Assembly (NCBI GenBank): GCA_963422615.1
Contig: OY730414.1
Location: 2,340,302 to 2,404,301, forward strand
Length of the DNA: 64,000 nucleotides
Direction: 5' to 3'
From: Longimicrobiales bacterium
GTDB lineage: Bacteria; Gemmatimonadota; Gemmatimonadetes; Longimicrobiales; Gaopeijiaceae
Part shown: positions 1 to 64,000 of the stretch, one piece after another
Position numbering within the stretch: the stretch's first letter is position 1
Layout of the letters: the number at the start of each line of letters is the position of its first letter
Position numbers and translations under genes: made by a program
Notes under the pieces: generated by a model
The model's input: the letters and a program-made list of their open reading frames with translations, nothing else
Told to the model about the DNA's origin: nothing
The model's database searches: none

Positions 1-2029
1 GTGGAGGCGGTTCGGGAAACTCCCGGGTTGAGCAACACGGTTCTTCTCATCCTCGGGGCCCCGGGGGAGCCACCCCTTGCCGTTTTTCGATACACCCACA
101 GACAGCGGAGGGCCATGGAAAACCTTCGCTTCACCCTGGAAGAGCAGATCGAAGGGAGACAGGTGTCCCCCACCGATGCCGACTTCGAGTACGGCCGGAG
201 CATCGCCGCCCCGATCAGGGAAGCCCAGGCTCTGGTGGCCGGGACCCGGAGCCGCGTTCTGTGGCGACTTCTGGGGTATCTTCGCCCATACCGGAGGCGG
301 GTTGCTGGCCGGGTTCGCGGCAGCCGGTCTGATCACGGGGGTCAGCCTCGTGCCGCCCTATCTGGCCGGCTATCTGATCGACAAAATCGTGCGGCCGGTG
401 CAGGATGGCTCAATCCTGGCAGAAGAGGCCTTGGAGACCGCCTGGATGGCCGTCGCCGCCATGGCCTTGGTCTACCTGGTCCGGGAGGCGGCTGCCCACG
501 TCCGCCTGAAGCAGATGAGCGTGCTGGACGAGTTTGTCGCCAGGGATTTGCGAACCGAGCTGTACGAGCACCTTCAGGGTCTGAGCCTGAGTTTCTACGC
601 CCGGAAGAAAACCGGGGGCCTCATTACCCGGGTCAGCGCCGACACGGACCGGTTATGGGAATTTCTGGCGTTCGGGATCGTGGACGTTTCGCTGTCGGCG
701 GTGATGCTGGTGGGGCTCAGCGTCGTTCTGGTCAACCTGGACTGGCGTCTGGGCCTGGTCATGACCCTGCCGGTTCCGGTCCTCTGCTGGTCCATCTTCA
801 AGCATGGCGAACGCATGCACCGGCTCTTCGCCCGAGCCTGGCGGAAGTGGTCTGGACTGACCGATATCCTGTCGGACACGATTCCCGGAATGCGCGTCGT
901 CAAGGCGTTCAACCAGGAGGAGCGGGAGAAGAGGAGGTTTGGCAAGCGCAATAACGAAGCGATGGGAGAGTTCAACCGGATTCACCATACGTGGACCGTG
1001 TTCTGGCCCGCCCTCATGCTGGGCATCCACGGAATGACCATGGCGGTGTGGATTCTGGCCGTTCCGCGGCTTCTGGACCCGCCGGGAGCGCCAACGGCCC
1101 TGACCGCGGGGACATTCGTGTCTTTTCTGCTCTACGTGACCATGTTTGTTCAGCCCGTCGAAGTCATCGGCCAGATGGCGAGGGTCATGAACCGGGCGAC
1201 GAGCTCGGCCCACCGGGTGTTCGAAGTCCTGGACACCGAACCCGAGGTGCGGGACGCCAGCCGTCCCGTTCTTCTTGAGCCCGTTCAAGGAACCGTGGAG
1301 TTCGACTCCGTAACCTTCGGGTACGACGGGGTCCAGCAGGTTGTGAAGGATGTCTCCTTCTCGGTGAAGCCCGGCGAAATGATCGGACTGGTGGGCCCTT
1401 CGGGGGGCGGCAAGACCACCGTCACGAACCTGATCGCAAGGTTCTACGACGCCGTCGGAGGAAGGATACTCGTGGACGGGACGGATGTCCGGATGCTGGA
1501 CACGGGACACTACCGGAGGCAGATCGGAATCGTGCCCCAGGACCCGTACCTCTTCCATGGTTCGGTTCTGGACAACATCCGGTACGGCGCCCCGGAGGCA
1601 TCCTTGGAGGCGGTCGTCGCGGCGGCGCGGGCAGCCAACGCCCACGACTTCGTATGCCGCTTGGCCCTTGGGTACGATACGGTCGTCGGGGAGCGCGGCC
1701 AGACCCTTTCGGGCGGGGAGCGCCAGAGGGTTTCCATCGCCCGGGCAATCCTGCACGACCCCAGGATCCTGATTCTGGACGAAGCCACGTCGGCCGTCGA
1801 CACGGAGACGGAGCGGAAGATCCAGCAGGCCATTGGTCGACTGGTGTCGGGGAGGACGGTCTTCGCGATCGCCCACCGACTTTCCACCCTGGCCCGGGCG
1901 GACCGGATTTTCGTCATGAAGAGCGGACGTCTTGCGGAAGCCGGAACCCACGAGGAGTTACTGGCCCTGGAAAACGGCATCTACCGAAGGCTCTACGAGC
2001 TGCAGGGAGAGCTGCGGCCGACCGTCTGA
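1..2029 (+). CDS. ABC transporter ATP-binding/permease protein, 5'-partial, with a 1-nt frameshift near 299-301
   Basis: Frame 1 reads ...VLWRLLGYLRPYRRR, then the protein continues in the 77..2029 frame (LLAGFAAAGLITG...). TM domain, Walker A GPSGGGKTT, LSGGERQR and ILILDEATS are present. Followed by a DUF1854-like gene. Confidence 0.85.
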
Positions 2030-2095
2030 AACCCGTCAAGTGTACTCTCATCACCTACCGTCAACCCGCTTGCAAAAGGAGAGGAGTAACCCCAG

Positions 2096-2623
2096 ATGAC
2101 CCGCCCAGAAATCGAAGACCGAAAAGCCGGGGCCGGGAATGCCCATTCAAGAGACCGCGACCGGCGGGGTGTGGCGTTGTGGCGGGAGCGGGACGGGCAG
2201 CTCTGGGCGGCTCGCGGGGACCGGCGCACGCCAGTTCGAGTACACAGGTGTTTCCCCTGGTCGGACCCCGAGCGGCACATATCCCTGCGAGACCATAACG
2301 AAGACGAGTTCGCCTACGTCGAGGAAATCAACGTGCTGAACGAATCCTCCCGGGCGGCCCTTCGAGAAGCCCTGGCGATCGCCGGGTTCCTCTTCGAGGT
2401 TACGGCCGTAACGGAGGTTTCGGAGGAGATTGAGATACGCCACTGGGTCGTCGAAACGCGTCAGGGCTCTCGGCGGTTTCAGACGAAGCTGGAGGACTGG
2501 CCGGTTACCGTCCCCGGCGGTGGCCTGCTGGTCCGGGACGTGGGAGGAGACCTCTATTCCGTACCCGATCCCGAGGCCCTGGACCGGACGAGCCGGGACT
2601 GGCTCTGGGCCTACGCCGTATGA
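2096..2623 (+). CDS. DUF1854 domain-containing protein
   Basis: RCFPWSDPERHISLRD...HWVVETRQGSRRF pattern; GGAGAGGAG RBS; typical position after this ABC transporter type. Confidence 0.75.
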   Translation: MTRPEIEDRKAGAGNAHSRDRDRRGVALWRERDGQLWAARGDRRTPVRVHRCFPWSDPERHISLRDHNEDEFAYVEEINVLNESSRAALREALAIAGFLFEVTAVTEVSEEIEIRHWVVETRQGSRRFQTKLEDWPVTVPGGGLLVRDVGGDLYSVPDPEALDRTSRDWLWAYAV

Positions 2624-2677
2624 AAGCCGTATCGATAAGGAAGGAGCCGATGGTTGGACGCCGAGTGGGTTTCCGCT

Positions 2678-3661
2678 CTACTCCCCCTCCGCCGGGCACA
2701 CGGCCCGGTCCAGTCCGGCGGGTTGTCTCCAAACCGCTTCCCGGGTGAGATAGAGGACCCCCGAAGGGCCGACATCGAGCGCTTCGCCGCCAAAGCCGGC
2801 GTGCCCGATGAAGCACGGGGGCCGGGTCTCTACCCAGCCCAGGCCCTCCCGCCGGAAGAAGAAGGCCTCCCCGTAGGATCGGACAATGAGCTCGCCCCCC
2901 TTGGTGAAAGCCGCCGCCGTCAACCCTCCACTTCCGCGGACCGGCCGAATGGGAAGGGTCGCCGCGTGTTTCAGGACAAAGCGTCCCCCTTCAACGCGTC
3001 CCCCTTCGGGTGGGCCGAAAACGTCGTCGGCGTCTGCCCGGTAGAGTCGCAGACCCTCCGGTACGTTCTTCTCCACCACGACGATCTCCCCGCCCTCGTC
3101 AACCGCGATCGCCTCGGCATCCCTAGGTCCGTCCTCGTAGGACATGGCAACCGATGACCAGTCCACCTCTGTCACGACTACAACATCCGGATCCAACCGG
3201 GGCTCCTCGACAACCAGTAGGGCGAGGGACGACCGGATGCCAAGGTTGTCCCCGATGTCGGCCACGTAGAGGCAGGGCTTGGCCTCGTTTCGGGGGCACG
3301 GACCCAGGCTCAAATCCTCCCAGTCGGATGCGGGCGCACCCTTGAGCCGAAGTTCGGCGACGATGCCCAGCCCCAGCCGGAGGCCGTACACGACCGGATC
3401 ATGGCCGGAGTCGTTGTGGGTCCAGAAGAGACCCGGATTCTGGACGCTGACGGCAAGACCCGAGGTCTCCCGGATCTTGTGGGGAAGCTCCATGAGCACG
3501 CGGACATCGGCGCGGTCTGCGGGAATGCTCCCCTGAACCAGTTCGTGCCAGTTCCTCATCTTTTGGCGACGGGCCGACCACCAGAAAACGGATCCTCCCC
3601 CAATCAGCAACAGGGTGACGACCCCCAGAGCGATGGCAAGGGTTTTGGGGGTGAATCTCAC
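2678..3661 (-). CDS. Membrane-anchored hypothetical protein (beta-propeller/esterase-like, ETSGL...WTHNDSG...DWED motifs)
   Basis: GTG start overlaps the ltaE stop (GTGA); N-terminal TM helix; motifs [34 protein letters not shown]. Confidence 0.7.
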
Positions 3662-4725
3662 GCGCCGACCCGACCCAACGAAGACGGACGCCCCGCCCCC
3701 AACACCCGGCGAAGGATCTCCCCCGCGCGCTCCACGTCTTCCATGGAGACGTCGCGATGGGTCACGGCCCGCACGTGATTGTCTCCGGCAACCAGCATGG
3801 CCACGCCCTGTTTGCAACAGGAATCCACGAACTCCGCGGCCCCACCCGGAACCCCGAAGCGGAGGATGTTCGTCTCCACATCCTCGAGCACCAGCTCCAC
3901 GCCCGGAAGCGACAACAGAACCCTGGCCAGAAGTCTCGCCTTTTCGTGGTCAAGAACCAATTCCACCCGGTGGTTCTCCAACGCATGAAGCGCTCCGGCG
4001 GCGACGATTCCGGCCTGGCGAAACCCGCCCCCGAAGAGCTGCTTGAAGCGCCGAGCCCGCTTGATGAAGCGGGCGGAACCAGTCAGGGCCGACCCCATCG
4101 GTGCCCCCAACCCCTTGGAAAAACATACGGATACGGTATCGAAGGAGCGGGCGTACCGGCGCTCCTGAATCCCCGTGGCGGCCGCGGCGTTCCAGAGCCG
4201 GGCCCCGTCCAGGTGGCACCGAAGACCGGCGGAACGGGCAGTGGCGGTCACCTCTTCCAGCACAGACAAGGGCCATATGCTCCCCCCACCGCCGTTGTGC
4301 GTGTTCTCCACGCACAGAAGCGTCGCCGGAGGAGTGAGGGTGCTGGGCGAACCGGCGTGGGGCGTCCCTAGCGCAGCCCGCACCTGGCCGGCAGCGAAGA
4401 TCCCCCGCTCCCCGGCGATCCGCTGGGCGGTCACGCCGGACAGGGCCGCCGGAGCGCCTCCTTCGGAGCGCACGACATGAGCCTGGGCGTCCATCAGCAC
4501 GCGGTCCCCGGATTGGGTGTGAGCCCGGATGGCCACCTGATTGGCCATGGAACCGGTCGGTACGTAAACGGCGGCTTCCTTCCCCAGCAGTTCGGCTGTC
4601 CGTTCTTCAAGACGCCTCACGGTGGGGTCGTCTCCGTACACATCGTCTCCGACGGCCGCCGTGGCCATCGCCTCCCGCATGGCCGGGCCGGGCCGGGTAA
4701 CCGTGTCGCTCCGGAGGTCAATCAT
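3658..4725 (-). CDS. ltaE: Low-specificity L-threonine aldolase
   Basis: [38 protein letters not shown] and CFSKGLGAP (PLP lysine). Confidence 0.93.
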
Positions 4726-4796
4726 GTCCTAACGCTACCCCCGGCCCCAACATAGAATCAAGACGTCGGGGAACCGCAGATCAACCATGCGGCAGA

Positions 4797-5633
4797 TCAC
4801 TCCAACCGAAACACCCCGTTGAGCTTCGTGCGAAACACCCGTCGGTATCCCAGGGCGAGGATCTCTCCCTCAAGGTCCCGGGAAGCATGCCTGAGTTCGA
4901 CAATCAGGATTCGGGGCCAGCCGCTCCGCGGGGTCCCGGAGAAGAACGGCCGGAGCACATCCCCCTCATGGCCTTCGACGTCGATCTTCACGCAGTCGAT
5001 CCGGTCCAGCCCTCCTTCCCTCACCACATCGGCCAGGGTTATGGCTCGCACTGAAAGAGTCTCCCCCACCGGAACTTCACCCCGAGCCAATCGGTTCCGC
5101 CCGGAGTTGTCGGGATTCACAATCAGCTTCCCCATCCCCCTCCCCCTCCCGACCGCGGCCTCCACGATCCGAATGCGGTCTTCCGCGTCGTTGATCCGCA
5201 CGTTGAACCGTAGCTGCCGGGCAAGGGCCGGGTCGGGCTCGACTGCAACCACCTGACCTGGCCCGTCCATCCGCGACGCAACCCAGAAAGAATAGGCGCC
5301 CACGTTCGCGCCCACATCCACGAAAGTGAAGCCCGGAGTCATCCACTTTCCGAGGAACCTGCGTTCGGCGCGGTCCCAGGACCGGGGCAGAAAGAGAATT
5401 CTCCCCTCCGAAACCGAGCGGCGGGGGAAGAGGCGGAGCCGGTGTCCCCACAGAAGGGTATCCACCGGCCCGTCGCCCAAGCCGTATCGGGCGAAGCGGC
5501 GGGACAAAAGGGCGAAGCGGCTCCAGGGCCATCCCCCGGGAAACGCGCGGGAGATTTTCAGCCAAAGCCCTCCCCAGCCCCGGGGACGATAGATTCCCCA
5601 TGGGCCTTCGTCGCTGAAGCAGTCTTCGGTCAT
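4797..5633 (-). CDS. FkbM family methyltransferase
   Basis: FVDVGANVGAYS, VVAVEP and KIDVEGHE motifs. Confidence 0.9.
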   Translation of the reverse strand: MTEDCFSDEGPWGIYRPRGWGGLWLKISRAFPGGWPWSRFALLSRRFARYGLGDGPVDTLLWGHRLRLFPRRSVSEGRILFLPRSWDRAERRFLGKWMTPGFTFVDVGANVGAYSFWVASRMDGPGQVVAVEPDPALARQLRFNVRINDAEDRIRIVEAAVGRGRGMGKLIVNPDNSGRNRLARGEVPVGETLSVRAITLADVVREGGLDRIDCVKIDVEGHEGDVLRPFFSGTPRSGWPRILIVELRHASRDLEGEILALGYRRVFRTKLNGVFRLE

Positions 5634-5722
5634 GCTGATTCCGGATGCCCCTGGGTGTACCTACGCTTCCACTTCTGGGCCGAAGATATCGTAGCGCCGA
5701 CCCGCCGGACGGAGACAGCTCT

Positions 5723-7039
5723 ATGAAGAGCCACACCATCGCGCGCTTTTGGTCTCCGCTGGCGGCTACCTGGATCATGATGGCCCTGGAAGGACCCATC
5801 CTCGCCGCGACCATCGCCCGCCTCCCGGACCCCAAGATCAACCTGGCGGCCCACGGGGTCGCCTTCGCCATCGCCATCCTCATCGAGGCGCCGGTCATGA
5901 TGATCATGAGCGCCGCCACCGCCCTCGTGCGGAACCGGGACAGCTACCGACGCCTCCGCCTCTTCGCCCACGGCCTGAACGCCTTCGCGACGGCCCTCCT
6001 CTGCATCCTCCTTGTGCCGACTGTATTCCGGGCGACGGCCCTCGACCTTCTGAACCTGCCCCGGCCCGTCGCCGACCTGACGTACGGAGCCCTCTGGATC
6101 TTTCTGCCGTGGCCCACCGCAATCGGATACCGGCGGTTCCTCCACGGCGTGATGATCCGGGCCGGAAAGACCCGTCAAGTGGCGGCCGGAACCCTGCTGC
6201 GCCTGGGGGCGATGGGGGGCACGGCTCTGGTCCTCGGCAGATTCTTCGACATTCCGGGCGCCTGGGTCGGGGCGGCGAGTCTGACCGCGGGCGTCAGCGC
6301 GGAGGCCATAGCCGCTCGGTGCATGGCAGCCGAAACCATTCGCCGGACGCTGGCCACGGAAGGGACCGGGCCGAGCGGAGCGTCTTCCCTGACCTACTCC
6401 GGGATTCTCGCCTTCTACTACCCCCTCGCCCTCACCTCCCTGATCGGTCTGGCCGCCCACCCCATGCTCACCTTCTTTATGGGGAGGGGCCGGGCCCCCC
6501 TGGAATCCCTGGCCGTCTTTCCCGTGGTCCACGCGCTTTCGTTCCTGTTCCGGGCCCCGGGGCTGAGCTACCAGGAGGCCGTCATCGCGCTGGTGGGCAA
6601 GGACCCCGACAACAGTCCCGCCGTCAGCCGCTTCGGGACGGGACTGGGGCTGGCCTCTTCTCTGGGAATGGCCCTGTTCGCCTTCACCCCTCTCTTCGGG
6701 GTCTGGTTCGAAACCGTGTCGGGGCTGACCCCCGAGCTGGCCGGTTACGCTAGAGTCCCCGCCATGATTCTCGTCCCCCTGCCCGCCCTTGCGGTCCGGC
6801 TGTCGTACCAGCGAGCGATGCTGGTTCTGGGGCGCCGAACCAAGCCCATTACCGGGGCCACTTCCCTGGAAGTCGCAGGCATCGCGGTCATCTTCGCCGT
6901 CGTCGGGTGGGGTCTGGACCTGGTCGGCATCACCGCCGCGGTTCTTGCGTTTCTGGGCGGTCGGATGCTTTCGATCCTGTATCTGCACCACGCATCCCGG
7001 GGTGTCTCCCCCCGGGAGGGCCCAGCAGACGCCGAATGA
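5723..7039 (+). CDS. MATE-like (MOP superfamily) multi-pass membrane exporter
   Basis: About 12 hydrophobic helices in two repeated halves (FWSPLAATW / FYYPLALTS); ATG at 5723 after GGAG. Confidence 0.75.
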   Translation: MKSHTIARFWSPLAATWIMMALEGPILAATIARLPDPKINLAAHGVAFAIAILIEAPVMMIMSAATALVRNRDSYRRLRLFAHGLNAFATALLCILLVPTVFRATALDLLNLPRPVADLTYGALWIFLPWPTAIGYRRFLHGVMIRAGKTRQVAAGTLLRLGAMGGTALVLGRFFDIPGAWVGAASLTAGVSAEAIAARCMAAETIRRTLATEGTGPSGASSLTYSGILAFYYPLALTSLIGLAAHPMLTFFMGRGRAPLESLAVFPVVHALSFLFRAPGLSYQEAVIALVGKDPDNSPAVSRFGTGLGLASSLGMALFAFTPLFGVWFETVSGLTPELAGYARVPAMILVPLPALAVRLSYQRAMLVLGRRTKPITGATSLEVAGIAVIFAVVGWGLDLVGITAAVLAFLGGRMLSILYLHHASRGVSPREGPADAE

Positions 7040-7544
7040 AGGCTTCCACTTCCGCAACCCGGCATGTGGCGGCGACTTCTCCGGGGAGGCTCAAGGCCCG
7101 ATCTGGTTCTCCAAAGAGAATCAGGGGCCGACCGTAACGGACAGCCAGTTCCACTTCGGAGGCCGTGCCCGCACCCCCGGGAAGGGCCACCACAACATCC
7201 GACGAAAGCACGTTTACGTGATTCCTGGAAGCGGGAGAAGCCCCCTGCACTCCCTTGGCCGCCAGATGGGTGCGAACGAGGATTTCGACCCAGGGATTGG
7301 GATAGCCCGGAGGAGGCTCTCCACCGCCGAGTCCCCCGGAGGCCGGCACCACCCCGATAACCAAGCCGACCCGGCTCCCGACCTGGGCGAATGCCTTCGA
7401 CACCGAAGCCATGACCCCGCCGCCACCACCCGTCAGTAGGTGGACGCCCAGCCGGGCGAGACCTCTGCCCAGGGGCAGAGCGAGTTCCTCGTGGGCCCGG
7501 GCGCCGGAGCCCATGACCCCGACCACGGGAAGCCGGCGCTCCAA
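6930..7544 (-). CDS. LOG/SLOG family protein (molybdenum cofactor carrier-like)
   Basis: VVGVMGSG, LLTGGGGGVM, RNHVNVLSSDVVVALPGGAGTASE; 3' tail overlaps the MATE gene by 110 nt. Confidence 0.85.
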   Translation of the reverse strand: MERRLPVVGVMGSGARAHEELALPLGRGLARLGVHLLTGGGGGVMASVSKAFAQVGSRVGLVIGVVPASGGLGGGEPPPGYPNPWVEILVRTHLAAKGVQGASPASRNHVNVLSSDVVVALPGGAGTASEVELAVRYGRPLILFGEPDRALSLPGEVAATCRVAEVEAFIRRLLGPPGGRHPGMRGADTGSKASDRPETQEPRR

Positions 7545-7564
7545 AGCCGGGCAGGCCTCCGAAC

Positions 7565-8170
7565 CTACGCTCTGACGGACAGCAGCTCGATTTCGAAGAT
7601 CAGGACTTGGTCGGGACCGATACCGGGAGCCATTCCCCTGGAGCCGTAGGCCAGATCGGAGGGAATGAACACGCGGAGGTGGCCTCCTGGCTTCATGAGC
7701 TTGAGTGCTTCCGCAAAGCCGGAGATGAGTTGGTCGATGCCGAAATCGGCGGGTGGCCCGCCGTAGGAAGCGTCGAATTCGGTTCCGTCCGGGAAGATGC
7801 CCAGGTAGTGCACAATCACGCTCTGTCCAGATTCGGGAGACAGGCCCTCCCCCTCCCGCAGCACCTGGTACTGGAGCCCCGATTCCATGGTGATCACGCC
7901 CTCCATTGCCCCCGTGGCGGCCAGAAACGCCTCCCCATCGACCCCGGGCGGAATTCCGTCAATGCCCAGCCGCTGGCGGTTTTGCTCATTCACCGATGGT
8001 TGGGACCCTTGCTGTTCATCCGCAGCCGGTTGGGACTCCTGAGGGGGTGGGACGTCTCCCCGGCAGGAGATCAGGACCAGGAGGGGAAACAGGACAAAAG
8101 CGCGACAGGGAGCTCCGGCAGACACCGTGACCTCATCATCTCTTGCAGGGACCAAGGACGGTTCGCTCAA
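7565..8170 (-). CDS. FKBP-type peptidyl-prolyl cis-trans isomerase (probable lipoprotein)
   Basis: SGLQYQVLREG, VHYLG...GTEFDAS, FIPSDLAYG, LIFEIELL; lipobox-like LISC; exact start uncertain. Confidence 0.92.
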   Translation of the reverse strand: MSEPSLVPARDDEVTVSAGAPCRAFVLFPLLVLISCRGDVPPPQESQPAADEQQGSQPSVNEQNRQRLGIDGIPPGVDGEAFLAATGAMEGVITMESGLQYQVLREGEGLSPESGQSVIVHYLGIFPDGTEFDASYGGPPADFGIDQLISGFAEALKLMKPGGHLRVFIPSDLAYGSRGMAPGIGPDQVLIFEIELLSVRA

Positions 8171-8179
8171 TGATCCACG

Positions 8180-9664
8180 TTAACGGAATTGCGTTTCCGA
8201 CGTAGCGGGTTCGGGCGCAATGGCCTCCGCCTCAATCTCGACCCGGTAGTCGGTGCCCACAAGCTCCGCCCGGATGAGCGTGTTGGCCGGCGAGATGTCC
8301 GCAAACCGGCTTCCGTGGGCGCGGACCACGGCCTCCCAGTCCGCATCCGGACGAACGTAAACCCGGGTTCGCACCACATCCGCCAGACCCGCGCCCAAAG
8401 ACTGGAGGGCCCCCTCAAGCTTGTCAATGATGAAGTGAGTCTGGGCCGCGGCATCCCGCCCTCCGATCAACCGGCGTCCGTGGGTCGCCGTGGTGCCGGA
8501 GACGAGGATCCGGTTCCCCCTCCGCACCGCGCGACTGAACCCCCCCAGTTCCTCCCAGACCGTGCCTGTGGAAACGTGCTGGCCCACCCCCCTTTGCCTG
8601 ATCGGATACGGCGCCGGAATGTCTGTCACGTGGTGGCTCAAATCCCCCGACGCGGTCAGAAAGGGAGGACGTCGGTATTCGTCGCCGCAGTCGCCCGGGA
8701 TGGGATCCAGATCGGAGACAGCATCCGCCAGATCGCGGCGGGCCGCCTCGTCCAGGGAGAACCGGAACAGCTCCCGGTTGTCGCCGATATGGGACGGCTC
8801 CCCCGGCCTCGCCCCCAGGATGACCCCTGCGACCGCCGGCTGCTCGAGTACGTAGCGGCAAGCGATGTTGGCCGTGGACACGCCCAATCGCTGGGCAACG
8901 CGCCGGGCCCGTCGCAGCAAGCCCTGAAAACGGTCCCAACCTCCGGCCTGACGGATAAAGCGCAGGTACTTCATCTGGGACCACGTCAGCGATTCGTCGG
9001 GCGACGGCTCTTCCCGCCCGAGCCAGCGGTCACTGAGGAAGCCTCCGGCCAGGGTCCCGTAGGCCAGGAGCTTGACGCCGTGGGCCTGGCACGTACGGGT
9101 CATGGAACCGGCGGCTCGGCGGTCCAGGAGGGAGTAGCAGACCTGGTTGGACACCACGGGAACGCCGCTTCGAAAGGCCATGTCCAGATGAACGGCATCG
9201 CAGTTGGTCAGCCCCAGGTGGCGGATCCGGCCCGCGGCTTGATGCTCGGCAAGGAGAAAGAGACGGTCCAGCCAGCCGGGATCGGCGTAGTTCCAGGCGT
9301 GAAACTGGAACAGATCGATTCTGTCCGTGCCAAGACGCTCCCGGGCGCGCCGGACCGCCGCGGCAACCCCCCCGGGGGAAGCCGGACCTGGAGCGGGCAC
9401 CCACTTGGTCAGAAGCTCGACGCCGGAACGACGCTTCGCCAGCTTCCCCGCAATGAGCTCCGCCGAACCGTAGTGGTCCGCCACATCAAAGGAAGTGAAG
9501 CCGGCCATGACGTATGGCTCCAGCGCTCGGGCCGCCGCCCCCGGGTCCAGGAGCTTCCCGCCTCGCTCCTGGTCGGCAACCTGCCACAGCCCCGTAAGCA
9601 CCCGGGAAACCTCGAGTCCCTGCCCCAGGACAGCCCGCTCCACCCCACTCACGGCTTCCCTCAT
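8180..9664 (-). CDS. Aldo/keto reductase fused to a C-terminal RidA (YjgF/YER057c/UK114) domain
   Basis: AKR motifs GLWQ, FDVADHYG, IDLFQFH, LLAYGTLAGG; Rid motifs FSRAVR, VSGTT, VVRTRVYV, PANTL, VEIEAEA. Confidence 0.88.
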   Translation of the reverse strand: MREAVSGVERAVLGQGLEVSRVLTGLWQVADQERGGKLLDPGAAARALEPYVMAGFTSFDVADHYGSAELIAGKLAKRRSGVELLTKWVPAPGPASPGGVAAAVRRARERLGTDRIDLFQFHAWNYADPGWLDRLFLLAEHQAAGRIRHLGLTNCDAVHLDMAFRSGVPVVSNQVCYSLLDRRAAGSMTRTCQAHGVKLLAYGTLAGGFLSDRWLGREEPSPDESLTWSQMKYLRFIRQAGGWDRFQGLLRRARRVAQRLGVSTANIACRYVLEQPAVAGVILGARPGEPSHIGDNRELFRFSLDEAARRDLADAVSDLDPIPGDCGDEYRRPPFLTASGDLSHHVTDIPAPYPIRQRGVGQHVSTGTVWEELGGFSRAVRRGNRILVSGTTATHGRRLIGGRDAAAQTHFIIDKLEGALQSLGAGLADVVRTRVYVRPDADWEAVVRAHGSRFADISPANTLIRAELVGTDYRVEIEAEAIAPEPATSETQFR

Positions 9665-9667
9665 GTT

Positions 9668-11203
9668 TTACCCGGGAGGCAGGTTTCGGAAGAGGGAATC
9701 CGTATCGGCGCCGTGCTTCTTCAGAAGCGCCATCTTCCGGAAGAAGACGCCCGAGGCGAGGGCCATCACGGCGATCCAGACCAGGGTCGAGTGGAAGTAC
9801 CACGCCTTGACGGAGGCGGTCAAATCTTTGTGGACGTGAACGATCAGGAACACCCCCAGAAGGGCGACCCCCATCCCGCCAACGGCAAGTCGGCCTTTGC
9901 GTCCCGCCAGGACCTTCACCTCTGCCGCCTGCTTGGGGTTCCGGCGGGGGAGCGTCAAGAGAGACAGGCACATGAGAAGGAAATTTACCAGCATGGAGGT
10001 AATGAGGATGTCGATCCCCAGAAAGAAGTCACCCGCCAGGTGACTCCCGAGGACGCCCGCCGACGCCACAAGGGCGCTCCCCACAAGGGCGACGTGGGGG
10101 GTTCGCCGCCGGGGGTGAACCGCCGCGACCCGCCGGGGAAATATCCCGTCCTCCCCCCACGCGAACATGAGCCGCGAGACCGCCAGCAGCATTGCGGGAA
10201 GATCGTTGATCAGCGCTACGGCCATCCCGGCTACGATGGCCACCGTCCACCCCGTCGGCAGGAGGTACCCCAGCAGGCCGGGAGCCGTCAGGTCCCGGAT
10301 CCGGGCCTCCTGAGCGATGAAGCTCCAAGGAACCGCGTGATAAAGGGCACCCGTGAAGAGAAGGTAGAAAGCACCGACCGTAACAACGGCAATGCCGATG
10401 GCGAGGGGAAGGTTGCGGGCGGGGTGCTTGGCCTCTCCTCCGGCCTGGGCGATTGCGTCAAAGCCGATGAAGCTGGAAAACAGCAAGACCGAAGCCGCCA
10501 GGAAGGCGCCAATTCGGAAGGGTGACGGCGGCTCCGGGGGGACAGGACGCCCCTCGGTGGTCATGAGGGCCGCGGCGAAGTCGACGTGGTCGTGCGCGAA
10601 GCCGGCCACGATGACCACGCTGCCCAGGACGAACATGAGGAACATCATGGGCACCAGGCTTCGCTCGTAGGCCTTCAGCCCGCGCAGGTTGACCAGGACG
10701 AAGGTCCAGAGGAAGGCCAGCGCCAAGCCCACCCGGACGGGACCCGTTTCCAGGGCTTCCGCAATCCCCAGCCATCCGAGCGCGATAGCGATGTCCCGGA
10801 TAAAGGTGATGAGAATGTAGGAGACGACCCCGATGGCCACGGAGAGCCCGAACCACTGGGAGAAGCTTGCTGCGAACCCCCAGTAGGGACTGAGGGAGCG
10901 GCTGACGTAGACATAGCTCCCCCCGGCCCGGGGCATGGCCGAAGCCAGGCTCGCGTAGGCGAGGGCCGCAAGGACGGCCGGCAGTGCCGCAAAAAGGTAG
11001 GAAGCCAGCACGTAGGGCCCGATTCCGGGAACGTTCCGCTGCAACATGATCGGGACCACGTTGACTGCGGCCCCGAGCATGGCACAGATGCCCGTCGCGG
11101 AGAGCCCCAGAAGGCCAAGGCGCCGACTGAGCCTGGGGGTCGACTTCGGGGTCAACTTCACAATCCTGGCCGGGAGGAGGCTTGACGGAACCGGTGGGCG
11201 CAC
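9668..11203 (-). CDS. APC family amino acid permease
   Basis: ASAMPRAGGSYVY, FIGFDAIAQAGGEAKHP, SRLMFAW..DGIFP; about 12 TM helices. Confidence 0.9.
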   Translation of the reverse strand: MRPPVPSSLLPARIVKLTPKSTPRLSRRLGLLGLSATGICAMLGAAVNVVPIMLQRNVPGIGPYVLASYLFAALPAVLAALAYASLASAMPRAGGSYVYVSRSLSPYWGFAASFSQWFGLSVAIGVVSYILITFIRDIAIALGWLGIAEALETGPVRVGLALAFLWTFVLVNLRGLKAYERSLVPMMFLMFVLGSVVIVAGFAHDHVDFAAALMTTEGRPVPPEPPSPFRIGAFLAASVLLFSSFIGFDAIAQAGGEAKHPARNLPLAIGIAVVTVGAFYLLFTGALYHAVPWSFIAQEARIRDLTAPGLLGYLLPTGWTVAIVAGMAVALINDLPAMLLAVSRLMFAWGEDGIFPRRVAAVHPRRRTPHVALVGSALVASAGVLGSHLAGDFFLGIDILITSMLVNFLLMCLSLLTLPRRNPKQAAEVKVLAGRKGRLAVGGMGVALLGVFLIVHVHKDLTASVKAWYFHSTLVWIAVMALASGVFFRKMALLKKHGADTDSLFRNLPPG

Positions 11204-11252
11204 TCACCCGGACGCGATGCTCCAGGTCTTCCAGTCCTCCGGCGCCCCACGT

Positions 11253-11504
11253 TCAACCGTGGCGGTCGTGGCTCTGTTCGTACCGGATGCGTTCCTGCAT
11301 CCGATCCCGGGCCTGGACCGCATCCCGTCTCTTGGCGGCGCGCATCGCCATGGCGCGGGTGCTGGAAGACTTGACGCGAGGCAGAGAAAGCTTCCGCTCC
11401 AGGTTCTCGCTTCTGCACGCCGGGCACGAAGGGGACTTTCCGCCCCGGACCAGGAGCTCAAGCTCCCGGCCACAGTCCCGACAGGTGTACTCGTAGATAG
11501 GCAT
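11253..11504 (-). CDS. FmdB family zinc-ribbon protein (83 aa)
   Basis: MPIYEYTCRDCG...CPACRS at the 3' end of ORF 11253..12197; ATG at 11504. Confidence 0.9.
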   Translation of the reverse strand: MPIYEYTCRDCGRELELLVRGGKSPSCPACRSENLERKLSLPRVKSSSTRAMAMRAAKRRDAVQARDRMQERIRYEQSHDRHG

Positions 11505-11551
11505 GATCAAAACTATAGGGATGGTCCGAACCGGAGGCCACCCCCGAACAC

Positions 11552-14500
11552 CTAATGAAAGAACCGCCCCCTCCGGACGAAGGGCCGTCCGGCCCCGGCA
11601 CCCCCCTTCCCAGCCAGACTGTCCAGCCAGTCGTTGAGGGCCCGAACCCGCTGCGCAATCACGTGGATCACTCCGTCTTCCCTTTCCACCCTGCCCCGAC
11701 AGATCATCAGGCGCGCCGTCAGCGTGTCCCGACGGTAGCGCTTCTGGACGGTGGAGAAGAGCACCAGGTTGGCCGTACCGGTCTCGTCTTCCAAAGTGAC
11801 GAACATGACCTTGGCATTCCCGGGGCGCTGCCGGGCCAAAACGATGCCGGCGACGGTGACCCGAGCGCCCCCGGGCAGGGCCTCCAGCTCCGCAGCCGAC
11901 CGTACCCCCCGTCCGGCCAGACGCTCTCGCAGAAGTGCTACGGGATGCTGCTTGAGAGACAGGCCCGTGGTCCGGTAGTCGGCCACCACGTGCTCGCCTC
12001 GAGACATGGCGGGCAGGGCCGGCTCCCGAGAAGTCCGCCCAGCCGGTGCAAGCGAGTCGAAGAGGGGAAGGGCACCTGCCTCCCGGAGGGACTTGGCCGC
12101 CCATGCGGCTTGGCGCCGGTCCAGCCCCATCGAGGTGAAGGCGTCTGCATTGGCCAAGCGCACGAGGGTGGCCCGTGAGATTCCCGAACGCCTCCATAAA
12201 TCCTCGGGGGACAAAAATCCTTCATTGCGGGCGGTCGTTACAAGGACCGCTTCCTTCTCGGACATGCCCCGGATCCGGCGGAGCCCCAGCCGCAGAGCGA
12301 AACGCCCGTCTTCCCCCGACTCCAGCGTGGCGTTCCAAGCCGAGTGGTTGACATCTGCGGGGCGCACCTCCACCCCGTGGTCCCGGGCGTCTCTCACGAT
12401 CTGGGCGGGGGCGTAGAAGCCCATGGGCTGGCTGTTCAGAAGGGCGCAGGCGAAAACGTCCGGATAATGGTGCTTGAGCCAGGACGAAATGTAGACCAGG
12501 AGTGCAAAGCTGGCCGCGTGGCTTTCCGGAAAGCCGTAGTCGCCGAAGCCTTCGATCTGTCGGAAACAGCGTTCTGCGAAGGCGCGGTCGTACCCCCGCC
12601 CCGTCATGCCTTCCACGAACTTGTCGCGGAAGCGGTGAATCGTGCCGTAGTTGCGGAAACTGGCCATGGCCCGCCGCAGTTGGTCGGCCTCGGCCGGGGT
12701 GAATCCCGCCGCGACGATGGCGATCCTCATCGCCTGTTCTTGGAAGAGAGGTACGCCCAGGGTCTTCTCCAACACTCGGCGCAGCTCTTCCGAGGGGTAC
12801 CGCACCGGCTCCAGACCTTTGCGACGACGCAGGTACGGGTGGACCATGTCGCCCTGGATCGGTCCCGGACGCACGATCGCGACCTCGATCACCAGGTCGT
12901 AGAAGGTCTTCGGCTTCAGCCTGGGCAGCATCGCCATCTGGGCCCGACTTTCGATCTGAAAGACCCCCACCGTGTCGGCGCGCTGGATCATCTCGTAGAC
13001 CGCCGGATCCTCCCCGGGCACGCTTTCCAGGGTATGGCACACGCCGTAATGGGCCTCCAGCAACGCGAAGGCGCGGCGTATGCACGAGAGCATCCCCAGC
13101 CCCAGGATATCGACCTTGATGAGCCCCAGCGCTTCCAGGTCGTCCTTGTTCCACTCGATCACCGTGCGGTCCGCCATCGCCGCGTTCTCGATGGGGACAA
13201 CCTCGCACAGGGGCCCTCGGGAGATGACGAACCCCCCCGTGTGCTGGGAAAGGTGGCGGGGGAATCCGCACAACTCCCGGGCCAGATCAAGGGTAAGACC
13301 CAGGCGCTGGTCCGTGGGGTCCAGACCCTCTTCCCGGGCTCCCGCCGCGTTCACGGGCTTCGACCAGCCCGAAACCCCGGACAGCAGCCGGTCAACCACG
13401 TCCTTGCTCAACCCCATGGCCTTGCCCGTGTCGCGAAGGGCACTCCGGGCGCGGTAGGTCACAACCGTGGCGGCCAGCCCGGCCCGGTCGCGGCCGTACT
13501 TCTGGTAGATGTACTGGATGACCTCTTCGCGGCGCTCGTGTTCGAAGTCCACGTCGATATCGGGCGCTTCATCCCGTTCGGCCGAGATGAAGCGCTCGAA
13601 GAGCAGGTCGATCCGGTCGGGATCGACGGCAGTGATTCCCAGGCAGTAACACACCGCCGAGTTGGCGGCCGAGCCCCGCCCTTGGCACAGGATGCCCAGG
13701 CTCTGCGCGGTCCGGACGATGTCCTCGATGGTAAGGAAGTAGGGTGCGTACTCCAGTTCACCGATGAGCGCCAGCTCGTGTTCGAGAGCGGCACGCACCT
13801 TGAGAGGGATTCCCCCCGGGTAGCGTCGGGACGCGCCCTGCCACGCCAACCCTTCCAGCTCCTCTTGGGGCGTACGGCCCTGGCGGGTGACTTCGGACGG
13901 GTACTCGTAGCGCAGCTCCCCCAGGGAGAACCGGCAGCGTTCGGCGATCTCTACGGTGTTGGCCAGGGCCTTCGGGTATTCTCGGAAAATCCGGGCCACC
14001 TCTGCAGGGGACTTCAGGTGCCGGTCCCCGTTGGCTGCCAGGCGCCATCCTGCGGTGTCGATGGTGCAGCGTTCGCGGATACAGGCCAACACGTCGTGGA
14101 GCCGGCGGCGCCCGGGATCGTGCTGCTGTACATCTCCAGTCGCAACAAGGGGCACGCCTTCCGCATCGGACAAGGAGGCGAGACGGGCCATTCTGCGAGC
14201 GTCGTCGCCCCGACGGTAGTGGGTCGCCGCCAGGTAAAGGGGGGCCGCCAGCCGGTCGCGGTACCAAGCGAGCTGGCCCGGAAAAGCGGGGGGGAGCACT
14301 TCGGGCGGAATCGCGACGAAAACCTGCTCCCCCGCAGCCCGGACCACATCTTCGCGCTGGAGCTGGCACTCTCCCTTGGGCGCCCGCCGACGTCCTTTGG
14401 TGATCAGGCGGGCCAGCCGACCATAACCGCTCCGGGAGAGGGGCAGGCAAAGGAGACTCGGTCCGTCCAGGAGGTCGAGCCTGGCACCGAGGATGAAGGG

Positions 14501-14695
14501 CAGCCCCGTTCGCCGGGCGGCCTGGTGGGCGCGAACCACCCCTGCCAGGGTGTTGCGGTCGGTGAGGGCCAGGGCCCGATACCCCAGGGCATGGGCGCGC
14601 TCCACCAGCTCTTCCGGGTGGGAGGCGCCGCGCAGGAACGAGAAGTTGCTGGTAACCTGCAGCTCGGCGTAGCTCCCCGTCTGGGCGGTGCTCAT
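11552..14695 (-). CDS. dnaE2: Error-prone DNA polymerase DnaE2 (ImuC)
   Basis: YAELQVTSNFSFLRGASHPEEL, GRGSAANS, PDIDVDFEH, YGFPESHA, C-terminal RGRFFH; ATG at 14695. Confidence 0.96.
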   Translation of the reverse strand: MSTAQTGSYAELQVTSNFSFLRGASHPEELVERAHALGYRALALTDRNTLAGVVRAHQAARRTGLPFILGARLDLLDGPSLLCLPLSRSGYGRLARLITKGRRRAPKGECQLQREDVVRAAGEQVFVAIPPEVLPPAFPGQLAWYRDRLAAPLYLAATHYRRGDDARRMARLASLSDAEGVPLVATGDVQQHDPGRRRLHDVLACIRERCTIDTAGWRLAANGDRHLKSPAEVARIFREYPKALANTVEIAERCRFSLGELRYEYPSEVTRQGRTPQEELEGLAWQGASRRYPGGIPLKVRAALEHELALIGELEYAPYFLTIEDIVRTAQSLGILCQGRGSAANSAVCYCLGITAVDPDRIDLLFERFISAERDEAPDIDVDFEHERREEVIQYIYQKYGRDRAGLAATVVTYRARSALRDTGKAMGLSKDVVDRLLSGVSGWSKPVNAAGAREEGLDPTDQRLGLTLDLARELCGFPRHLSQHTGGFVISRGPLCEVVPIENAAMADRTVIEWNKDDLEALGLIKVDILGLGMLSCIRRAFALLEAHYGVCHTLESVPGEDPAVYEMIQRADTVGVFQIESRAQMAMLPRLKPKTFYDLVIEVAIVRPGPIQGDMVHPYLRRRKGLEPVRYPSEELRRVLEKTLGVPLFQEQAMRIAIVAAGFTPAEADQLRRAMASFRNYGTIHRFRDKFVEGMTGRGYDRAFAERCFRQIEGFGDYGFPESHAASFALLVYISSWLKHHYPDVFACALLNSQPMGFYAPAQIVRDARDHGVEVRPADVNHSAWNATLESGEDGRFALRLGLRRIRGMSEKEAVLVTTARNEGFLSPEDLWRRSGISRATLVRLANADAFTSMGLDRRQAAWAAKSLREAGALPLFDSLAPAGRTSREPALPAMSRGEHVVADYRTTGLSLKQHPVALLRERLAGRGVRSAAELEALPGGARVTVAGIVLARQRPGNAKVMFVTLEDETGTANLVLFSTVQKRYRRDTLTARLMICRGRVEREDGVIHVIAQRVRALNDWLDSLAGKGGAGAGRPFVRRGRFFH

Positions 14696-14759
14696 CCGGA
14701 GCTGGAGCTCTGACGGCACTCCCCAGCGCCGCAAACCGCAGCCTCCGTCCAGGCCGCGC

Positions 14760-16376
14760 TCATCCAAAGAGCCCGTGGAGGAACCAGCGCGGCGGGGAAC
14801 CGGGACCCCGGGGTCCTTCGCGGTAGAGCCAATAGCGCCTGCCCTCCTCGTCGGCAACCCGGTAGTAGTCGCGGGGCGGAGCGTCCTGGCGCCACCATTC
14901 GCACTCCAGCCGCTCCGGCCCGTCGGCCGCCCACACCCGGTGCGCCCGGCTCCGTCTTCGAAGGAGAACCGGCCGGCCGCCAGATTCGGAGGAAACGACC
15001 TCCACCGTTTCCGGCGGGGACAATAGCCGCAACGGGCGACGACGACCTTCCGGCCAGTCCGGAACGGAAACAGGCGGCCCGGCAAGGGGCCGGCAACGGC
15101 GCACTGCCCGCTCGGGTAGCCAGCTTTCGCGCGGGACCGGGCAGACAATGCGGTCGAACCCGAAGCGGTTCCCCATCCGGTCGAGAAAGCGGGCCAACTT
15201 TTCTCCGCCCAAGGCGCGATTTCCGGTGAGGGCGGTCCCCCATCGGGTTTGAACAGCTGCGCCCCCCGTCGTCGGCCGCATCCGAGGGCCCGGGGCGGAG
15301 TCGGGAATCCAACCGGTCTGCACATCCTCAACGGCTTCGACCCCATCCGCAGCCAGGACCAACTCTTCAATTCCGAACCCTGGCTCGACCTGGCCCAGCG
15401 TTTCGGCGAACAGATCCGCGAGGACCTCCCTCCGGCGGGAGGGACGGCTGGTCCCGATCGTTAAGGTCTGGCGTCCGCCGTCCACCCGGTGGCAGACGAG
15501 GCGGAGCTGCCGCACCCCTTCCCCTGTCCGGCTCAGTCTCAGGCACAGGTCGTCCAAGAGTCCCTCTACCGCTGCGCGGATGCTCTCCGGCAGGGAGATC
15601 GGATCGGCAAAGGCGAGGCGGGCTTCCCGGGGAAGTCGGGGCCGGAGAGACGTGAGAGGCTCCTGGAGGAGTCCAAGGGCCTGGGCCAGCCGGCGGGACG
15701 GAGCCGACCCGAAGCGTTCGTCCAGCTCAGCGGGCTCCACAGCAACCAGGGCACGGATCCTGTCCAAGCCGAAAGAGGCCAGATCCTCCGCTACGTCGGC
15801 GTCCAGGCGCAGGGCGGCAACCGGAAGCTTCGCCAGCGCCTCTTTCACCGCGGACGGTTCGGCAGCCGGGGGCACCACGGCCAAGTCATTTTGGCCGTAA
15901 CGGGCCAAGCCCCAGGCCGCCCCCAGTGTGTCTGCCAGCGCCATCCGGGAGGTCAGGCCGAAGCCCTCCAACTCCCCGCGCAACGATGCCGCCAGGGCTT
16001 CCTCTCCGCCGAAGAGGTGGGCGGATCCCCCCACATCAAGGAAGAGCGTGTCCGGGTCGGCGGGCACGACCCGGGGGGTGAAGCGATCGGCCCACCGGGC
16101 CAGGCGTTCCAGGGCACGGGCGTCGCCCGAAGGATCGGCCCGGCGAACAGCCACACTGGGCACGATGGCCCTTCCGTCCGCCAGGGACATGCCTGGGACA
16201 AGTCCGGAGCGGAAGGCGCGAACGCTGGCCGCCGCGATGATCACCCGGCCCCGGTCTTCGGTGATGGTGACGAAAAACGCATCCCGCGTCTCTGGGGAAC
16301 GCAGAGCCAGTCTCTCGGTGGGCCACCACGGCAGATGCACAGCCAGGATACGGGGCGAGACAGACCGGAAGGCCAT
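14760..16376 (-). CDS. imuB: Y-family DNA polymerase-like ImuB
   Basis: LARWADRFTP, LFLDVGGSAHLFGGE, GPERLECEWW, RDYYRV, WFLHGLFG; lies between imuA and dnaE2. Confidence 0.93.
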   Translation of the reverse strand: MAFRSVSPRILAVHLPWWPTERLALRSPETRDAFFVTITEDRGRVIIAAASVRAFRSGLVPGMSLADGRAIVPSVAVRRADPSGDARALERLARWADRFTPRVVPADPDTLFLDVGGSAHLFGGEEALAASLRGELEGFGLTSRMALADTLGAAWGLARYGQNDLAVVPPAAEPSAVKEALAKLPVAALRLDADVAEDLASFGLDRIRALVAVEPAELDERFGSAPSRRLAQALGLLQEPLTSLRPRLPREARLAFADPISLPESIRAAVEGLLDDLCLRLSRTGEGVRQLRLVCHRVDGGRQTLTIGTSRPSRRREVLADLFAETLGQVEPGFGIEELVLAADGVEAVEDVQTGWIPDSAPGPRMRPTTGGAAVQTRWGTALTGNRALGGEKLARFLDRMGNRFGFDRIVCPVPRESWLPERAVRRCRPLAGPPVSVPDWPEGRRRPLRLLSPPETVEVVSSESGGRPVLLRRRSRAHRVWAADGPERLECEWWRQDAPPRDYYRVADEEGRRYWLYREGPRGPGSPPRWFLHGLFG

Positions 16377-16383
16377 CGGGTCG

Positions 16384-17313
16384 TCAGCCGACCCGGCGGA
16401 ATACGCTCGGCGATGGCCTGCGTTGCGATGTGCCACCTTCCCGCGCCCTGTCTGGCCCCGTCCATACCCCCCTGGCCAGCCTTCCGCCCGGAAAAGCAGC
16501 TGGGTCGGTGGGCGGCGGAATGTCCCAGCCCTTGTCATCCCAGCCCAGAATCCCCTCCACCGGCCTCCCCCCGCGACAGTGCAATAGCTGGACGCGCCAT
16601 CTCTCCGTGCCGGCGCCCGGCTCCTGCGAGCGACTCCCTCCGGTCAGGGCAGCGTCCGCTCCTGGCGGCGCAGACCCCGGAACCGCGGTGATCCGCCAGC
16701 GGCTAACCGCAGTCGGAACCCCGACCCCGCGATTCTTCCCCAAAGACAACGCCAGCCCCAGGACCTCCGAGCCTTCTGCGGCCAGCATCAACCGCCGGGA
16801 AGCCGCAAGGCCGACCGGCCCGGTCTCCGCCACCACCGCCCTCAGGTCACGACAGCGCAACGCCTCTTCCATCGCCCACAGCACATCGGCTTGGCGGCGC
16901 AGGCCGGAGGCGATCAGGAGCCGTCCCGCTTCGATCCCGTAACGAACCAAGCCCGGCGGATAAAGATCGTCACCGCGGGTCAGCCAGAGGAGCGATCCCC
17001 CGCCTTCCCCGGCGCGGGCCAAAAGGACGGCACAAAAGCCCGTGGCGGCCTGGTCCCCGCCTACCTCATGAACGCAACCCAGGCACAGTCCACCGCCAGG
17101 CAGAGCGCCGTCAATCCCGGGAATTCCGAAGGACACGCGGCGTCGCCCGGCCCCTTCCGCTCCTTCAATACAGCCGATCGCCCGGCGCAGGGCGTCGGCC
17201 ACCCCTGGCCTGGCCAGCCGCTCTCCCACACCGGCACCCGACTTCCCCGGGACAGCATCTAGCTTCGCGGAACCTTGGGGGAAAACTTCCCGCCCCCTCG
17301 CGATCGGTGACAT
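16384..17313 (-). CDS. imuA: ImuA (RecA-like mutagenesis accessory protein)
   Basis: FGIPGIDGALPGGGL..G.VHEV, LYPPGL, LWAMEEALR, SRRLMLAAE. Confidence 0.9.
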   Translation of the reverse strand: MSPIARGREVFPQGSAKLDAVPGKSGAGVGERLARPGVADALRRAIGCIEGAEGAGRRRVSFGIPGIDGALPGGGLCLGCVHEVGGDQAATGFCAVLLARAGEGGGSLLWLTRGDDLYPPGLVRYGIEAGRLLIASGLRRQADVLWAMEEALRCRDLRAVVAETGPVGLAASRRLMLAAEGSEVLGLALSLGKNRGVGVPTAVSRWRITAVPGSAPPGADAALTGGSRSQEPGAGTERWRVQLLHCRGGRPVEGILGWDDKGWDIPPPTDPAAFPGGRLARGVWTGPDRAREGGTSQRRPSPSVFRRVG

Positions 17314-17322
17314 AGTCCGAAA

Positions 17323-17351
17323 AGACTACCGAATAAAAACCGTAGTGTCAA
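17323..17351 (-). promoter_or_regulatory. Sigma70-type promoter of imuA-imuB-dnaE2 (TTGACA-N17-TAGTCT)
   Basis: Minus strand: TTGACA at 17351-17346, a 17-nt spacer, TAGTCT at 17328-17323, then ATG at 17313. Confidence 0.7.
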
Positions 17352-17734
17352 ATTCCGGGCGATCCGGCGATGTCCCAAGGGCCGATAGTGGCTCTGTCCT
17401 GGACTTGCGTTCTGCCTGCAAGTCGCTATATTTGACTAATCCAGCCACCACCCAAGAGATTGACCAGCAACCGGCCGAGGACTGGACGGAATTTGCCACA
17501 CCAGAGACGGCACCATCAGTTCCTGCCAGCATCCTTCCAGAATGCGTGGCAAAAACCGGCACCGCCCCCTGGATGAGTGCTGTAGGGGTACCGGCAGCCC
17601 CGGCTCCTAATCTGTGCCTAATGGCTTGGGCAAGTTGCCAAGTTTATATGTGACAACCACGGCTACGGCCGTCCTCCGTGTACGTCGGCCATAGTCGCGG
17701 CCATTGCCGCCTGCACGCTTCTGTAAGGCGGCTT

Positions 17735-19093
17735 GTGGTTGCGCCCGCACTGGTATCTCTCTTGGCGTCGGGGTTCTCAGCACCCCAAGAGGTGATCGAC
17801 CTCCCGGTCGAGGATACGCGCCTGTGCGCCGACTTCGAAGAGCACTTCCGCATTGACGATGACCTCTCCAAGGTCACAAGTGTCGGATTCGACCAGTACG
17901 GCAACGTTAGGATTGGCGATTTCTCTCCAAGCGGCGGCCTGCGCGTGGTCGTCGTCAACCCGGATGGCCAGCGGTCCGAGTTCGGGTTCGAAGGTCCCGG
18001 ACCGGGCGAATTTGCCGGGGCTTGGCGGATCGTGGCGTTGGCGGATGGCCGTACAGTCGTGCCGGATCCGGTGCCGGGCGTCTTTCACATCTTCCTGGCG
18101 GATGGCCGGTTCAGCCACCAGGTACGATCCCTTGGGATAGAGTCGGAGATGACATTCAAGGCCGACCGCGGCGGCGGATTACTCGCGCAAGTCAAAGCGG
18201 TGGATAGCCTTGTACTCGACTCGACCATCTTCTCCACAACCACGAGTCTGGTGGAGGGGCCGCTCCAAGTGACGCGAGTTTTCCTGGATGCAGACGAGGC
18301 GCACACCGAGGTCTTCACACACGGGTGGACCCCGCCGCGGCCGGGGTTCACCCTGGACTTTGCCATGGGAGGGTTTACCGAAGGCAACGTCACGGCAAGC
18401 GGCACCCTGAACCGTGTGGCCCTGCTGCCACGATTTCTATGGGACGTGATCCCCGGAGGCGGTGTCTCCTTTGCCGACTCGTCCGGCTACGCCATCAAGA
18501 TCACCGGACCTTCCGGCGATGTCGTCCGCGTGTTGCGCCGCGCGCTTCCGCCCCGGCCCATCACTGCCAGCGTTCGGCGGACGTACCGCCGCTATGAACT
18601 TGACGCCCTATCGGCCCAGATGGATGACCGCCGGAGACGAGCGCCCAGTCAGATCCTCGGCTTCCTGCAAGGGACAGAGGATATGCAGCGGCGGGCGATC
18701 GAAGAGATGGAGTTCGCGGACGAGGTCCCGCTGGTGGACGACCTGGTCACCACATGGGACGGCACGATCTGGGTGCGGCGTACGCCCGATGACGGATTCC
18801 CATTCGACCCGTCGAGCGACCCCTTGAGCAACGGTGGTGTCGACGAACTACAGCAGCAACTGATGGCGAGGGGGCCCGCTTCCATCGACGTCGTAACTTC
18901 GACTGGTGAGTACATCGGAACCCTGCTGGCCGGGGAGGCCAGGTTGCCCGCTGCTTTCGGGCCTGGCGGAGTGGCTGCATACATCGAGGTCGGCGCCCTG
19001 GATGTCCCGGTCGTCCGGGTCGGGCGAGTGTCGATCGCGAGGGCCTGCGGGCAAGAACAGCAAGATGGCGAACAGCAAGATGGCATGGACTAA
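17735..19093 (+). CDS. Secreted 6-bladed beta-propeller (NHL-like) protein
   Basis: Signal-like N-terminus; FGFEGPGPGEF motif; DGTIWVRR and IDVVTSTGEYIGT; the GTG at 17735 is a judgement call (ORF is open from 17678). Confidence 0.7.
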   Translation: MVAPALVSLLASGFSAPQEVIDLPVEDTRLCADFEEHFRIDDDLSKVTSVGFDQYGNVRIGDFSPSGGLRVVVVNPDGQRSEFGFEGPGPGEFAGAWRIVALADGRTVVPDPVPGVFHIFLADGRFSHQVRSLGIESEMTFKADRGGGLLAQVKAVDSLVLDSTIFSTTTSLVEGPLQVTRVFLDADEAHTEVFTHGWTPPRPGFTLDFAMGGFTEGNVTASGTLNRVALLPRFLWDVIPGGGVSFADSSGYAIKITGPSGDVVRVLRRALPPRPITASVRRTYRRYELDALSAQMDDRRRRAPSQILGFLQGTEDMQRRAIEEMEFADEVPLVDDLVTTWDGTIWVRRTPDDGFPFDPSSDPLSNGGVDELQQQLMARGPASIDVVTSTGEYIGTLLAGEARLPAAFGPGGVAAYIEVGALDVPVVRVGRVSIARACGQEQQDGEQQDGMD

Positions 19094-19118
19094 GTAGCGG
19101 CGATCAAGGATCCAGGAG

Positions 19119-19352
19119 ATGCTTCGAGACGTAAAGGCGGCGTTACGCAGGATGATCCGGTCACGGCGGCCGGTGGTGTTCGTGGACGGCGTGCGGCTTC
19201 AAGCCCCGGGTGCCCTGGAGCTGATCGACCCCAGGACCATCACCGGAATTGAGGTGCTCAAGGGTGCGGTGGCGACCGCCGAATACGGGCCGGACGCAGC
19301 CCGCGGTGCCGTCCTGATCTCCACCAAGCGGGCCGGTGGGAAGGTGCGGTAG
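19119..19352 (+). CDS. Stand-alone TonB-dependent receptor plug-domain fragment (SusC-like)
   Basis: PVVFVDGV...IDPRTITGIEVLKGAVATAEYGPDAARGAVLISTKR matches the SusC/RagA plug signature; AGGAG just upstream. Confidence 0.7.
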   Translation: MLRDVKAALRRMIRSRRPVVFVDGVRLQAPGALELIDPRTITGIEVLKGAVATAEYGPDAARGAVLISTKRAGGKVR

Positions 19353-19371
19353 ACCACGGGCTCGCGCCCGA

Positions 19372-19438
19372 CCCCTCATCCCCGGCCATGGGGCCGGTAT
19401 GCAGCCACTTGGGACCGATCCGTCTCCAGGTAGGGCCC
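19372..19438. repeat. 67-bp direct repeat of the mog 3' end (att-like, left boundary)
   Basis: Same as 25221..25287 except for one mismatch; encodes GPYLETDRSQVAAYRPHGRG* on the minus strand. Confidence 0.92.
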
Positions 19439-19705
19439 GAGTTCCAGAGACTCCTCGATAAGATCGTCACCCCTGACGTTTACGAAGCCGCCCGGACCCT
19501 CCGGAACCGGGAAGCGTTCATCCGCGACGACGACACGCCGCTCAACTACACCCTCGTCAACATCAAGGACTGGTGTAAGAACAGCTTCGAGGTCGTCAAT
19601 CAGCTCCGCATCAATACGGACAACAGCCATCACCGATACGACGTCATACTCCTGATCAACGGCGTCCCGGCCGTTCAGATCGAGCTAAAGACGCTTGGGA
19701 TCAGC
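19439..19705 (+). pseudogene. hsdR: Type I restriction endonuclease subunit R, N-terminal fragment
   Basis: LNYTLVNIKDWCKNSFEVVNQLRINTDNSHHRYDVILLINGVPAVQIELK is the HsdR_N nuclease motif; truncated at both ends. Confidence 0.85.
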
Positions 19706-19946
19706 CGTTCGATGTCCACCAAAACCTGCAATTCCCGCAGACGATGTGCGTTGAACGACCCGGCCATCATCCCTGCGACAGCCGATCCTCCGGCACGGGC
19801 CGAGCGTGCCGGAGGTATGCCGCCGCCCCGACCATGCGCGGGACCGTACCGCATCGGCGCAGACACCCCCTCCGAGAACGTCGGGGGCGCGCTCGCCCCC
19901 ATACTCAATAGTCGTTGATGTCCTGCGCATCGCGGCCCTGGCGTCG

Positions 19947-20141
19947 CTATGAGGTCGCTTCGCCATCCACCATCACCCAGACGACTCGTCCATCCCGAAA
20001 AACGGGGATGGGCGTTCCATTCGCCGCCGCGCGGCGGCGGGCGCGTTGAGCGGCCCGACGCATCGCCGCCTCCGCACCGGCAAGGTCCGAGGCGCGCGGG
20101 CGCGCGGGCGATGTCCCGTTTTCCGACTTCTCCGCTGTCAT
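19947..20141 (-). CDS. Small hypothetical protein (64 aa), antitoxin-like
   Basis: GGAGGG RBS and ATG at 20141; AMRRAAQRARRRAAANGTPIPVFRDGRVVWV resembles small partners of zeta-toxin/AAA genes (recognition only). Confidence 0.55.
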   Translation of the reverse strand: MTAEKSENGTSPARPRASDLAGAEAAMRRAAQRARRRAAANGTPIPVFRDGRVVWVMVDGEATS

Positions 20142-20251
20142 CGGCTTTCTCCCTCCGCAAGCGGTGCCAGGACCGGCGCGAACGCGAAGGGGCGATGCGT
20201 CGGATCCGGCGATTCGAAGTGCCGCACCGTCCAAGTCGGCGTTCCAAGGCA

Positions 20252-20694
20252 TTACCCTGCTTCCTCCTCCGCTGCAGAAACGATCTCGGATCTCGATATG
20301 ACGACACTCCCCCGCGCCTTGGCCAAGAGGCGGCCGAACGGATCGCGGACCTTGATCAGGCGGGGCCGGGGCGTGGCGCAGTCGAAGACGACATAGAGCC
20401 AGTAGCGGCCGCGCAAATTGCAGGCTGCCGCCCATTCGTTCTCGCTCACCTCTACGGCGCCGGCGCCCGCACGGCCCTTGACCTCGATGGCGCGGTCTTC
20501 GGCCTGCCGATGCGGAGCGGCCGGGTATAGCAAACGGAGGTCGAAGCCGGGCCAGTCGCCGAGACCCTCGCGGCGCGCGAGAACGGGCCGCGACACGTCA
20601 CGGACCGCGGCGCCGGCCGCTTCCTCGTGGCGCGCGCCAGCCGCATGGCGATCGCCTCAACATCCCGGTGCCGCACCGCCGGCGGCCCATCCAC
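20252..20694 (-). pseudogene. C-terminal DUF3883 (NOV_C-like) nuclease domain of an SNF2-type helicase, frameshifted fragment
   Basis: DVEAIAMRLARA in one frame; PGFDLR...RAIEVKGRAG...VSENEW...YWLYVVFDC in another. Confidence 0.75.
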
Positions 20695-20737
20695 GGGCTA
20701 TCCGGTCCCGAAATCGGTCTCCGTCCATCGCAGCTTC

Positions 20738-21580
20738 TCACCCGACCTTGCAGCGCAGGAGCTGTCGATAGACTATCGCACGCAGCCATTCCACCGCGGA
20801 AAACCTAAACGGCACGCGCATGAAGAAGGCGACAAGCGCGAGAACGCTGCCGAAATACATCAGACGCCGGGCATTTTCTCTCATCAGGAAGAGCTCCGCC
20901 AAGAGATAATCCTTCCCCCCGCGGCGGGCAACGAGCTGCGTGGCGTCGGCTCTCAACAGAATCCTCTTGGAACCGAAGATTTTCTTGGAGTGGATCATCA
21001 AACGGCTCCACAGAATATAGTCTTCCATTGTTGTGGTTGGATAGCCGCCGATTTCCCGAACGACGTCGGCCCGGAACGCACAGCAATTGTGATTCACCGG
21101 GTTACGGAAGAAACTGTAGATGTTCCAATATCCGACAAATCCACTGGGCACGGACTTGATCATCCTTGTCCCGTCCTCCATGAGTTCCAGAACGGGGGCG
21201 GAGACGACGGAGATTCTAGAGTCTTCGAAGAGTCGGACCTGTTCGAAGAATCGCTCTGGAAAACTGGTATCGTCGGTATCTGCGCGGAAAATGATCTCGC
21301 CGGTACATTGGCCAAGTCCGATATTCAGACAAGCACCGAGGCCTTGTTTCTCGGAACGAACGAGCTTTAGAGGCAACGACCGTCTCCATCGATAGATGAT
21401 TTCTTCAAGCTCCTCTCTGATATCGCCGTCCAGAACCAGAACGATCTCATCGGCCGGCCAAATCTGAGCTGCCAATGAGTTGAAATAGGCATCCAGCCGC
21501 TCGGTCTTTTCGCCATCATATGTCACGGACAAAACCGACGTTTTTAGAAAACCTGTTTTATTTGATTTAGAAAGTTTTTT
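20738..21580 (-). CDS. Glycosyltransferase family 2 (AmsE-like), 5' end lost in a poly-G tract
   Basis: SVLSVTYDGEK, EIVLVLDG, GLGACLNIGL, RADTDD, NPVNH, MEDYILW; the frame stays open upstream until the G19 run. Confidence 0.8.
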   Translation of the reverse strand, partial: KKLSKSNKTGFLKTSVLSVTYDGEKTERLDAYFNSLAAQIWPADEIVLVLDGDIREELEEIIYRWRRSLPLKLVRSEKQGLGACLNIGLGQCTGEIIFRADTDDTSFPERFFEQVRLFEDSRISVVSAPVLELMEDGTRMIKSVPSGFVGYWNIYSFFRNPVNHNCCAFRADVVREIGGYPTTTMEDYILWSRLMIHSKKIFGSKRILLRADATQLVARRGGKDYLLAELFLMRENARRLMYFGSVLALVAFFMRVPFRFSAVEWLRAIVYRQLLRCKVG

Positions 21581-21599
21581 GGGGGGGGGGGGGGGGGGG
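21581..21599. repeat. Homopolymer G19 tract
   Basis: Directly visible in the sequence. Confidence 0.95.
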
Positions 21600-21934
21600 A
21601 GGGGGAAGAGAGAGATGACGAGGATCGGGATGTGTCGATGTCGTCTCCGCCGAACGGGCGGCGCGAGACGGGGACGTCCCTGCGCTGACGCCGCTTAGGC
21701 TGCTTCATGTCGTGTGCACTCCTCCTTCTCGAGGGAAAGCGGTCTTCGCCTAATCCCTTCTTTTCGCTTATCGTCTTCCAGCCCATGGTAAACTCCCTCT
21801 GCAATGGTTCATCAACAACAAGTGTAGGTAGAAGCTATCGTTCCGGCAACCTTCCCGAACCCGCTATCCTCGGAGCCGAGGTGCCCCTGCCATCCTTTGC
21901 CATTGCGATGTGGAAGTCAAGACAACGGACGCCC

Positions 21935-22111
21935 GACGGGAAGCCCTGGGAGCTTCGGGTGCGGGCCGAGGGCGGCATCGCGCGGGGGATCTACGTGACG
22001 GCGGCGGGCCGGCTGGTGGTGGTGCTGCACGTCTTCGCGAAGAAGTCGCGCAAGACGCCACGCCATGCGCTCGCGACCGCCAGGGAACGAATGAGGCAGG
22101 TGATGACATGA
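21935..22111 (+). pseudogene. RelE/HigB-like (Gp49/DUF891) toxin, C-terminal half only
   Basis: DGKPWELRV...ARGIYV...VVLHVFAKKSRKTP; no recognisable N-terminal half; ATGA overlap with the antitoxin gene. Confidence 0.8.
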
Positions 22112-22392
22112 CGAAGCTGAAGGACCTGAAGGCGCGCTTCATGGAGGAGCCCGGGTTCCGTGAGGAATACACGCGCGTCGACGAGGAGTATGCGCTCATC
22201 GAGGCGCTGGTCCGCGCCCGCGCGGCGGCGAAGCTGACGCAGGCGGAGCTTGCCCGGCGGCTCGGCACGACGCAGTCCGCGGTCGCGCGGCTGGAGGGCG
22301 GCGGGGTGTCGCCGTCCTTCGCGACCCTTCGCCGCTACGCCGAAGCAACCGGCACACGGCTGACCGTGGGACTTGTGCCGGCGGACGGCTGA
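22108..22392 (+). CDS. XRE-family HTH antitoxin (HigA-like)
   Basis: ARAAAKLTQAELARRLGTTQSAVARLEGG..SPSFATLRRYA. Confidence 0.9.
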   Translation: MTKLKDLKARFMEEPGFREEYTRVDEEYALIEALVRARAAAKLTQAELARRLGTTQSAVARLEGGGVSPSFATLRRYAEATGTRLTVGLVPADG

Positions 22393-22598
22393 GGCAGGCC
22401 GGCACGGACGACGATTGCAGTGCGGCCTGAAGCTCGGATGCCAGGGCGGCAGTTTGCCGAGGCTCGAAACGAAGTACGACGGCCCGGCCCAAAGGGATCG
22501 CCCAACAATCGGAACCGTGAATTCACGTGCCGGTGCCCCAAGGTCCCACCAACGAAAAGGGACCGGGCGGCGGCACCCACGAGAAGCAGAAGGAAGAA

Positions 22599-23615
22599 AT
22601 GAGAGATACCGCCTACTACTACCCGGCTCCCTACTGGCTGGCGAAGGAAGGGGACTGGGTCAAGTCGTTACTGCTCTTCTTCGACGAAGTGGCCATCCTG
22701 CTGCCCGACTACATGCGGGGGCGCCATCGAGACGCGGATCCGTCCCTCGCCGGACCGTTGGAAGAGCAGGGGCTCCTTCGCGTTCTGGAACCGAAGGAGT
22801 GGATCGACGCAGAAGTGGCCGAGACGCTGGCGGAGATCATGGTGGAATTGCTTGCGGGCGGAGTCTTCGACGGGTTGCCGGAGGAACGCTACTTCGCAGA
22901 ACTGTCTCAGTCGCGGATCGGCTACGGGGCGGACGCAGAGTTGGCTGGGTTTCTGGTAGATGAACTGCGACAGAGAGGTCTGGCGCGCCCCAGCGAAGAC
23001 GGCGTGTCGATCCCGCTCCACCCCATAGTGCGCACGACAATGCTGGTGATCCTGGGCCAGCTGGCGCGAAGTGTGGGAGCCCGTCGCGGGATGGCGGTGC
23101 ATCCGGCGACGGACTGTCCGAAGGCGGCTACGGACTTGGTGGACGCATTGTCCAGGGAGTCGATGCCGTCTTGTGAAGGCGTGATCAGGCTGGACTTGGA
23201 GCCGGTCACGCTGGACCTGTCGGCGATCCCGCTCGAGGAGGTGCTCCAACTCCGGGAGGACCACCGGGAAGCGCACAGAGCCTACATGCGCAGTCTCCGG
23301 GGCTTTCTCGTCGAACTCGGCCAGCTCAGCGACCCTGTGGAGCGGGAGGCGGCGATACTGGAAAGGAGGCAGGAGATCGCGGACATGGCCCACGACAACC
23401 GGCGTTCGGTCGGACGATCCGTGGGCAAAAGCCTCACGTCATGGTCTATGGGAATCGCCGGAGGGGTTTGGTCAGCGGCGACCGGCGACGTTCTGGGCGC
23501 AGCGGTGGGCGCCCTGGGGCTTGGCGCGGGCCTTGTTCCAGGGTCGGCGGACACGGTGGGCGCGTACTCGTATCTCTTTTCCGTGACCAGTGCCTTCGGA
23601 CGAAGGGCGGAGTAG
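22599..23615 (+). CDS. Hypothetical protein with a C-terminal glycine-rich hydrophobic region
   Basis: 338-aa ORF, AAGGAAG RBS; N-terminus YYYP...WVKSLLLFFD; C-terminus GIAGGVWSAATGDVLGAAVGALGLGAG. Confidence 0.75.
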   Translation: MRDTAYYYPAPYWLAKEGDWVKSLLLFFDEVAILLPDYMRGRHRDADPSLAGPLEEQGLLRVLEPKEWIDAEVAETLAEIMVELLAGGVFDGLPEERYFAELSQSRIGYGADAELAGFLVDELRQRGLARPSEDGVSIPLHPIVRTTMLVILGQLARSVGARRGMAVHPATDCPKAATDLVDALSRESMPSCEGVIRLDLEPVTLDLSAIPLEEVLQLREDHREAHRAYMRSLRGFLVELGQLSDPVEREAAILERRQEIADMAHDNRRSVGRSVGKSLTSWSMGIAGGVWSAATGDVLGAAVGALGLGAGLVPGSADTVGAYSYLFSVTSAFGRRAE

Positions 23616-23959
23616 TAACGGGTCGAGAAGGAGAAACGGGAAAGCGGGCATGCCGACGGAGACGGCGGTCCGCTGGCTGTGTTTTTCTCGGGCCAGTTGC
23701 GCCCTGAAGCGACAACCCCAACTTCGCGCTGGCCAGGATCATGGCCGCAGTCCATGAGATGTAGTGCGGGCAGCCGTCACACTCCACGGCTCGGAGGCGC
23801 GCGGGGTGTTCGGGTGTGTTGCGTGAGATTTTACCACTTCGCCGCCCGGGTCGTCGTGTTGCGATAGTGTTGACACGCTGCATGGAAGAACCAGCGCCTC
23901 GGAAATAGTCCAACAATTACGTAGGTTTACAGTCTAGGCGCTCTCCTTTCGGCGAGTTG

Positions 23960-24369
23960 GAGAACCTCGGGGTCAGCGTGATGGAGCCGGGGCGGGATTC
24001 CCGGATCAGCGCAATCGCATACCACCCCGACATCATCATCGCGAGCGATGCGGGAGCCGAACAGTTTTCTGGCGAGACCGTGCCGCTCGGTTGGCCGAAG
24101 CGAATGGCTCAAGTTGTCTCCGCGGTCATGCGCAAGGTCCAAGATGCGATCACGCAAAAGCCGGACGCATCGACAGCTTCGTCTACGTGGCTCTCGGGCA
24201 GATTGACGGTCGTGTACCTCTCAAACCCGCCAACTGGGTGGACCGCGAGGAAGTGATCCGCTACCCAACCGATTTCTCCGCGATGACCGAGGAAGGCATC
24301 CGGCGGCTCTCCGGACGCGGCAAAGCAATCACGCGCGCTTTGGTGACTTAGTATCTGCTCAGCCATTGA
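23960..24369 (+). pseudogene. Patatin-like phospholipase C-terminal remnant
   Basis: ENLGV...IIIASDAG in one frame, YPTDFSAM...LSGRG in another, and an internal TAG near 24349. Confidence 0.55.
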
Positions 24370-24580
24370 TTTCATTAGTCACTGGGTCCCGGAAGCGGTA
24401 CGGGCGCCATTGACCTGCGGGCCTTGACGAGCGGGGCGCCGTGCCCCGGGAAACCGGCTCCTTCAAATCCCAACCAAGCCGCGACAAACCTGAAATGAAA
24501 TGCCGGCGCACAAAGGCGACAAAGGACAACCCACGCCCGACAACAACGGCTAACCACCAACTCGTGTGAACAGATCGGGT

Positions 24581-25051
24581 TTAGATTCCAAATCTCCTTT
24601 CGAAACGCGTCAGAACCTGCTCCATGCGCTTCTTCAGTACCTCGTCGCGGGTTTTCGGGATCGAATCCCGAAACCTCTGCTCCACGTCAATGTCTCTCAC
24701 GAGGATCGTACCGATGAGATTAGGTGTCTTGGCCGACTTCGCCAGTTCGACGAGCAACCAGAACTCCCGAGCATTGTCGGCGATGGTCCTGATCTCGGGA
24801 ACCATGACCCTGACGTGGCCGGGAAGTGTCGAAAACTCGTCCTCAAGAGCCTTGCCCTCCGCCGTTTCCCAGAACGCCCGGCGATAGATTTTTTCCAGCT
24901 TTTTCTGTGCCTGCTTGCCGGACAGACGTAGCTCTTCTCTTCGATATCGTTCGAAGATCAATCGGCGTAGTTGTCGAACTTGAACTGGGAGGTCTTCATT
25001 GGCGACAATGGGGTCACCATGAACGGGAAGGTCCTCCAGCGGAATGTCCAC
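24581..25051 (-). CDS. Hypothetical protein
   Basis: 156-aa ORF with protein-like, charged helical composition; no family recognised. Confidence 0.55.
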   Translation of the reverse strand: MDIPLEDLPVHGDPIVANEDLPVQVRQLRRLIFERYRREELRLSGKQAQKKLEKIYRRAFWETAEGKALEDEFSTLPGHVRVMVPEIRTIADNAREFWLLVELAKSAKTPNLIGTILVRDIDVEQRFRDSIPKTRDEVLKKRMEQVLTRFERRFGI

Positions 25052-25220
25052 CGATGCAGCGATTCAATGACCCTCAGCCTTCATCCAAAGCACTGACGCC
25101 AAGGCCTGGCTCTCATCACGTTGGCCGTCAGAAACGCGGGCATCAAGCTTTCATACAATATACACATTGACGAAAGAATCCTGCAACTGGTACCTTCTAG
25201 CGTAATCCGCTCGCGGAAGC

Positions 25221-25287
25221 CCCCTCATCCCCGGCCATGGGGCCGGTACGCAGCCACTTGGGACCGATCCGTCTCCAGGTAGGGCCC
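25221..25287. repeat. 67-bp direct repeat (right boundary, within the intact mog 3' end)
   Basis: Matches 19372..19438. Confidence 0.92.
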
Positions 25288-25797
25288 CCCGATGAGGTCA
25301 ATGCAGTCGGGAACCGCGGCGAAGACGGCGTCCAGACATTCCCGAACGGCCTTGGGGGAGCCCGGGAGGTTGATGATCAAGGCCGACCCCCGCACCCCTG
25401 CCGTCTGGCGGGACAGGACGGCGGTCGGGACATGGAGACGGGAGACCGCCCGCATGGCCTCGCCGAACCCCACAAGCTCCTTGTGCACGACCGCGGCGGT
25501 CGCCTCCGGGGTAACGTCCCGGGGGGCGGGGCCCGTGCCCCCGGTGGTAATGACCAAGCAACACCCGGCCTCGTCGGCCAAGTCCGTCAGAACGCTACGG
25601 ATGAGGTCCACCTCGTCGGGTATGACTCGGGTCACCGCCTGCCACGGACTCACCAGCACCCGGGACAGATAGGTGTGCACGGCCGGACCGCCCCGGTCCT
25701 CGTATTCGCCCCGGGAAGCCCGGTCCGACACCGAGACGATGCCGATGCGGGCCGGTTTTCCACCGCCGAGAGACCCATCCCTGTTGACAACGGACAT
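25225..25797 (-). CDS. mog: Molybdopterin adenylyltransferase
   Basis: IGIVSVSDRASRGEYEDRGGP, TTGGTGPAPRDVTPEAT, LSRQTAG, INLPGSPK; AAGGAGG RBS. Confidence 0.95.
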   Translation of the reverse strand: MSVVNRDGSLGGGKPARIGIVSVSDRASRGEYEDRGGPAVHTYLSRVLVSPWQAVTRVIPDEVDLIRSVLTDLADEAGCCLVITTGGTGPAPRDVTPEATAAVVHKELVGFGEAMRAVSRLHVPTAVLSRQTAGVRGSALIINLPGSPKAVRECLDAVFAAVPDCIDLIGGPYLETDRSQVAAYRPHGRG

Positions 25798-25810
25798 GTT
25801 CATCCCTCCT

Positions 25811-26878
25811 TCAGGTCGCTCCCGCGAGCCGCCGGGCATACCAGCGCACCCACCCGTTGGACACCCCGAAGGCCGAGGCTCGGCGCGTGATCGCCTTCAC
25901 GTCCCGGCGGGTGATTTTCACCTCGCCTTCAAGCACATCCGGGTTCTGGCGACTGGCGGCCAGGGTCTTCGTCCCGAAGAAGAGGGGCAGCAGACAGAAC
26001 AGACGGATCCGGGCCTGGCTGCGGGGCAGACGCGTCACATAAGCCCCAGCCGCCTTGAAGTGGCCTTCGGCCTTGGCAATCAGGGCCGCCAGCGCATCCA
26101 TGGCCGCCTTCCGGCCCTCTGGAACGAAGAGGGACCGGGGCTCCATCCCGTCGGGCAAGTAGCTCCGGGGCACGAAGATCCACCCCCGGTCCCGGTCCGT
26201 GCTCAGGCCCCGAATGACGTTGACCGTCTGGAGGGCAAGCCCGAATTCCCGCCCCAACACCATCAGCCCCCCGCGCCGCTGCCGGATCCGGCGCGAACGA
26301 AGAGCGAACAAGTCGGTTAGCAGGTGCCCGACCCGACCCGCGACTTCGTGCATGTAGTCGTCCAGATCAACCTCGTCGTCAAAGCGGGGACCGCGCTCCA
26401 CCCACCGGGCCATTCCCAGTGTCGCCTGCCCCGCGTGGTCGCTGATGACGGCCCGGGCCGCCCCGTTCAGCCCGGCCAACCCCTCCAGAATCTCGCCCGC
26501 GCGGCGGGCAGCCGCGGCGTCCGGCACCGGGTCCCACCGAGCCTCCCGCTCCAGCCCGGCAACGAACTCGGGAAGATCGGCACGGTGGTGGAGAACCGCA
26601 TGCCAGAGCCTCAGGAGTCGGGCCTTCTGCCCCTCCCTCATGATCCGGTTGTCCTCCAGATAATCCGACACCCGAAGGACCAGATAGGCCACGCGAACCT
26701 GGTCCCGCAGGGGTGGGCGCAGCAGTTCAATCCCCAATGAAAAGGTACGGCTGGTCGTTCGCAGAAGCCGCCTCAGGCCCGGACGCTCGCCCTTGGCGCC
26801 CACAGCCCGCGCGCGGGAAATCCCGTCCTCGGGGTTTCGGCGTGCACCGTCTTTTAGGGAGCCCGTATTCGACAACAT
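25811..26878 (-). CDS. Squalene/phytoene synthase family protein
   Basis: SRTFSLGI, YLVLRVSDYLEDN, YMHEVAGRVG, FGLALQTVNVIR; start uncertain. Confidence 0.85.
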   Translation of the reverse strand: MLSNTGSLKDGARRNPEDGISRARAVGAKGERPGLRRLLRTTSRTFSLGIELLRPPLRDQVRVAYLVLRVSDYLEDNRIMREGQKARLLRLWHAVLHHRADLPEFVAGLEREARWDPVPDAAAARRAGEILEGLAGLNGAARAVISDHAGQATLGMARWVERGPRFDDEVDLDDYMHEVAGRVGHLLTDLFALRSRRIRQRRGGLMVLGREFGLALQTVNVIRGLSTDRDRGWIFVPRSYLPDGMEPRSLFVPEGRKAAMDALAALIAKAEGHFKAAGAYVTRLPRSQARIRLFCLLPLFFGTKTLAASRQNPDVLEGEVKITRRDVKAITRRASAFGVSNGWVRWYARRLAGAT

Positions 26879-26979
26879 GACAAAGGGGTTACAGTTAATC
26901 TTGACTATTCGCGACAATGGCCCGTCGCCCTCAAGCGCGGCGTGATCTCGCAATCCGGGAAGACCATCGGCCCGACCCC

Positions 26980-27408
26980 ATGACGAACCATAGGAACCAC
27001 GACACTGTAAGGAACATCCGCCCGGGCGGCGAATCCGGACCGGGACGGCGGGACGCGCCCTCGCAACGAGATGCCCTTCCCAACAGCTACGACGGGCTCC
27101 GGCTCCTCCAAGAAGAGTTCCGGCGATACCAGGTCGCAGCCTTCCCATTCCGCCCTTCCCGGTTTTTCGCCCTGGAGCTCGCCGGAGAGACGGGGGAGCT
27201 CGCCAACCTGGAAAAGAAAGCGTGGAAGGGCAGGCATGTCCCGGAGGAAGACTTCGCCGATGAATCCGCCGACGTGTGCATCGCCCTGCTGAACTTCGCC
27301 AACAGCCGGGACATCGACTTGGCGCACGCGGTGGAGGAGAAGATGCGACGCATCGACCGGCGGCGTCGAGCGGGGCCGGAGACGTCGGAGAATCCCGGAG
27401 ACGCATGA
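26980..27408 (+). CDS. MazG-like nucleoside triphosphate pyrophosphohydrolase
   Basis: LELAGETGELANLEKK...ADESADV; ATGA-coupled to folE2. Confidence 0.82.
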   Translation: MTNHRNHDTVRNIRPGGESGPGRRDAPSQRDALPNSYDGLRLLQEEFRRYQVAAFPFRPSRFFALELAGETGELANLEKKAWKGRHVPEEDFADESADVCIALLNFANSRDIDLAHAVEEKMRRIDRRRRAGPETSENPGDA

Positions 27409-28262
27409 CTTCACCGGAAGGAACCCCCCTGGCCGATGTCCAGGCCACCCCGGACGAACGACGGGTCCCCATCGCCAACGTGGGAGTCAAGAACATCCGC
27501 TACCCCATCGCGGTGAAGGACCGGCAGAAATCCGCCCAGCACACGGTCGGCACCATCGACATGTCGGTGGACCTTCCCCACCAGTTCAAGGGAACCCACA
27601 TGAGCCGGTTCATGGAGATCCTCAACTCCCACGATGGGGAGATCTCCGTGCACGCCCTGCCCGCCCTTCTTCGCACCATGCGGAAGCGCCTCAACGCCGA
27701 AATCGCCCGCTTCCGCGTGTCTTTCCCCTATTTCATGGAGAAGAACGCCCCGGTTACGGGAGCCGCAGGCCTTCTGTCCTACGCGTGTTCCTTCGACGCG
27801 TCGAGCGGAGCTACAGACGACTTCGTGCTGACGGTCGAGGTCCCGGTCACGACCCTCTGCCCGTGCTCCCGGGAAATCAGCGCCCGGGGCGCCCACAATC
27901 AACGGAGCAAGGTCACCGTGCAAACTCGCTTCACAGGAGAGCTGTGGATCGAAGAGCTGGTGGCCCTGGTGGAGGCTTCGGCCTCCTGCGGCCTGTATCC
28001 CGTCCTCAAGCGAGCGGACGAAAAGTGGGTGACGGAGCAAGCCTACGACAACCCCCGGTTCGTGGAAGACCTGGTCCGGGAGATCACGATCCGGCTGCGG
28101 GCCAGGAAAAGGATCACCTGGTTCAAGGTCCACGTGGTCAACTTCGAGTCGATACACGAACACGACGCCTACGCTCACGTTGAGGAGGGCGACCCCTCGG
28201 CGCACCGAAGGACCCGGAGAACCGATTCCGCAGGCCAGGCTTCGCTGAAGCTGAAGGGGTAA
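27405..28262 (+). CDS. folE2: GTP cyclohydrolase IB (FolE2)
   Basis: KGTHMSRF, TTLCPCS, GAHNQRS, KRADEK, NPRFVED, ESIH. Confidence 0.95.
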   Translation: MTSPEGTPLADVQATPDERRVPIANVGVKNIRYPIAVKDRQKSAQHTVGTIDMSVDLPHQFKGTHMSRFMEILNSHDGEISVHALPALLRTMRKRLNAEIARFRVSFPYFMEKNAPVTGAAGLLSYACSFDASSGATDDFVLTVEVPVTTLCPCSREISARGAHNQRSKVTVQTRFTGELWIEELVALVEASASCGLYPVLKRADEKWVTEQAYDNPRFVEDLVREITIRLRARKRITWFKVHVVNFESIHEHDAYAHVEEGDPSAHRRTRRTDSAGQASLKLKG

Positions 28263-28382
28263 GCGCCAAGCGAGGAGAACAGAAACGGAGGAACCGGAAG
28301 CGGGTCTTCCGGCATGTCCAGGATTCCGACGCCCTCCGACGCCCCTTGAAGGGATGGACCCGGCGGATGCCGCCCCGTGCCG

Positions 28383-28625
28383 TTACCCGCCGTACCTGCG
28401 CTGGAAGCGCTCGACTCGTCCCGCGCTGTCCAGGAGGCGTTGCGTGCCCGTGTAGAACGGATGCGACGAGGATGAGATCTCCATGGTGAGAAGCGGGTAC
28501 TCCTTCCCGTCCTCCCACTGGATGGTCCGCTTCGTCTTGACCGTGGAGCGAGTCAGGAAGGCGTAACCCGTGGATACATCTTGGAAGACGACGGGCCGGT
28601 ACTTGGGATGGAGATCTTTCTTCAC
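28383..28625 (-). CDS. rpmE2: 50S ribosomal protein L31 type B
   Basis: [16 protein letters not shown]...[15 protein letters not shown] at 28625; no Cys. Confidence 0.95.
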
Positions 28626-28746
28626 GTTCGGTGTTCCTTGAGAATGCTTTCGCTGGGTAGCGGTCCCGGGGCCGACGGCCGCCGGACAGGACACCGACGG
28701 ACGGAAACAGGGCCCACGGCATCCGATGTCATACGTTCGCTTATGA

Positions 28747-28787
28747 AGCTTAAGGTCACTGGACGAAACGGGTCAACGGGCTATATT
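28747..28787. promoter_or_regulatory. Candidate overlapping divergent sigma70 promoters for rpmE2 and rpmG-rpmB
   Basis: Minus strand TTGACC-N18-TAAGCT; plus strand TGGACG-N16-TATATT; AT-rich patch in the divergent intergenic region. Confidence 0.4.
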
Positions 28788-28899
28788 ATTTGGCCGTGCC
28801 TGCGATCAGGTTCGCCCGCGGCGGAAAATCGTTCATCCATGAAGCACGAGTCGTGTGCGTTGAGCTGTCTTTGGAAGCTCGCAGCCTGAGGGAGGAATC

Positions 28900-29073
28900 A
28901 TGGCGAAGAAATCGGGCAAGGGGGGTCCTCGGATCACCATCAAGATGTCCAGCACCGAGAGCTCCTATCGCTTCACCACCACCAAAAACAAGCGGAACCA
29001 CCCCCAGCGGCTGGAGCTCAGGCGGTACGATCCTGTCCTCCGCCGCCATGTCCTTTTCAAGGAAGAAAAGTAG
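28900..29073 (+). CDS. rpmG: 50S ribosomal protein L33 (57 aa, absent from the ORF track)
   Basis: Manual translation [65 protein letters not shown]; no Cys. Confidence 0.95.
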
Positions 29074-29100
29074 GCGTCGGGGTACGACGGGAGGATTACG

Positions 29101-29340
29101 ATGTCTCGGAAGTGCGACATCACAGGGAAACGGCCCTTGACCGGGTACAACGTCTCCCACGCTCACAACAAGACCAAGAAGCGACAGTTACCGAACCTTC
29201 AGAAGAAACGAATCTTTGTGCCCGAGCTGGGAAAGTCGGTTCGGATCAAGGTTTCCACCTCTGCGCTGCGGTCAATCGACAAGATGGGGTTGCAGGCATT
29301 CCTGCGGAAGAACGGGCTCGCCCTCCAAGACGTAACCTGA
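29101..29340 (+). CDS. rpmB: 50S ribosomal protein L28
   Basis: MSRKCDITGKRPLTGYNVSHAHNKTKKRQLPNLQ. Confidence 0.97.
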   Translation: MSRKCDITGKRPLTGYNVSHAHNKTKKRQLPNLQKKRIFVPELGKSVRIKVSTSALRSIDKMGLQAFLRKNGLALQDVT

Positions 29341-31391
29341 GCCGGTGGCGCCGGACTCCAGGTCCGAGCGCTCCCCCATTTTCGACCCTGTTCATCCTTT
29401 CCGGCGCCCTTCTGGGCGGTGCCGGTCCCGCGTTATGCCAAGCCCGCTCCTTCGACGACTCCGCCACGCTTTCTCTGGTCAGGAAGGCTCGGGCTCTTCG
29501 GGAAGCCCCCTTTCCCCAGTCCGCCTACAAGGCGGAGGCCGAAGGGCATATCTACTTCTATCTGGACCGGGAGGACGGAGGGGCGCCGGTTCCCCTTCGG
29601 GTGGATCAGGTTGCGGTGGACCTGTTCCGAAGTCGTTCGGGGCGAACCCGCCAGGTAATCCGGGGTCTTCGCAAGAAGGAGTTCCTCCCGGTCAGGGATT
29701 TCCGCTACTACGTTGACCGGCTGACGGCGGTTCAAAACGGCTTCGGAGACAGGATCGCCATCGGTGAAGGTCGGGACGTCCGGGACGTCCCGCACCCGTT
29801 GGGGAAAGAGGGAGAAGGGTTGTACCACTACCGGATCACCGATTCGATCCGGGTTCGCCCCCATTCCATGCCCGAGCCGATTCGGGTCTACGAAGTCGAG
29901 GTGCGGCCGCGCCGGGAGGACCAGCCCGCCTTCTCCGGGAGTGTCTTCCTTGAAGCGGCGACCGGCGCCGTGGTCAGGATGGTCTTTACCTTCACTCCTG
30001 CTTCCTACGCGGACCCTCGCGTCGACTGGATTACCGTCCGGCTGGAGCACGCCCTTTGGGAGGAAAGCCTCTGGCTTCCCCACCGCCAAGTCGTAGAGGT
30101 CAGGCGGGAAGTCCCCGAAATGGACCTCCCCGTGGGCTCCGTAATCCGCGCCATTCTGGAAGTGACCGACTACGACTTCGATCCGGAGCTGGACCCCGGG
30201 TTCTTTCGAGGCCCCGCCGTGACCCTGGTCCCGTACGGGGCAGCCGACTCCACGGCGTTCGCAACCGGCCTCACGGACCGGATGGCCGAACAGGGCCTCT
30301 CGCCTGTGAATGCGGCCCGGCTCGAGGCAGAAGTGCAGACTGCCGCCCGGACCCACTTTGCCAGCGGCCTCCCCCGCTTCCGCCTGTATACGGACCGGTT
30401 CTCGTCGCTCCTGCGGGCGAACCGCGCCGAAGGAGTGTACTTCGGAGCGGGGGCCTCCTTTTCCTTCCCGGATGCCCTTGGCATCGAGGGCTTGGCAGGA
30501 TACGGAACCGGAAACCGAAAGGGTTCGGCGACCCTTCGAGTCCACCGCTCCTTCGCCGCCGATTCGACCGCCGCCGCCCTGGAGTTGTACGGCCGCCAGT
30601 TACGGGACCTGGGCCCCCGGCCAGGCGTGGCGGGCGCGATAAACTCCCTGTCCGTCCTCCTGCGGGACCGGGACTACACCGACCCCTACTTCGCCTCCGG
30701 CGTCCGCCTCTCCCTGGAGCATCGGATGGGGAGCGACGCTCGGGCGTGGGCCCGAGGCGTCCGGGAGCACTTTACCGGCGCCACCCTCGCGTGGCCCTCC
30801 GATTCCAGGCCCGCGCGGCCCGCAATGGAGGGCGTCTTCACCGGGGCCAGCGGAGGATACACCCACCGCTGGGGTGGGCGGGCCGCCTGGGGAGCCACGG
30901 CAACGGTCAGCGGCACCGCGGGCCGCTGGGAGGGGAACGGAACTGCCTCCTTGAGGACCTGGCTGGAGGGCAGGATCGCCGACCGGGAGCTCTCCCGGAG
31001 CCTGTCGGTGGCCGCAGAGGCGGGTCGGTCCTGGGGCAACCTGCCCCCTCAGCTCCTCTTCTTTGTGGGCGGTCCCGGAACGCTGCCGGGTCACCCCTTC
31101 CGCAAATACGGCGGGAAGGCGTTTTTCCTGGGGAGGGGGGAAGCGGCGCTTACCCTGATCCCGGGGTGGCTGACCGGACGGATGGTGGCGGGGGCCGGGA
31201 CGGCGGGCTTCACACCCTCAACGATCCGGAAGGCGTGGGGAACCCGTCCCACGGAGGGGTTGCGGGGATTCGCGGGAGTCGGGCTCGCCGTCTTCCATGA
31301 CCTTGTAAGGATTGACGGCGCGTATGGCTTTCCGGGCGGTAGCTTCGAGGTGATTCTGTCGGTGGATCCCTGGCTGTGGCCCTACCTATGA
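29337..31391 (+). CDS. Probable outer-membrane beta-barrel protein (uncharacterised); start uncertain
   Basis: Signal-like segment just after rpmB; alternating beta-strand pattern in the C-terminal half; ends in WLWPYL; CTG at 29337 overlaps the rpmB stop. Confidence 0.65.
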   Translation: MSRWRRTPGPSAPPFSTLFILSGALLGGAGPALCQARSFDDSATLSLVRKARALREAPFPQSAYKAEAEGHIYFYLDREDGGAPVPLRVDQVAVDLFRSRSGRTRQVIRGLRKKEFLPVRDFRYYVDRLTAVQNGFGDRIAIGEGRDVRDVPHPLGKEGEGLYHYRITDSIRVRPHSMPEPIRVYEVEVRPRREDQPAFSGSVFLEAATGAVVRMVFTFTPASYADPRVDWITVRLEHALWEESLWLPHRQVVEVRREVPEMDLPVGSVIRAILEVTDYDFDPELDPGFFRGPAVTLVPYGAADSTAFATGLTDRMAEQGLSPVNAARLEAEVQTAARTHFASGLPRFRLYTDRFSSLLRANRAEGVYFGAGASFSFPDALGIEGLAGYGTGNRKGSATLRVHRSFAADSTAAALELYGRQLRDLGPRPGVAGAINSLSVLLRDRDYTDPYFASGVRLSLEHRMGSDARAWARGVREHFTGATLAWPSDSRPARPAMEGVFTGASGGYTHRWGGRAAWGATATVSGTAGRWEGNGTASLRTWLEGRIADRELSRSLSVAAEAGRSWGNLPPQLLFFVGGPGTLPGHPFRKYGGKAFFLGRGEAALTLIPGWLTGRMVAGAGTAGFTPSTIRKAWGTRPTEGLRGFAGVGLAVFHDLVRIDGAYGFPGGSFEVILSVDPWLWPYL

Positions 31392-31403
31392 GGCTCCTTT
31401 GAT

Positions 31404-32324
31404 CTACGCAGTCCGGGCCTCGTCCCTTGCCCGCTCGTAGGTGTACAGGAAGTTGGTGAATCCCCGGTCGTAATCCGACAGTCCATTCTGGCCCGTGAGC
31501 CTCATCCGTGCGTCGTAGAGGTCCTTCATGGCGCCCGCGAAGAGGCCCTCCCGGCTGTCCGGGGGCCGAAGACGACGGAAGTCTTCAAGGACGCTTCCCG
31601 ACAAGGGGGTTTCGTCCAGGAGCTCTCCGTAGCGGCGGGGATCGTTTCCATCCAGCACCCGCAGGTTTCGGTACACCCGCTCCGCCAGGGCCGACCGCCG
31701 GAGGCGCCCGTCCCGGGAAGAGGAGAGGGCCATGTAGGCAAGCGCTTGGGCTTCCAGCTCCTTGAGGTAGCCCTTTCGGTGACAGAATTCGTGGGCCAGG
31801 ATGTGGGGCTCAAAAACGCCTGCGTGCCGGAAAACGGCGACATCTCCCGAAAGGATATCGCAACTTCCAGCGGCAAACGGCATCATCAGTCGGGCCAGCG
31901 TCATCTCCCGAACAGAGCTGCTGGTTTCCACCCGCTGTCCCGTGATCCCGGAAATGTACGAAGTCAGGCGTTCGTTTACGTCGCTGGCAAGTGCTTCCCG
32001 GCTGCTTTCCTCCGTTTCGCCGATCGACATCAGCTCCCCGGCAAAGCGCTGGACGTCCTCTCTCCGCCTGGAGTCGGGCATCTCCTCCAGGTGATGGACA
32101 TCGGCCGAGAAGGTCTCGAGGAAGTCGATTTTTCTGACGCCTCGCCGACTCGCCCAGTCCCCCAGCACACTGCCCGCGTACGCCCCCGCCGCAGCGGCCT
32201 GGAGGAGGCGGCCCGGGAGGGTCGCTCCAAGGAGCAGCCGTGACGCCAGGGGCGCAGCAAAAATCACGTCGGTCAGGGCGAGGGGAGAGTAGGTGGCACT
32301 GTTGGGAATTCGGATCGTCTCCAT
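31404..32324 (-). CDS. DUF3810-like putative zinc metallopeptidase
   Basis: AHEFCHRKGYLKELEAQALAY (HExxH plus downstream E). Confidence 0.7.
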   Translation of the reverse strand: METIRIPNSATYSPLALTDVIFAAPLASRLLLGATLPGRLLQAAAAGAYAGSVLGDWASRRGVRKIDFLETFSADVHHLEEMPDSRRREDVQRFAGELMSIGETEESSREALASDVNERLTSYISGITGQRVETSSSVREMTLARLMMPFAAGSCDILSGDVAVFRHAGVFEPHILAHEFCHRKGYLKELEAQALAYMALSSSRDGRLRRSALAERVYRNLRVLDGNDPRRYGELLDETPLSGSVLEDFRRLRPPDSREGLFAGAMKDLYDARMRLTGQNGLSDYDRGFTNFLYTYERARDEARTA

Positions 32325-32391
32325 AGCTTCCTACTATGCCGCTGGATGTGAGTGGCCGTTCTTCTAGAATTAAGCTACTTGAATCATACCC

Positions 32392-33603
32392 TTGCAAGGG
32401 TTCTTCGTGCCCCCGTTCGAACCGCCTTCCGCCGAATCGGCCTCCCGGGCCTCCGGGACCGCAGCCTTTTCTCCCTTGGAAGGGGTCCGGGTGTCGGACT
32501 TCTCCCAGAACTTGGCTGGGCCTTTCGCCACTCAAATCCTTGGAGACCTGGGTGCGGACGTGATCAAGGTGGAGCCTCCGGGAGGCGACGCCGCTAGGGA
32601 GTGGGGACCTCCCTTCATCGGAAACCAGAGCCCCCTCTTCCAGGTGGCGAACCGAAACAAACGCAGTGTGGTTCTGGACTTGAAGACGGAATCCGGCCGC
32701 GTCCGGGCCCGGGAGCTCGCCGCCCGCTCCGACGTGGTCCTCCAAGCACTGCGCCGGAACGTCCCGGAGCGGCTGGGCATCGGATACGAGCAGGTTCGGG
32801 AGGCGAACCCGGCTGTCATCTACGTTTCGGTGACGGCTCACGGGCTGGAAGGACCTCTCGCGAACGATCCGGGGTACGATCCGCTTATGCAGGCTCGGTC
32901 GGGCCTCATGTCTCTCACCGGTTATCCTGATGGAGGGCCCGCACGAATCGGGACTTCGGTAGTGGATCTGGGGACGGGCATGTGGACGGCTATCGCGGTC
33001 CTGGCCGCCCTTATGGAGCGAGGACGGACGGGCAAGGGGCGTCACGTGACCGCTTCTCTGCTGGACACCTCTCTGGCGTGGATGTCGTATCACCTGACCA
33101 GCTACCTGGCAACGGGAGTCTCCCCGTCCCGGGCGGGAACCGCCCTCGGGATGATCGCACCCTACGAGGCATTCCCTTGCACGGATGGAGCCGTGATGAT
33201 TGCAGCGGGAAACAACGACATCTTCCGCCGACTCTGCCAAGCCCTGAAACCGGACCTCGGGTCCGACCCGGACTATTCGGACAACCCAGGACGGGTGGCG
33301 AACAGAGAACGGCTGGCCCAGGTCCTCGCGGATCAGACCCGCCGCCTTTCGTCCGCCGCCCTTCTGGCTCTCCTTCGAAAGCACCGGGTGCCCGCGGCAC
33401 CCATCCACTCCCTGGCCGCGGCGGTGGCAGACCCTCAAACCGTGGCCAGCGGCATGCTGCGCGTCTGCGAGCACCCATCCATCGAGGGTTATGTGGATAT
33501 TCCCATGCCCATCCGGTGGGATCGCCGGAGAGCCCCTTTGCGCCGCTTTCCCCCGGCTGTCGGGGAGCATCAGAACGACATCTTTCCCGACGAGGGCCCA
33601 TGA
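32392..33603 (+). CDS. CaiB/BaiF family CoA transferase
   Basis: PLEGVRV.DFSQNLAGP, LGDLGADVIKVEPP, NRNKRS, PGYD. Confidence 0.93.
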   Translation: MQGFFVPPFEPPSAESASRASGTAAFSPLEGVRVSDFSQNLAGPFATQILGDLGADVIKVEPPGGDAAREWGPPFIGNQSPLFQVANRNKRSVVLDLKTESGRVRARELAARSDVVLQALRRNVPERLGIGYEQVREANPAVIYVSVTAHGLEGPLANDPGYDPLMQARSGLMSLTGYPDGGPARIGTSVVDLGTGMWTAIAVLAALMERGRTGKGRHVTASLLDTSLAWMSYHLTSYLATGVSPSRAGTALGMIAPYEAFPCTDGAVMIAAGNNDIFRRLCQALKPDLGSDPDYSDNPGRVANRERLAQVLADQTRRLSSAALLALLRKHRVPAAPIHSLAAAVADPQTVASGMLRVCEHPSIEGYVDIPMPIRWDRRRAPLRRFPPAVGEHQNDIFPDEGP

Positions 33604-34244
33604 CGAGTCCGAACCGGCCGGGAGCGGAGGCCGGGGCCAACCCGCACCTTCTCACGGTTGCTGCGGCCGTGGGTACCCGAGACCCCGGGCTCATTCGCAG
33701 AGGCCTCGTGAGGGCCGCGTCTCGGTGCGACTCCGCGGCAGTGGACGAAGTCCTGCTCATGTCCTGCTTCGTGACCGGCTTTCCAGCGGGACTCGCCGCG
33801 ATGAGCACCTGGGCGGATTTCCGGCCGTCCGATCCCTGGAGCCAGGACCGGGGACTCGTCGATGCCATCAAGCGCGGGGAGAGGGTTTGTGGGGCCGTCT
33901 ACGGATCCCGTTACCAAGCGCTGATCCACCACCTACATGAGCTGCACCCGGACCTTCCCGGACTTGTCGTCTCCTTCGGGTACGGAGCCGTGATGGGGCG
34001 CCCGGCCCTTTCACTTCCGGCTCGGGAGTTGTGCATGGTGGCCATGCTGGTTCCGTGGCAGGCCGAAGCGCAGCTGTACGCCCACCTGCGAGGGGCCCTG
34101 GAGGTGGGCGCAACGGGGGCGGATATAGAAGCCGCGATCCGGACCGGGAGCACGGCGGCGCGCGCAGCAGGTCCCTCCGGGAGGGAGGCGGAAGCCGCGG
34201 CGCGGCGGACATGGATGAGCGTCACGGGTCGCTGGAGGCGGTGA
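33600..34244 (+). CDS. Carboxymuconolactone decarboxylase (AhpD-like) family protein
   Basis: ATGA overlap with the upstream gene; FGYGAVMGRPALSLPARELC, QLYAHLRGAL. Confidence 0.8.
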   Translation: MTSPNRPGAEAGANPHLLTVAAAVGTRDPGLIRRGLVRAASRCDSAAVDEVLLMSCFVTGFPAGLAAMSTWADFRPSDPWSQDRGLVDAIKRGERVCGAVYGSRYQALIHHLHELHPDLPGLVVSFGYGAVMGRPALSLPARELCMVAMLVPWQAEAQLYAHLRGALEVGATGADIEAAIRTGSTAARAAGPSGREAEAAARRTWMSVTGRWRR

Positions 34245-34278
34245 AGGGGGGCCTCGGGGAAACTTTCCGTCCGCCTTC

Positions 34279-34678
34279 GACGCCCTTCAGTTGCTGTCGA
34301 AACTCGCGACGAGCAGAACCCTCAAGGAGGCTTTCGAACCGCCCTATCGCGGCAAACCCCTGGAGTCGAGGTTGGCGCGCGAATTCCGTCGCTACCTTCA
34401 TGGAATCCGACACTTGCACGGTCCGACGCCCGATCTGATGGTTGTCGCTATCGACGCCAACTGCCGCGGGTTTGGCGAACGCTCTCGGCAGATGAAAATC
34501 CAAGACGCTCCCGTGCCGGTAATCAGGGCGATTCCGGACCCTCATATTGAGCGATGGCGGTATCGAATACGCGGATGACATCGTACGGAGCATGACCTTG
34601 GACCGCGCCGTCAAGGCCGATCGCTCGTTCGCAAGCTTCGTGAGTGATGCCCGCACGGAACTCAAGGCCTGGAGGTGA
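34279..34678 (+). pseudogene. Collapsed remnant of an AAA-ATPase plus DUF4276-like gene pair
   Basis: DALQLLSKLATSRTLKEAFEPPYRGKPLES is fused to PDLMVVAIDANC...AIPDPHIERW, then GIEYADDIV...ELKAWR* follows in another frame. Confidence 0.5.
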
Positions 34679-34831
34679 CGGAGGCGCGGAGGCTTTGAAC
34701 GTCCCCTGCCGGGCGGGTCCCTGCCCCATTAGGGTCGCCGCGGTATGAACGCGCCCGCCCGCCGGGGAAACATTCCGGGCTTCCAGAGCGTACTTTGATC
34801 AGTGGGTCTCCCCTGTTTTCGAGGATCGGCA

Positions 34832-35929
34832 ATGGGTATCAGGCGATTCATACGCGTCGCGACGCTGGCAGCAGCAGTGCTGCTGGATTTTGCCTTCTCC
34901 CAGCGGGTCGGAGGACCCGTTGGTGCCGGTGACCCCTTCATCTTCGCTCCCGGCGACTTGGCAGCGGCCATGGCGGTCCAGGAGCGTCACAACGAAGACC
35001 TGCTTCGCCTTCCCGGAGTTGCGGGAACCGCGGTGGCCATTGGGCCCGGCGGCAGGCCGGTCGTCAAAGTCTACCTTACCGTCGCCGGTGTAACCGGCCT
35101 CCCGACCAACCTTGACGGTCATCCGTTCGTGACTGAAGTGACCGGTGCCTTTCGCGCCCTGGAGGAGGCCCGGCCCACCCACGCGAACAGGGTGAGCACC
35201 GGGAGCTTGAATGCGAAGGAGGCCAGCGACGAAGGCACCGATCCCAGGCGGCCCTTCCCCCGGCCGGTGCCCATCGGGGTCTCAACGGGGCAGGTGGACG
35301 TGACCGCAGGCACGATCGGGGCGAGAGTTGCCTCCGGGACGGAGGTCTTCGCCCTCAGCAACAACCACGTGTACGCCAACAAGAACGAGGCCAACGTGGG
35401 GGACGCGGTTCTCCAGCCCGGGAGGGTCGACGGAGGAACCCACCCGGCCGACGCCATCGGCACGCTGTATGACTACGAACCCATTCGGTTCTGCGCTCCC
35501 TTCCCTGCCTGCCCCAGCAACCAAATCGACGCCGCTATCGCCGCAACCGACACCGAAAAGCTCGGAAACAGCACGCCGCAAAACGGCTATGGTACTCCGC
35601 GCACCCGAACGGCAGAGGCCAGGCTCGGGATGGAGGTCCAGAAGTACGGGCGGACGACGGGACACACCACCGGACGGATCAGCGGACTGAACGCCACGAT
35701 CAATGTAGGCTTTCGTGACGGCACCGCCCGGTTCTCTGGGCAGATCGTCATTACGAAGCAAGGCTTTTCGGGACCCGGGGATTCAGGATCGCTGATCGTG
35801 TCGGCGGGGACGGGAAGGAACAGCCGCCGACCTGTGGGACTTCTCTTCGCCGGAAGCGAAACCAGTACGCTGGCCAACCCCATTGACCTCGTGCTCGATC
35901 GGTTCGGCGTCACCATTGATGGGAACTGA
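34832..35929 (+). CDS. Secreted trypsin-like (S1/PA clan) serine protease with N-terminal pro-domain
   Basis: Signal peptide; AGTIG, LSNNHV (His), IDAAIA (Asp), GDSGS (Ser), VQKYGRTTG. Confidence 0.85.
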   Translation: MGIRRFIRVATLAAAVLLDFAFSQRVGGPVGAGDPFIFAPGDLAAAMAVQERHNEDLLRLPGVAGTAVAIGPGGRPVVKVYLTVAGVTGLPTNLDGHPFVTEVTGAFRALEEARPTHANRVSTGSLNAKEASDEGTDPRRPFPRPVPIGVSTGQVDVTAGTIGARVASGTEVFALSNNHVYANKNEANVGDAVLQPGRVDGGTHPADAIGTLYDYEPIRFCAPFPACPSNQIDAAIAATDTEKLGNSTPQNGYGTPRTRTAEARLGMEVQKYGRTTGHTTGRISGLNATINVGFRDGTARFSGQIVITKQGFSGPGDSGSLIVSAGTGRNSRRPVGLLFAGSETSTLANPIDLVLDRFGVTIDGN

Positions 35930-36149
35930 ACCGGTGGGCGGTGAACTCGAGGAGGCCCGGGCCCGGGTTACCCAAAGGGTCATCGGCATGGAGGGCGTGA
36001 CGGGTACGGCCTTGGGCCTGAGCGGTGGCAAGCCGTGCATCAAGGTATACACAGAGAAAGACGACCCAGGACTGCGGTCCCGGCTCCCCCGTTCCGAAGG
36101 GGGTTTCCCCGTGATCGTCGAGGTCACGGGATCGATCCGGAGCCGGTAG
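35919..36149 (+). CDS. Small protein (76 aa) homologous to the upstream protease pro-domain
   Basis: IGMEGVTGTALG..GGKPCIKVY...LP...GGFPVIVEVTGSIR aligns with LRLPGVAGTAVA..GGRPVVKVY...LP...DGHPFVTEVTGAFR. Confidence 0.75.
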   Translation: MGTEPVGGELEEARARVTQRVIGMEGVTGTALGLSGGKPCIKVYTEKDDPGLRSRLPRSEGGFPVIVEVTGSIRSR

Positions 36150-36506
36150 TGCCTGCCGGAATCGGTAACGCCTGAGAAGCCCTTTCGGGCACTCGGCAGA
36201 ACCAGGCCCCCCCAAGCGGCGAACAGGATTCGCGTCCGAAAGGGCCGTCTACCGGCCTGCTTCGGGGTCCGGTAATCGGCGCCGACAGGTCTCGTTCCCA
36301 ACAGGTCGGACAACCGTGGCGATTCGCCCCAGCCCAGTTTTCCTTGGGGGACTCGGTCTCCGGCGACATGCCCGCTCCGCCTTCGGGTTTTCATGGCGTG
36401 GCAACCGATTCGTCATTGCGCCCACGCCGTTCCCGGCTTCTTATTTAGCGGGAACCCAAGCAGCCGAACCGGAATGCCCGGCTCATACACGATTCTGGAG
36501 GTCAGC

Positions 36507-37670
36507 ATGGACGGAATGCACGGGAGGAGAAAGCTTTCCCGACGAAAATTCATGGGCGGAGCCGCGACAGCCATCGGCACGCTTGGACTCGTACCCGGCG
36601 GGCTCCGGGCCACGCTGGGACGGTACGCTCCGGAAACGGGGATCGGGCAGCAGGCGGGCGACTACGACTCCCTGGCCAAGTTGTCTTCAAACGAAAACCC
36701 CTACGGACCGTCCCCTTCCGTGCTGGAAGCCATGAACCGCGCATGGAAGTACGCCAACCGATACGGCTACCCCGACGGAGATGTTCGGTCGGTGATCGCG
36801 GAGCACCTCGGGGTGGGGCCGTCCAGCATCCTATTGACGGCGGGGTCGGAGGAGGTGCTGGCGGCGGTGGGCCTCGCTTTCCTGCGAACCGGCAAGAAGG
36901 TGGTAGGGGTCGAACCCTCTTACGGATCGGTGTACCGCTACGCGACGGGAATCCATGCAGACGCGGTCAAGATCCCCCTTTTGAAAGACCACACCCAGGA
37001 CATACCGGCCATGATCAAGGCCACCCTGAGGCATCACCGGGACGTGGGCTTCGTCTACCTGTGCAACCCGAACAACCCGACGGGCCGGATCGTGCCGGGG
37101 AGGGAAGTGCGGCAGCTCTTGGATGCCATCCCCGAAGACGTCCCCGTCCTTGTGGACGAAGCCTACCACCACTTCGTAGAGGACCCGGAGTACGAGAGCG
37201 CCGTGCCCTACGTGCAGGAAGGTCGCAACGTCATCGTGGCCCGAACGTTCTCCAAGATCTACGGGATGGCGGGCATGCGCCTGGGGTACGCCGTGGCGGC
37301 ACCAGGGACCCTACAGGAGCTGCGGACCTACAGCACCGGAACCATCAACGCCCTCGTGAAGTGGGGAGGGGCAGCGGCCATCCAGGATCAACAAGCGGAG
37401 GCGGAGGTCAGAGAAGCAACCCTTCGCCTGAGGAAGCGGACGACGGGCCAACTGTCGGATTGGGGCTTCGATGTGATTCCGTCGGAAACCAACTTCTTCA
37501 TGGTCCATACAGGCCGCCCGGTTCAGGAGGTCAGAAACGAATTTCGCAACCGGGGCGTCGCCGTCGGCCGCCCATTCCCTCCAATGCTCGACTTCCTTCG
37601 GGTCTCCGTCGGGACCGAAGAGGAGATGGACCGGTTCACGGAAGCGTTCAAGGACATCTTCGCGGTCTGA
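36507..37670 (+). CDS. Class I/II PLP aminotransferase (HisC-like) with Tat signal peptide
   Basis: SRRKFMGG; KLSSNENPYGPSP, YLCNPNNPTG, DEAY, RTFSKIYGMAGMRLGY; GGAGG RBS. Confidence 0.9.
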   Translation: MDGMHGRRKLSRRKFMGGAATAIGTLGLVPGGLRATLGRYAPETGIGQQAGDYDSLAKLSSNENPYGPSPSVLEAMNRAWKYANRYGYPDGDVRSVIAEHLGVGPSSILLTAGSEEVLAAVGLAFLRTGKKVVGVEPSYGSVYRYATGIHADAVKIPLLKDHTQDIPAMIKATLRHHRDVGFVYLCNPNNPTGRIVPGREVRQLLDAIPEDVPVLVDEAYHHFVEDPEYESAVPYVQEGRNVIVARTFSKIYGMAGMRLGYAVAAPGTLQELRTYSTGTINALVKWGGAAAIQDQQAEAEVREATLRLRKRTTGQLSDWGFDVIPSETNFFMVHTGRPVQEVRNEFRNRGVAVGRPFPPMLDFLRVSVGTEEEMDRFTEAFKDIFAV

Positions 37671-37689
37671 TTCTGCGGCCCCACCCGCG

Positions 37690-40600
37690 TTGCTCTCGGA
37701 AGAACTGTCCGAACCCGTGACCGGACGGACGGACCGGGCAGTCGCCATTGCCCGAGATTTCTTCGGGATTGACGGGGAGGCCGTGGCCCTGCCCGGAGAA
37801 CTGGACCTGAACTTCCGGATTTCGGCACCCGAAGGGCCGGTCGTCCTGAAGCTGAGTCCAGAATCGCGCCGACCGCTCTTCGAAATGACCGCCGCCTGTC
37901 TGGGGCACATCTACGGCGCAACCCTGTCCGGGCAGATCCCGGGCCTGGTGTCCCCGGTTGCGACCATCGCTGGGTCTTCCGGGCTTGCGGCCACCCGGCA
38001 GGCGCGGCAGACCCGCAGACCCCCCTCCCCAATTGTGAACGTGGACTTCGAAGGCGTGCCCTTCGTTGCATCCGCGATTACCTACATCAAGGGGGTCCCG
38101 ATGGCGACGGTAAGCCCCCGGCGCATGGAGCTGCTGGAGGCGCTAGGCAGCTTCCTTGCCCAGCTCGACATGGCCCTGTCCGACTTCGACCATCCGGAGC
38201 TCGATCGCGCCTTCGGATGGCGAATGGAGTCGGCAGCGGAGGTCATTCGGGATCGCCCGGAAGGGCTCCCTGCCCCCCAGGCAGAGCTAACAGAAGCCAC
38301 TCTGGAGCGGGCACTTCAGCGATTCGGCCCGGACCGCGCCGACCTTCCGACTGGCGTCATCCACAACGACGCCAACGACTACAACGTGATCGTCATCCCG
38401 ACGCTGAACGGCCCCCGCCTGGCAGGCCTGATCGACTTCGGCGATGTCGTTCGGAGCTGGCGGATCGTCGAGCCCGCGGTGGCCGCAGCGTACGCCATGA
38501 TGGGTTTGGCGGATCCGGTGGCGGCGGCCTGCGCCATCGCGAAGGGGTACGCGTCGGTCACTCCTCTCCGAGGGCCCGAGTGCCGGGCCTTCATCCCCTT
38601 GGCCGCACTTCGGCTCTGCCTTTCGCTGTGCATCCAGTCCCGACAGATTCGACAGCAGCCGGAAAACGAGTACCTGGCGGTGAGCCAGCGGCCTGCGTGG
38701 AGGCTCCTTCAAGCCCTGGCCGACATCGATTGGCGGATCGCCGAGTTCAGGATCCGCGAAGCCTGCGGCCTCCCGCCCAATCCTCGTTGCCACGCCGTCA
38801 CTTCCTGGCTCCGCCGCGCCCAACCCCGGGCATCCCTTCTGGCCCCCGCTCGCCTTGCCCGGCCCCGCGTCATCGACTTGTCGGTGGAAAGCCCGGATTC
38901 GCCCCAACCGGCTGGGTGGACAGGGGAAGACCCAGCCGCGCGCACCGTCCAGAAACGCCCTGACGGCGCTCGGGGCGACCCGGCGTTTTCGGATGGTTTC
39001 TGCGAGGACACCGGCCCTTGGGCGGGCTGGATCGGGGCTCTTCTCCTTCCCGGAGCGACGGTTGGCGTGGGGCGATACGGGGAAGCCCGGCTATTGTACG
39101 ATGCGCCCGGCTTCGTGGGCGAAGGGAACGACGGTCCCGAAGCGCGCACCGTCCATCTGGGGGTGGACCTGTTTGCGCCGGCGGGTACCGCCGTATACGC
39201 CCCCCTGCCAGGGGCCGTTCTCTCCGTGGCCAATAACACCCGGCCTCTGGACTACGGACCGACCGTGATTCTCCGCCACACCACCGGTGACGGCACCGGA
39301 TTCCACACGCTGTACGGCCACCTGAACGAAGCTTCTCTGCACCACCTGGTGCCGGGCCAGCGGGTGGAAGCGGGGGAGATCGTCGGCTGGCTCGGAGTTG
39401 CTTCGGTCAACGGAGGGTGGCCTCCCCACCTTCACTTCCAGGTCATGGCTCTGGATCCCCTTTACGACGTCGATTCGGGATCCCCCCAGGGAAGGGACGA
39501 TGCACGCCCCTGGACTACCGAAGGCACGGGCGCAAGAGATGCGGGCAACTTCCCCGCCGTCGTCCTTCCCCGTCTTCGCGCGGTCTGGGAGTCCGTCCTT
39601 CCCGACCCGAGCCCACTCGTCGGCTTTTCCGAAGCGGCCGCCCAGTCTCTCCGACCCCTTTCAGATCCCGACGCCGTTACCGCCCGGATTCGGTTGCTGC
39701 GTAAATCGCATTTGCCTCCGTCTCTCAGCCTGTCTTATGCAACACCCGTTCACGTCGTGCGCGGCTCCGGTCCGTACCTCTTCGACAGGGAGGGCTGCCG
39801 CTATCTGGACACTGTGAACAACGTCGCCCACGTGGGACACGCGAACCCGCGGGTCACCCGCGCGATCGTCCGCCAGTCCCGCGTTCTCAACACCAATACC
39901 CGGTACCTTCACGAAGAGATTGTTGCCCTGGCCGAAGCCCTGCTGGCGCACTTCCCCGCTCCCCTGGACGTCGTCTACTTGGTGTGCTCCGGCAGCGAAG
40001 CCAACGAACTGGCGCTGCGGCTGGCTCGCTGTCATACGGGGAACGACGGCGTGGTCGTCCTCGAAGGGGGATATCACGGGAACACCGGAGGGCTCGTGGA
40101 AGTCAGCCCCTACAAGTTCGACGGACCCGGCGGGGCCGGGGCGAGCCCCCGAGTGGCGGTCGCCCCCATGCCGGATCCATACCGGGGGCGGCACCGGAGG
40201 AACGAAGGAGGAACGGGAACGGAAGAGGAGCTGGGAACGCTCTACGCCCGAGAAGCGATAAGGGCAACGGAACGGCTGGCCGACCCCGGGGTCGCGGCCT
40301 TCGTCGCCGAACCCATCCTGGGCTGTGGAGGACAGATCGAGCCTCCCGCCGGTTACCTGAAGGCGGTGTACCGGTACATCCGAGGTGTAGGCGGAGTCTG
40401 CGTGGCCGATGAAGTCCAGACCGGGTTTGGGAGGACGGGAGACGCTTTCTGGGCATTCGAACTTCAGGGCGTTGTGCCCGACATCGTGACCCTGGGCAAA
40501 CCCATGGGGAACGGCCACCCGGTAGGCGCCGTGGTGACGAACCGGGAGATCGCCGATTCCTTCGCCAACGGCATGGAATACTTCAACACTTTCGGCGGAA

Positions 40601-40983
40601 ACCCCGTTTCCTGCGCCGCGGCTCGGGCCGTCCTCTCGGAGATTCGGGACCGGGACTTGCGGGAGCGGGCTCGAAAGGTTGGCGGCGACCTCCTTGGCAT
40701 GCTGGGGCAATTGGCAAAGGACCGACCCGTTGTAGGCGACGTGCGGGGCCGGGGGATGTTTCTGGGCATCGAACTCGTCCGGGATCCCGCCGCCCGGGCG
40801 CCCTTTCCAGAGGCCTGCACCTACGTAGTCGAACGAATGCGGGAAAGAGGGATTTTCACCAGCGCGGACGGACTTGACCGAAACGTCCTCAAGTTCAAGC
40901 CGCCCCTGGTGTTCGGCGAAGACGACGCCCTCCGCTTCGTCGAAACCCTGGATGCCATCCTCGCAGAGACCGCTCTGGAGTGA
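37690..40983 (+). CDS. Fusion of phosphotransferase (APH/kinase-like), M23 peptidase-like and class III aminotransferase domains
   Basis: IHNDANDYN and IDFGD; HLGVDL, YGHL and PPHLHFQ; SGSEANELA, DEVQTGFGR, TLGKPMGNG. Confidence 0.9.
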   Translation: MLSEELSEPVTGRTDRAVAIARDFFGIDGEAVALPGELDLNFRISAPEGPVVLKLSPESRRPLFEMTAACLGHIYGATLSGQIPGLVSPVATIAGSSGLAATRQARQTRRPPSPIVNVDFEGVPFVASAITYIKGVPMATVSPRRMELLEALGSFLAQLDMALSDFDHPELDRAFGWRMESAAEVIRDRPEGLPAPQAELTEATLERALQRFGPDRADLPTGVIHNDANDYNVIVIPTLNGPRLAGLIDFGDVVRSWRIVEPAVAAAYAMMGLADPVAAACAIAKGYASVTPLRGPECRAFIPLAALRLCLSLCIQSRQIRQQPENEYLAVSQRPAWRLLQALADIDWRIAEFRIREACGLPPNPRCHAVTSWLRRAQPRASLLAPARLARPRVIDLSVESPDSPQPAGWTGEDPAARTVQKRPDGARGDPAFSDGFCEDTGPWAGWIGALLLPGATVGVGRYGEARLLYDAPGFVGEGNDGPEARTVHLGVDLFAPAGTAVYAPLPGAVLSVANNTRPLDYGPTVILRHTTGDGTGFHTLYGHLNEASLHHLVPGQRVEAGEIVGWLGVASVNGGWPPHLHFQVMALDPLYDVDSGSPQGRDDARPWTTEGTGARDAGNFPAVVLPRLRAVWESVLPDPSPLVGFSEAAAQSLRPLSDPDAVTARIRLLRKSHLPPSLSLSYATPVHVVRGSGPYLFDREGCRYLDTVNNVAHVGHANPRVTRAIVRQSRVLNTNTRYLHEEIVALAEALLAHFPAPLDVVYLVCSGSEANELALRLARCHTGNDGVVVLEGGYHGNTGGLVEVSPYKFDGPGGAGASPRVAVAPMPDPYRGRHRRNEGGTGTEEELGTLYAREAIRATERLADPGVAAFVAEPILGCGGQIEPPAGYLKAVYRYIRGVGGVCVADEVQTGFGRTGDAFWAFELQGVVPDIVTLGKPMGNGHPVGAVVTNREIADSFANGMEYFNTFGGNPVSCAAARAVLSEIRDRDLRERARKVGGDLLGMLGQLAKDRPVVGDVRGRGMFLGIELVRDPAARAPFPEACTYVVERMRERGIFTSADGLDRNVLKFKPPLVFGEDDALRFVETLDAILAETALE

Positions 40984-41127
40984 GTCGCCAAACGGGGGGG
41001 CGACGCGCCGGACGGCGTAGCAGCAGACACGTCGCGCTGGAACCGCCTATGGTGAAGATGCGCAGCTATGACGAGCTATGGCCCTATGGGAAGGCGTGGC
41101 GGAAGATCAAATCCAGGGACGGCTTTC

Positions 41128-41748
41128 TCAGGGATAGAGGCGCCGCCGGGTCCAGGGGCCGCCGTCAACCCGAAGGTACAAGAACCTGTCGTGAAGTCTG
41201 GACGATCCCTCCTGCCAGAACTCCATCGCATCCGGAACCAGCCGAAATCCCGACCAGTCGGGCGGTCTCGGGATTGAGCGACCGGCAAAGCGGGCCTCCA
41301 AGGCCCGGACCCGGGCCTCCAGGGTGGGGCGGCCCTCCAGCTCCCGGCTCTGTTCGGAGGCCCACGCCCCGATCCGGCTTCCCCGGGGGCGGGTGGCAAA
41401 ATAGGCGTCGGCCTCGTTCGGCGACACCGATTCGACAGGCCCTCGGATCCTGGCTTGGCGGCCCAGCGGTTCCCAGTAGAAGGTCAATCCGGCCTTCGGG
41501 TGGGCGGCAAGCGACCGGGCCTTGCCGGACTTCAGGTTGGTGTAGAAGACGAACCCTCGGCCATCGAAGTGCTTCACCAGGACCATCCGGCCTTCGGGGG
41601 TCCGGTTCGGCCCCAGCGTAGAGAGACATGCCGCCTCCGCCAGCCCTACCCGGGGGTCGGCCCGGGCTTCGGCAAACCAGCGACGAAACTGCTGGACGGG
41701 GTCGGCCAATAGACCGGACGCTGCAAGCCGCTCCGATTCAGGGGCCAT
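41128..41748 (-). CDS. pdxH: Pyridoxamine 5'-phosphate oxidase
   Basis: RMVLVK, FVFYTN..S.K, YFATRPRGSRIGAWASEQS, EFWQ...RLHDR. Confidence 0.95.
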   Translation of the reverse strand: MAPESERLAASGLLADPVQQFRRWFAEARADPRVGLAEAACLSTLGPNRTPEGRMVLVKHFDGRGFVFYTNLKSGKARSLAAHPKAGLTFYWEPLGRQARIRGPVESVSPNEADAYFATRPRGSRIGAWASEQSRELEGRPTLEARVRALEARFAGRSIPRPPDWSGFRLVPDAMEFWQEGSSRLHDRFLYLRVDGGPWTRRRLYP

Positions 41749-43168
41749 GTCGGATCCGGTCTTCCGGGGTCCCGCCCAAGCCCAGCTGGAACGCCAGGGA
41801 TTCCTCGATTCCCTGGTAGAAGAAACGAAAACCCTTGCGCCGGGCGGCCTCCGGGAAGACGCGGGCGCCTTCCAGAAGAAGCTTCTTTCCCATTTCTCCG
41901 AACACGGCCTTGACGGCCAGGGACGGCACCGGGACCAAGGTGGGGCGCTTCAAGACTCGGCCCAGGATCGTGGTGAAGGTCGCATTGGGCACGGGATGGG
42001 GAGCCGTGGCGTTCAGGGGTCCCCGCACCGAGGGCGTGGTCATCGCGTGGAAGACAAGAGCCACCAGGTCGTCGTGGTCGATCCAGCTGACGAACTGACG
42101 CCCGGTTCCCAGGCGCCCGCCGATGCCCAGCTTGAAGGGGAGCAGCATCGTCCCCAAGGCGCCACCAGCCGGACTCAGGACGAGCCCCGTACGCAAGAGG
42201 ACGACCCGGATACCCGATCTCCTCGCCTTGCAGGCCTCGGCTTCCCATTGTTGGCAGAGCTCTGGAAGAAATCCCTTTCCGAGCTTGCTGGCTTCGGTGA
42301 TGCGTTCATTGCCCCGATCGCCGTAAACCCCGATTGCAGAAGAGGATATGAGAACGGAAGGAGGCTTCCGCAACCGGTTCAACGCGCCCACGAGGACCCG
42401 GGTTCCCGTTACCCGACTCTTCCAGATCGCCCTCTTCTTCGGCGAGGTCCACCTCCTCCCCAAAAGGCTCTCCCCGGCGAGGTGCACGACGGCATCCACG
42501 CCTTCCAGGCGCTCCCCTTCGATCCTCCCCTCCATCGGATCCCAGAACACTTCGCCCTTGGCCCGGTCGGGTTTCCGGCGGACGACCGGGAGGACCGTGT
42601 GGCCCCCCGTCGAAAGAAACCGGCACAAGGCGGAGCCGACGAAGCCGCTGGCCCCGGTCACGGCCACGGTGAGGGGAGCCCCCACGTAGCCCGCGTGACG
42701 TCCCAGATCGTGGACAAGGCGCTGTCGCCTGAAGCGAAACAGCCGCTCCAGCTCTCTTTCCACCACGGGCCGAGCGAAGGACCCGGTGGCGAAACCCAGA
42801 GGAGACGGCGGTTCCCAGGCGACATGATCGCGGATCACGGTGGAGCCGCCATCCCGACGCTCGAACTCGTGGGTATGCACCCAGGATCCCAAGGGGCCGG
42901 ATTCCTGCTCTTCCCGGAAGAGCCTTCCCCGCTCAAAGGACGTATGACGCAGCTTCCAGTCCACCTTCAAGGGTCCGCGGCGAATTCTGACGTGGACCCG
43001 GCCACCGTCTTCGATCCTGCCTGTCCGGGAAACGATACGGGCGTCCTCCCAGGGAGGCATGAGGCGCTCAAGGGCGCCGGGCCGCATATGCCAGTCGAAG
43101 ACTTTGTCGACTGAAAACGGGAGTTCGCTTTCGTGGAGGAAGTCGATCATGGCCCTTTCGTCAATCAT
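41738..43168 (-). CDS. TIGR01777 family oxidoreductase/epimerase with N-terminal SRPBCC domain
   Basis: WHMRPGALERLMPPW; VTGASGFVG, VHLAGE, LRTGLVLSP.GGAL, WIDHDD. Confidence 0.9.
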   Translation of the reverse strand: MIDERAMIDFLHESELPFSVDKVFDWHMRPGALERLMPPWEDARIVSRTGRIEDGGRVHVRIRRGPLKVDWKLRHTSFERGRLFREEQESGPLGSWVHTHEFERRDGGSTVIRDHVAWEPPSPLGFATGSFARPVVERELERLFRFRRQRLVHDLGRHAGYVGAPLTVAVTGASGFVGSALCRFLSTGGHTVLPVVRRKPDRAKGEVFWDPMEGRIEGERLEGVDAVVHLAGESLLGRRWTSPKKRAIWKSRVTGTRVLVGALNRLRKPPSVLISSSAIGVYGDRGNERITEASKLGKGFLPELCQQWEAEACKARRSGIRVVLLRTGLVLSPAGGALGTMLLPFKLGIGGRLGTGRQFVSWIDHDDLVALVFHAMTTPSVRGPLNATAPHPVPNATFTTILGRVLKRPTLVPVPSLAVKAVFGEMGKKLLLEGARVFPEAARRKGFRFFYQGIEESLAFQLGLGGTPEDRIRHGP

Positions 43169-43548
43169 GGCCCTCTTGGGGTCGAGAATCTAGGCCGGCG
43201 CCCTGCCCCGATGCAAAGCTAATGGAACTCCGGTTCAAGTCCGGCTTCTCTCCGGGGCCGGCGCCAGGCACCCGGGGGGACAGCGCTCAGGCAGCGCCCT
43301 CCCAAGCCCCCCGAAATCCTGGGGCGCACCCGCCGATACGGATCGAATCGGGACCCGGACCCCGGGCACGTGCTCTGGACCCGGGACCCAACCGGGTGTA
43401 ATGATGGTGGGGGTCGTATCGCCACCCGAAACCCATATACGGGTCTCAAGCGTATCGGATTGACGAGCGTCCCAGGCTCTGCAATCGTCCGGCTCGGAGC
43501 CCCATTTTGAGGCCCCTGAAAAATCTTCTGAAGAGCGAGGTGTGGATC

Positions 43549-45939
43549 GTGAAAAAGTCCTTTCGAATTCTGGCCCTTCCGCTTCTTTCCGGGCTGCTCG
43601 CCACTGTCGCGGGCACTTCGCCAGCCACCGCCCAGGGTTACGGAGCGTCCGCCGCCGTGGGAGCCGAAGATGTCCTGGTAGGCGAATCCCTGAACGAGCG
43701 GGCTCCGGGATACGTGTATGTTTACCGCAAGGGCGATGGGGGCTGGAGCCAAGTCCAGCGGCTGGCCGCTTCCGATGCCGTTATCGGGGATCACTTCGGG
43801 CGCGCCCTCGGGATCGCAGGCGGCGACTTGCTGGTCGGATCCACCGTCATTGACGACACCCGGGGTGCCCTGTACGTCTTCAGAAGGGATGGTGACGGAA
43901 ACTGGGGCGAAGTACAGAAAGTCGTTGCAGGAGACGGAGCCGCAGGCGACGCCTTCGGAAGGACCATCGCCGCAGCGGACGATATTGCCTTGGTGGCCGC
44001 CTGGGGATCCGGGGAGTCCCGGGGCGCCGTGTACGTATTCGCCCGGGGTGAAACCGGGGAGTGGACGGAAGAGGCAAGGCTTGCCGCCGACGACGGAGAG
44101 CCGAACGACATGTTCGGCTTCTCTTTGGCAACAGACGGCGAATATGCCCTCGTCGGCACGCCGCGAAAGAACGAAAGACGAGGCGCGGTTTATGCCTTTC
44201 GGAGGGAGGCCGACAGAAGCTGGACCGACATCGGACGGATCAACATGGAGGAAGCCGAAAGTAACACGGACTTCGGCTTTGCCTTAGCCGTTCGCCACGG
44301 TATGGCCATGATCGGCGCTCCCGGGGAGGACCTATCCATTGGCGCCGTCCGCAGTTATCTGCTTGATGAGCCCTCGGGGGAGTGGCGACCGGACGCCCTG
44401 CACCGGCCTTTCGACGGTCGGCCCGGGACCCGTTTCGGGACGACCATTCGTCATACCGACCTCCAAGTCTGGATCGGAGCCCCCGGAGCCGCGGGGTTCG
44501 AGGGACGCTCGTACGTTCTGTCGTGGGACGAAGACGGCGGGGAATGGGGGAACTTGGCAAAGTTCGCAGCGGTCGACCTGACCCGGGGTGATGGGATGGG
44601 GCAGGTGATTGCGCTGGGAGAGGGCTTCGGGGTCGCGGGACTCCAGGGAGACGACTTCGGTGCCGGAACCGCCCTGATTCTGGAGGAGGATGGCGGAGTC
44701 TGGAGGACCGCCGTCAAGGTGGCGAGCGAAGTCACTCCCCTTGAAGCCATTACCGGCAGCGAAGTGGCGTGCGAAGACGGCCAAGCCAACGAATTCACCT
44801 GTACCGACGTCGATATCGTTTCCTTTCTTCCCGTACAGGCAATCGGCGGAAGCCGCGGGGTTGAAGTCAATGACGTCTGGGGTTGGACAGACCCGGTGAC
44901 GGGAACGGAGTGGGCCCTGGTCGGACGCTACGACGGCACGTCCTTCATTGACCTGAGTGATCCGGCAAATCCGGTGTACGCAGGCGACCTGCCCCTCACG
45001 GAAGGCGCGAGACCGAGCGTATGGCGGGACATCAAGGTGTACCGGGACCATGCGTTCATCGTAGCCGACGGGGCCAACGAACACGGAATGCAGGTCTTTG
45101 ATCTGACCCAACTCCGGGATCCGAGGAATGGCCCCGTCACCTTCCAAGCGACGGCTCTGTACGACAGAATTCACAGTGCCCACAATATCGTGATCAACGA
45201 AGAAACCGGCTTTGCATACGCGGTGGGCAGCAGCGGCGGGGGCAATACGTGTGGCGGGGGTCTCCACATGATCGACATTCGAGATCCCGTCGGCCCCGTC
45301 TTCGTCGGGTGCTTCACCGACCCGTCCAGGATCCACAACCGCCTCCGGGGATACAGCCACGACGCCATGTGCGTCAACTACAGGGGCCCCGACTCCGAGC
45401 ACCAGGGTAAAGAAATCTGCTTCGGTTCCAACGAGAAGGCGATCAGCATCGCCGACGTGTCGGACAAGGATGCCCCCGTTGCGCTAGCGACGGAGAGCTA
45501 TCCTGGCGTGGCCTACTCCCACCAGGGATGGATCGACGAGAATCACGAGTACTTCTATACGAACGACGAGCTGGACGAGCTGGAGGGCACGGTTGCCGGC
45601 ACCCGCACTTTGGTGTGGGATGTGAAGGATCTGGACGATCCGATTTTGGTGAAACAGTACGTCTCCGAAAACCAGTCCTCCGATCACAACCTTTACATCC
45701 TGGGCGACCGCATGTACCAGTCCAACTACGTGAGCGGCCTACGGATCCTGGACATCTCGGACCGTGAAAACCCCGAGGAAGTCGCCTACTTCGATACGGT
45801 GCCGTGGACTGAAGACGCCCCCGGCTTTGACGGCTCGTGGAGCAACTACCCCTATTTCAGGAGCGGAATTATCGTCGTGACCTCGGGCAAGGAAGGCGTG
45901 TTCTTCTTGAGAAACGTAAGAAGGGAACTGATTCCCTGA
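43549..45939 (+). CDS. Choice-of-anchor B family protein with N-terminal FG-GAP-like repeats (copy 1)
   Basis: Signal peptide; FG..../GAP/GAVYVF repeats; NDVWGWTDP, WRDIKVY, AHNIVINE, YSHDA, YSHQGW, NDELDE, DHN, WSNYPYF. Confidence 0.88.
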   Translation: MKKSFRILALPLLSGLLATVAGTSPATAQGYGASAAVGAEDVLVGESLNERAPGYVYVYRKGDGGWSQVQRLAASDAVIGDHFGRALGIAGGDLLVGSTVIDDTRGALYVFRRDGDGNWGEVQKVVAGDGAAGDAFGRTIAAADDIALVAAWGSGESRGAVYVFARGETGEWTEEARLAADDGEPNDMFGFSLATDGEYALVGTPRKNERRGAVYAFRREADRSWTDIGRINMEEAESNTDFGFALAVRHGMAMIGAPGEDLSIGAVRSYLLDEPSGEWRPDALHRPFDGRPGTRFGTTIRHTDLQVWIGAPGAAGFEGRSYVLSWDEDGGEWGNLAKFAAVDLTRGDGMGQVIALGEGFGVAGLQGDDFGAGTALILEEDGGVWRTAVKVASEVTPLEAITGSEVACEDGQANEFTCTDVDIVSFLPVQAIGGSRGVEVNDVWGWTDPVTGTEWALVGRYDGTSFIDLSDPANPVYAGDLPLTEGARPSVWRDIKVYRDHAFIVADGANEHGMQVFDLTQLRDPRNGPVTFQATALYDRIHSAHNIVINEETGFAYAVGSSGGGNTCGGGLHMIDIRDPVGPVFVGCFTDPSRIHNRLRGYSHDAMCVNYRGPDSEHQGKEICFGSNEKAISIADVSDKDAPVALATESYPGVAYSHQGWIDENHEYFYTNDELDELEGTVAGTRTLVWDVKDLDDPILVKQYVSENQSSDHNLYILGDRMYQSNYVSGLRILDISDRENPEEVAYFDTVPWTEDAPGFDGSWSNYPYFRSGIIVVTSGKEGVFFLRNVRRELIP

Positions 45940-46055
45940 GCGGATAAGCGGTCGTGCTCGCCGCACTGCTGGCCCCCCAGTATGCGGTGGTGTACAATTC
46001 GGACCGAAACCCCAGCCAAATTTTCCCCACTGGCCCGAAAACTCAGGACTTGACA

Positions 46056-48506
46056 ATGCTCCCTAGCCCCGGATTGACCTTCGCTTTCGCCGCGTCCCTC
46101 CTTTTTGCCCCCCTTGAGGCGGGCGCCCAGAGCACGCCCGCCTCTTCCCCACCCCTCTCCCTTCCGGCCGGAGTCTCGGCGTTCGCCTCGGCCGTTACTG
46201 TGGAGGGCGGCGAGGTTTTCGTGGGCCGACCCGGAGGCGTGGATTTCTTCCCCATGCCGCCCAATCGGCCGGGAGGCGTCCACGTATTCACCCAATCGGG
46301 CGGTGCATGGTCCCAGACAGCCTTGGTTTCTCCGCCGGACGCCGAAGTGGGAACAGGCTACGGCACAAGTTTGGATGTCCAGGGCGATCTGATGGTGGTC
46401 GGAGCACCCGGAGAGGGGGCTGGAGCTGTCTACGTTTACCGGCGGACCGACGGGGCATGGACCCTCCAGGAACGCATCACATGGGAAGGGGCGGTTGCGG
46501 ACGCCCGTTTTGGGGCCGCGGTAGCCACCAACGGGACCGAAATTCTTGCAGGCGCCCCGGGAGCGGACAACGGCAACGGGGCCGTCGTCTTGCTCGCGGA
46601 CGGTGAAGCAGGCTGGGAGAGATCCCAGGTTCTCACGGCAGGGGGCAGCAACGAATCCGCCCGGGGTAGTGCCTTTGGTACCTCCCTGGACGTGGAGGAC
46701 GGGCTGGCCGCCATCGGGGCTCCCGGCGGCGACATCTCCTTGATTCCCGGCCCTGACCAGCCCTCTCTGATGCCCGGGTCCGTCTACGTCTTCACCCGGG
46801 AAGCCGACACCTGGTCCCAGGCCGCGCACTTGGCACCTCCCGGGAACGAACCCGCTTCCATGGGCCGGAGTGTCCAGGTATCCGAGGGCAGCATCTTCGC
46901 CGGGGCGCCCCTCGCCCAACAGGCCAGCGGCGCCGTGTATCAGTTCGAGAAGGACGACGGGGAATGGACCCTCGCAAACACCCTCCAGCCGGACTCCCCC
47001 GCTCCCGCCTCGTTTTTTGGGCTGGCGCTGGCTGTCTCCGGAGAAGATGTGGTGGCGGGCCTCCCTCTGGCCGGAGGGGGCACGGGAGGCGGTTTTGCTT
47101 TTCGTCGAAATGAATCGGGCGGCTGGAGGGAGGTTGCCGATTTCGGGCCCGGAGGACCCTTCAACTTCTACGGCCTGGCCGTGGCCGTCGGAGAAGAGGT
47201 CGCGGTGGTAGGAGCGCCGGGGGCCGACTTCTTCGAAGGAACGGGGCACATCTTCCGTCGCACTCCAGAGGGGTGGGAGCCCCAGGGAGCCATTATCGAC
47301 GACAACACCGGGATGGAAGCGGTGGTTGGAGAAGAACGGGAATGCGAAGAAGGCCAGGCGGGCGGCTTCGACTGCAGCGAAGTCAACTTGGTTTCCTTCT
47401 TGCCCGTCCGAGAGTTGGGTGGCGCACGGGGCGTGGTTGCCAACGACCTTTGGGGATGGACAGACCCGGAATCGGGGCGGGAGTACGCAATCGTGGGACG
47501 GACAGACGCCACGACCTTCGTCGACCTCACGAATCCGGGGAGCCCGGTCTACCTGGGTGAGTTGCCCCTCACCGAGGGGGCCACGCCGAATCTGTGGCGG
47601 GACATCAAGGTCTACGACAACCATGCGTTCATCGTTGCCGACAACGCGGGAGCCCATGGCGTTCAGGTATTTGACTTGACCCGCCTCCGGGATGTGACGG
47701 CGCCGCCCGTGACCTTCGAAGCTGACACCCGGTACGACGGCATCAGCTCGGCCCACAACATCGTGATCAACGAAGCGACGGGGTTTGCCTATGTGGTCGG
47801 CGCGTCGGGGGGCGGAGAAACATGCGGGGGCGGCCTCCACATGATCGACATCCGGGACCCGAAGAACCCGATGTTCTCGGGGTGTTTTTCGGATCCTGCG
47901 ACCGGAAACGCCGGCACCGGCTACAGCCACGACGCCCAGTGCGTCCGGTACCACGGCCCCGACGAGGCGTACCAGGACCGTGAAATCTGTTTCGGTGCCA
48001 ATGAAGACGCCCTGTCGATCGCCGACGTGACGGACAAGAGCGCTCCCGTGGTCCTCTCGTCTGCGGAGTACCCCAACACCGGATATCTTCACCAGGGGTG
48101 GGTCAGCGAAGATCACCGCTACTTCTACATGAACGACGAAACGGACGAACTGGCCGGAAACGTCTCCCGGACCCGGACCCTGATCTGGGACATACAGGTT
48201 CTGGAAGATCCCATGCTCGTCAAGCAACACTTCGGCACGACGGCATCTTCGGACCACAACCTGTATGTCCTTGGGGACTACATGTACCAAGCCAACTATG
48301 TGAGCGGACTGCGGGTTCTGGACATCTCCAATCCAGAGGAGCCGGAAGAAGTCGGCTTCTTTGACACGGTCTCTGCCGGGAACGATGGGCCCGGCTTCGC
48401 CGGAGCGTGGAGCGTGTACCCCTACTTCGAGAGCGGGCTGATCATCGTCTCAAGCATGCGGGAAGGCCTCTTCGTGCTCAAGAAGCGCCCGCCCCGGGTG
48501 TCCTAG
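46056..48506 (+). CDS. Choice-of-anchor B family protein with N-terminal FG-GAP-like repeats (copy 2)
   Basis: Same architecture and motifs as 43549..45939; tandem paralogue. Confidence 0.88.
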   Translation: MLPSPGLTFAFAASLLFAPLEAGAQSTPASSPPLSLPAGVSAFASAVTVEGGEVFVGRPGGVDFFPMPPNRPGGVHVFTQSGGAWSQTALVSPPDAEVGTGYGTSLDVQGDLMVVGAPGEGAGAVYVYRRTDGAWTLQERITWEGAVADARFGAAVATNGTEILAGAPGADNGNGAVVLLADGEAGWERSQVLTAGGSNESARGSAFGTSLDVEDGLAAIGAPGGDISLIPGPDQPSLMPGSVYVFTREADTWSQAAHLAPPGNEPASMGRSVQVSEGSIFAGAPLAQQASGAVYQFEKDDGEWTLANTLQPDSPAPASFFGLALAVSGEDVVAGLPLAGGGTGGGFAFRRNESGGWREVADFGPGGPFNFYGLAVAVGEEVAVVGAPGADFFEGTGHIFRRTPEGWEPQGAIIDDNTGMEAVVGEERECEEGQAGGFDCSEVNLVSFLPVRELGGARGVVANDLWGWTDPESGREYAIVGRTDATTFVDLTNPGSPVYLGELPLTEGATPNLWRDIKVYDNHAFIVADNAGAHGVQVFDLTRLRDVTAPPVTFEADTRYDGISSAHNIVINEATGFAYVVGASGGGETCGGGLHMIDIRDPKNPMFSGCFSDPATGNAGTGYSHDAQCVRYHGPDEAYQDREICFGANEDALSIADVTDKSAPVVLSSAEYPNTGYLHQGWVSEDHRYFYMNDETDELAGNVSRTRTLIWDIQVLEDPMLVKQHFGTTASSDHNLYVLGDYMYQANYVSGLRVLDISNPEEPEEVGFFDTVSAGNDGPGFAGAWSVYPYFESGLIIVSSMREGLFVLKKRPPRVS

Positions 48507-48524
48507 TCCTAACCCGACCCGGGC

Positions 48525-49382
48525 CTATTCGGGTACCACCTGAGGCGCTAGCCCTTCCCGGAACGGTTGGGAGACGACGTTCACCGGCCAGTCGTACACC
48601 CTGGAAATGTTCGGCGCCGTAATGACATCCCCGGCGTTCCCTTCGGCGACCACCACCCCTTGCTTCAGGAGTAGGTGACGGTCGCCGAACCGAGCGGCCA
48701 GGTTCAGGTTGTGGGTCACGACCACCACGGCAACACCGTCGTGGGCGAGCTCCCGAAGGAGGCGAAAGATCGCCATCTCGTAACGCATGTCGAGGGCCGC
48801 CGTCGGCTCGTCCAGAATCAGAGCCCTGGGTTCCTGCGCCAGCGCACGGGCGATGCGCACGCGCTGTCTTTCGCCCCCCGAGAGGGTCTGGAAGGTCCGC
48901 TCCTGGAGGCTTGCGACGCTGCAACGTACCATGGCCTGGAAAATGGCCTCCCGGTCCACGGGGCCCTCCCTTCTCCAGGGTCCGAGGTCGGGGTATCGAC
49001 CCATGGCGACCAGACTCTTCACCGTGACAGGGAAGGGAACGTGCTCGTTCTGAGCGACCACGGCCATTTGCCTAGCGAGGGCCCGCCTAGGCCATTGGTC
49101 CAGAGGGCGCCCCGCGAAGCGCACCGTACCCGATTCCGGCCGGAGACCCCCGGCAAGGAGGCGCAGCAAGGTCGACTTTCCTGAGCCGTTGGGCCCCAGA
49201 ACCGCGGACAAAGCCCCGGCAGCAGCACGAAGGGAGACCTCCCGCAAGGCTTCCCTCTTGGTGCCGGGATATCGAAAACACAGGGACTCGCCTTCCAGGA
49301 CCGGAGGCCCACGCCCACCCGCTGCCCGACTGGGCGCAAGGACCGGTACCGGCTGGCCAGTCTCCCCTTGGGCGCCCTTCAC
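48525..49382 (-). CDS. Iron-siderophore/cobalamin ABC transporter ATP-binding protein
   Basis: GPNGSGKST, LSGGERQR, LILDEPT, VTHNLNLA; GTGA overlap with the permease gene. Confidence 0.92.
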   Translation of the reverse strand: MKGAQGETGQPVPVLAPSRAAGGRGPPVLEGESLCFRYPGTKREALREVSLRAAAGALSAVLGPNGSGKSTLLRLLAGGLRPESGTVRFAGRPLDQWPRRALARQMAVVAQNEHVPFPVTVKSLVAMGRYPDLGPWRREGPVDREAIFQAMVRCSVASLQERTFQTLSGGERQRVRIARALAQEPRALILDEPTAALDMRYEMAIFRLLRELAHDGVAVVVVTHNLNLAARFGDRHLLLKQGVVVAEGNAGDVITAPNISRVYDWPVNVVSQPFREGLAPQVVPE

Positions 49383-50362
49383 CGGGCACTTCTCACCAAG
49401 AGAACCGCGAAAAGGGGAACCCCGACAAGGGCGGTGATGACGCCTGTGGGGAGCTCCCGAGGAGCCACAATCGTCCGAGCCAACGTGTCCGCGAGTACGA
49501 GGAAGATGCCCCCACCCAGTAGGGACGCGGGAAGGAGGGTGCGATGATCGCCACCCCAAAGCATTCGAACGGTGTGGGGAATGATCAAGCCGACGAAGCC
49601 GATAATCCCCGTGACGGCAACGGATGCACCTACGGCCAGGGAGGCCGCCAGGTATCCGGCCTGTTTCACCCGCTCGACGGGCACGCCCAAGTAGGTCGCC
49701 GTTTCCTCCCCCACGGCAAGAAGGTTCAGCGGCCGGGCGAGGGCCCCGATCAAAGCCAGGCAGGGCAACAGGAACAGGGCAAGGGCGCCGGCCTGAAGGG
49801 AGCCGGCCCTAGACAGACTCCCCATCATCCAGAAGACGGCCGAGCGGAAGGACTGGGCGTCGGCAATCGTCAGGAGCAGGAGGATGATGGCATTGAAGAA
49901 CGCGCCTGCGATCACGCCTGCCAGGAGAAGGATTCTCGCATCCAGTCCCCGTCCCGCCGCAAGGGCAAGGCGCAGGACCAACACGACGGCGAACAATGCG
50001 CCGACGAGCGCACCCACCGTGACTCCCCCCAGAAAGATGCCGAAGCCGAGCACCATCACGACGACCGACCCGACCGCCGCACCTCCGGAGACCCCCAGGA
50101 TGTAGGGATCGGCCAGGGGATTGCGGAGCAACGCCTGGAAGACGGCGCCGGAGACTCCCAGGGCACCGCCGACGAGCAGTGCCAGGAGGACGCGGGGCAA
50201 CCGAAGCTGGAGGATGACGGCTCGGTGCGGGTCCTCTCCGCCCCCTGTAAGAATCTCCACGATTTCGCCAGGAGGCACGGAAACGGAGCCAGCGCTCACC
50301 GCAAGGAGCGCCGCCGCGACCGCCGCAACGACCAGCAGGGACAGCACCTTGAGACGGGCCAT
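49379..50362 (-). CDS. FecCD/BtuC family ABC permease
   Basis: LRLPRV, FQALLRNPLADPYILGVSGGA, GIIGFVGLIIPH. Confidence 0.93.
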   Translation of the reverse strand: MARLKVLSLLVVAAVAAALLAVSAGSVSVPPGEIVEILTGGGEDPHRAVILQLRLPRVLLALLVGGALGVSGAVFQALLRNPLADPYILGVSGGAAVGSVVVMVLGFGIFLGGVTVGALVGALFAVVLVLRLALAAGRGLDARILLLAGVIAGAFFNAIILLLLTIADAQSFRSAVFWMMGSLSRAGSLQAGALALFLLPCLALIGALARPLNLLAVGEETATYLGVPVERVKQAGYLAASLAVGASVAVTGIIGFVGLIIPHTVRMLWGGDHRTLLPASLLGGGIFLVLADTLARTIVAPRELPTGVITALVGVPLFAVLLVRSAR

Positions 50363-51333
50363 CAGGTTCCCGCCGGAAAACAACCGCCACCAGAAGGGTC
50401 TGCCGGGCGACTGGCGGCAAGGAACCGGGAAGACAGGTACCGGGCCGCTACCCCCATGCGGGGACCTGGTCGCCCGAAAAGAGAGGCGTCCACCGAGATC
50501 ACTCGCCCCGAAGCCACCGCCCTGACGGCGCGCCAACCCGGAAGTTCGGCCAGTCGGTCAACGGAAGGATCCCGGTACTCCGACGAAACGGCGGGCGTGC
50601 CGTACCCCGGAACCGGCACGATTACGAACGAGGGATCCCTCCCCACCACCTCTTCCATACTCACCAGCGGCCATGACCCCTGGATGTCCCGAAAGACGTT
50701 TTCGGCCCCGGAAGCCGCAAGAACCGAGTCCAGGAACGTACCGGGTCCAACGGTCATCGGCGGATCTTCCTGGACGACATAGACCACCCTGACGAGGTCG
50801 CGTCCGGACCAGGATGCCCGGGCCGCCGCCAACTGTGCCTCCACCACCGATACGACCCTTTCTCCCCGCTCGGACATGCCAACAAGGCGCCCGAGGTTGC
50901 CGGTGTGCCGCCTGAAGTCGGCCATGGTCTGCATCTCGGCGCCGTACGAATCCACGCCTACCGCCGCCAAGCGGTCCCGGAGAGAAACGCCAGCGCCCGC
51001 GGCCGGCCACAGAATCACCAAGTCCGGGGCCAACTCCGCCAGAAGCTCGATGTGGGGGTCGGTCCCCCCGCCGACGGAAGGAAGAGACGCCAGTTCGGGC
51101 TGCTCGTCGTACCGGGTGCGCGCGACGATGCGATCCGAAGCGCCCAGCGCGATAAGGATCTCCGTAGCTGCGGGGACGAGGGACACGATGCGGGACCTGG
51201 GCGGGGCGGTGTCGTGAAGGCGACCCAAGTCGTCGGCGACGGCATCCTCCGATCGCCCTTGGGGGTCAGGGGCACAGTGCCAGGAGAATGCCGCGAAGAA
51301 AACCAAGGCCAGTCCTCGAAAGCGAAGTCTCAT
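50362..51333 (-). CDS. BtuF-like helical-backbone periplasmic binding lipoprotein
   Basis: RIVSLVPAATEIL.ALG, PDLVI, GTFLDS, RPGPR; lipobox-like SWHC. Confidence 0.85.
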   Translation of the reverse strand: MRLRFRGLALVFFAAFSWHCAPDPQGRSEDAVADDLGRLHDTAPPRSRIVSLVPAATEILIALGASDRIVARTRYDEQPELASLPSVGGGTDPHIELLAELAPDLVILWPAAGAGVSLRDRLAAVGVDSYGAEMQTMADFRRHTGNLGRLVGMSERGERVVSVVEAQLAAARASWSGRDLVRVVYVVQEDPPMTVGPGTFLDSVLAASGAENVFRDIQGSWPLVSMEEVVGRDPSFVIVPVPGYGTPAVSSEYRDPSVDRLAELPGWRAVRAVASGRVISVDASLFGRPGPRMGVAARYLSSRFLAASRPADPSGGGCFPAGT

Positions 51334-51382
51334 GACGGCTGGGACACGGTGACGCAAGGGATCCGCGGAATCGGAAATCGTT

Positions 51383-53326
51383 TCAAAGAAGAGCGTTTGC
51401 CGCCCAGGCCCCCGCGTACGCAAGAACCAGCATGTATCCGAACTGCAAAACCGGCCACCGCCAGCCGCCCGTCTCCCTTCGCATCACCGCGACCGTGGAC
51501 ATGCACTGAAGGGCAAACACAAAGAACACCAGGAGGCCCACTGCCTCCCCCAGGTCCAGATCCCGCTGCAGGGCAGCCTGAAGCTCGAAGGAGGTGTCAT
51601 CCTGGCTCTCCACCCCGTAGATGGTTCCCAAGGTCCCCACGATCACTTCCCTGGCTGCCAGAGAGGTGACCAAGCCGATGCCGATGCGCCAGTCGAAGCC
51701 CAGGGGTTCGATGGCGGGCTCGATCACGTGGCCCATCCACCCCAGGGCACTGTCTCCGATGTCCGGCGGCCCGCCCTCGGCGCTCCTAGGAACCTGGGTC
51801 AGGATCCAAAGGACCACGGCTACGCTCAAGATGATTTTCCCAGCGCGCCGAAGGAAAATCTTCGCTCGATCCAAGAGGCGGGTCGCGATGGACCGCACGG
51901 TGGGCCGCCGATAGGGAGGAAGCTCCATGACGAAGGGGGCGGGGCGGCTCTTCAGAAGGGTCCCCTTCAGGATCGCCGCCGTCCCGAAGGCGGCCACGAG
52001 TCCAAGCCCGTAGAGACCGAAGAGGACGGCAGAACGCAAACCCAGGAACGGCCCCAGAAGAGGCTCGGCGGGAACGAAAGCCGCGATGAGCAGCGCGTAT
52101 ACCGGAAGACGGGCAGAGCAGGTCATGAACGGAGCGATGAAGATGGTGGCCAACCGATCCCGCTCGTTTTCGACGGTTCGGGCCGCCATCACCGCCGGAA
52201 CCGCGCAGGCGTAGGCCGAGAGAAGGGGCAGGAAGGACTCGCCTTGAAGCCCGATCCGGTGCATAAGGCGATCGGCGATCACAGCAGCCCGAGCCATGTA
52301 GCCCGAGTCTTCCAAAACCGCGATGAAGAAGAACAGGATGAGGATTTGGGGGAGGAAGACCACCACGGATCCCACGCCGGCCCAGACGCCGTCAATCAGC
52401 AGGGAACGGAACCAGCCCTCGGGGAGAAGCCCCGCCACATACCGTCCCGAGGCGGCGATGACGGCTTCGGCCCCATCCATAAGGGGAACCGCCCACGCAA
52501 AGATCGCCTGAAACACGAAGACAACCACCGCCAGGAAGACGAGGGGACCCGCGATGCGGTGTAGGAACAGGGCGTCCAAACGCTGCGTGACTCGGGATGG
52601 ACGAGGAGCCAAGAACCCGGCGGAACGGCTGAGGGCACGGGCGCGTTCACGACGGGCGGCAAACAGATCGATGACGGGAAGGGTGCGGCCCTGGGGGGAA
52701 TCTGCAGCCGACTTGGCAACCGCAGCGACGGGACACGCCCGTACTTCTTCGCCCCCCGTGCACAGCGCTTCAAGGAAGCGGCGGACCGGCTCGAGGGCGG
52801 CACTGCTACGGGCGTCAACCAGCGCCACCTCCACCCCCAGGTCCCTGGACAGCGCACGAACTCGCAGCGCACCGTCTCCCTTGTCCATTTCGTCCGCCAT
52901 GGTGAGAACGACAAGGGTCGGCAACCCGAGCTCGAGGACGGGCTCGGCGATCATCAGGTGAGGAGAAAGACGGGTCACATCCAGCACCAGGACCACCGCG
53001 TCGGGTACCCGGCCGCCTTCCAGCCTTCCCAGGAGAACATCTCGGGCCACCGACTGGTCCGGACTCCGCGGTGACAGCCCGTGGATGCCCGGCAGATCCG
53101 TCACTTCCACCGACCCCGACGGGAGTTCTGCGAACCCGGATCTTCGCTCGACGGTTACGCCGGGATAGTTGGCAACCCGCTGACGCAGCCCTGTGAGGGC
53201 ATTGAACAGGGTGGACTTCCCGGAGTTGGGCGGCCCGGCCAGCGCCACCAGAGGACGGCGATCGGCCGCCGAGATTCCGCTCGAGAACTCGGCTGCCGCA
53301 ACGGCAGGCCCCCCACTCGGGTTCAA
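51383..53326 (-). CDS. feoB: Ferrous iron transporter B
   Basis: GPPNSGKSTLFNALTG, NYPGVTVE, DLPG, LEDSGYMAR, CSARLPVY, AAREV. Confidence 0.95.
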   Translation of the reverse strand: MNPSGGPAVAAAEFSSGISAADRRPLVALAGPPNSGKSTLFNALTGLRQRVANYPGVTVERRSGFAELPSGSVEVTDLPGIHGLSPRSPDQSVARDVLLGRLEGGRVPDAVVLVLDVTRLSPHLMIAEPVLELGLPTLVVLTMADEMDKGDGALRVRALSRDLGVEVALVDARSSAALEPVRRFLEALCTGGEEVRACPVAAVAKSAADSPQGRTLPVIDLFAARRERARALSRSAGFLAPRPSRVTQRLDALFLHRIAGPLVFLAVVVFVFQAIFAWAVPLMDGAEAVIAASGRYVAGLLPEGWFRSLLIDGVWAGVGSVVVFLPQILILFFFIAVLEDSGYMARAAVIADRLMHRIGLQGESFLPLLSAYACAVPAVMAARTVENERDRLATIFIAPFMTCSARLPVYALLIAAFVPAEPLLGPFLGLRSAVLFGLYGLGLVAAFGTAAILKGTLLKSRPAPFVMELPPYRRPTVRSIATRLLDRAKIFLRRAGKIILSVAVVLWILTQVPRSAEGGPPDIGDSALGWMGHVIEPAIEPLGFDWRIGIGLVTSLAAREVIVGTLGTIYGVESQDDTSFELQAALQRDLDLGEAVGLLVFFVFALQCMSTVAVMRRETGGWRWPVLQFGYMLVLAYAGAWAANALL

Positions 53327-53616
53327 TTCGGGTCTAGGAGCCCCGCCGCCTCCAGGGCACTACGCACGCAGAGACAAGAAGCCGTCTCCCTTCGAAGGGC
53401 CACGAGGGCACCGTCCACCCGATAGACGGTGGGGCTCCCCGCCGGAGCGTGGCGAACCGGACAGACCCGACAACCCGGCACGATACCGCGCTCAAGAAGT
53501 GGTTCCAGATCCTCTCCGACCAAGTCAATCCGCACAAGGACGACTTCTTCCTCAAGGGGAACGTCTGCCAGCATGCGGTCAATGCCCTTCCGCGCCACGC
53601 CACCTGTCCCACTCAT
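53323..53616 (-). CDS. feoA: Ferrous iron transport protein A
   Basis: LLERGIVPG...APAGSP...VALRRE; AGGAGG RBS; overlaps the feoB start. Confidence 0.88.
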   Translation of the reverse strand: MSGTGGVARKGIDRMLADVPLEEEVVLVRIDLVGEDLEPLLERGIVPGCRVCPVRHAPAGSPTVYRVDGALVALRRETASCLCVRSALEAAGLLDPN

Positions 53617-53978
53617 GCTTCCTCCTGGGAAGCTGCCTTTTCGTAACCTCTAGAGGTGCCGACCGGGCCCCGACCGGCATCAATGCCACCGGGTCCATAA
53701 GTCCGCTTGTTAGGATAATGGCCCGAACCGGGAACGAAAACCCCTGGGGATTCGCCCCCGGGGATTCGCCGCGTAACCTATCCCTACCTTGTTCCCGCAA
53801 GACCCCGGCAGGACCTTGCCTGGGGCGGACCCGGAGACGGAACACGAACTTGCCCACTTGGGTCCGGGGCGTCAACAAAGGACGAAGGGCGCATAGACGG
53901 GGCGCATAGATCCGATGGATCCACGCGCAAGCGAAGCAGGCGGGTAACGCCTGTCAAGAACACCTCACCCAAGGGACC

Positions 53979-54018
53979 TCCGAGCGTCCGACCGGAGTGA
54001 TCCGGTCGGACGCTCGGA
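53979..54018. terminator. Perfect 18-bp inverted repeat with GTGA loop (terminator or REP-like hairpin)
   Basis: TCCGAGCGTCCGACCGGA-GTGA-TCCGGTCGGACGCTCGGA downstream of the cold-shock gene; no poly-U tail. Confidence 0.55.
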
Positions 54019-54095
54019 ACCTATGGACTTGTTACCCAGATCTCCCCTAAGGGCCCACAAGGGGATCCCTCTCCAATAAGGAGATCCCCGGGAAG

Positions 54096-54305
54096 TTACG
54101 CCAAGCGGACGACGTTCTCCGCGGCGGGCCCTTTTTGCCCGTCAACCACGTCGAACTCGACTCGCTCGCCTTCGGCCAGGCTCCTGAAGCCTTCGGTCTG
54201 GATGGAGGTGTAGTGCACGAAGCAATCCTCCCCATTGTCGGCTCGGGAAATGAACCCAAAGCCCTTCTGATCGTTGAACCACTTCACGGTTCCCTGCGTA
54301 CGCAC
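54096..54305 (-). CDS. Cold-shock domain protein (CspA family)
   Basis: [36 protein letters not shown] at 54305 after AGGAG. Confidence 0.96.
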
Positions 54306-54659
54306 GTTTTCTTTCTCCTGATGTTTGGGAGCCGTCTGCCGGCCCTCTCCCGATCTCGCTCGTTCCGGTTGCCCGAAACTGGGGATGGGCGGCCCGGATG
54401 GCCAAACAAAAAGACGGGCGCCCCTTAGGAAAGCGGTTCGGGGCCCGTCCTTTGATTGAGTTTGATTCTGACCGTCCAGACTTGCTCCTGTTGTACGATA
54501 GGGAAGATGGTAAGGAATCCGCTTTCGGTCAACAGGGAGATTCTGCGCGCCCATCCCGCCCCTAGGGCCCCGAAGCCGTGCCGATGACGCCCAGCACGAC
54601 CCCCAGCCGGACACCAGCGGTTGAGGGACAACCCTCAAATCTCGGTCGGCCTAGAGCCA

Positions 54660-55298
54660 TCAATACGTATCGTGCGGCGTGACGTCCAATTTCGTGATGT
54701 GGAGATTCAGCCCGTGGTTCACCCGGAACCCGTACACGCCGTCCATCCCCAAGCCGGACCGGGGAAGGTTGGCGACTTCCTCCCCATTCACCCGGAAGCG
54801 CACGGTGTCGGCACCGGCTTCGATGGCAAGCACATTCTTGGCCGTTCCGGCGTCGCCCCGATCTTCGTACGACAGAACCGCATCGTGGGCCGTCCACGGC
54901 AGTACCGTCGGCGCCTCCGGGCCCTCCCTCCGCTTGACGATGAACTCACCGCCGTTGCGGATCAGGAAGTAGGTGTACTCAATGGCGTCGCCCTCCAGCC
55001 CCTGGCCGCCGACGAAGACGCCGAATGCCTCCCGGCGGTCACCGGGATCGAATAGGGAGACCTCCATCTCGATGCGAAAGTTGCCTGCCGCCTCCATGTC
55101 GGGGCCCCAGTAGATCGCCGCCGGACCCGAGGTGACGTGCCAGCCCGGCGGCATCGAGACGAACATCTCGAGGTCGGCCTCCGACATGCCGGAACGGTCG
55201 AAACGGACCTTCCAGCCGTCGGGGCGTTCCAGCTCTTGAGCCGCCGGGAACAGGACCAGCAACAGACCCACGAGGAGAAAACGAGGAAAAGGGCGCAT
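54660..55298 (-). CDS. Secreted hypothetical protein (beta-sandwich, DUF1080-like)
   Basis: Signal peptide; EAFGVFVGG...YTYFLIR...NVLAI...FRVNG; fold assignment tentative. Confidence 0.7.
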   Translation of the reverse strand: MRPFPRFLLVGLLLVLFPAAQELERPDGWKVRFDRSGMSEADLEMFVSMPPGWHVTSGPAAIYWGPDMEAAGNFRIEMEVSLFDPGDRREAFGVFVGGQGLEGDAIEYTYFLIRNGGEFIVKRREGPEAPTVLPWTAHDAVLSYEDRGDAGTAKNVLAIEAGADTVRFRVNGEEVANLPRSGLGMDGVYGFRVNHGLNLHITKLDVTPHDTY

Positions 55299-55398
55299 GT
55301 CTTTCCGAGACCTCTTAGTCATTAGGAATTTCAAGGGCTTTTCAAGCCGCCGAAGAAAATCGGCCAGGATACCAAGGTCGGCAAAAGGGCGGCGGGGT

Positions 55399-55730
55399 GT
55401 CAATGCGGCCTGGGGATGGCGGCGGGGAGGCGCCGGATGAGGAGGACGGGATGCCCGGTCCGGCCAGGGACGACAGATCCGGACCTTGAAAGCGCTTTCT
55501 GACTGCTCGGGCCGTTCCCATCATCCGGTCACCCCGGACGGACAATGGGGTGGACCTGCTGCCGGGACCTCCAAGGTGGCGTCAAGCGGGAGAGGATTAG
55601 GAGTCAGAGGCCCGGGGGACCACTAGACACCGCGAGCTTGATGGCGAAGCCATCGAAACCGGCGAGGATATGCGCCGTCCTGGGTCCGGCCCTCCACCCG
55701 ATATCCGTTGGAAAACCGTGTGGACGCCAA
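55399..55730. repeat. Repeat copy A: downstream region plus degenerate 3' end of gene 59476..60591
   Basis: Shares long blocks (ggacctccaaggtgg, aggagtcagag, gacaccgcgagcttga, cgttggaaaaccgtgtggacgccaa) with 57801-58107 and 59377-59607. Confidence 0.85.
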
Positions 55731-55787
55731 TAGGTCAATCGGATCTACCTTTCTTGACATCCGAGCCCGGATAGCGATCTTTCGGTC

Positions 55788-56023
55788 GTCTCGTCCATAC
55801 CGCCGCGTCGGGCACACTGACCGCTCTGCTTCAAGCCCCGCTGGAGGATTGGCCGGACACCCACCATCTCACCTCCATATAAGGAGATCCATCATGAACC
55901 GCTTCGTCTCGTCCATACCGCCGCGTCGGGCACACTGACCGCTCTGCTTCAAGCCCCGCTGGAGGATTGGCCGGACACCCACCATCTCACCTCCATATAA
56001 GGAGATCCATCATGAACCGCTTC
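55788..56023 (+). repeat. Exact 118-bp tandem duplication of the peptide gene leader, RBS and first codons
   Basis: 55788..55905 equals 55906..56023; a diverged third copy lies at 58115..58226. Confidence 0.92.
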
Positions 56024-56236
56024 ACTAACCAAGCATCCACATCCAACCGGCGGGTCGTCCTCTCCCGCAGCGTTATGGTCGGCGCCATCGCGCTTGCGCT
56101 CGCTTTCGTCTGGGGCTCGTCTTCGAGCGCCCAGCCCAGTGTCTCCCAAGGCATCTGCGACGACTGGGGCTGCCATTCCGGCGAGGAGAAGTGCATGACC
56201 GTCGGGCCGGTCACCTGCTGGGACCACAGGCACTAG
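56012..56236 (+). CDS. Secreted Cys-rich small peptide precursor (74 aa, 4 Cys)
   Basis: TAAGGAG RBS; MNRFTNQASTSNRRVVLSRSVMVGAIALALAFVWGSSSSA|QPSVSQGICDDWGCHSGEEKCMTVGPVTCWDHRH*; TAGTG-coupled to the next gene. Confidence 0.8.
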   Translation: MNRFTNQASTSNRRVVLSRSVMVGAIALALAFVWGSSSSAQPSVSQGICDDWGCHSGEEKCMTVGPVTCWDHRH

Positions 56237-56724
56237 TGCGAAGTGCTGCGTTGCCCGGCACAACCGGGCTTGCTGTACTCGGTACGCTGATCGTCATCGG
56301 CGCCGTGGGCATGGGGCGGGCAAATCCCGCCCCATCGCCCTTGGCGTCTCTCTTGACTTCCGAGGACCCAGGGTTTCTTGATTTCACGTTGGTCTTTCGA
56401 CCGCTCGATTGTCAGCTACCGATCGAGATCATTGAGGAACTGAACGAACTGGCGAGCGCGGAAGCCGTTACGGTTCGAGGAATCATGATTGGTCCAATCC
56501 CCGAAGGAGACGACCTCGATATCCTGCTACGAGGACTCGGCGTAACGTTCCCAGTCGTGGAAGATGCCGACGGCTACTGGTCCGATGCCTTGATCCGAGA
56601 ATCGATACCCAACCCAACCCTGTTCATCTACAAGCGTGGTTTGCGTTATGTCTCGATCAGCCTTGAGGGCCTGCGAACACTCAAGCGCTATCTGCCCAGA
56701 ACGGGGAGGGCCGTCGGTGGTTAG
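56236..56724 (+). CDS. Membrane-anchored thioredoxin/redoxin-fold protein (single Cys)
   Basis: N-terminal TM/signal; LVFRPLDCQLP, VTFPVVEDADG, IPNPTLFIY resemble the TlpA/AhpC-TSA layout. Confidence 0.65.
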   Translation: MRSAALPGTTGLAVLGTLIVIGAVGMGRANPAPSPLASLLTSEDPGFLDFTLVFRPLDCQLPIEIIEELNELASAEAVTVRGIMIGPIPEGDDLDILLRGLGVTFPVVEDADGYWSDALIRESIPNPTLFIYKRGLRYVSISLEGLRTLKRYLPRTGRAVGG

Positions 56725-57733
56725 TGCGGTGGGGCGTGGAGTTCTCGTTCTGACAGCCCTGCTGCTGGCTTCCTTTAATTCTCCTCGGCTATCCGGCCAA
56801 GTTGCCCGCACATGGGTGGAGCCAACCGGCAGTCGCGTACTCGTCGCAGGACAAATGGATTCTTTCCTTCTTCAGCCAAGCTCGGTCGACATGGGTCGCA
56901 ACATCGTCGTCTTGTTTGACAGGGGTGACGAGTCTCTGAAGGCTGTTGACCGCGCCACGGGCCGGTTACAGTGGGAGCTAGGACGTTCCGGTCAAGGTCC
57001 ATGGGAGTTCGCGGGCGTGACCGATATCGCGATGGGACCGGCAGATTCGGTCTGGGTGCTTGATGCCGAAAACCGGCGTGTCTACATCGTCGGACCTGAC
57101 GGCTCTCAGGGCCGGGTAATCAATATTGCACTTGCCCTGGCAGCATCGGAAGCTCCCTACCGGATGGCCGTGCTTCCCGATGGTTTTGTGCTCGGTCTGA
57201 GCAGTACGGATAACGGTTTGGCGGCTGTGTTTTCGGCTGACGGACAGCGTCGTGCCATGGTCAGAGGACCGCCGTGGATAGAGGATCTGACTTACATGGC
57301 GGCTGATTACCGCTTGGATGGTGATCCCAAGTCAGGGAGCTTCGCTGCGGTATTTCAGTTCACTGGCAGGATTCTGGATGGCAGACCGGGAAGCGGATCG
57401 CCAGACGTACAGGAGCTGGAAGCAGTCGTGATGGCTGACGAGCCCGAAATCATCCATTTTGAGATTGACGGCATGGCAGCCTCCCGGTTGGCGCCCGGAC
57501 AAGTGAGACTGGCACGCAGTATAGCGGTGGAGGGAGACCGCATTATGATCCTGTCGGCACGGCAGTCGGACGATGAATGGGTGGCAGACGTAATCGACGT
57601 CTACGAGAACCGTGACTACCTGTACAGCATTCGCCTACCTGCGGTCGCTAGACGAATCGCTGCGTTCGGTAACACCATTACCACTCTCGAAACCGAAATG
57701 TTGCCCACGATCCGCGAACTGATATTGCCGTAG
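56717..57733 (+). CDS. Secreted 6-bladed beta-propeller protein
   Basis: Signal peptide; LGRSGQGPWEF, VWVLDAENRRV, IDVY...YLYSIRLP. Confidence 0.8.
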   Translation: MVSAVGRGVLVLTALLLASFNSPRLSGQVARTWVEPTGSRVLVAGQMDSFLLQPSSVDMGRNIVVLFDRGDESLKAVDRATGRLQWELGRSGQGPWEFAGVTDIAMGPADSVWVLDAENRRVYIVGPDGSQGRVINIALALAASEAPYRMAVLPDGFVLGLSSTDNGLAAVFSADGQRRAMVRGPPWIEDLTYMAADYRLDGDPKSGSFAAVFQFTGRILDGRPGSGSPDVQELEAVVMADEPEIIHFEIDGMAASRLAPGQVRLARSIAVEGDRIMILSARQSDDEWVADVIDVYENRDYLYSIRLPAVARRIAAFGNTITTLETEMLPTIRELILP

Positions 57734-57800
57734 AGAAGCTCTGTCTTGCCCGAGCCGTGCCGAGCCGAAGTTGTTGGAGCGGCGATGCTTGAGGTCTCTC

Positions 57801-58107
57801 GTCAATGCGGGGCTGGGGATGGCGGCGGGGAGGCGCCGGATGAGGATGCCCGGTCCGGCCAGACGGCCAGGCCAGGACGACAGATCCGGACCTTTGAAGG
57901 CGCTTTCTGGCTGGTCGGGCCGTTCCCATCATCCGGTCGGTCACGGTCACCCCGGGGGGTGGAATGGGGTCAACCCGCTGCCGGAACCTCCGCTGTGGAG
58001 GAGGTCCCAGGACCTCCAAGGTGGTTTCAAGCGGGAGAGGATTTAGGAGTCAGAGTCCCGGGGACCAACGGACACCGCGAGCTTGACTGCGAAGCCATCG
58101 AAATCGG
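57801..58107. repeat. Repeat copy B (between cassette 1 and its duplicate)
   Basis: Homologous to 55399-55660 and 59377-59540. Confidence 0.85.
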
Positions 58108-58310
58108 TCACCTTGTCCATATCGTCGCGTCGGGCACACTGACCGCTCTGCTTCGAGCTCCGCTGGAGGATTGGCCGGACACCCACCATCTTACCTCCAT
58201 AAAGGAGATCCATCATGAACCGCTTCCCTCACTGCGTTATGCCTTGGATCAGCCTTGAGGGCCTGCGAAAACACTCAAGCGCGATCTGCCCAGAACGGGG
58301 AGGGCCGTCG

Positions 58311-59327
58311 GTGGTTAGGGCGGTGGGGCGTGGAGTTCTCGTTCTGACAGCCCTGCTGCTGGCTTCCTTTCATTCTCCTCGGCTATCCGGCCAAGTTGCC
58401 CGCACATGGGTGGAGCCTACTGGCAGTCGCGTACTCGTCGCAGGACAAATGGATTCCTTCCTTCTTCAGCCAAGCTCGGTTGACATGGGTCGCAACATCG
58501 TCGTCTTGTTTGACAGGGGTGACGAGTCTCTGAAGGCTGTTGACCGTGCCACGGGCCGGTTACAGTGGGAGCTAGGACGTTCCGGTCAAGGTCCATGGGA
58601 GTTCGCGGGCGTAACCGATATCGCGATGGGACCGGCAAATTCGGTCTGGGTGCTTGATGCCGACAATCGGCGTGTCTACATCGTCGGACCGGACGGCTCT
58701 CATGGCCGGGTAATCAATATTGTACTTGCCCTGGCAGCATCGGAAGCTCCCTACCGGATGGCCGTGCTTCCCGATGGATTTGTGCTCGGTCTGAGCAGCA
58801 CGGATAACGGCTTGGCGGCTGTGTTTTCGGCTGACTGACAGCGTCGTGCCACGGTCAGAGGACCGCCGTGGATAGGGAATCTGAGTTACATGGCGGCTGA
58901 TTACCGCTTGGATGGTGATGCCAAGTCAGGGAGCTTCGCTGCGGTATTTCAGTTCACTGGCAGGATTCTGGATGGCAGACCGGGAAGCGGCTCACCGGAC
59001 GTACAGGAGCTGGAAGCAGTCGCGATGGCTGACGAGCCCGAAGTCATCCATTTTGAGATCGACGGCATGGCAGCCTCCCGATTGGCGCCCGGACAAGTGA
59101 GACTGGCACGCAGTATAGCGGTAGAGGGAGACCGCATTATGATCCTGTCGGCACGGCAGTCGGACGATGAATGGGTGGCAGACGTAATTGACGTCTACGA
59201 GAACCGTGACTACCTGTACAGCATTCGCCTACCTGCGGTCGCTAGACGAATCGCTGCGTTCGGTAACACCATTACCACTCTCGAAACCGAAATGCTGCCC
59301 ACGATCCGCGAGCTGATATTGCCGTAA
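58311..59327 (+). pseudogene. Duplicate of beta-propeller gene 56717..57733 with a premature stop
   Basis: Same 1017-nt length and near-identical sequence; GGA changed to TGA at 58836-58838. Confidence 0.88.
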
Positions 59328-59475
59328 GAGAAGCTCTGTCTTGCCCGAGCCCGAGTTGTTGGAACGGCGATGCTTGATCCGGTCACCCCGGACGGACGAT
59401 GGGGTGGACCCGCTGCCGGAACCTCGGCTGTTGGGGGTCCCAGGACCTCCAAGGTGGTTTCAAGCGGGAGAGGAT

Positions 59476-60591
59476 TTAGGAGTCAGAGTCCCGGGGACCA
59501 ACGGACACCGCGAGCTTGACTGCGAAGCCATTGAAATCGGCCAGATACCCCCCGTCTTGGGATCGGCCCCAAACGTCATACCCGTTGGAAAACCGTGTGG
59601 ACGCCAAAAGGTCGCCTTCCGGCGTGACCACCGTCCAAAGACCTTCCGGACGGCCGCGGCGACTGGAATACAAGTGGGCTACGTTCAAAATATTCCCGTC
59701 TGGCATCTCGTCCACGAAAATGGATCGGTTCCATCGGAATTGGAAGGTCACGCGGGGCTCTTCCGGGGCCAGGGCCCGAATCAGTTCGGAAGACGAAATA
59801 ATGTCCTCGTTTTCAACCACCAGGACCGGTTTGTCGCCGTCCATCCCGAGGTACCGGGTAACTCGAAACGGGGCTACGTCCGAAACGAGCAAATCTCCCA
59901 TTGCGGTCAATGCGACCGGACCCCCGGACAACCGCCGGGTCGCCAGCCAGTCTTTGTGCTCAAACACAGGATGCCAGCTGGCGACGTGGTTTCCGCCCCG
60001 ATCGTACCGATGGACGGAGTACTGACTGAAGGGTTGCGACGGATACTTGCCCCCGCTCACGACGAATCCACCATCCGAGAGCCCGGTAAACCCATACTGC
60101 CAGATTAGCGGCAGATTCACATGATGCCCGAACTTCTTATCGACCGTTGCCACATCCACGCCTTCACCTGAACCGCCGACAATCAAAGCGCCGAAACCGG
60201 GAGCCATGGACAAGTGCATGATACTTTCGATCCTGTTTGAAATATCGGCGCTCCACGATATGGTTTTCGGTCGACTCCCGTCGGACCGTAGTTCCCACAA
60301 CTCAACGTTCCTGCCGTCGGCCACCCAGATGCTTCCATCGGGCCATTCGGCCATCCCGCCAACCGAACCGAAGCGCGGGTCAATATTTGTCCTCCAGATT
60401 TCACGGATGCGAACCCCCAGCGGACCTTCCTCCTCAAGTGGGGTCTCCGGCTGAGCTTCTCGGACCAGAACCGTATCTCGATCGCATCCACCGACCAACA
60501 ATGCCGATCCTACAGTGATAGCAATCGTTTGAAGATACAGCAGCTTCACAAGTCTCATTCTGGAGGCAAGCCGACCTATTCCTTGAAACAT
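59476..60591 (-). CDS. Beta-propeller-like lipoprotein
   Basis: Lipobox-like VGGC; repeated blades (DGSIWVADG, DGGFVVSG, GDLLVSD, DGNILNV); GGAG before ATG at 60591. Confidence 0.72.
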   Translation of the reverse strand: MFQGIGRLASRMRLVKLLYLQTIAITVGSALLVGGCDRDTVLVREAQPETPLEEEGPLGVRIREIWRTNIDPRFGSVGGMAEWPDGSIWVADGRNVELWELRSDGSRPKTISWSADISNRIESIMHLSMAPGFGALIVGGSGEGVDVATVDKKFGHHVNLPLIWQYGFTGLSDGGFVVSGGKYPSQPFSQYSVHRYDRGGNHVASWHPVFEHKDWLATRRLSGGPVALTAMGDLLVSDVAPFRVTRYLGMDGDKPVLVVENEDIISSSELIRALAPEEPRVTFQFRWNRSIFVDEMPDGNILNVAHLYSSRRGRPEGLWTVVTPEGDLLASTRFSNGYDVWGRSQDGGYLADFNGFAVKLAVSVGPRDSDS

Positions 60592-60619
60592 TTTCCGACT
60601 CCCTTTGCCAGAGCAAGAT

Positions 60620-61240
60620 CTATTGAGTTGCCGGTAACACCATGCCGGATTCGACCCACTCTCTGATTTCAACAAGGCCGACCCTCCGAGTCAGTACTCG
60701 TTCGTCTAGAATCAACCGCTGTTTTCCCCTGATCTCAACCGTCCGTTCCACGATAAGAATCTGCGGAGTCGCAGCAGGACCGGGCAGGTCGTGGAAGATG
60801 TATCTCATTACACCGATGTTGAACCAACCCCTTCCCGCCATGATTTCGTCGAAATCACCGAAGGTGGCCAAATGCTCAATGCCTTTGCTCGCGATGACAT
60901 CTCTGGCGACCCCGACTGCAGCAAATCCCAAGCCCCGCGATCGTGCACCATCGCGAATGGCCAACTTGGCTTGACGAACAAGCTTACGAAGCTCAGGACG
61001 ATTGGACCAGTGACATTGTGACGAACCCACGAGAATGAATACCAATTCTTCACCTGAATCCGTTCTGGCATCGGGTAGGTACGGGTCAGAGGAAGAAAGT
61101 ATGGGAATACTCCAACGAATGTCGACGTCTATGTCAGCTCTAGGAACAAATCCGAACAGGCCTAGGGCAAACCCCAAACCCAGAACAAGCCAAACCCGGC
61201 CATTCCTTCCATAACCTCGGAGTCTCCGAATTCCAAACAT
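60620..61240 (-). CDS. Membrane-anchored thioredoxin-fold protein with an SxxC/CxxS site
   Basis: TM helix; ELVFILVGSSQCHWS; cis-Pro-like ATPQILIV. Confidence 0.65.
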   Translation of the reverse strand: MFGIRRLRGYGRNGRVWLVLGLGFALGLFGFVPRADIDVDIRWSIPILSSSDPYLPDARTDSGEELVFILVGSSQCHWSNRPELRKLVRQAKLAIRDGARSRGLGFAAVGVARDVIASKGIEHLATFGDFDEIMAGRGWFNIGVMRYIFHDLPGPAATPQILIVERTVEIRGKQRLILDERVLTRRVGLVEIREWVESGMVLPATQ

Positions 61241-62416
61241 TCAGGCTCCTCCCTTTGGAGCAATGGTTCGCAGTTCCAACTTTGGATACGGCAACATCCA
61301 CATGGCCACTTGTCGGCTTGCATCCGCAGCAACAATTATAGGCAGCGTTTCACTTATCAAAGCTCCCAGCCCTGTCGCTACATCAATCAGGTAGCTTCTA
61401 ACTATGATATCAGAGCTACCCTTTTGAATCTCTGATGGTTCTCCACGAAGGTACTGCACCAAAACATGCCGAGAAGAAACAGCCTGCACAGAAGACAATA
61501 CGTCTCGTACTCCACTTGACGAAAACCGAACAGATGGCTGACCGTCGGAAGACGAGCTTTCCGTAATTTTAAGTTGAGCGTATCCCTCAATACCAGCGGC
61601 CCAGGCGAGTGCACCTCCGTCGGCTTCGTAGGCTCGGAGCACGGGAAGCAGTTCAAATGCGAATACAATGTGGAGGGGGTCGCCTAGACAAGCTATGCGA
61701 CCATCGGACAGTTGGCCTTGAACGAGCCAGTTATCCGAATCGTATCCGTGTCCGAAGCTGTGATCCGTCTGGCCAGGCACAACAGCAACTTCGTGAATAA
61801 TCGTGTTATCGGAACGCAACCAGCCCGCGACGAAAACCCGTTCCCGGTTGGAACATACTCCCTCGGGAACAAGTAGAAGTTGAACGGTATATTCGTGTTC
61901 GTAACTGGTATTTCCGGTATCGGTGGGAGAAAAAATCTTGAGCTCGTTTCCCCGGTCGGACACGGCTACGCGACCCTCTCTCATGAGTTCCAATCCACTA
62001 GGATCATGGAACTCGTTCGGCCCCGGTCCCGAACGCCCGAACGCACCAAGAAACTCTCCTTGAAAGTCGAATATCCGCACCTGACGATTCCGTCTGTCAA
62101 GCACATATACATTTCCGTCTTTATCCAACTTGACATCAGAAATCAACCCAAAAACTTGCGGGTCTTCGCCACCGGAACTGCCAAGCCGGCCAATCTGCAC
62201 CACCGGTTGTGCCTCAAGCAAGGCACCCCGGACCTGTACCCAATCGGACAAAGCGCTCGGAGTCAGTCCCTCCGGAATCGAATCTTTCCGGACGCTGAAG
62301 CCACTCCGGGATGGTGTGTTTTCGTGCGTTGGATGGACGATCTCATTCCGCTGTTGCTCGCAGGATCCGAGAACTCCGCAAGCGATTACCGTGGCAACGA
62401 TCCGCTGGGCACCCAC
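61241..62416 (-). CDS. 6-bladed beta-propeller lipoprotein (NHL/TolB-like)
   Basis: Lipobox LGSC; FGLISDVKLDKDGNVYVLD, FGRSGPGPNEFHDP; GGAGG upstream. Confidence 0.82.
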   Translation of the reverse strand: MGAQRIVATVIACGVLGSCEQQRNEIVHPTHENTPSRSGFSVRKDSIPEGLTPSALSDWVQVRGALLEAQPVVQIGRLGSSGGEDPQVFGLISDVKLDKDGNVYVLDRRNRQVRIFDFQGEFLGAFGRSGPGPNEFHDPSGLELMREGRVAVSDRGNELKIFSPTDTGNTSYEHEYTVQLLLVPEGVCSNRERVFVAGWLRSDNTIIHEVAVVPGQTDHSFGHGYDSDNWLVQGQLSDGRIACLGDPLHIVFAFELLPVLRAYEADGGALAWAAGIEGYAQLKITESSSSDGQPSVRFSSSGVRDVLSSVQAVSSRHVLVQYLRGEPSEIQKGSSDIIVRSYLIDVATGLGALISETLPIIVAADASRQVAMWMLPYPKLELRTIAPKGGA

Positions 62417-62544
62417 TTCCTAACCCTCCATGAACGGGTTTCGCCTCCCGGCCTCTCCGGGAACGGCGCCGACAGCACACACCCTGCCGTGCCAAGTATT
62501 GAGGTCACGTCTCATGACAGGGCTTGGCTAACAACAGCATGTGT

Positions 62545-62794
62545 CTATTTGTGACCGCAGGCGCTAGTTGTGCAACCATCTTGGCCTGCCCTGCAGGCGG
62601 TCAGTTCTCCGGGATTGTCCTCGCAGCGTTCCCAGAAAATCAGGAAGCTATCGCACTCGTTTGATTCGCAGTCATGGGCTACCGTCGGGGCAGGAGCGAC
62701 CAAAGACGGATGCGGCCGATCCGACCAGCCCGCCTATCGCCACCGGGACGAGGAACCCCAAGAGGATCCCTCGCACGCGTCGTTTGATTGTCAT
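62545..62794 (-). CDS. Secreted Cys-rich peptide precursor (6 Cys) with a 1-nt frameshift; absent from the ORF track
   Basis: AAGGAG RBS; MTIKRRVRGILLGFLVPVAIGGLVGSAASV, then a shift near 62701-62704 into VAPAPTVA|HDCESNECDSFLIFWERCEDNPGELTACRAGQDGCTTSACGHK*; span is 250 nt (3n+1). Confidence 0.72.
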
Positions 62795-63038
62795 CGGCTA
62801 TCTCCTTAAGAGAAAGTATTGGAAAATGGGGAAGTTCAAGCGCCGCACTTTAATGCGGCTGATGTAGAGACGCTCCCTCTGTGCTCCGGCGATGGGTCAG
62901 AATCGGACAGAACGTCCAAGACAGCGCTTACCAGGGCCGAATCAACTTTGGCATCGGAGGGATGCGCTCAAGAGATTACGAGGAGGCAGGGGACGTGGCA
63001 GACTCGTTCCGGCGGGACATGGTGTCAGGATTAAACCG

Positions 63039-63845
63039 TCATGACGCGGAGGTAGAGGCCGGACTTGTGATTTTCCCGAGGATGACGGACGCCACGTAGT
63101 CCGGCCCACCCCGCCGAACGATCACGGAAGGGGGCTGACCCAGTTCACGCCGAACCGAACGCCGATAGTTGGCGTAGTCGGAAAAGCCGAGTGCCAGGGC
63201 GACGGCGCCCGACGGTCGGCCGCTCCACTTGGCCAGCCTTTCCACGTGGAAGATCCGTGCGAGTGAGATGAGCCTCTTGGGCGGCGGCACTTCGCTGGCC
63301 ACACACCGCCTTCTCAAGGTCCGAACGCTGATGCCGAGACTTCGGGCTAGCTGATCAACCGAACACGGGGTGACGGTTTCGCGGAAAACGAACTCCAGAA
63401 GCGTGTTTGTGGAGACAGGAGTAGCGCGTTTCAGGCACTCCACCAGAGCGCGAACTTCCCTGTTGCCCGTGCCGCGGAGCGCGGCGGATCCGACCGCACT
63501 CAGACGGTCGTTGGCACCGGGATCCAGGCGCTCCACGAAGACGACATCCGTTTCCGCAAGTTGCCAAAGTTGGGCCGTGTTCAAGTCCGCATAGCAGATG
63601 ACAGAGCACTGGGGACACTCACGGCGAAACGAAAGGAAGGCCCCCAGAGAGGTGCCGCCGGAAGGGAAAAAGGGATCCACGAAGGTCGGCGAACAGGGGA
63701 ACCGCCCGACCAGCGTCCGGAGGTCCCGCCAAGCCGACGCAAAGCGAACGGGGCCAAGAAGCTCGTGAGCGCCACCTACACGTACCCCTGCCCGGATCCG
63801 GTCCCGAATTCTCGGACTGCCTTCGAGCGCGAGCACAGCAATCAT
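63039..63845 (-). CDS. AraC-family HTH transcriptional regulator
   Basis: SVDQLARSLGISVRTLRRR...VALALGFSDYANYRR..RRELG. Confidence 0.85.
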   Translation of the reverse strand: MIAVLALEGSPRIRDRIRAGVRVGGAHELLGPVRFASAWRDLRTLVGRFPCSPTFVDPFFPSGGTSLGAFLSFRRECPQCSVICYADLNTAQLWQLAETDVVFVERLDPGANDRLSAVGSAALRGTGNREVRALVECLKRATPVSTNTLLEFVFRETVTPCSVDQLARSLGISVRTLRRRCVASEVPPPKRLISLARIFHVERLAKWSGRPSGAVALALGFSDYANYRRSVRRELGQPPSVIVRRGGPDYVASVILGKITSPASTSAS

Positions 63846-63854
63846 CGAACGGCT

Positions 63855-64000
63855 TCAGTCGGTGTCCACCATCAGTTCCATCACTTCGTCCATTTTTCCG
63901 AGCTTGCGGCACGCTCGGTGAATCAGGGAGCGGACGGCCGTGTCCGTCACCCCCATCGTACGTGCGATCTCCCGCGTCGTCCGCTGCTCCATGTACATAC
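63855..64000 (-). CDS. Sigma-70 family (probably ECF) sigma factor, C-terminal region 4, partial at the window edge
   Basis: Manual translation ...MYMEQRTTREIARTMGVTDTAVRSLIHRACRKLGKMDEVMELMVDTD*. Confidence 0.7.
   Translation of the reverse strand, partial: MYMEQRTTREIARTMGVTDTAVRSLIHRACRKLGKMDEVMELMVDTD

Follow-up and report, generated by a model that had tools for sequence, protein, structure and literature searches.

A small exported cysteine-rich peptide, a propeller lipoprotein and a membrane-anchored redoxin are encoded by genes that are conserved and inherited together as a unit, far more often than chance would give; one such cassette lies on the minus strand of the window (the whole stretch of 64,000 nucleotides of Longimicrobiales bacterium DNA analysed here), and a second one, similar in layout, on the plus strand. 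We give a probability of about one half to the reading that this is a conserved envelope set, in which the redoxin likely rearranges the disulfides of the mini-protein and the NHL-type propeller or propellers likely bind the folded product. Literature searches found no paper describing the mini-protein/propeller/redoxin trio, in keeping with the suggestion of an earlier note on this DNA that the system may be undescribed. The minus-strand cassette comprises, in this order:

63855 to 64000, minus strand: 3' end of an ECF-type sigma factor gene (Sigma70_r4_2, 9.9e-9)
63039 to 63845, minus strand: AraC-type regulator of 268 aa (C-terminal HTH_18, Pfam 1.6e-12)
62545 to 62794, minus strand: pepB, gene of a six-cysteine peptide, disrupted near 62703 by a frameshift of 1 nt
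61241 to 62416, minus strand: propB1, NHL-type six-bladed propeller lipoprotein of 391 aa (Pfam NHL and DUF5128)
60620 to 61240, minus strand: redB, membrane-anchored thioredoxin-fold protein of 206 aa (CHWS motif and TPQ loop)
59476 to 60675, minus strand: propB2, second propeller lipoprotein (open reading frame; lipobox LVGGC), the start of which is likely the ATG at 60591

The sigma, AraC, propB1, redB and propB2 genes thus stand in the order given by the earlier note, but the six-cysteine peptide that it had placed among them is not encoded by one open reading frame: the signal part (62672-62794, a 40-aa open reading frame after an AAGGAG site) and the Cys domain (62545-62703) are in different frames. 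The frameshift is found with identical letters in contigs of the independent public runs X1, X2, and X6, run X5 showing no indel relative to these letters, and unbroken orthologues exist elsewhere (P0025 and P0031). The cassette is relatively AT-rich, as had been noticed, its GC content of 55.2% (genome mean, 64.2%) being below that of 99.6% of 3-kb windows. Visual inspection served throughout to identify signal peptides, lipoboxes and membrane anchors; for redB, the helix predicted by AF2 at residues 13-28 was used as well.

The association of the three genes is best followed starting from redB: of 401 genomes from the phylum, 62 have relatives of it, often in multiple copies. Among 31 distinct loci, 27 (18 of the 20 long and 9 of the 11 short ones) have a propeller of the propB type beside redB, and four are without propeller; the complete order peptide-propB1-redB-propB2 recurs in L034, L037, and L038, while in L036 propB1-redB-propB2 are present and no peptide was detected, the propB2 orthologues of these four loci occupying the same position. 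As for the peptide, a profile built on 21 Cys domains from 12 loci, all of other genomes, matches 15 of the 20 long loci, three of which (L035, L040, and L042) had contributed no training sequence, and leaves five without a detectable peptide; moreover, its six best matches among the 46,759 stop-to-stop frames of the present genome fall in the four propB1-redB cassettes that this genome carries (E 1.2e-6 to 0.024), the top one being pepB itself (E 1.2e-6). Over 11 cassettes, pairwise identities co-vary between peptide and propeller (Mantel rho 0.46, p 0.003) and between propeller and redoxin (rho 0.78, p 0.0002), as is expected from shared descent alone.

All 22 sequences of the pepB-type domain keep the six cysteines, and no other residue is conserved; among 1.84 billion representatives the family forms 61 clusters, which mostly measure 60-117 aa and carry the domain C-terminally, and in L033 a 4-Cys form of it is fused in frame to a propeller. 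The mini-protein would be exported by the Sec pathway and then cleaved, and its three disulfides would form outside the cytoplasm.

The candidate for rearranging these disulfides is redB, for which the earlier description as a thioredoxin-fold protein devoid of a CxxC motif holds good on structural grounds. Its AF2 model (pLDDT 81.2) is matched by Foldseek to TlpA/ResA/DsbE (4.8e-4), the VIA Z value is 8.4 for tryparedoxin and 7.8 for CcmG, and the 50 matches listed by the structure search are all thioredoxin-fold oxidoreductases. The motif is a one-cysteine CHWS; in the family, the first cysteine is invariant (30 of 30), the motif being CxxS in 22 members, CxxC in four and of another kind in four. 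Provided with the attacking cysteine only, redB may work by way of mixed disulfides, isomerising or editing bonds and not simply oxidising or reducing them; it could equally be a redox-dead binder with a CxxS motif, and its true client could be, instead of the mini-protein, the pair of invariant cysteines of propB1.

These residues, C188 and C243, emerge from an alignment of 22 propB1-family sequences, together with a VLGSC lipobox and a conserved HP motif. The assignment of propB1 to the NHL propellers is given by Pfam (NHL, 32.8 bits with a cutoff of 20; DUF5128, 29.4 bits with a cutoff of 22.9) and by its profile, which matches in the PDB NHL propellers (5e-47), PAL (1.4e-6), 4raa (2e-6), and SOQ1 (9e-4); propB2 is related to the propB1 profile according to hhalign (83% probability, E 9e-6). 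A lipoprotein of this kind could tether the mini-protein at the membrane. In Bacteroidota, six-bladed propeller lipoproteins of the DUF5128 family (PF17170) neighbour the small NVEALA proteins (PF14055), both uncharacterised, and literature searches found no paper on either family. The link to this pair drawn in the earlier note stands for the propeller, since DUF5128 is matched by 14 of 22 propB1-family members and a propeller lipoprotein gene adjoins that of a small exported protein, but not for the peptides, none of the 22 having a meaningful match to any Pfam family, NVEALA included; in addition, the DUF5128 match spans only about two blades of propB1.

The match to SOQ1 introduces another explanation, namely that the cassette is a split module of the type of SOQ1, from the thylakoid lumen of plants, and of the animal protein NHLRC2, in which a Trx-like domain is fused to a six-bladed NHL propeller; the pair would then be an envelope redox chaperone, with the mini-protein as client or regulator. 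The combination of the two folds, the extracytoplasmic compartment and the two invariant cysteines of propB1 agree with it, but here the genes are separate, a dedicated gene for a Cys-rich mini-protein belongs to the unit, and the peptide is linked as tightly as the propeller. SOQ1 and NHLRC2 carry two-Cys motifs, against the CxxS of the present redoxin. In NHLRC2, the Trx domain precedes the NHL domain. The succession redB-propB2 mirrors such an order (cf. PMC6107167). A search for longer proteins gave no fused form, which is weak evidence against the module; on the whole, we hold this explanation to be improbable.

The state of the peptide genes bears on the function of the set. In this genome, three of the four pepB-type genes are broken or truncated, so that the set is possibly non-functional here, while propeller and redoxin are intact; this persistence would suit a redox module of the SOQ1/NHLRC2 type, yet the decay of the peptides with the propeller and redoxin spared, reminiscent of orphan immunity genes, leans towards antagonism. 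Our leading guess for the mini-protein is a bacteriocin-like peptide, the propeller being its putative binder or immunity factor. As an explanation of the entire cassette, bacteriocin-like antagonism (a toxin, an immunity or neutralising lipoprotein and a redoxin acting as folding helper) agrees with the patchy, multi-copy distribution of the cassettes (62 of 401 genomes; four copies here), their poverty in GC (0.4th percentile or lower), the tandem peptides of some loci (L049 has four, L045 three), and the cysteines being the sole conserved peptide residues. A likeness is offered by the class IIf bacteriocins known as bacteroidetocins, where a small Cys peptide gene adjoins the gene of a dedicated thiol oxidoreductase that is required for activity (PMC6671954). 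Their loci have a GG leader, a peptidase-domain ABC exporter and a 5-TM protein, without propeller, whereas the present cassettes have a signal-peptide-like leader, lack an exporter of this kind and include one propeller or two. Radical SAM, YcaO, LanM, MNIO, and C39 domains are absent from the 46 further open reading frames of the window (E <= 1e-6), as the earlier note had stated for known RiPP enzymes and C39 exporters. Antagonism is nevertheless rather unlikely as a full account: no outer-membrane exporter or other route across the outer membrane is evident within the window, the peptides diverge no more than the propellers (mean identity 0.29 vs 0.31), the L052 homologue of the plus-strand peptide is nearly identical to it across the Cys-rich core, and neither killing activity nor target is known.

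Two further explanations were considered. The sigma gene of the minus-strand cassette, read in the genome past position 64000 as had been recommended, is complete with 196 aa and extends to coordinate 64445, outside the window; a cassette of L003 is likewise flanked by a sigma and AraC pair, and sigma homologues lie close to cassettes in five loci (L003, L041, L034, L038, and L031). The N-terminal part of the AraC regulator matches no known family, and the top NCBIfam match of the protein is QhpR, at 34.9 bits far under the cutoff of 250, which would fit an enzyme similar to methylamine dehydrogenase, made of a Cys-rich small subunit and a propeller subunit matured by a MauD-like protein. The layout corresponds to that of the mauA/mauB/mauD/mauE cluster, where mauA encodes a small disulfide-rich protein with a signal, mauB its propeller partner, and mauD a membrane-anchored Trx-like maturation factor. 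Such an enzyme is, however, very unlikely: searches of NCBIfam and of the window open reading frames found no MauD, MauE, or MauG, the peptide has no conserved tryptophan to form the quinone cofactor, since only its cysteines are conserved, the propeller is a six-bladed one of NHL type, and a gene for an electron acceptor is absent nearby. The other explanation is a peptide that binds metal or captures a nutrient and enters by way of a TonB-dependent receptor, the cassette being under ECF sigma control as in cell-surface signalling. The five loci with ECF sigma genes speak for it; receptor-like genes (CarboxypepD_reg and Plug) are found within the cassettes of L032, L041, and L042 and twice within that of L040, and some peptide C-termini carry histidines. 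These are not conserved across the family, a receptor is present in only four of the 20 long loci and not in the window, no anti-sigma gene was recognised, and the uptake explanation is the most improbable of those considered.

The plus-strand cassette comprises:

55786 to 56021, plus strand: exact 118-bp tandem duplication (copies 55786-55903 and 55904-56021; repeat family D2, 100% identity)
56012 to 56236, plus strand: pepA, 74-aa precursor, intact open reading frame
56236 to 56724, plus strand: redA, membrane-anchored, 162 aa (start from an alignment of six homologous sequences)
56636 to 57733, plus strand: propA, exported propeller-like protein, 365-aa open reading frame overlapping the 3' end of redA
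58215 to 59327, plus strand: propA2, duplicate of propA, 94% identical (tblastn, DNA alignments, repeat families D1-D4)

The four-cysteine peptide and the propeller assigned to this strand in the earlier note are both confirmed, as are the overlapping start and stop codons, the stop TAG of pepA sharing the letters TAGTG with the GTG start of redA. The N-terminus of the pepA precursor is hydrophobic and resembles a signal, the cysteines of its mature part are spaced C-x4-C-x6-C-x7-C, and the pepB-type profile does not match it; homologues are found in L051 and L052, upstream of those of redA and propA, so that the trio is kept in two other records. The L052 peptide has an overall identity of 65.8%, its Cys-rich core being compared by eye. 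propA, which probably starts near 56714 and has orthologues in L051 (86%) and L052 (62%), reaches PQQ_2 in Pfam below threshold only, and is a remote relative of propB1 by hhalign to the propB1 family profile (89% probability, E 2.1e-6).

The redoxin attributed to this strand is indeed anchored and has a single conserved cysteine, in a CQLP motif, but its thioredoxin fold is no more than possible. Sequence searches of Pfam, NCBIfam, and the PDB gave no match, AF2 yielded no usable model (pLDDT 39.8), the hhalign comparison with redB was not significant, and relatives are scarce (five clusters among 5.8 billion proteins); ESM language-model features, scoring 0.93-0.95 to AhpC/TSA and TlpA clusters, are the sole pointer to a possible thioredoxin-like fold. 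The earlier idea of two cassettes with little sequence similarity and one logic consequently holds for the layout and for the remote kinship of the propellers; redA and redB not being detectably homologous and the fold of redA being unconfirmed, the common logic rests on layout.

The frame of redA is already open from 56191. propA2 is interrupted by a nonsense change (GGA>TGA, 58836-58838) and is probably a pseudogene; its 5' end is joined to the pepA start, copies of pepA and redA being absent there. The 118-bp duplication, read directly from the sequence, includes the ribosome-binding site and ATG of pepA along with the first four codons, and its first copy forms an upstream open reading frame of 14 codons (55894-55938); the junction of the duplication coincides with the loose end of a run X6 contig.

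Among 401 genomes sampled from the phylum, 62 carry relatives of redB, the gene for the thioredoxin-like protein of the minus-strand cassette, frequently in multiple copies, and a propeller of the propB type adjoins redB in 27 of 31 loci (18/20 of those with 6-kb flanks and 9/11 of the short ones). Next to the redB/propeller loci are short ORFs that have a signal sequence and the pattern C-x4-C ... C ... C ... C-x4-C, and in an alignment of 22 such peptides the only invariant columns are those of the six cysteines. The association of Cys-containing ORFs with propeller and redoxin homologues, proposed in the earlier note as a check on its candidate system, is found when a profile of 21 peptide domains, taken from 12 loci of other genomes, is run on the 46,759 stop-to-stop frames of the organism's own genome: its six best matches all fall at four propB1-redB cassettes, namely that of the window and those at 425 kb, 1718 kb and 2472 kb. 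Since the four cassette neighbourhoods make up less than 1% of the genome, we take chance placement of these matches as excluded; on the same test, the view that the peptide genes are chance ORFs was rejected. The profile also matches in 15 of the 20 long loci, three of these 15 having contributed no training sequence. The order peptide-propB1-redB-propB2 recurs in three loci from related genomes (L034, L037 and L038), a further one (L036) has propB1-redB-propB2 with no peptide detected, and five loci have ECF sigma genes in their vicinity. When the three parts are compared pairwise over 11 cassettes, their identities rise and fall together, a result that shared descent alone would also give. 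The cassette type is real and conserved, and apparently undescribed; its parts are familiar.

The elements of the two convergent cassettes of the window are the following:

55786-56021: tandem duplication, exact, 118 bp, repeating the pepA ribosome-binding site, ATG and first four codons
56012-56236, plus strand: pepA, an intact 74-aa ORF with a hydrophobic N-terminus and four Cys in the mature part
56236-56724, plus strand: redA, putative redoxin
56636-57733, plus strand: propA, propeller
58215-59327, plus strand: propA2, duplicate of propA
59476-60675, minus strand: propB2, propeller
60620-61240, minus strand: redB, redoxin
61241-62416, minus strand: propB1, propeller
62545-62703, minus strand: six-cysteine part of pepB, open, in a frame that differs from that of the signal part
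ending at 62672, minus strand: signal part of pepB, a 40-aa ORF behind an AAGGAG site
63039-63845, minus strand: AraC-type regulator

The genes of the minus strand run in the order ECF-type sigma factor, AraC-type regulator (HTH_18 match 1.6e-12), pepB, propB1, redB, propB2; the sigma gene extends past the end of the window, and the whole gene encodes 196 aa in the genome. The single six-cysteine peptide ORF of the earlier note was not borne out: the signal and cysteine parts of pepB lie in separate frames, and pepB is a frameshifted gene. An assembly slip was considered as the cause and rejected. The contigs of two public sequencing runs, X1 and X2 (59502-64000), and of a third, X6 (62416-62809), are identical to the window; X1 is possibly the window's own source, X6 comes from a separate study, and a further run, X5, is without an indel at pepB. 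Because the letters agree across the run contigs and intact orthologues exist (P0025, P0031), the frameshift is genuine; nothing supports the alternative of a programmed frameshift joining the two frames. Contigs of X6 span parts of both cassettes, one of them reading across the junction of the 118-bp duplication; that X6 represents RNA is only a guess, and among the listed runs none is on record as RNA. Promoter and terminator scans gave no excess of sites over shuffled sequence. The AT-richness already remarked for the minus cassette corresponds to a GC content of 55.2%, lower than that of 99.6% of the 3-kb windows of the genome (a single contig of 2.57 Mb, 64.2% GC, of which positions 2340302-2404301 form the window).

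On the plus strand, the stop codon of pepA overlaps the GTG start of redA in the sequence TAGTG, the redA start being set by alignment with five homologues, and the start of propA overlaps in turn the 3' end of redA. The 118-bp duplication has made an upstream ORF of 14 codons (55894-55938) immediately 5' of pepA. Further downstream is a segmental duplicate, in which propA2, 94% identical to propA, is joined directly to a copy of the pepA 5' region (78% identity) and carries a GGA>TGA change at 58836-58838; a reading of this TGA as a sense codon was rejected, since table 11 gives normal translations of the other genes and the change is a lone G>T. A repeated unit of ~250-300 bp, holding a 3'-terminal propB2-like fragment on the minus strand, flanks the plus cassette (55400-55740, 57800-58225, 59330-59640), and these repeats point to a segmental duplication that spans the propB2 end and the pepA promoter and extends to propA. 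The plus trio is kept in two loci from related genomes, L051 and L052; the pepA homologue of the latter has 65.8% overall identity and a Cys-rich core that is nearly identical, as judged by eye from the printed sequence.

Among the propellers, propB1 matches the NHL-repeat beta-propeller family (PF01436; 32.8 bits, cutoff 20), and the profile of its family (22 members) retrieves from the PDB the NHL domains of TRIM71, Thin, TRIM2 and Brat (5e-47 to 1e-18), as well as PAL (1.4e-6), the Bacteroides-type exported protein 4raa (2e-6) and SOQ1 (9e-4). The match of propB1 to DUF5128 (PF17170; 29.4 bits, cutoff 22.9) covers only model positions 44-98 of 321, about two blades; 14 of the 22 family members match this model at E <= 1e-3, the best at 1.4e-13. 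Members of the family share the Cys of a lipobox, an HP motif and two further cysteines that are invariant, and on these profile matches the family appears to belong with the NHL/DUF5128 propellers. Both propB2 (NHL 16.2 bits) and propA stay below the NHL cutoff and are linked to propB1 by hhalign only (E 9e-6 and 2e-6, respectively); they are its remote relatives. The score of propA2 against DUF5128, 13.8 bits, is also under the cutoff.

The redoxins differ in how far their fold can be assigned. The AF2 model of redB (pLDDT 81.2) has a thioredoxin fold, its Foldseek match to 3fkf being 4.8e-4, with TlpA, ResA, DsbE, CcmG and tryparedoxin structures also matched and thioredoxin-fold proteins in all of the 50 matches listed; VIA gave Z 8.4 for tryparedoxin (rmsd 3.4 over 120 residues) and 7.8 for CcmG, both middling values. 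The active-site motif is CHWS in redB and CQLP in redA, so that the thioredoxin-fold protein without CxxC foreseen from the bases is indeed present in the case of redB. Throughout the redB family the first active-site Cys is kept (30/30), the motif being CxxS in 22 members, CxxC in four and another one in four; in an unrooted tree the CxxC forms branch deeply. A weak search for longer relatives returned no fused relatives of redB, and neither redoxin matches a Pfam or NCBIfam family at E <= 0.1. The redA protein, of 162 aa with a membrane anchor and a single conserved Cys, has a tiny family (5 clusters) and an AF2 model unusable for fold assignment (pLDDT 39.8); its profile finds chance-level matches only among PDB sequences and no significant match to that of redB by hhalign. 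A thioredoxin fold of redA is a lead, the sole pointer to it being language-model features closest to AhpC/TSA and TlpA clusters (0.93-0.95).

Two other arrangements of these parts were observed. At L034 (4760-6814) the propB1 and redB homologues occupy a single 684-aa open frame with no intervening stop, a true fusion being doubtful in view of the redB Met and membrane segment at the junction; at L033 (4455-5882), a single example, a signal sequence and a four-Cys version of the peptide domain precede, in a single frame, a propeller of the propB1 type that lacks a lipobox.

The thioredoxin and NHL domains of SOQ1 and NHLRC2 reside in one polypeptide and carry two-Cys motifs; the pairing is common to those proteins and to the present cassettes, whereas here redoxin and propeller are encoded by separate genes. 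Unlike the NVEALA small proteins, the pepB-type domains do not match PF14055 (0/22 at E <= 1 or 0.1), nor do the two peptides of the window. The mau cluster has only its layout in common: neither redoxin matches MauD in NCBIfam at E <= 0.1, and no MauE was found among the scanned window ORFs. Lanthipeptide, YcaO, radical SAM and MNIO Pfam domains are missing from the cassette genes and 46 further window ORFs at E <= 1e-6, as is a C39 domain from the 46 ORFs, in keeping with the absence of RiPP enzymes and C39 exporters claimed earlier; the leaders look Sec-like by eye, with AxA-type sites. Bacteroidetocin loci likewise have a thiol oxidoreductase of their own, but their leaders are of the GG type, their exporter is of the ABC/peptidase kind and they have no propeller (PMC6671954). 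Literature searches on NVEALA and DUF5128 found no papers; those on six-bladed beta-propellers and BF3164 gave no such cassettes among the matches listed, judged by title or abstract, and a search combining NHL repeat, thioredoxin-like, cysteine-rich peptide and lipoprotein yielded only the NHLRC2 structure as relevant, the trio being undescribed there.

The window's cassette copies are partly decayed. Among the four pepB-type cassettes of the genome, the peptide gene is intact at 425 kb only; at 1718 kb it is without its signal part, and at 2472 kb it is a 28-codon remnant. The propeller and redoxin genes are open, with the exception of the 1718-kb propeller, which has an in-frame TGA. The cassettes are GC-poor, that at 1718 kb being the lowest-GC 3-kb stretch of the genome. 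The window illustrates cassette turnover, with tandem and segmental duplication, low GC and an inactivation that strikes the peptide genes.

As to mechanism, the peptides would be exported by Sec, as their AxA-type sites suggest, and may form three disulfides. CxxS variants of thioredoxin-family enzymes retain isomerase activity and lose oxidase activity; since redB has kept only the attacking cysteine, it may work as an isomerase or editor by way of mixed disulfides, with the propeller lipoprotein as the presumed binder of the mini-protein once folded. Antagonism, with peptide and propeller as a toxin-immunity pair, fits best with the patchy, multi-copy distribution, the low GC of the cassettes, the tandem copies of the peptide genes and the decay that strikes these genes, although an outer-membrane exporter is missing and the peptides have diverged no more than the propellers. 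We put at about one in four the probability of the most far-reaching version of this reading: a widespread, undescribed class of envelope system, in which each disulfide-knotted mini-protein exported by Sec has a single NHL propeller lipoprotein as its own partner and a one-cysteine thioredoxin-like isomerase dedicated to it, the set working as a polymorphic pair, for toxin and immunity or for recognition, that is horizontally traded and decays peptide first. If true, these bacteria would possess numerous sets of their own for the folding and binding of tiny proteins rich in disulfides; DUF5128-type propellers and one-cysteine thioredoxin-like proteins would acquire a function, the poorly understood Trx-NHL pair of SOQ1/NHLRC2 a bacterial, genetically split model, and stable disulfide-knotted peptides a new source.

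Some loci hold additional proteins. Proteins of ~240 aa, with a membrane anchor, the six-cysteine domain of the peptides in the N-terminal part and a ~150-aa domain of no known family, are encoded directly 3' of redB-type genes:

own genome, 427096-427824
own genome, 2474456-2475181
L031, 3026-3742
L035, 7705-8415

A TonB-receptor-like protein of the outer membrane (CarboxypepD_reg and Plug, ~780 aa) lies within the cassette in four relatives:

L032, 6787-10082
L040, 1606-4727 and 7953-10208
L041, 6606-8954
L042, c1/c2 genes

A conserved, uncharacterized ~290-aa protein accompanies it in L032, L040 and L042, and the peptides of L040 and L042 have acidic tails rich in Gly, Asp and Glu.

Elsewhere in the window, a 1097-aa ORF (37690-40983) joins phosphotransferase (APH), Peptidase_M23 and class-III aminotransferase domains in an unusual fusion, and two large neighbouring proteins of 810 and 850 aa (43507-48506) contain FG-GAP repeats, to which the second adds an LVIVD repeat.

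What the first reader, a model, noticed from the sequence alone, without database searches (positions are those of the whole stretch)
62545..62794. Hidden 6-Cys precursor broken by one extra base
Seen: AAGGAG-N7-ATG opens a signal-peptide-like sequence that stops early in its own frame. Removing one base at GTC-TTT-G-GTC (~62701-62704) gives an 82-aa precursor ending TVA|HDCESNECDSFLIFWERCEDNPGELTACRAGQDGCTTSACGHK (C-x4-C-x9-C-x9-C-x6-C-x4-C). It occupies the peptide slot ahead of the propeller gene and would be missed by gene callers. Inference: a three-disulfide acidic peptide, either inactivated in this strain or hit by a sequencing indel.
Basis: partly seen in the sequence, partly recalled or inferred. 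Interest (0 to 1): 0.82.

Follow-up and report, generated by a model that had tools for sequence, protein, structure and literature searches.

The report
Broken six-cysteine mini-protein gene
One real extra base has broken this bacterium's gene for a small six-cysteine protein that relatives carry intact with an export signal, next to a propeller-shaped lipoprotein that likely binds it and a one-cysteine thioredoxin that likely sorts its disulfide bonds; this copy is most likely a recently dead gene of an undescribed family.

Summary
A ribosome site, a signal-like leader (62794-62672) and a six-cysteine core in the next frame are one base out of register. Intact 82-84 aa homologues exist, and DNA alignment puts the extra base in the three-T run at 62702-62704. 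It is not a sequencing error: contigs from two studies other than the likely source span the site with no difference. A 94% identical relative appears to lack one base in that 117-base bin (inferred). So this is most likely a young pseudogene. The family is large (193 representatives), has no Pfam, NCBIfam or PDB match, and sits beside an NHL propeller lipoprotein and a thioredoxin-fold protein with one cysteine only (53 of 53; CxxS in 49), which suggests disulfide shuffling, not oxidation. Three of this genome's four upstream peptide genes are broken while 7 of 8 core partner genes are open. Binding was not tested. I found no paper on the cassette; earlier unchecked notes of this scan report the same trio. 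Ordinary lesion, interesting family.

The parts
62802..62807 (-). Ribosome-binding site AAGGAG, 7 nt before the ATG
   Evidence: sequence; relatives have AGGAG at similar spacing
62672..62794 (-). Frame actually read from the ATG: 40 codons, signal-peptide-like for the first 30, then off frame
   Evidence: matches positions 9-28 of a relatives-only profile, weakly
62702..62704 (-). Three-T run holding the extra base (two T positions in homologues)
   Evidence: DNA alignment; no gap in runs X3, X4, X5, X6
62545..62703 (-). Out-of-frame rest of the gene: end of the signal peptide, predicted cleavage after T-V-A, 43-residue six-cysteine core (62676-62548), stop
   Evidence: model pLDDT 84.7, four strands; cleavage site inferred
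61241..62416 (-). NHL six-bladed propeller, predicted lipoprotein (L-G-S-C), open frame
   Evidence: Pfam NHL and DUF5128 over cut-off; NHL structures; lipobox read from the sequence
60620..61240 (-). Thioredoxin-fold protein with an N-terminal hydrophobic anchor, one cysteine (C-H-W-S) and T-P motif, open frame
   Evidence: model pLDDT 91.9, TlpA/ResA/DsbE-type matches E 7e-4, motif census
59476..60591 (-). Second propeller-like protein (start codon chosen by me), open frame
   Evidence: (weak NHL, under cut-off); follows the thioredoxin in many related loci
63039..63845 (-). AraC-type helix-turn-helix regulator upstream
   Evidence: Pfam HTH_18 E 1.6e-12; homologues near 5 of 60 related loci
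63855..64000 (-). 3' end of a sigma-70-family (ECF-sized) sigma factor gene that begins beyond the window
   Evidence: Sigma70_r2 over cut-off at G000:C1:2404450-2404650 in the same frame

Best explanation
This is a gene for a small six-cysteine protein that carries a real one-base insertion and is therefore likely a recently dead pseudogene; the intact family members are likely exported, folded into disulfide-locked mini-proteins and held by the neighbouring propeller lipoprotein. Shown: the insertion, its presence in other studies, intact homologues, the conserved gene trio, the single-cysteine thioredoxin. Inferred working of an intact cassette: Sec export and cleavage after A-x-A; oxidation by the cell's general DsbA-like/VKOR pair; the anchored CxxS thioredoxin cannot form its own disulfide, so it would shuffle wrong bonds or hold the peptide through a mixed disulfide; the propeller would bind the folded peptide, with the variable aromatic loop between cysteines 2 and 3 as the recognition surface. 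I think an envelope ligand-and-receptor pair is the likeliest role (about 0.5 for that part). In this strain the ribosome would make only a 40-residue stub, and the loss is best read as relaxed selection in a small genome whose paralogous cassettes are decaying.
For: Insertion real: X5 contig 62584-62852 (depth 12.8, study P2) and X6 contig 62416-62809 (depth 12.3, study P3, 2013) have 0 other letters and 0 gaps; X3 and X4 (study P1, possible source) agree. Young: all six cysteines, the ribosome site and the F-L-I-F-W loop are kept, 61-71% identity to intact homologues; run X7 (97 other letters in 1719) lacks exactly one base in bin 62606-62722 by depth arithmetic. Family: 193 representatives at E<=1e-3; six invariant cysteines in 57 of 57 aligned cores (selected by a six-cysteine pattern); 47 of 57 acidic, 30 of 57 with two or more W/F in loop 2-3. 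Trio: 52 of 60 thioredoxin-anchored loci hold an intact member (hand-corrected). Peptide distances track propeller distances (rho 0.42, 0 of 2000 permutations, 33 loci). One cysteine in 53 of 53 thioredoxins, no CxxC; CxxS sites cannot oxidise but suit shuffling (PMC2195995, passages) or long-lived client bonds (PMC9127828, passages). Open VKOR and DsbA-like genes side by side at G000:C1:1102501-1103480. Decay nearby: two other peptide remnants, a propeller with a TGA, a duplicate propeller with a TGA in the window.
Against: No direct evidence of binding, of disulfide pairing or of expression. The distance correlation also follows from plain linkage, and peptide-thioredoxin gives the same value (0.43). 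The X7 row for the site was hidden; the one missing base could lie anywhere in the 117-base bin (only 51 of those positions would rejoin the frames). Contigs drop rare variants, so a minor intact allele is not excluded. Partners of this cassette are still open, which plain decay explains only if the lesion is young. Some cassettes carry a TonB-dependent-receptor-like gene between peptide and propeller (L111), which would also fit a transported cargo or metal carrier. The thioredoxin fold matches are weak (TM about 0.4).
Confidence: 0.72

Rival explanations
1. Selective loss: the strain is dropping its peptides but keeping the propellers and thioredoxins because these sense, take up or neutralise peptides made by neighbours (orphan receptor or immunity).
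For: In G000, 3 of 4 upstream peptide genes are broken in three different ways (insertion, deletion, stop plus decay) against 1 of 4 propellers and 0 of 4 thioredoxins. Peptides are about 9% of the target, so 3 or more of 4 lesions there has P about 0.003 (after the fact). Cassette C keeps open partners beside a heavily decayed peptide.
Against: Four events, counted after seeing them. Cassette C still has a fused family member that could use the partners, and one free paralogue is intact. The close relative X7 lost the thioredoxin gene instead (joint 60557-61207). Relatives have broken partners too (L074, L123, L131, L090), and anchoring the survey on thioredoxin hits undercounts these.
Confidence: 0.14
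2. The gene is alive through recoding or phase variation: a +1 frameshift or polymerase slip at the T run gives some full-length precursor.
For: The core shows no second lesion, and the same allele is held unchanged by runs of three studies from 2013 to 2025.
Against: The run is only three T, far shorter than known slippage tracts (recalled); the closest homologues are in frame at this place; no contig branch at the site in X5 although it branches elsewhere; broken copies in relatives break at other places.
Confidence: 0.05
3. The core is made on its own from the TTG at 62703 as a 52-residue cytoplasmic peptide.
For: The ORF finder lists it.
Against: No clear ribosome site before it (sequence); the product has no hydrophobic signal and would not meet partners that are predicted to face outward.
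Confidence: 0.03
4. Sequencing or assembly error in a short homopolymer.
For: The genome is one contig, probably from long reads (inferred), and the base lies in a T run.
Against: Two other studies show the same three T in contigs with over 100 bases on each side; library types are not on record.
Confidence: 0.02
5. For the intact family: the peptide is a metal-binding cargo or an antibacterial peptide and not a signal-like ligand.
For: TonB-plug gene inside some cassettes; acidic, often His-containing ends; dedicated thiol-disulfide proteins accompany some bacteriocins (recalled).
Against: Most cores are acidic, unlike typical cationic antimicrobial peptides (comparison recalled); no bacteriocin or defensin family matched; cysteines appear used by the fold, not tested.
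Confidence: 0.25

Closest known systems
NHLRC2 (animals, some prokaryotes) and plant SOQ1 (PMC6107167, passages read)
   Same: Thioredoxin-like domain working next to a six-bladed NHL propeller; a binding cleft between them is proposed.
   Different: There the domains are fused and the motif is CCINC; here two genes, a single cysteine (CxxS), a lipoprotein propeller and a dedicated small cysteine-rich neighbour.
One-cysteine thioredoxin-fold proteins Eug1p, ERp44, TMX5 (PMC2195995, PMC9127828, passages read)
   Same: CxxS-type site that cannot form an internal disulfide; suited to shuffling or to holding clients.
   Different: Eukaryotic ER proteins; the protein here has a TlpA/ResA-like bacterial fold and is encoded beside its likely client. 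Likeness of mechanism only.
Bacteroidota NVEALA small protein plus DUF5128 propeller neighbourhoods (recalled; named in earlier scan notes)
   Same: Small exported cysteine protein in front of a DUF5128-type propeller; the window propeller hits DUF5128.
   Different: No NVEALA match in 18 of 18 family members.
Bacteriocin clusters with their own thiol-disulfide oxidoreductase (pediocin PedC, sublancin Bdb; recalled)
   Same: Small disulfide peptide with a dedicated redox neighbour.
   Different: Sec-type leader, mostly acidic core, propeller partner, one-cysteine redox protein; no bacteriocin family hit above cut-off.

Membership tests
Frameshift pseudogene | Intact homologues collinear with both fragments | tested here: met
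Frameshift pseudogene | Lesion present in independent data | tested here: met
   X5 and X6, two other studies, 0 gaps
Frameshift pseudogene | No full-length product made | not testable with these tools
   no ribosome or proteome data
Programmed frameshift or slippage site | Long homopolymer or slippery run conserved in relatives | tested here: not met
   three T only; relatives in frame
NHLRC2/SOQ1 | Thioredoxin and propeller in one chain | tested here: not met
   separate genes in the window and in the related loci
NHLRC2/SOQ1 | CC(I/V)NC active-site motif | tested here: not met
   one cysteine in 53 of 53
NHL six-bladed propeller (PF01436, PF17170) | Profile match over the curated cut-off | tested here: met
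   window 61241-62416
TlpA/ResA/DsbE thiol-disulfide oxidoreductases | Thioredoxin fold with proline loop | tested here: met
   invariant proline, T-P in 48 of 53; cis geometry not checked
TlpA/ResA/DsbE thiol-disulfide oxidoreductases | CxxC dithiol | tested here: not met
   0 of 53
NVEALA small proteins | Pfam profile match | tested here: not met
   0 of 18
Known disulfide-rich peptide folds (defensin, knottin, EGF-like) | Sequence or fold match to solved structures | tested here: inconclusive
   no match, but a 43-residue model is too small for a blank to show a new fold
Known disulfide-rich peptide folds (defensin, knottin, EGF-like) | Disulfide connectivity | not testable with these tools
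   model coordinates were not returned

The most novel reading that the evidence does not exclude
The cassettes are an undescribed peptide ligand-and-receptor (or toxin-and-immunity) system between bacteria, built on a new three-disulfide mini-protein scaffold matured by a one-cysteine thioredoxin, and this small genome is caught giving up its own peptides while keeping the receptors to read or resist those of its neighbours.
Probability: 0.13. Interest if true: 0.75.

Novelty: new variant of a known kind. Interest (0 to 1): 0.38.

Why it matters
The lesion itself is an ordinary young pseudogene. Its value is as an entry to a large family of exported six-cysteine mini-proteins that has no curated model and, in my searches, no paper. 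The partner thioredoxin always has one cysteine, which gives a sharp test (it should trap the peptide as a mixed disulfide). Strains that lost the peptide (this one) or the thioredoxin (X7) are natural mutants for asking which parts are needed.

Tried and rejected
Complex prediction of propeller with peptide: not run, the queue was full both times; binding is untested. Raw reads X10 laid 0 reads from about 1 in 100 of the run: no test. No RNA holder listed; X6 is RNA only by a guess, so nothing is said on expression. Search of 40 relatives with the core alone found only four chance-level hits, E 0.04-0.09; the alignment search found 31 of 401 genomes, of which the weakest (L033, L034, L037-L042) are not family members on inspection. 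L012 is a chance hit; L010 is a fragment. Fold searches of the peptide model: nothing. Atlas search with P0001: best 0.81, lead only. A terminator-like hairpin ends just before the T run, but 5 such sites were found against 5.1 expected. The weak match to the PAM lyase domain (3fvz, E 5.7e-7) covers only NHL blades; amidation was dropped because the peptides do not end in glycine; catalytic residues not checked. DsbB not found in G000. Automatic intact/broken calls (51/2/7) were wrong in 5 loci and corrected by hand: L078 and L106 to broken, L107, L125, L127 to intact. Three cores were left out of alignment A4 (57 of 60) and near-duplicate rows out of A5 and A6. P0030 (476 aa, repeat-like) was judged a chance hit and not used. 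Paper searches found no description; one search was uninformative; PMC12419801 passages were irrelevant; PMC10469786 main text has no mention of propeller, cysteine or peptide, and its annotation supplements were not read.

Full report
Observation. On the minus strand AAGGAG (62807-62802) lies 7 nt before an ATG at 62794. That frame reads a basic start and a hydrophobic stretch and stops at 62672 after 40 codons; another frame (62703-62545) holds the end of a signal peptide and a 43-residue core with six cysteines spaced 4-9-9-6-4. Loss of one base anywhere from 62672 to 62736 joins them into 82 codons. The family pattern appears in 0 of 100 resampled windows, and a profile made only from other genomes matches the leader (weakly) and the core at consecutive positions.

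Homologues. The core finds three intact 83-84 aa proteins at 61-71% identity. A wider profile finds 193 representatives at E<=1e-3 among 1.84 billion; nearly all of the 146 printed are 60-130 aa with a signal-like start and six to nine cysteines. In a DNA alignment of the window gene with six intact genes, four align through the site and show a one-base gap in the T run; the other two have a longer gap there. The extra base is thus most likely a T of 62702-62704. Named records of the closest locus call the organism Longimicrobiales, and that genome is in the same family as G000. The habitat was not established.

Is the base real? Yes. X5 (study P2) and X6 (study P3, 2013) each give a contig spanning the site by more than 100 bases on both sides with no other letter and no gap; X3 and X4 (study P1, possibly the source) agree. 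X10 gave no reads and is no test. X7 holds a relative at about 94% identity; its gap rows near the site were not printed, but the depth table is consistent only with 3, 25, 1 and 2 missing letters in four successive bins, summing to the 31 required, with the single one in bin 62606-62722. That fits an intact allele but does not prove it. The same X7 contig skips 60558-61206, most of the thioredoxin gene.

The cassette. Downstream lie an NHL/DUF5128 propeller with a lipobox, a 206-aa anchored protein and a second propeller-like gene; upstream an AraC-type regulator and a sigma factor. The 206-aa protein has no Pfam hit, but its model (pLDDT 91.9) matches TlpA/ResA/DsbE proteins and Atlas neighbours include thioredoxin-like clusters. 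It is found in 81 of 401 genomes of the order. All 53 aligned homologues have exactly one cysteine in the domain, CxxS in 49, no CxxC. Around 60 of these anchors (the strongest hits, kin and near-duplicates included), 52 hold an intact family member, 4 a damaged one and 4 none, one of those on a too-short contig (corrected by hand). Among 60 distinct cores the third spacing is 9 in 44 and the last is 4 in 60, while loop 2-3 ranges from 4 to 19 residues; the first spacing was fixed by my pattern. The core model has four strands and no PDB match.

This genome. G000 (2.57 Mb, 98% complete) has four such cassettes and six family members: one intact free peptide, two intact fusions to a 150-residue domain without Pfam match, and three broken free peptides: this one, a deletion remnant near 1718090 and a decayed remnant near 2472450. 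All four thioredoxins and three of four propellers are open. An open VKOR and DsbA-like pair exists elsewhere.

Mechanism. Shown: gene anatomy, lesion, linkage, single cysteine. Inferred: export, oxidation by the general system, shuffling or holding by the CxxS protein (by analogy with Eug1p and ERp44/TMX5; PMC2195995 and PMC9127828, passages read), and binding by the propeller (by analogy with the NHLRC2 cleft; PMC6107167, passages read). Peptide and propeller distances correlate (rho 0.42, 33 loci), but linkage alone predicts that. Binding was not tested. In this strain the product would be a 40-residue stub. Relaxed selection is the simplest cause. The excess of lesions in peptides over partners (P about 0.003, after the fact) keeps open a more interesting reading, selective loss of the ligand, but X7 lost the thioredoxin instead and relatives have broken partners too.

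Known systems. It works like a split NHLRC2/SOQ1 module with its own small client but fails both membership features. It is not NVEALA, and no bacteriocin, defensin or knottin family matched. Searches of about 8.4 million open papers found no description; subscription journals and supplements were not covered. Earlier AI notes of this scan describe the same trio many times, one with the same six-cysteine, CxxS form; these are unchecked and are not independent support.

Verdict. Real feature, real insertion, most likely a young pseudogene in an undescribed but already repeatedly noticed cassette family. Interest 0.38.

Noticed in passing
window 56012-57733 (+): A second cassette type: a four-cysteine peptide with a signal-like start (56012-56236), a 177-aa gene without Pfam match (possibly thioredoxin-like, untested) and a propeller-like gene; the peptide has no paralogue in the genome.
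   Followed up: partly
window 58215-59327 (+): 96% identical duplicate of the 56636-57733 propeller-like gene with an in-frame TGA at 58836-58838.
   Followed up: partly
window 55400-55740, 57800-58110, 59377-59613: Diverged repeats of the 3' end of the second propeller gene and its flank, plus an exact 118-nt tandem repeat at 55786-56021; signs of repeated duplication and deletion.
   Followed up: partly
G000:C1:427111-427824 and 2474456-2475181 (L006, L007): The same six-cysteine domain fused to an unnamed 150-residue domain, after the thioredoxin gene; also in L082, L083, L087, L097, L099.
   Followed up: partly
L111 791-4281: A subfamily places a TonB-plug receptor-like gene and an unnamed gene between peptide and propeller.
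   Followed up: partly
L041, L042: Exported six-cysteine peptides with a different spacing (C-x3-C and terminal C-x-C) that recalls defensin-type motifs (recalled), in another family of the order.
   Followed up: no
window 59476-62416: The cassette genes are 52-57% G+C against 64% for the genome, a hint of outside origin or drift.
   Followed up: no
window 62526-62583: In run X5 this stretch has no contig and the piece before it has depth 2; X7 lacks about 25 bases here. The spacer after the peptide may vary between strains.
   Followed up: no
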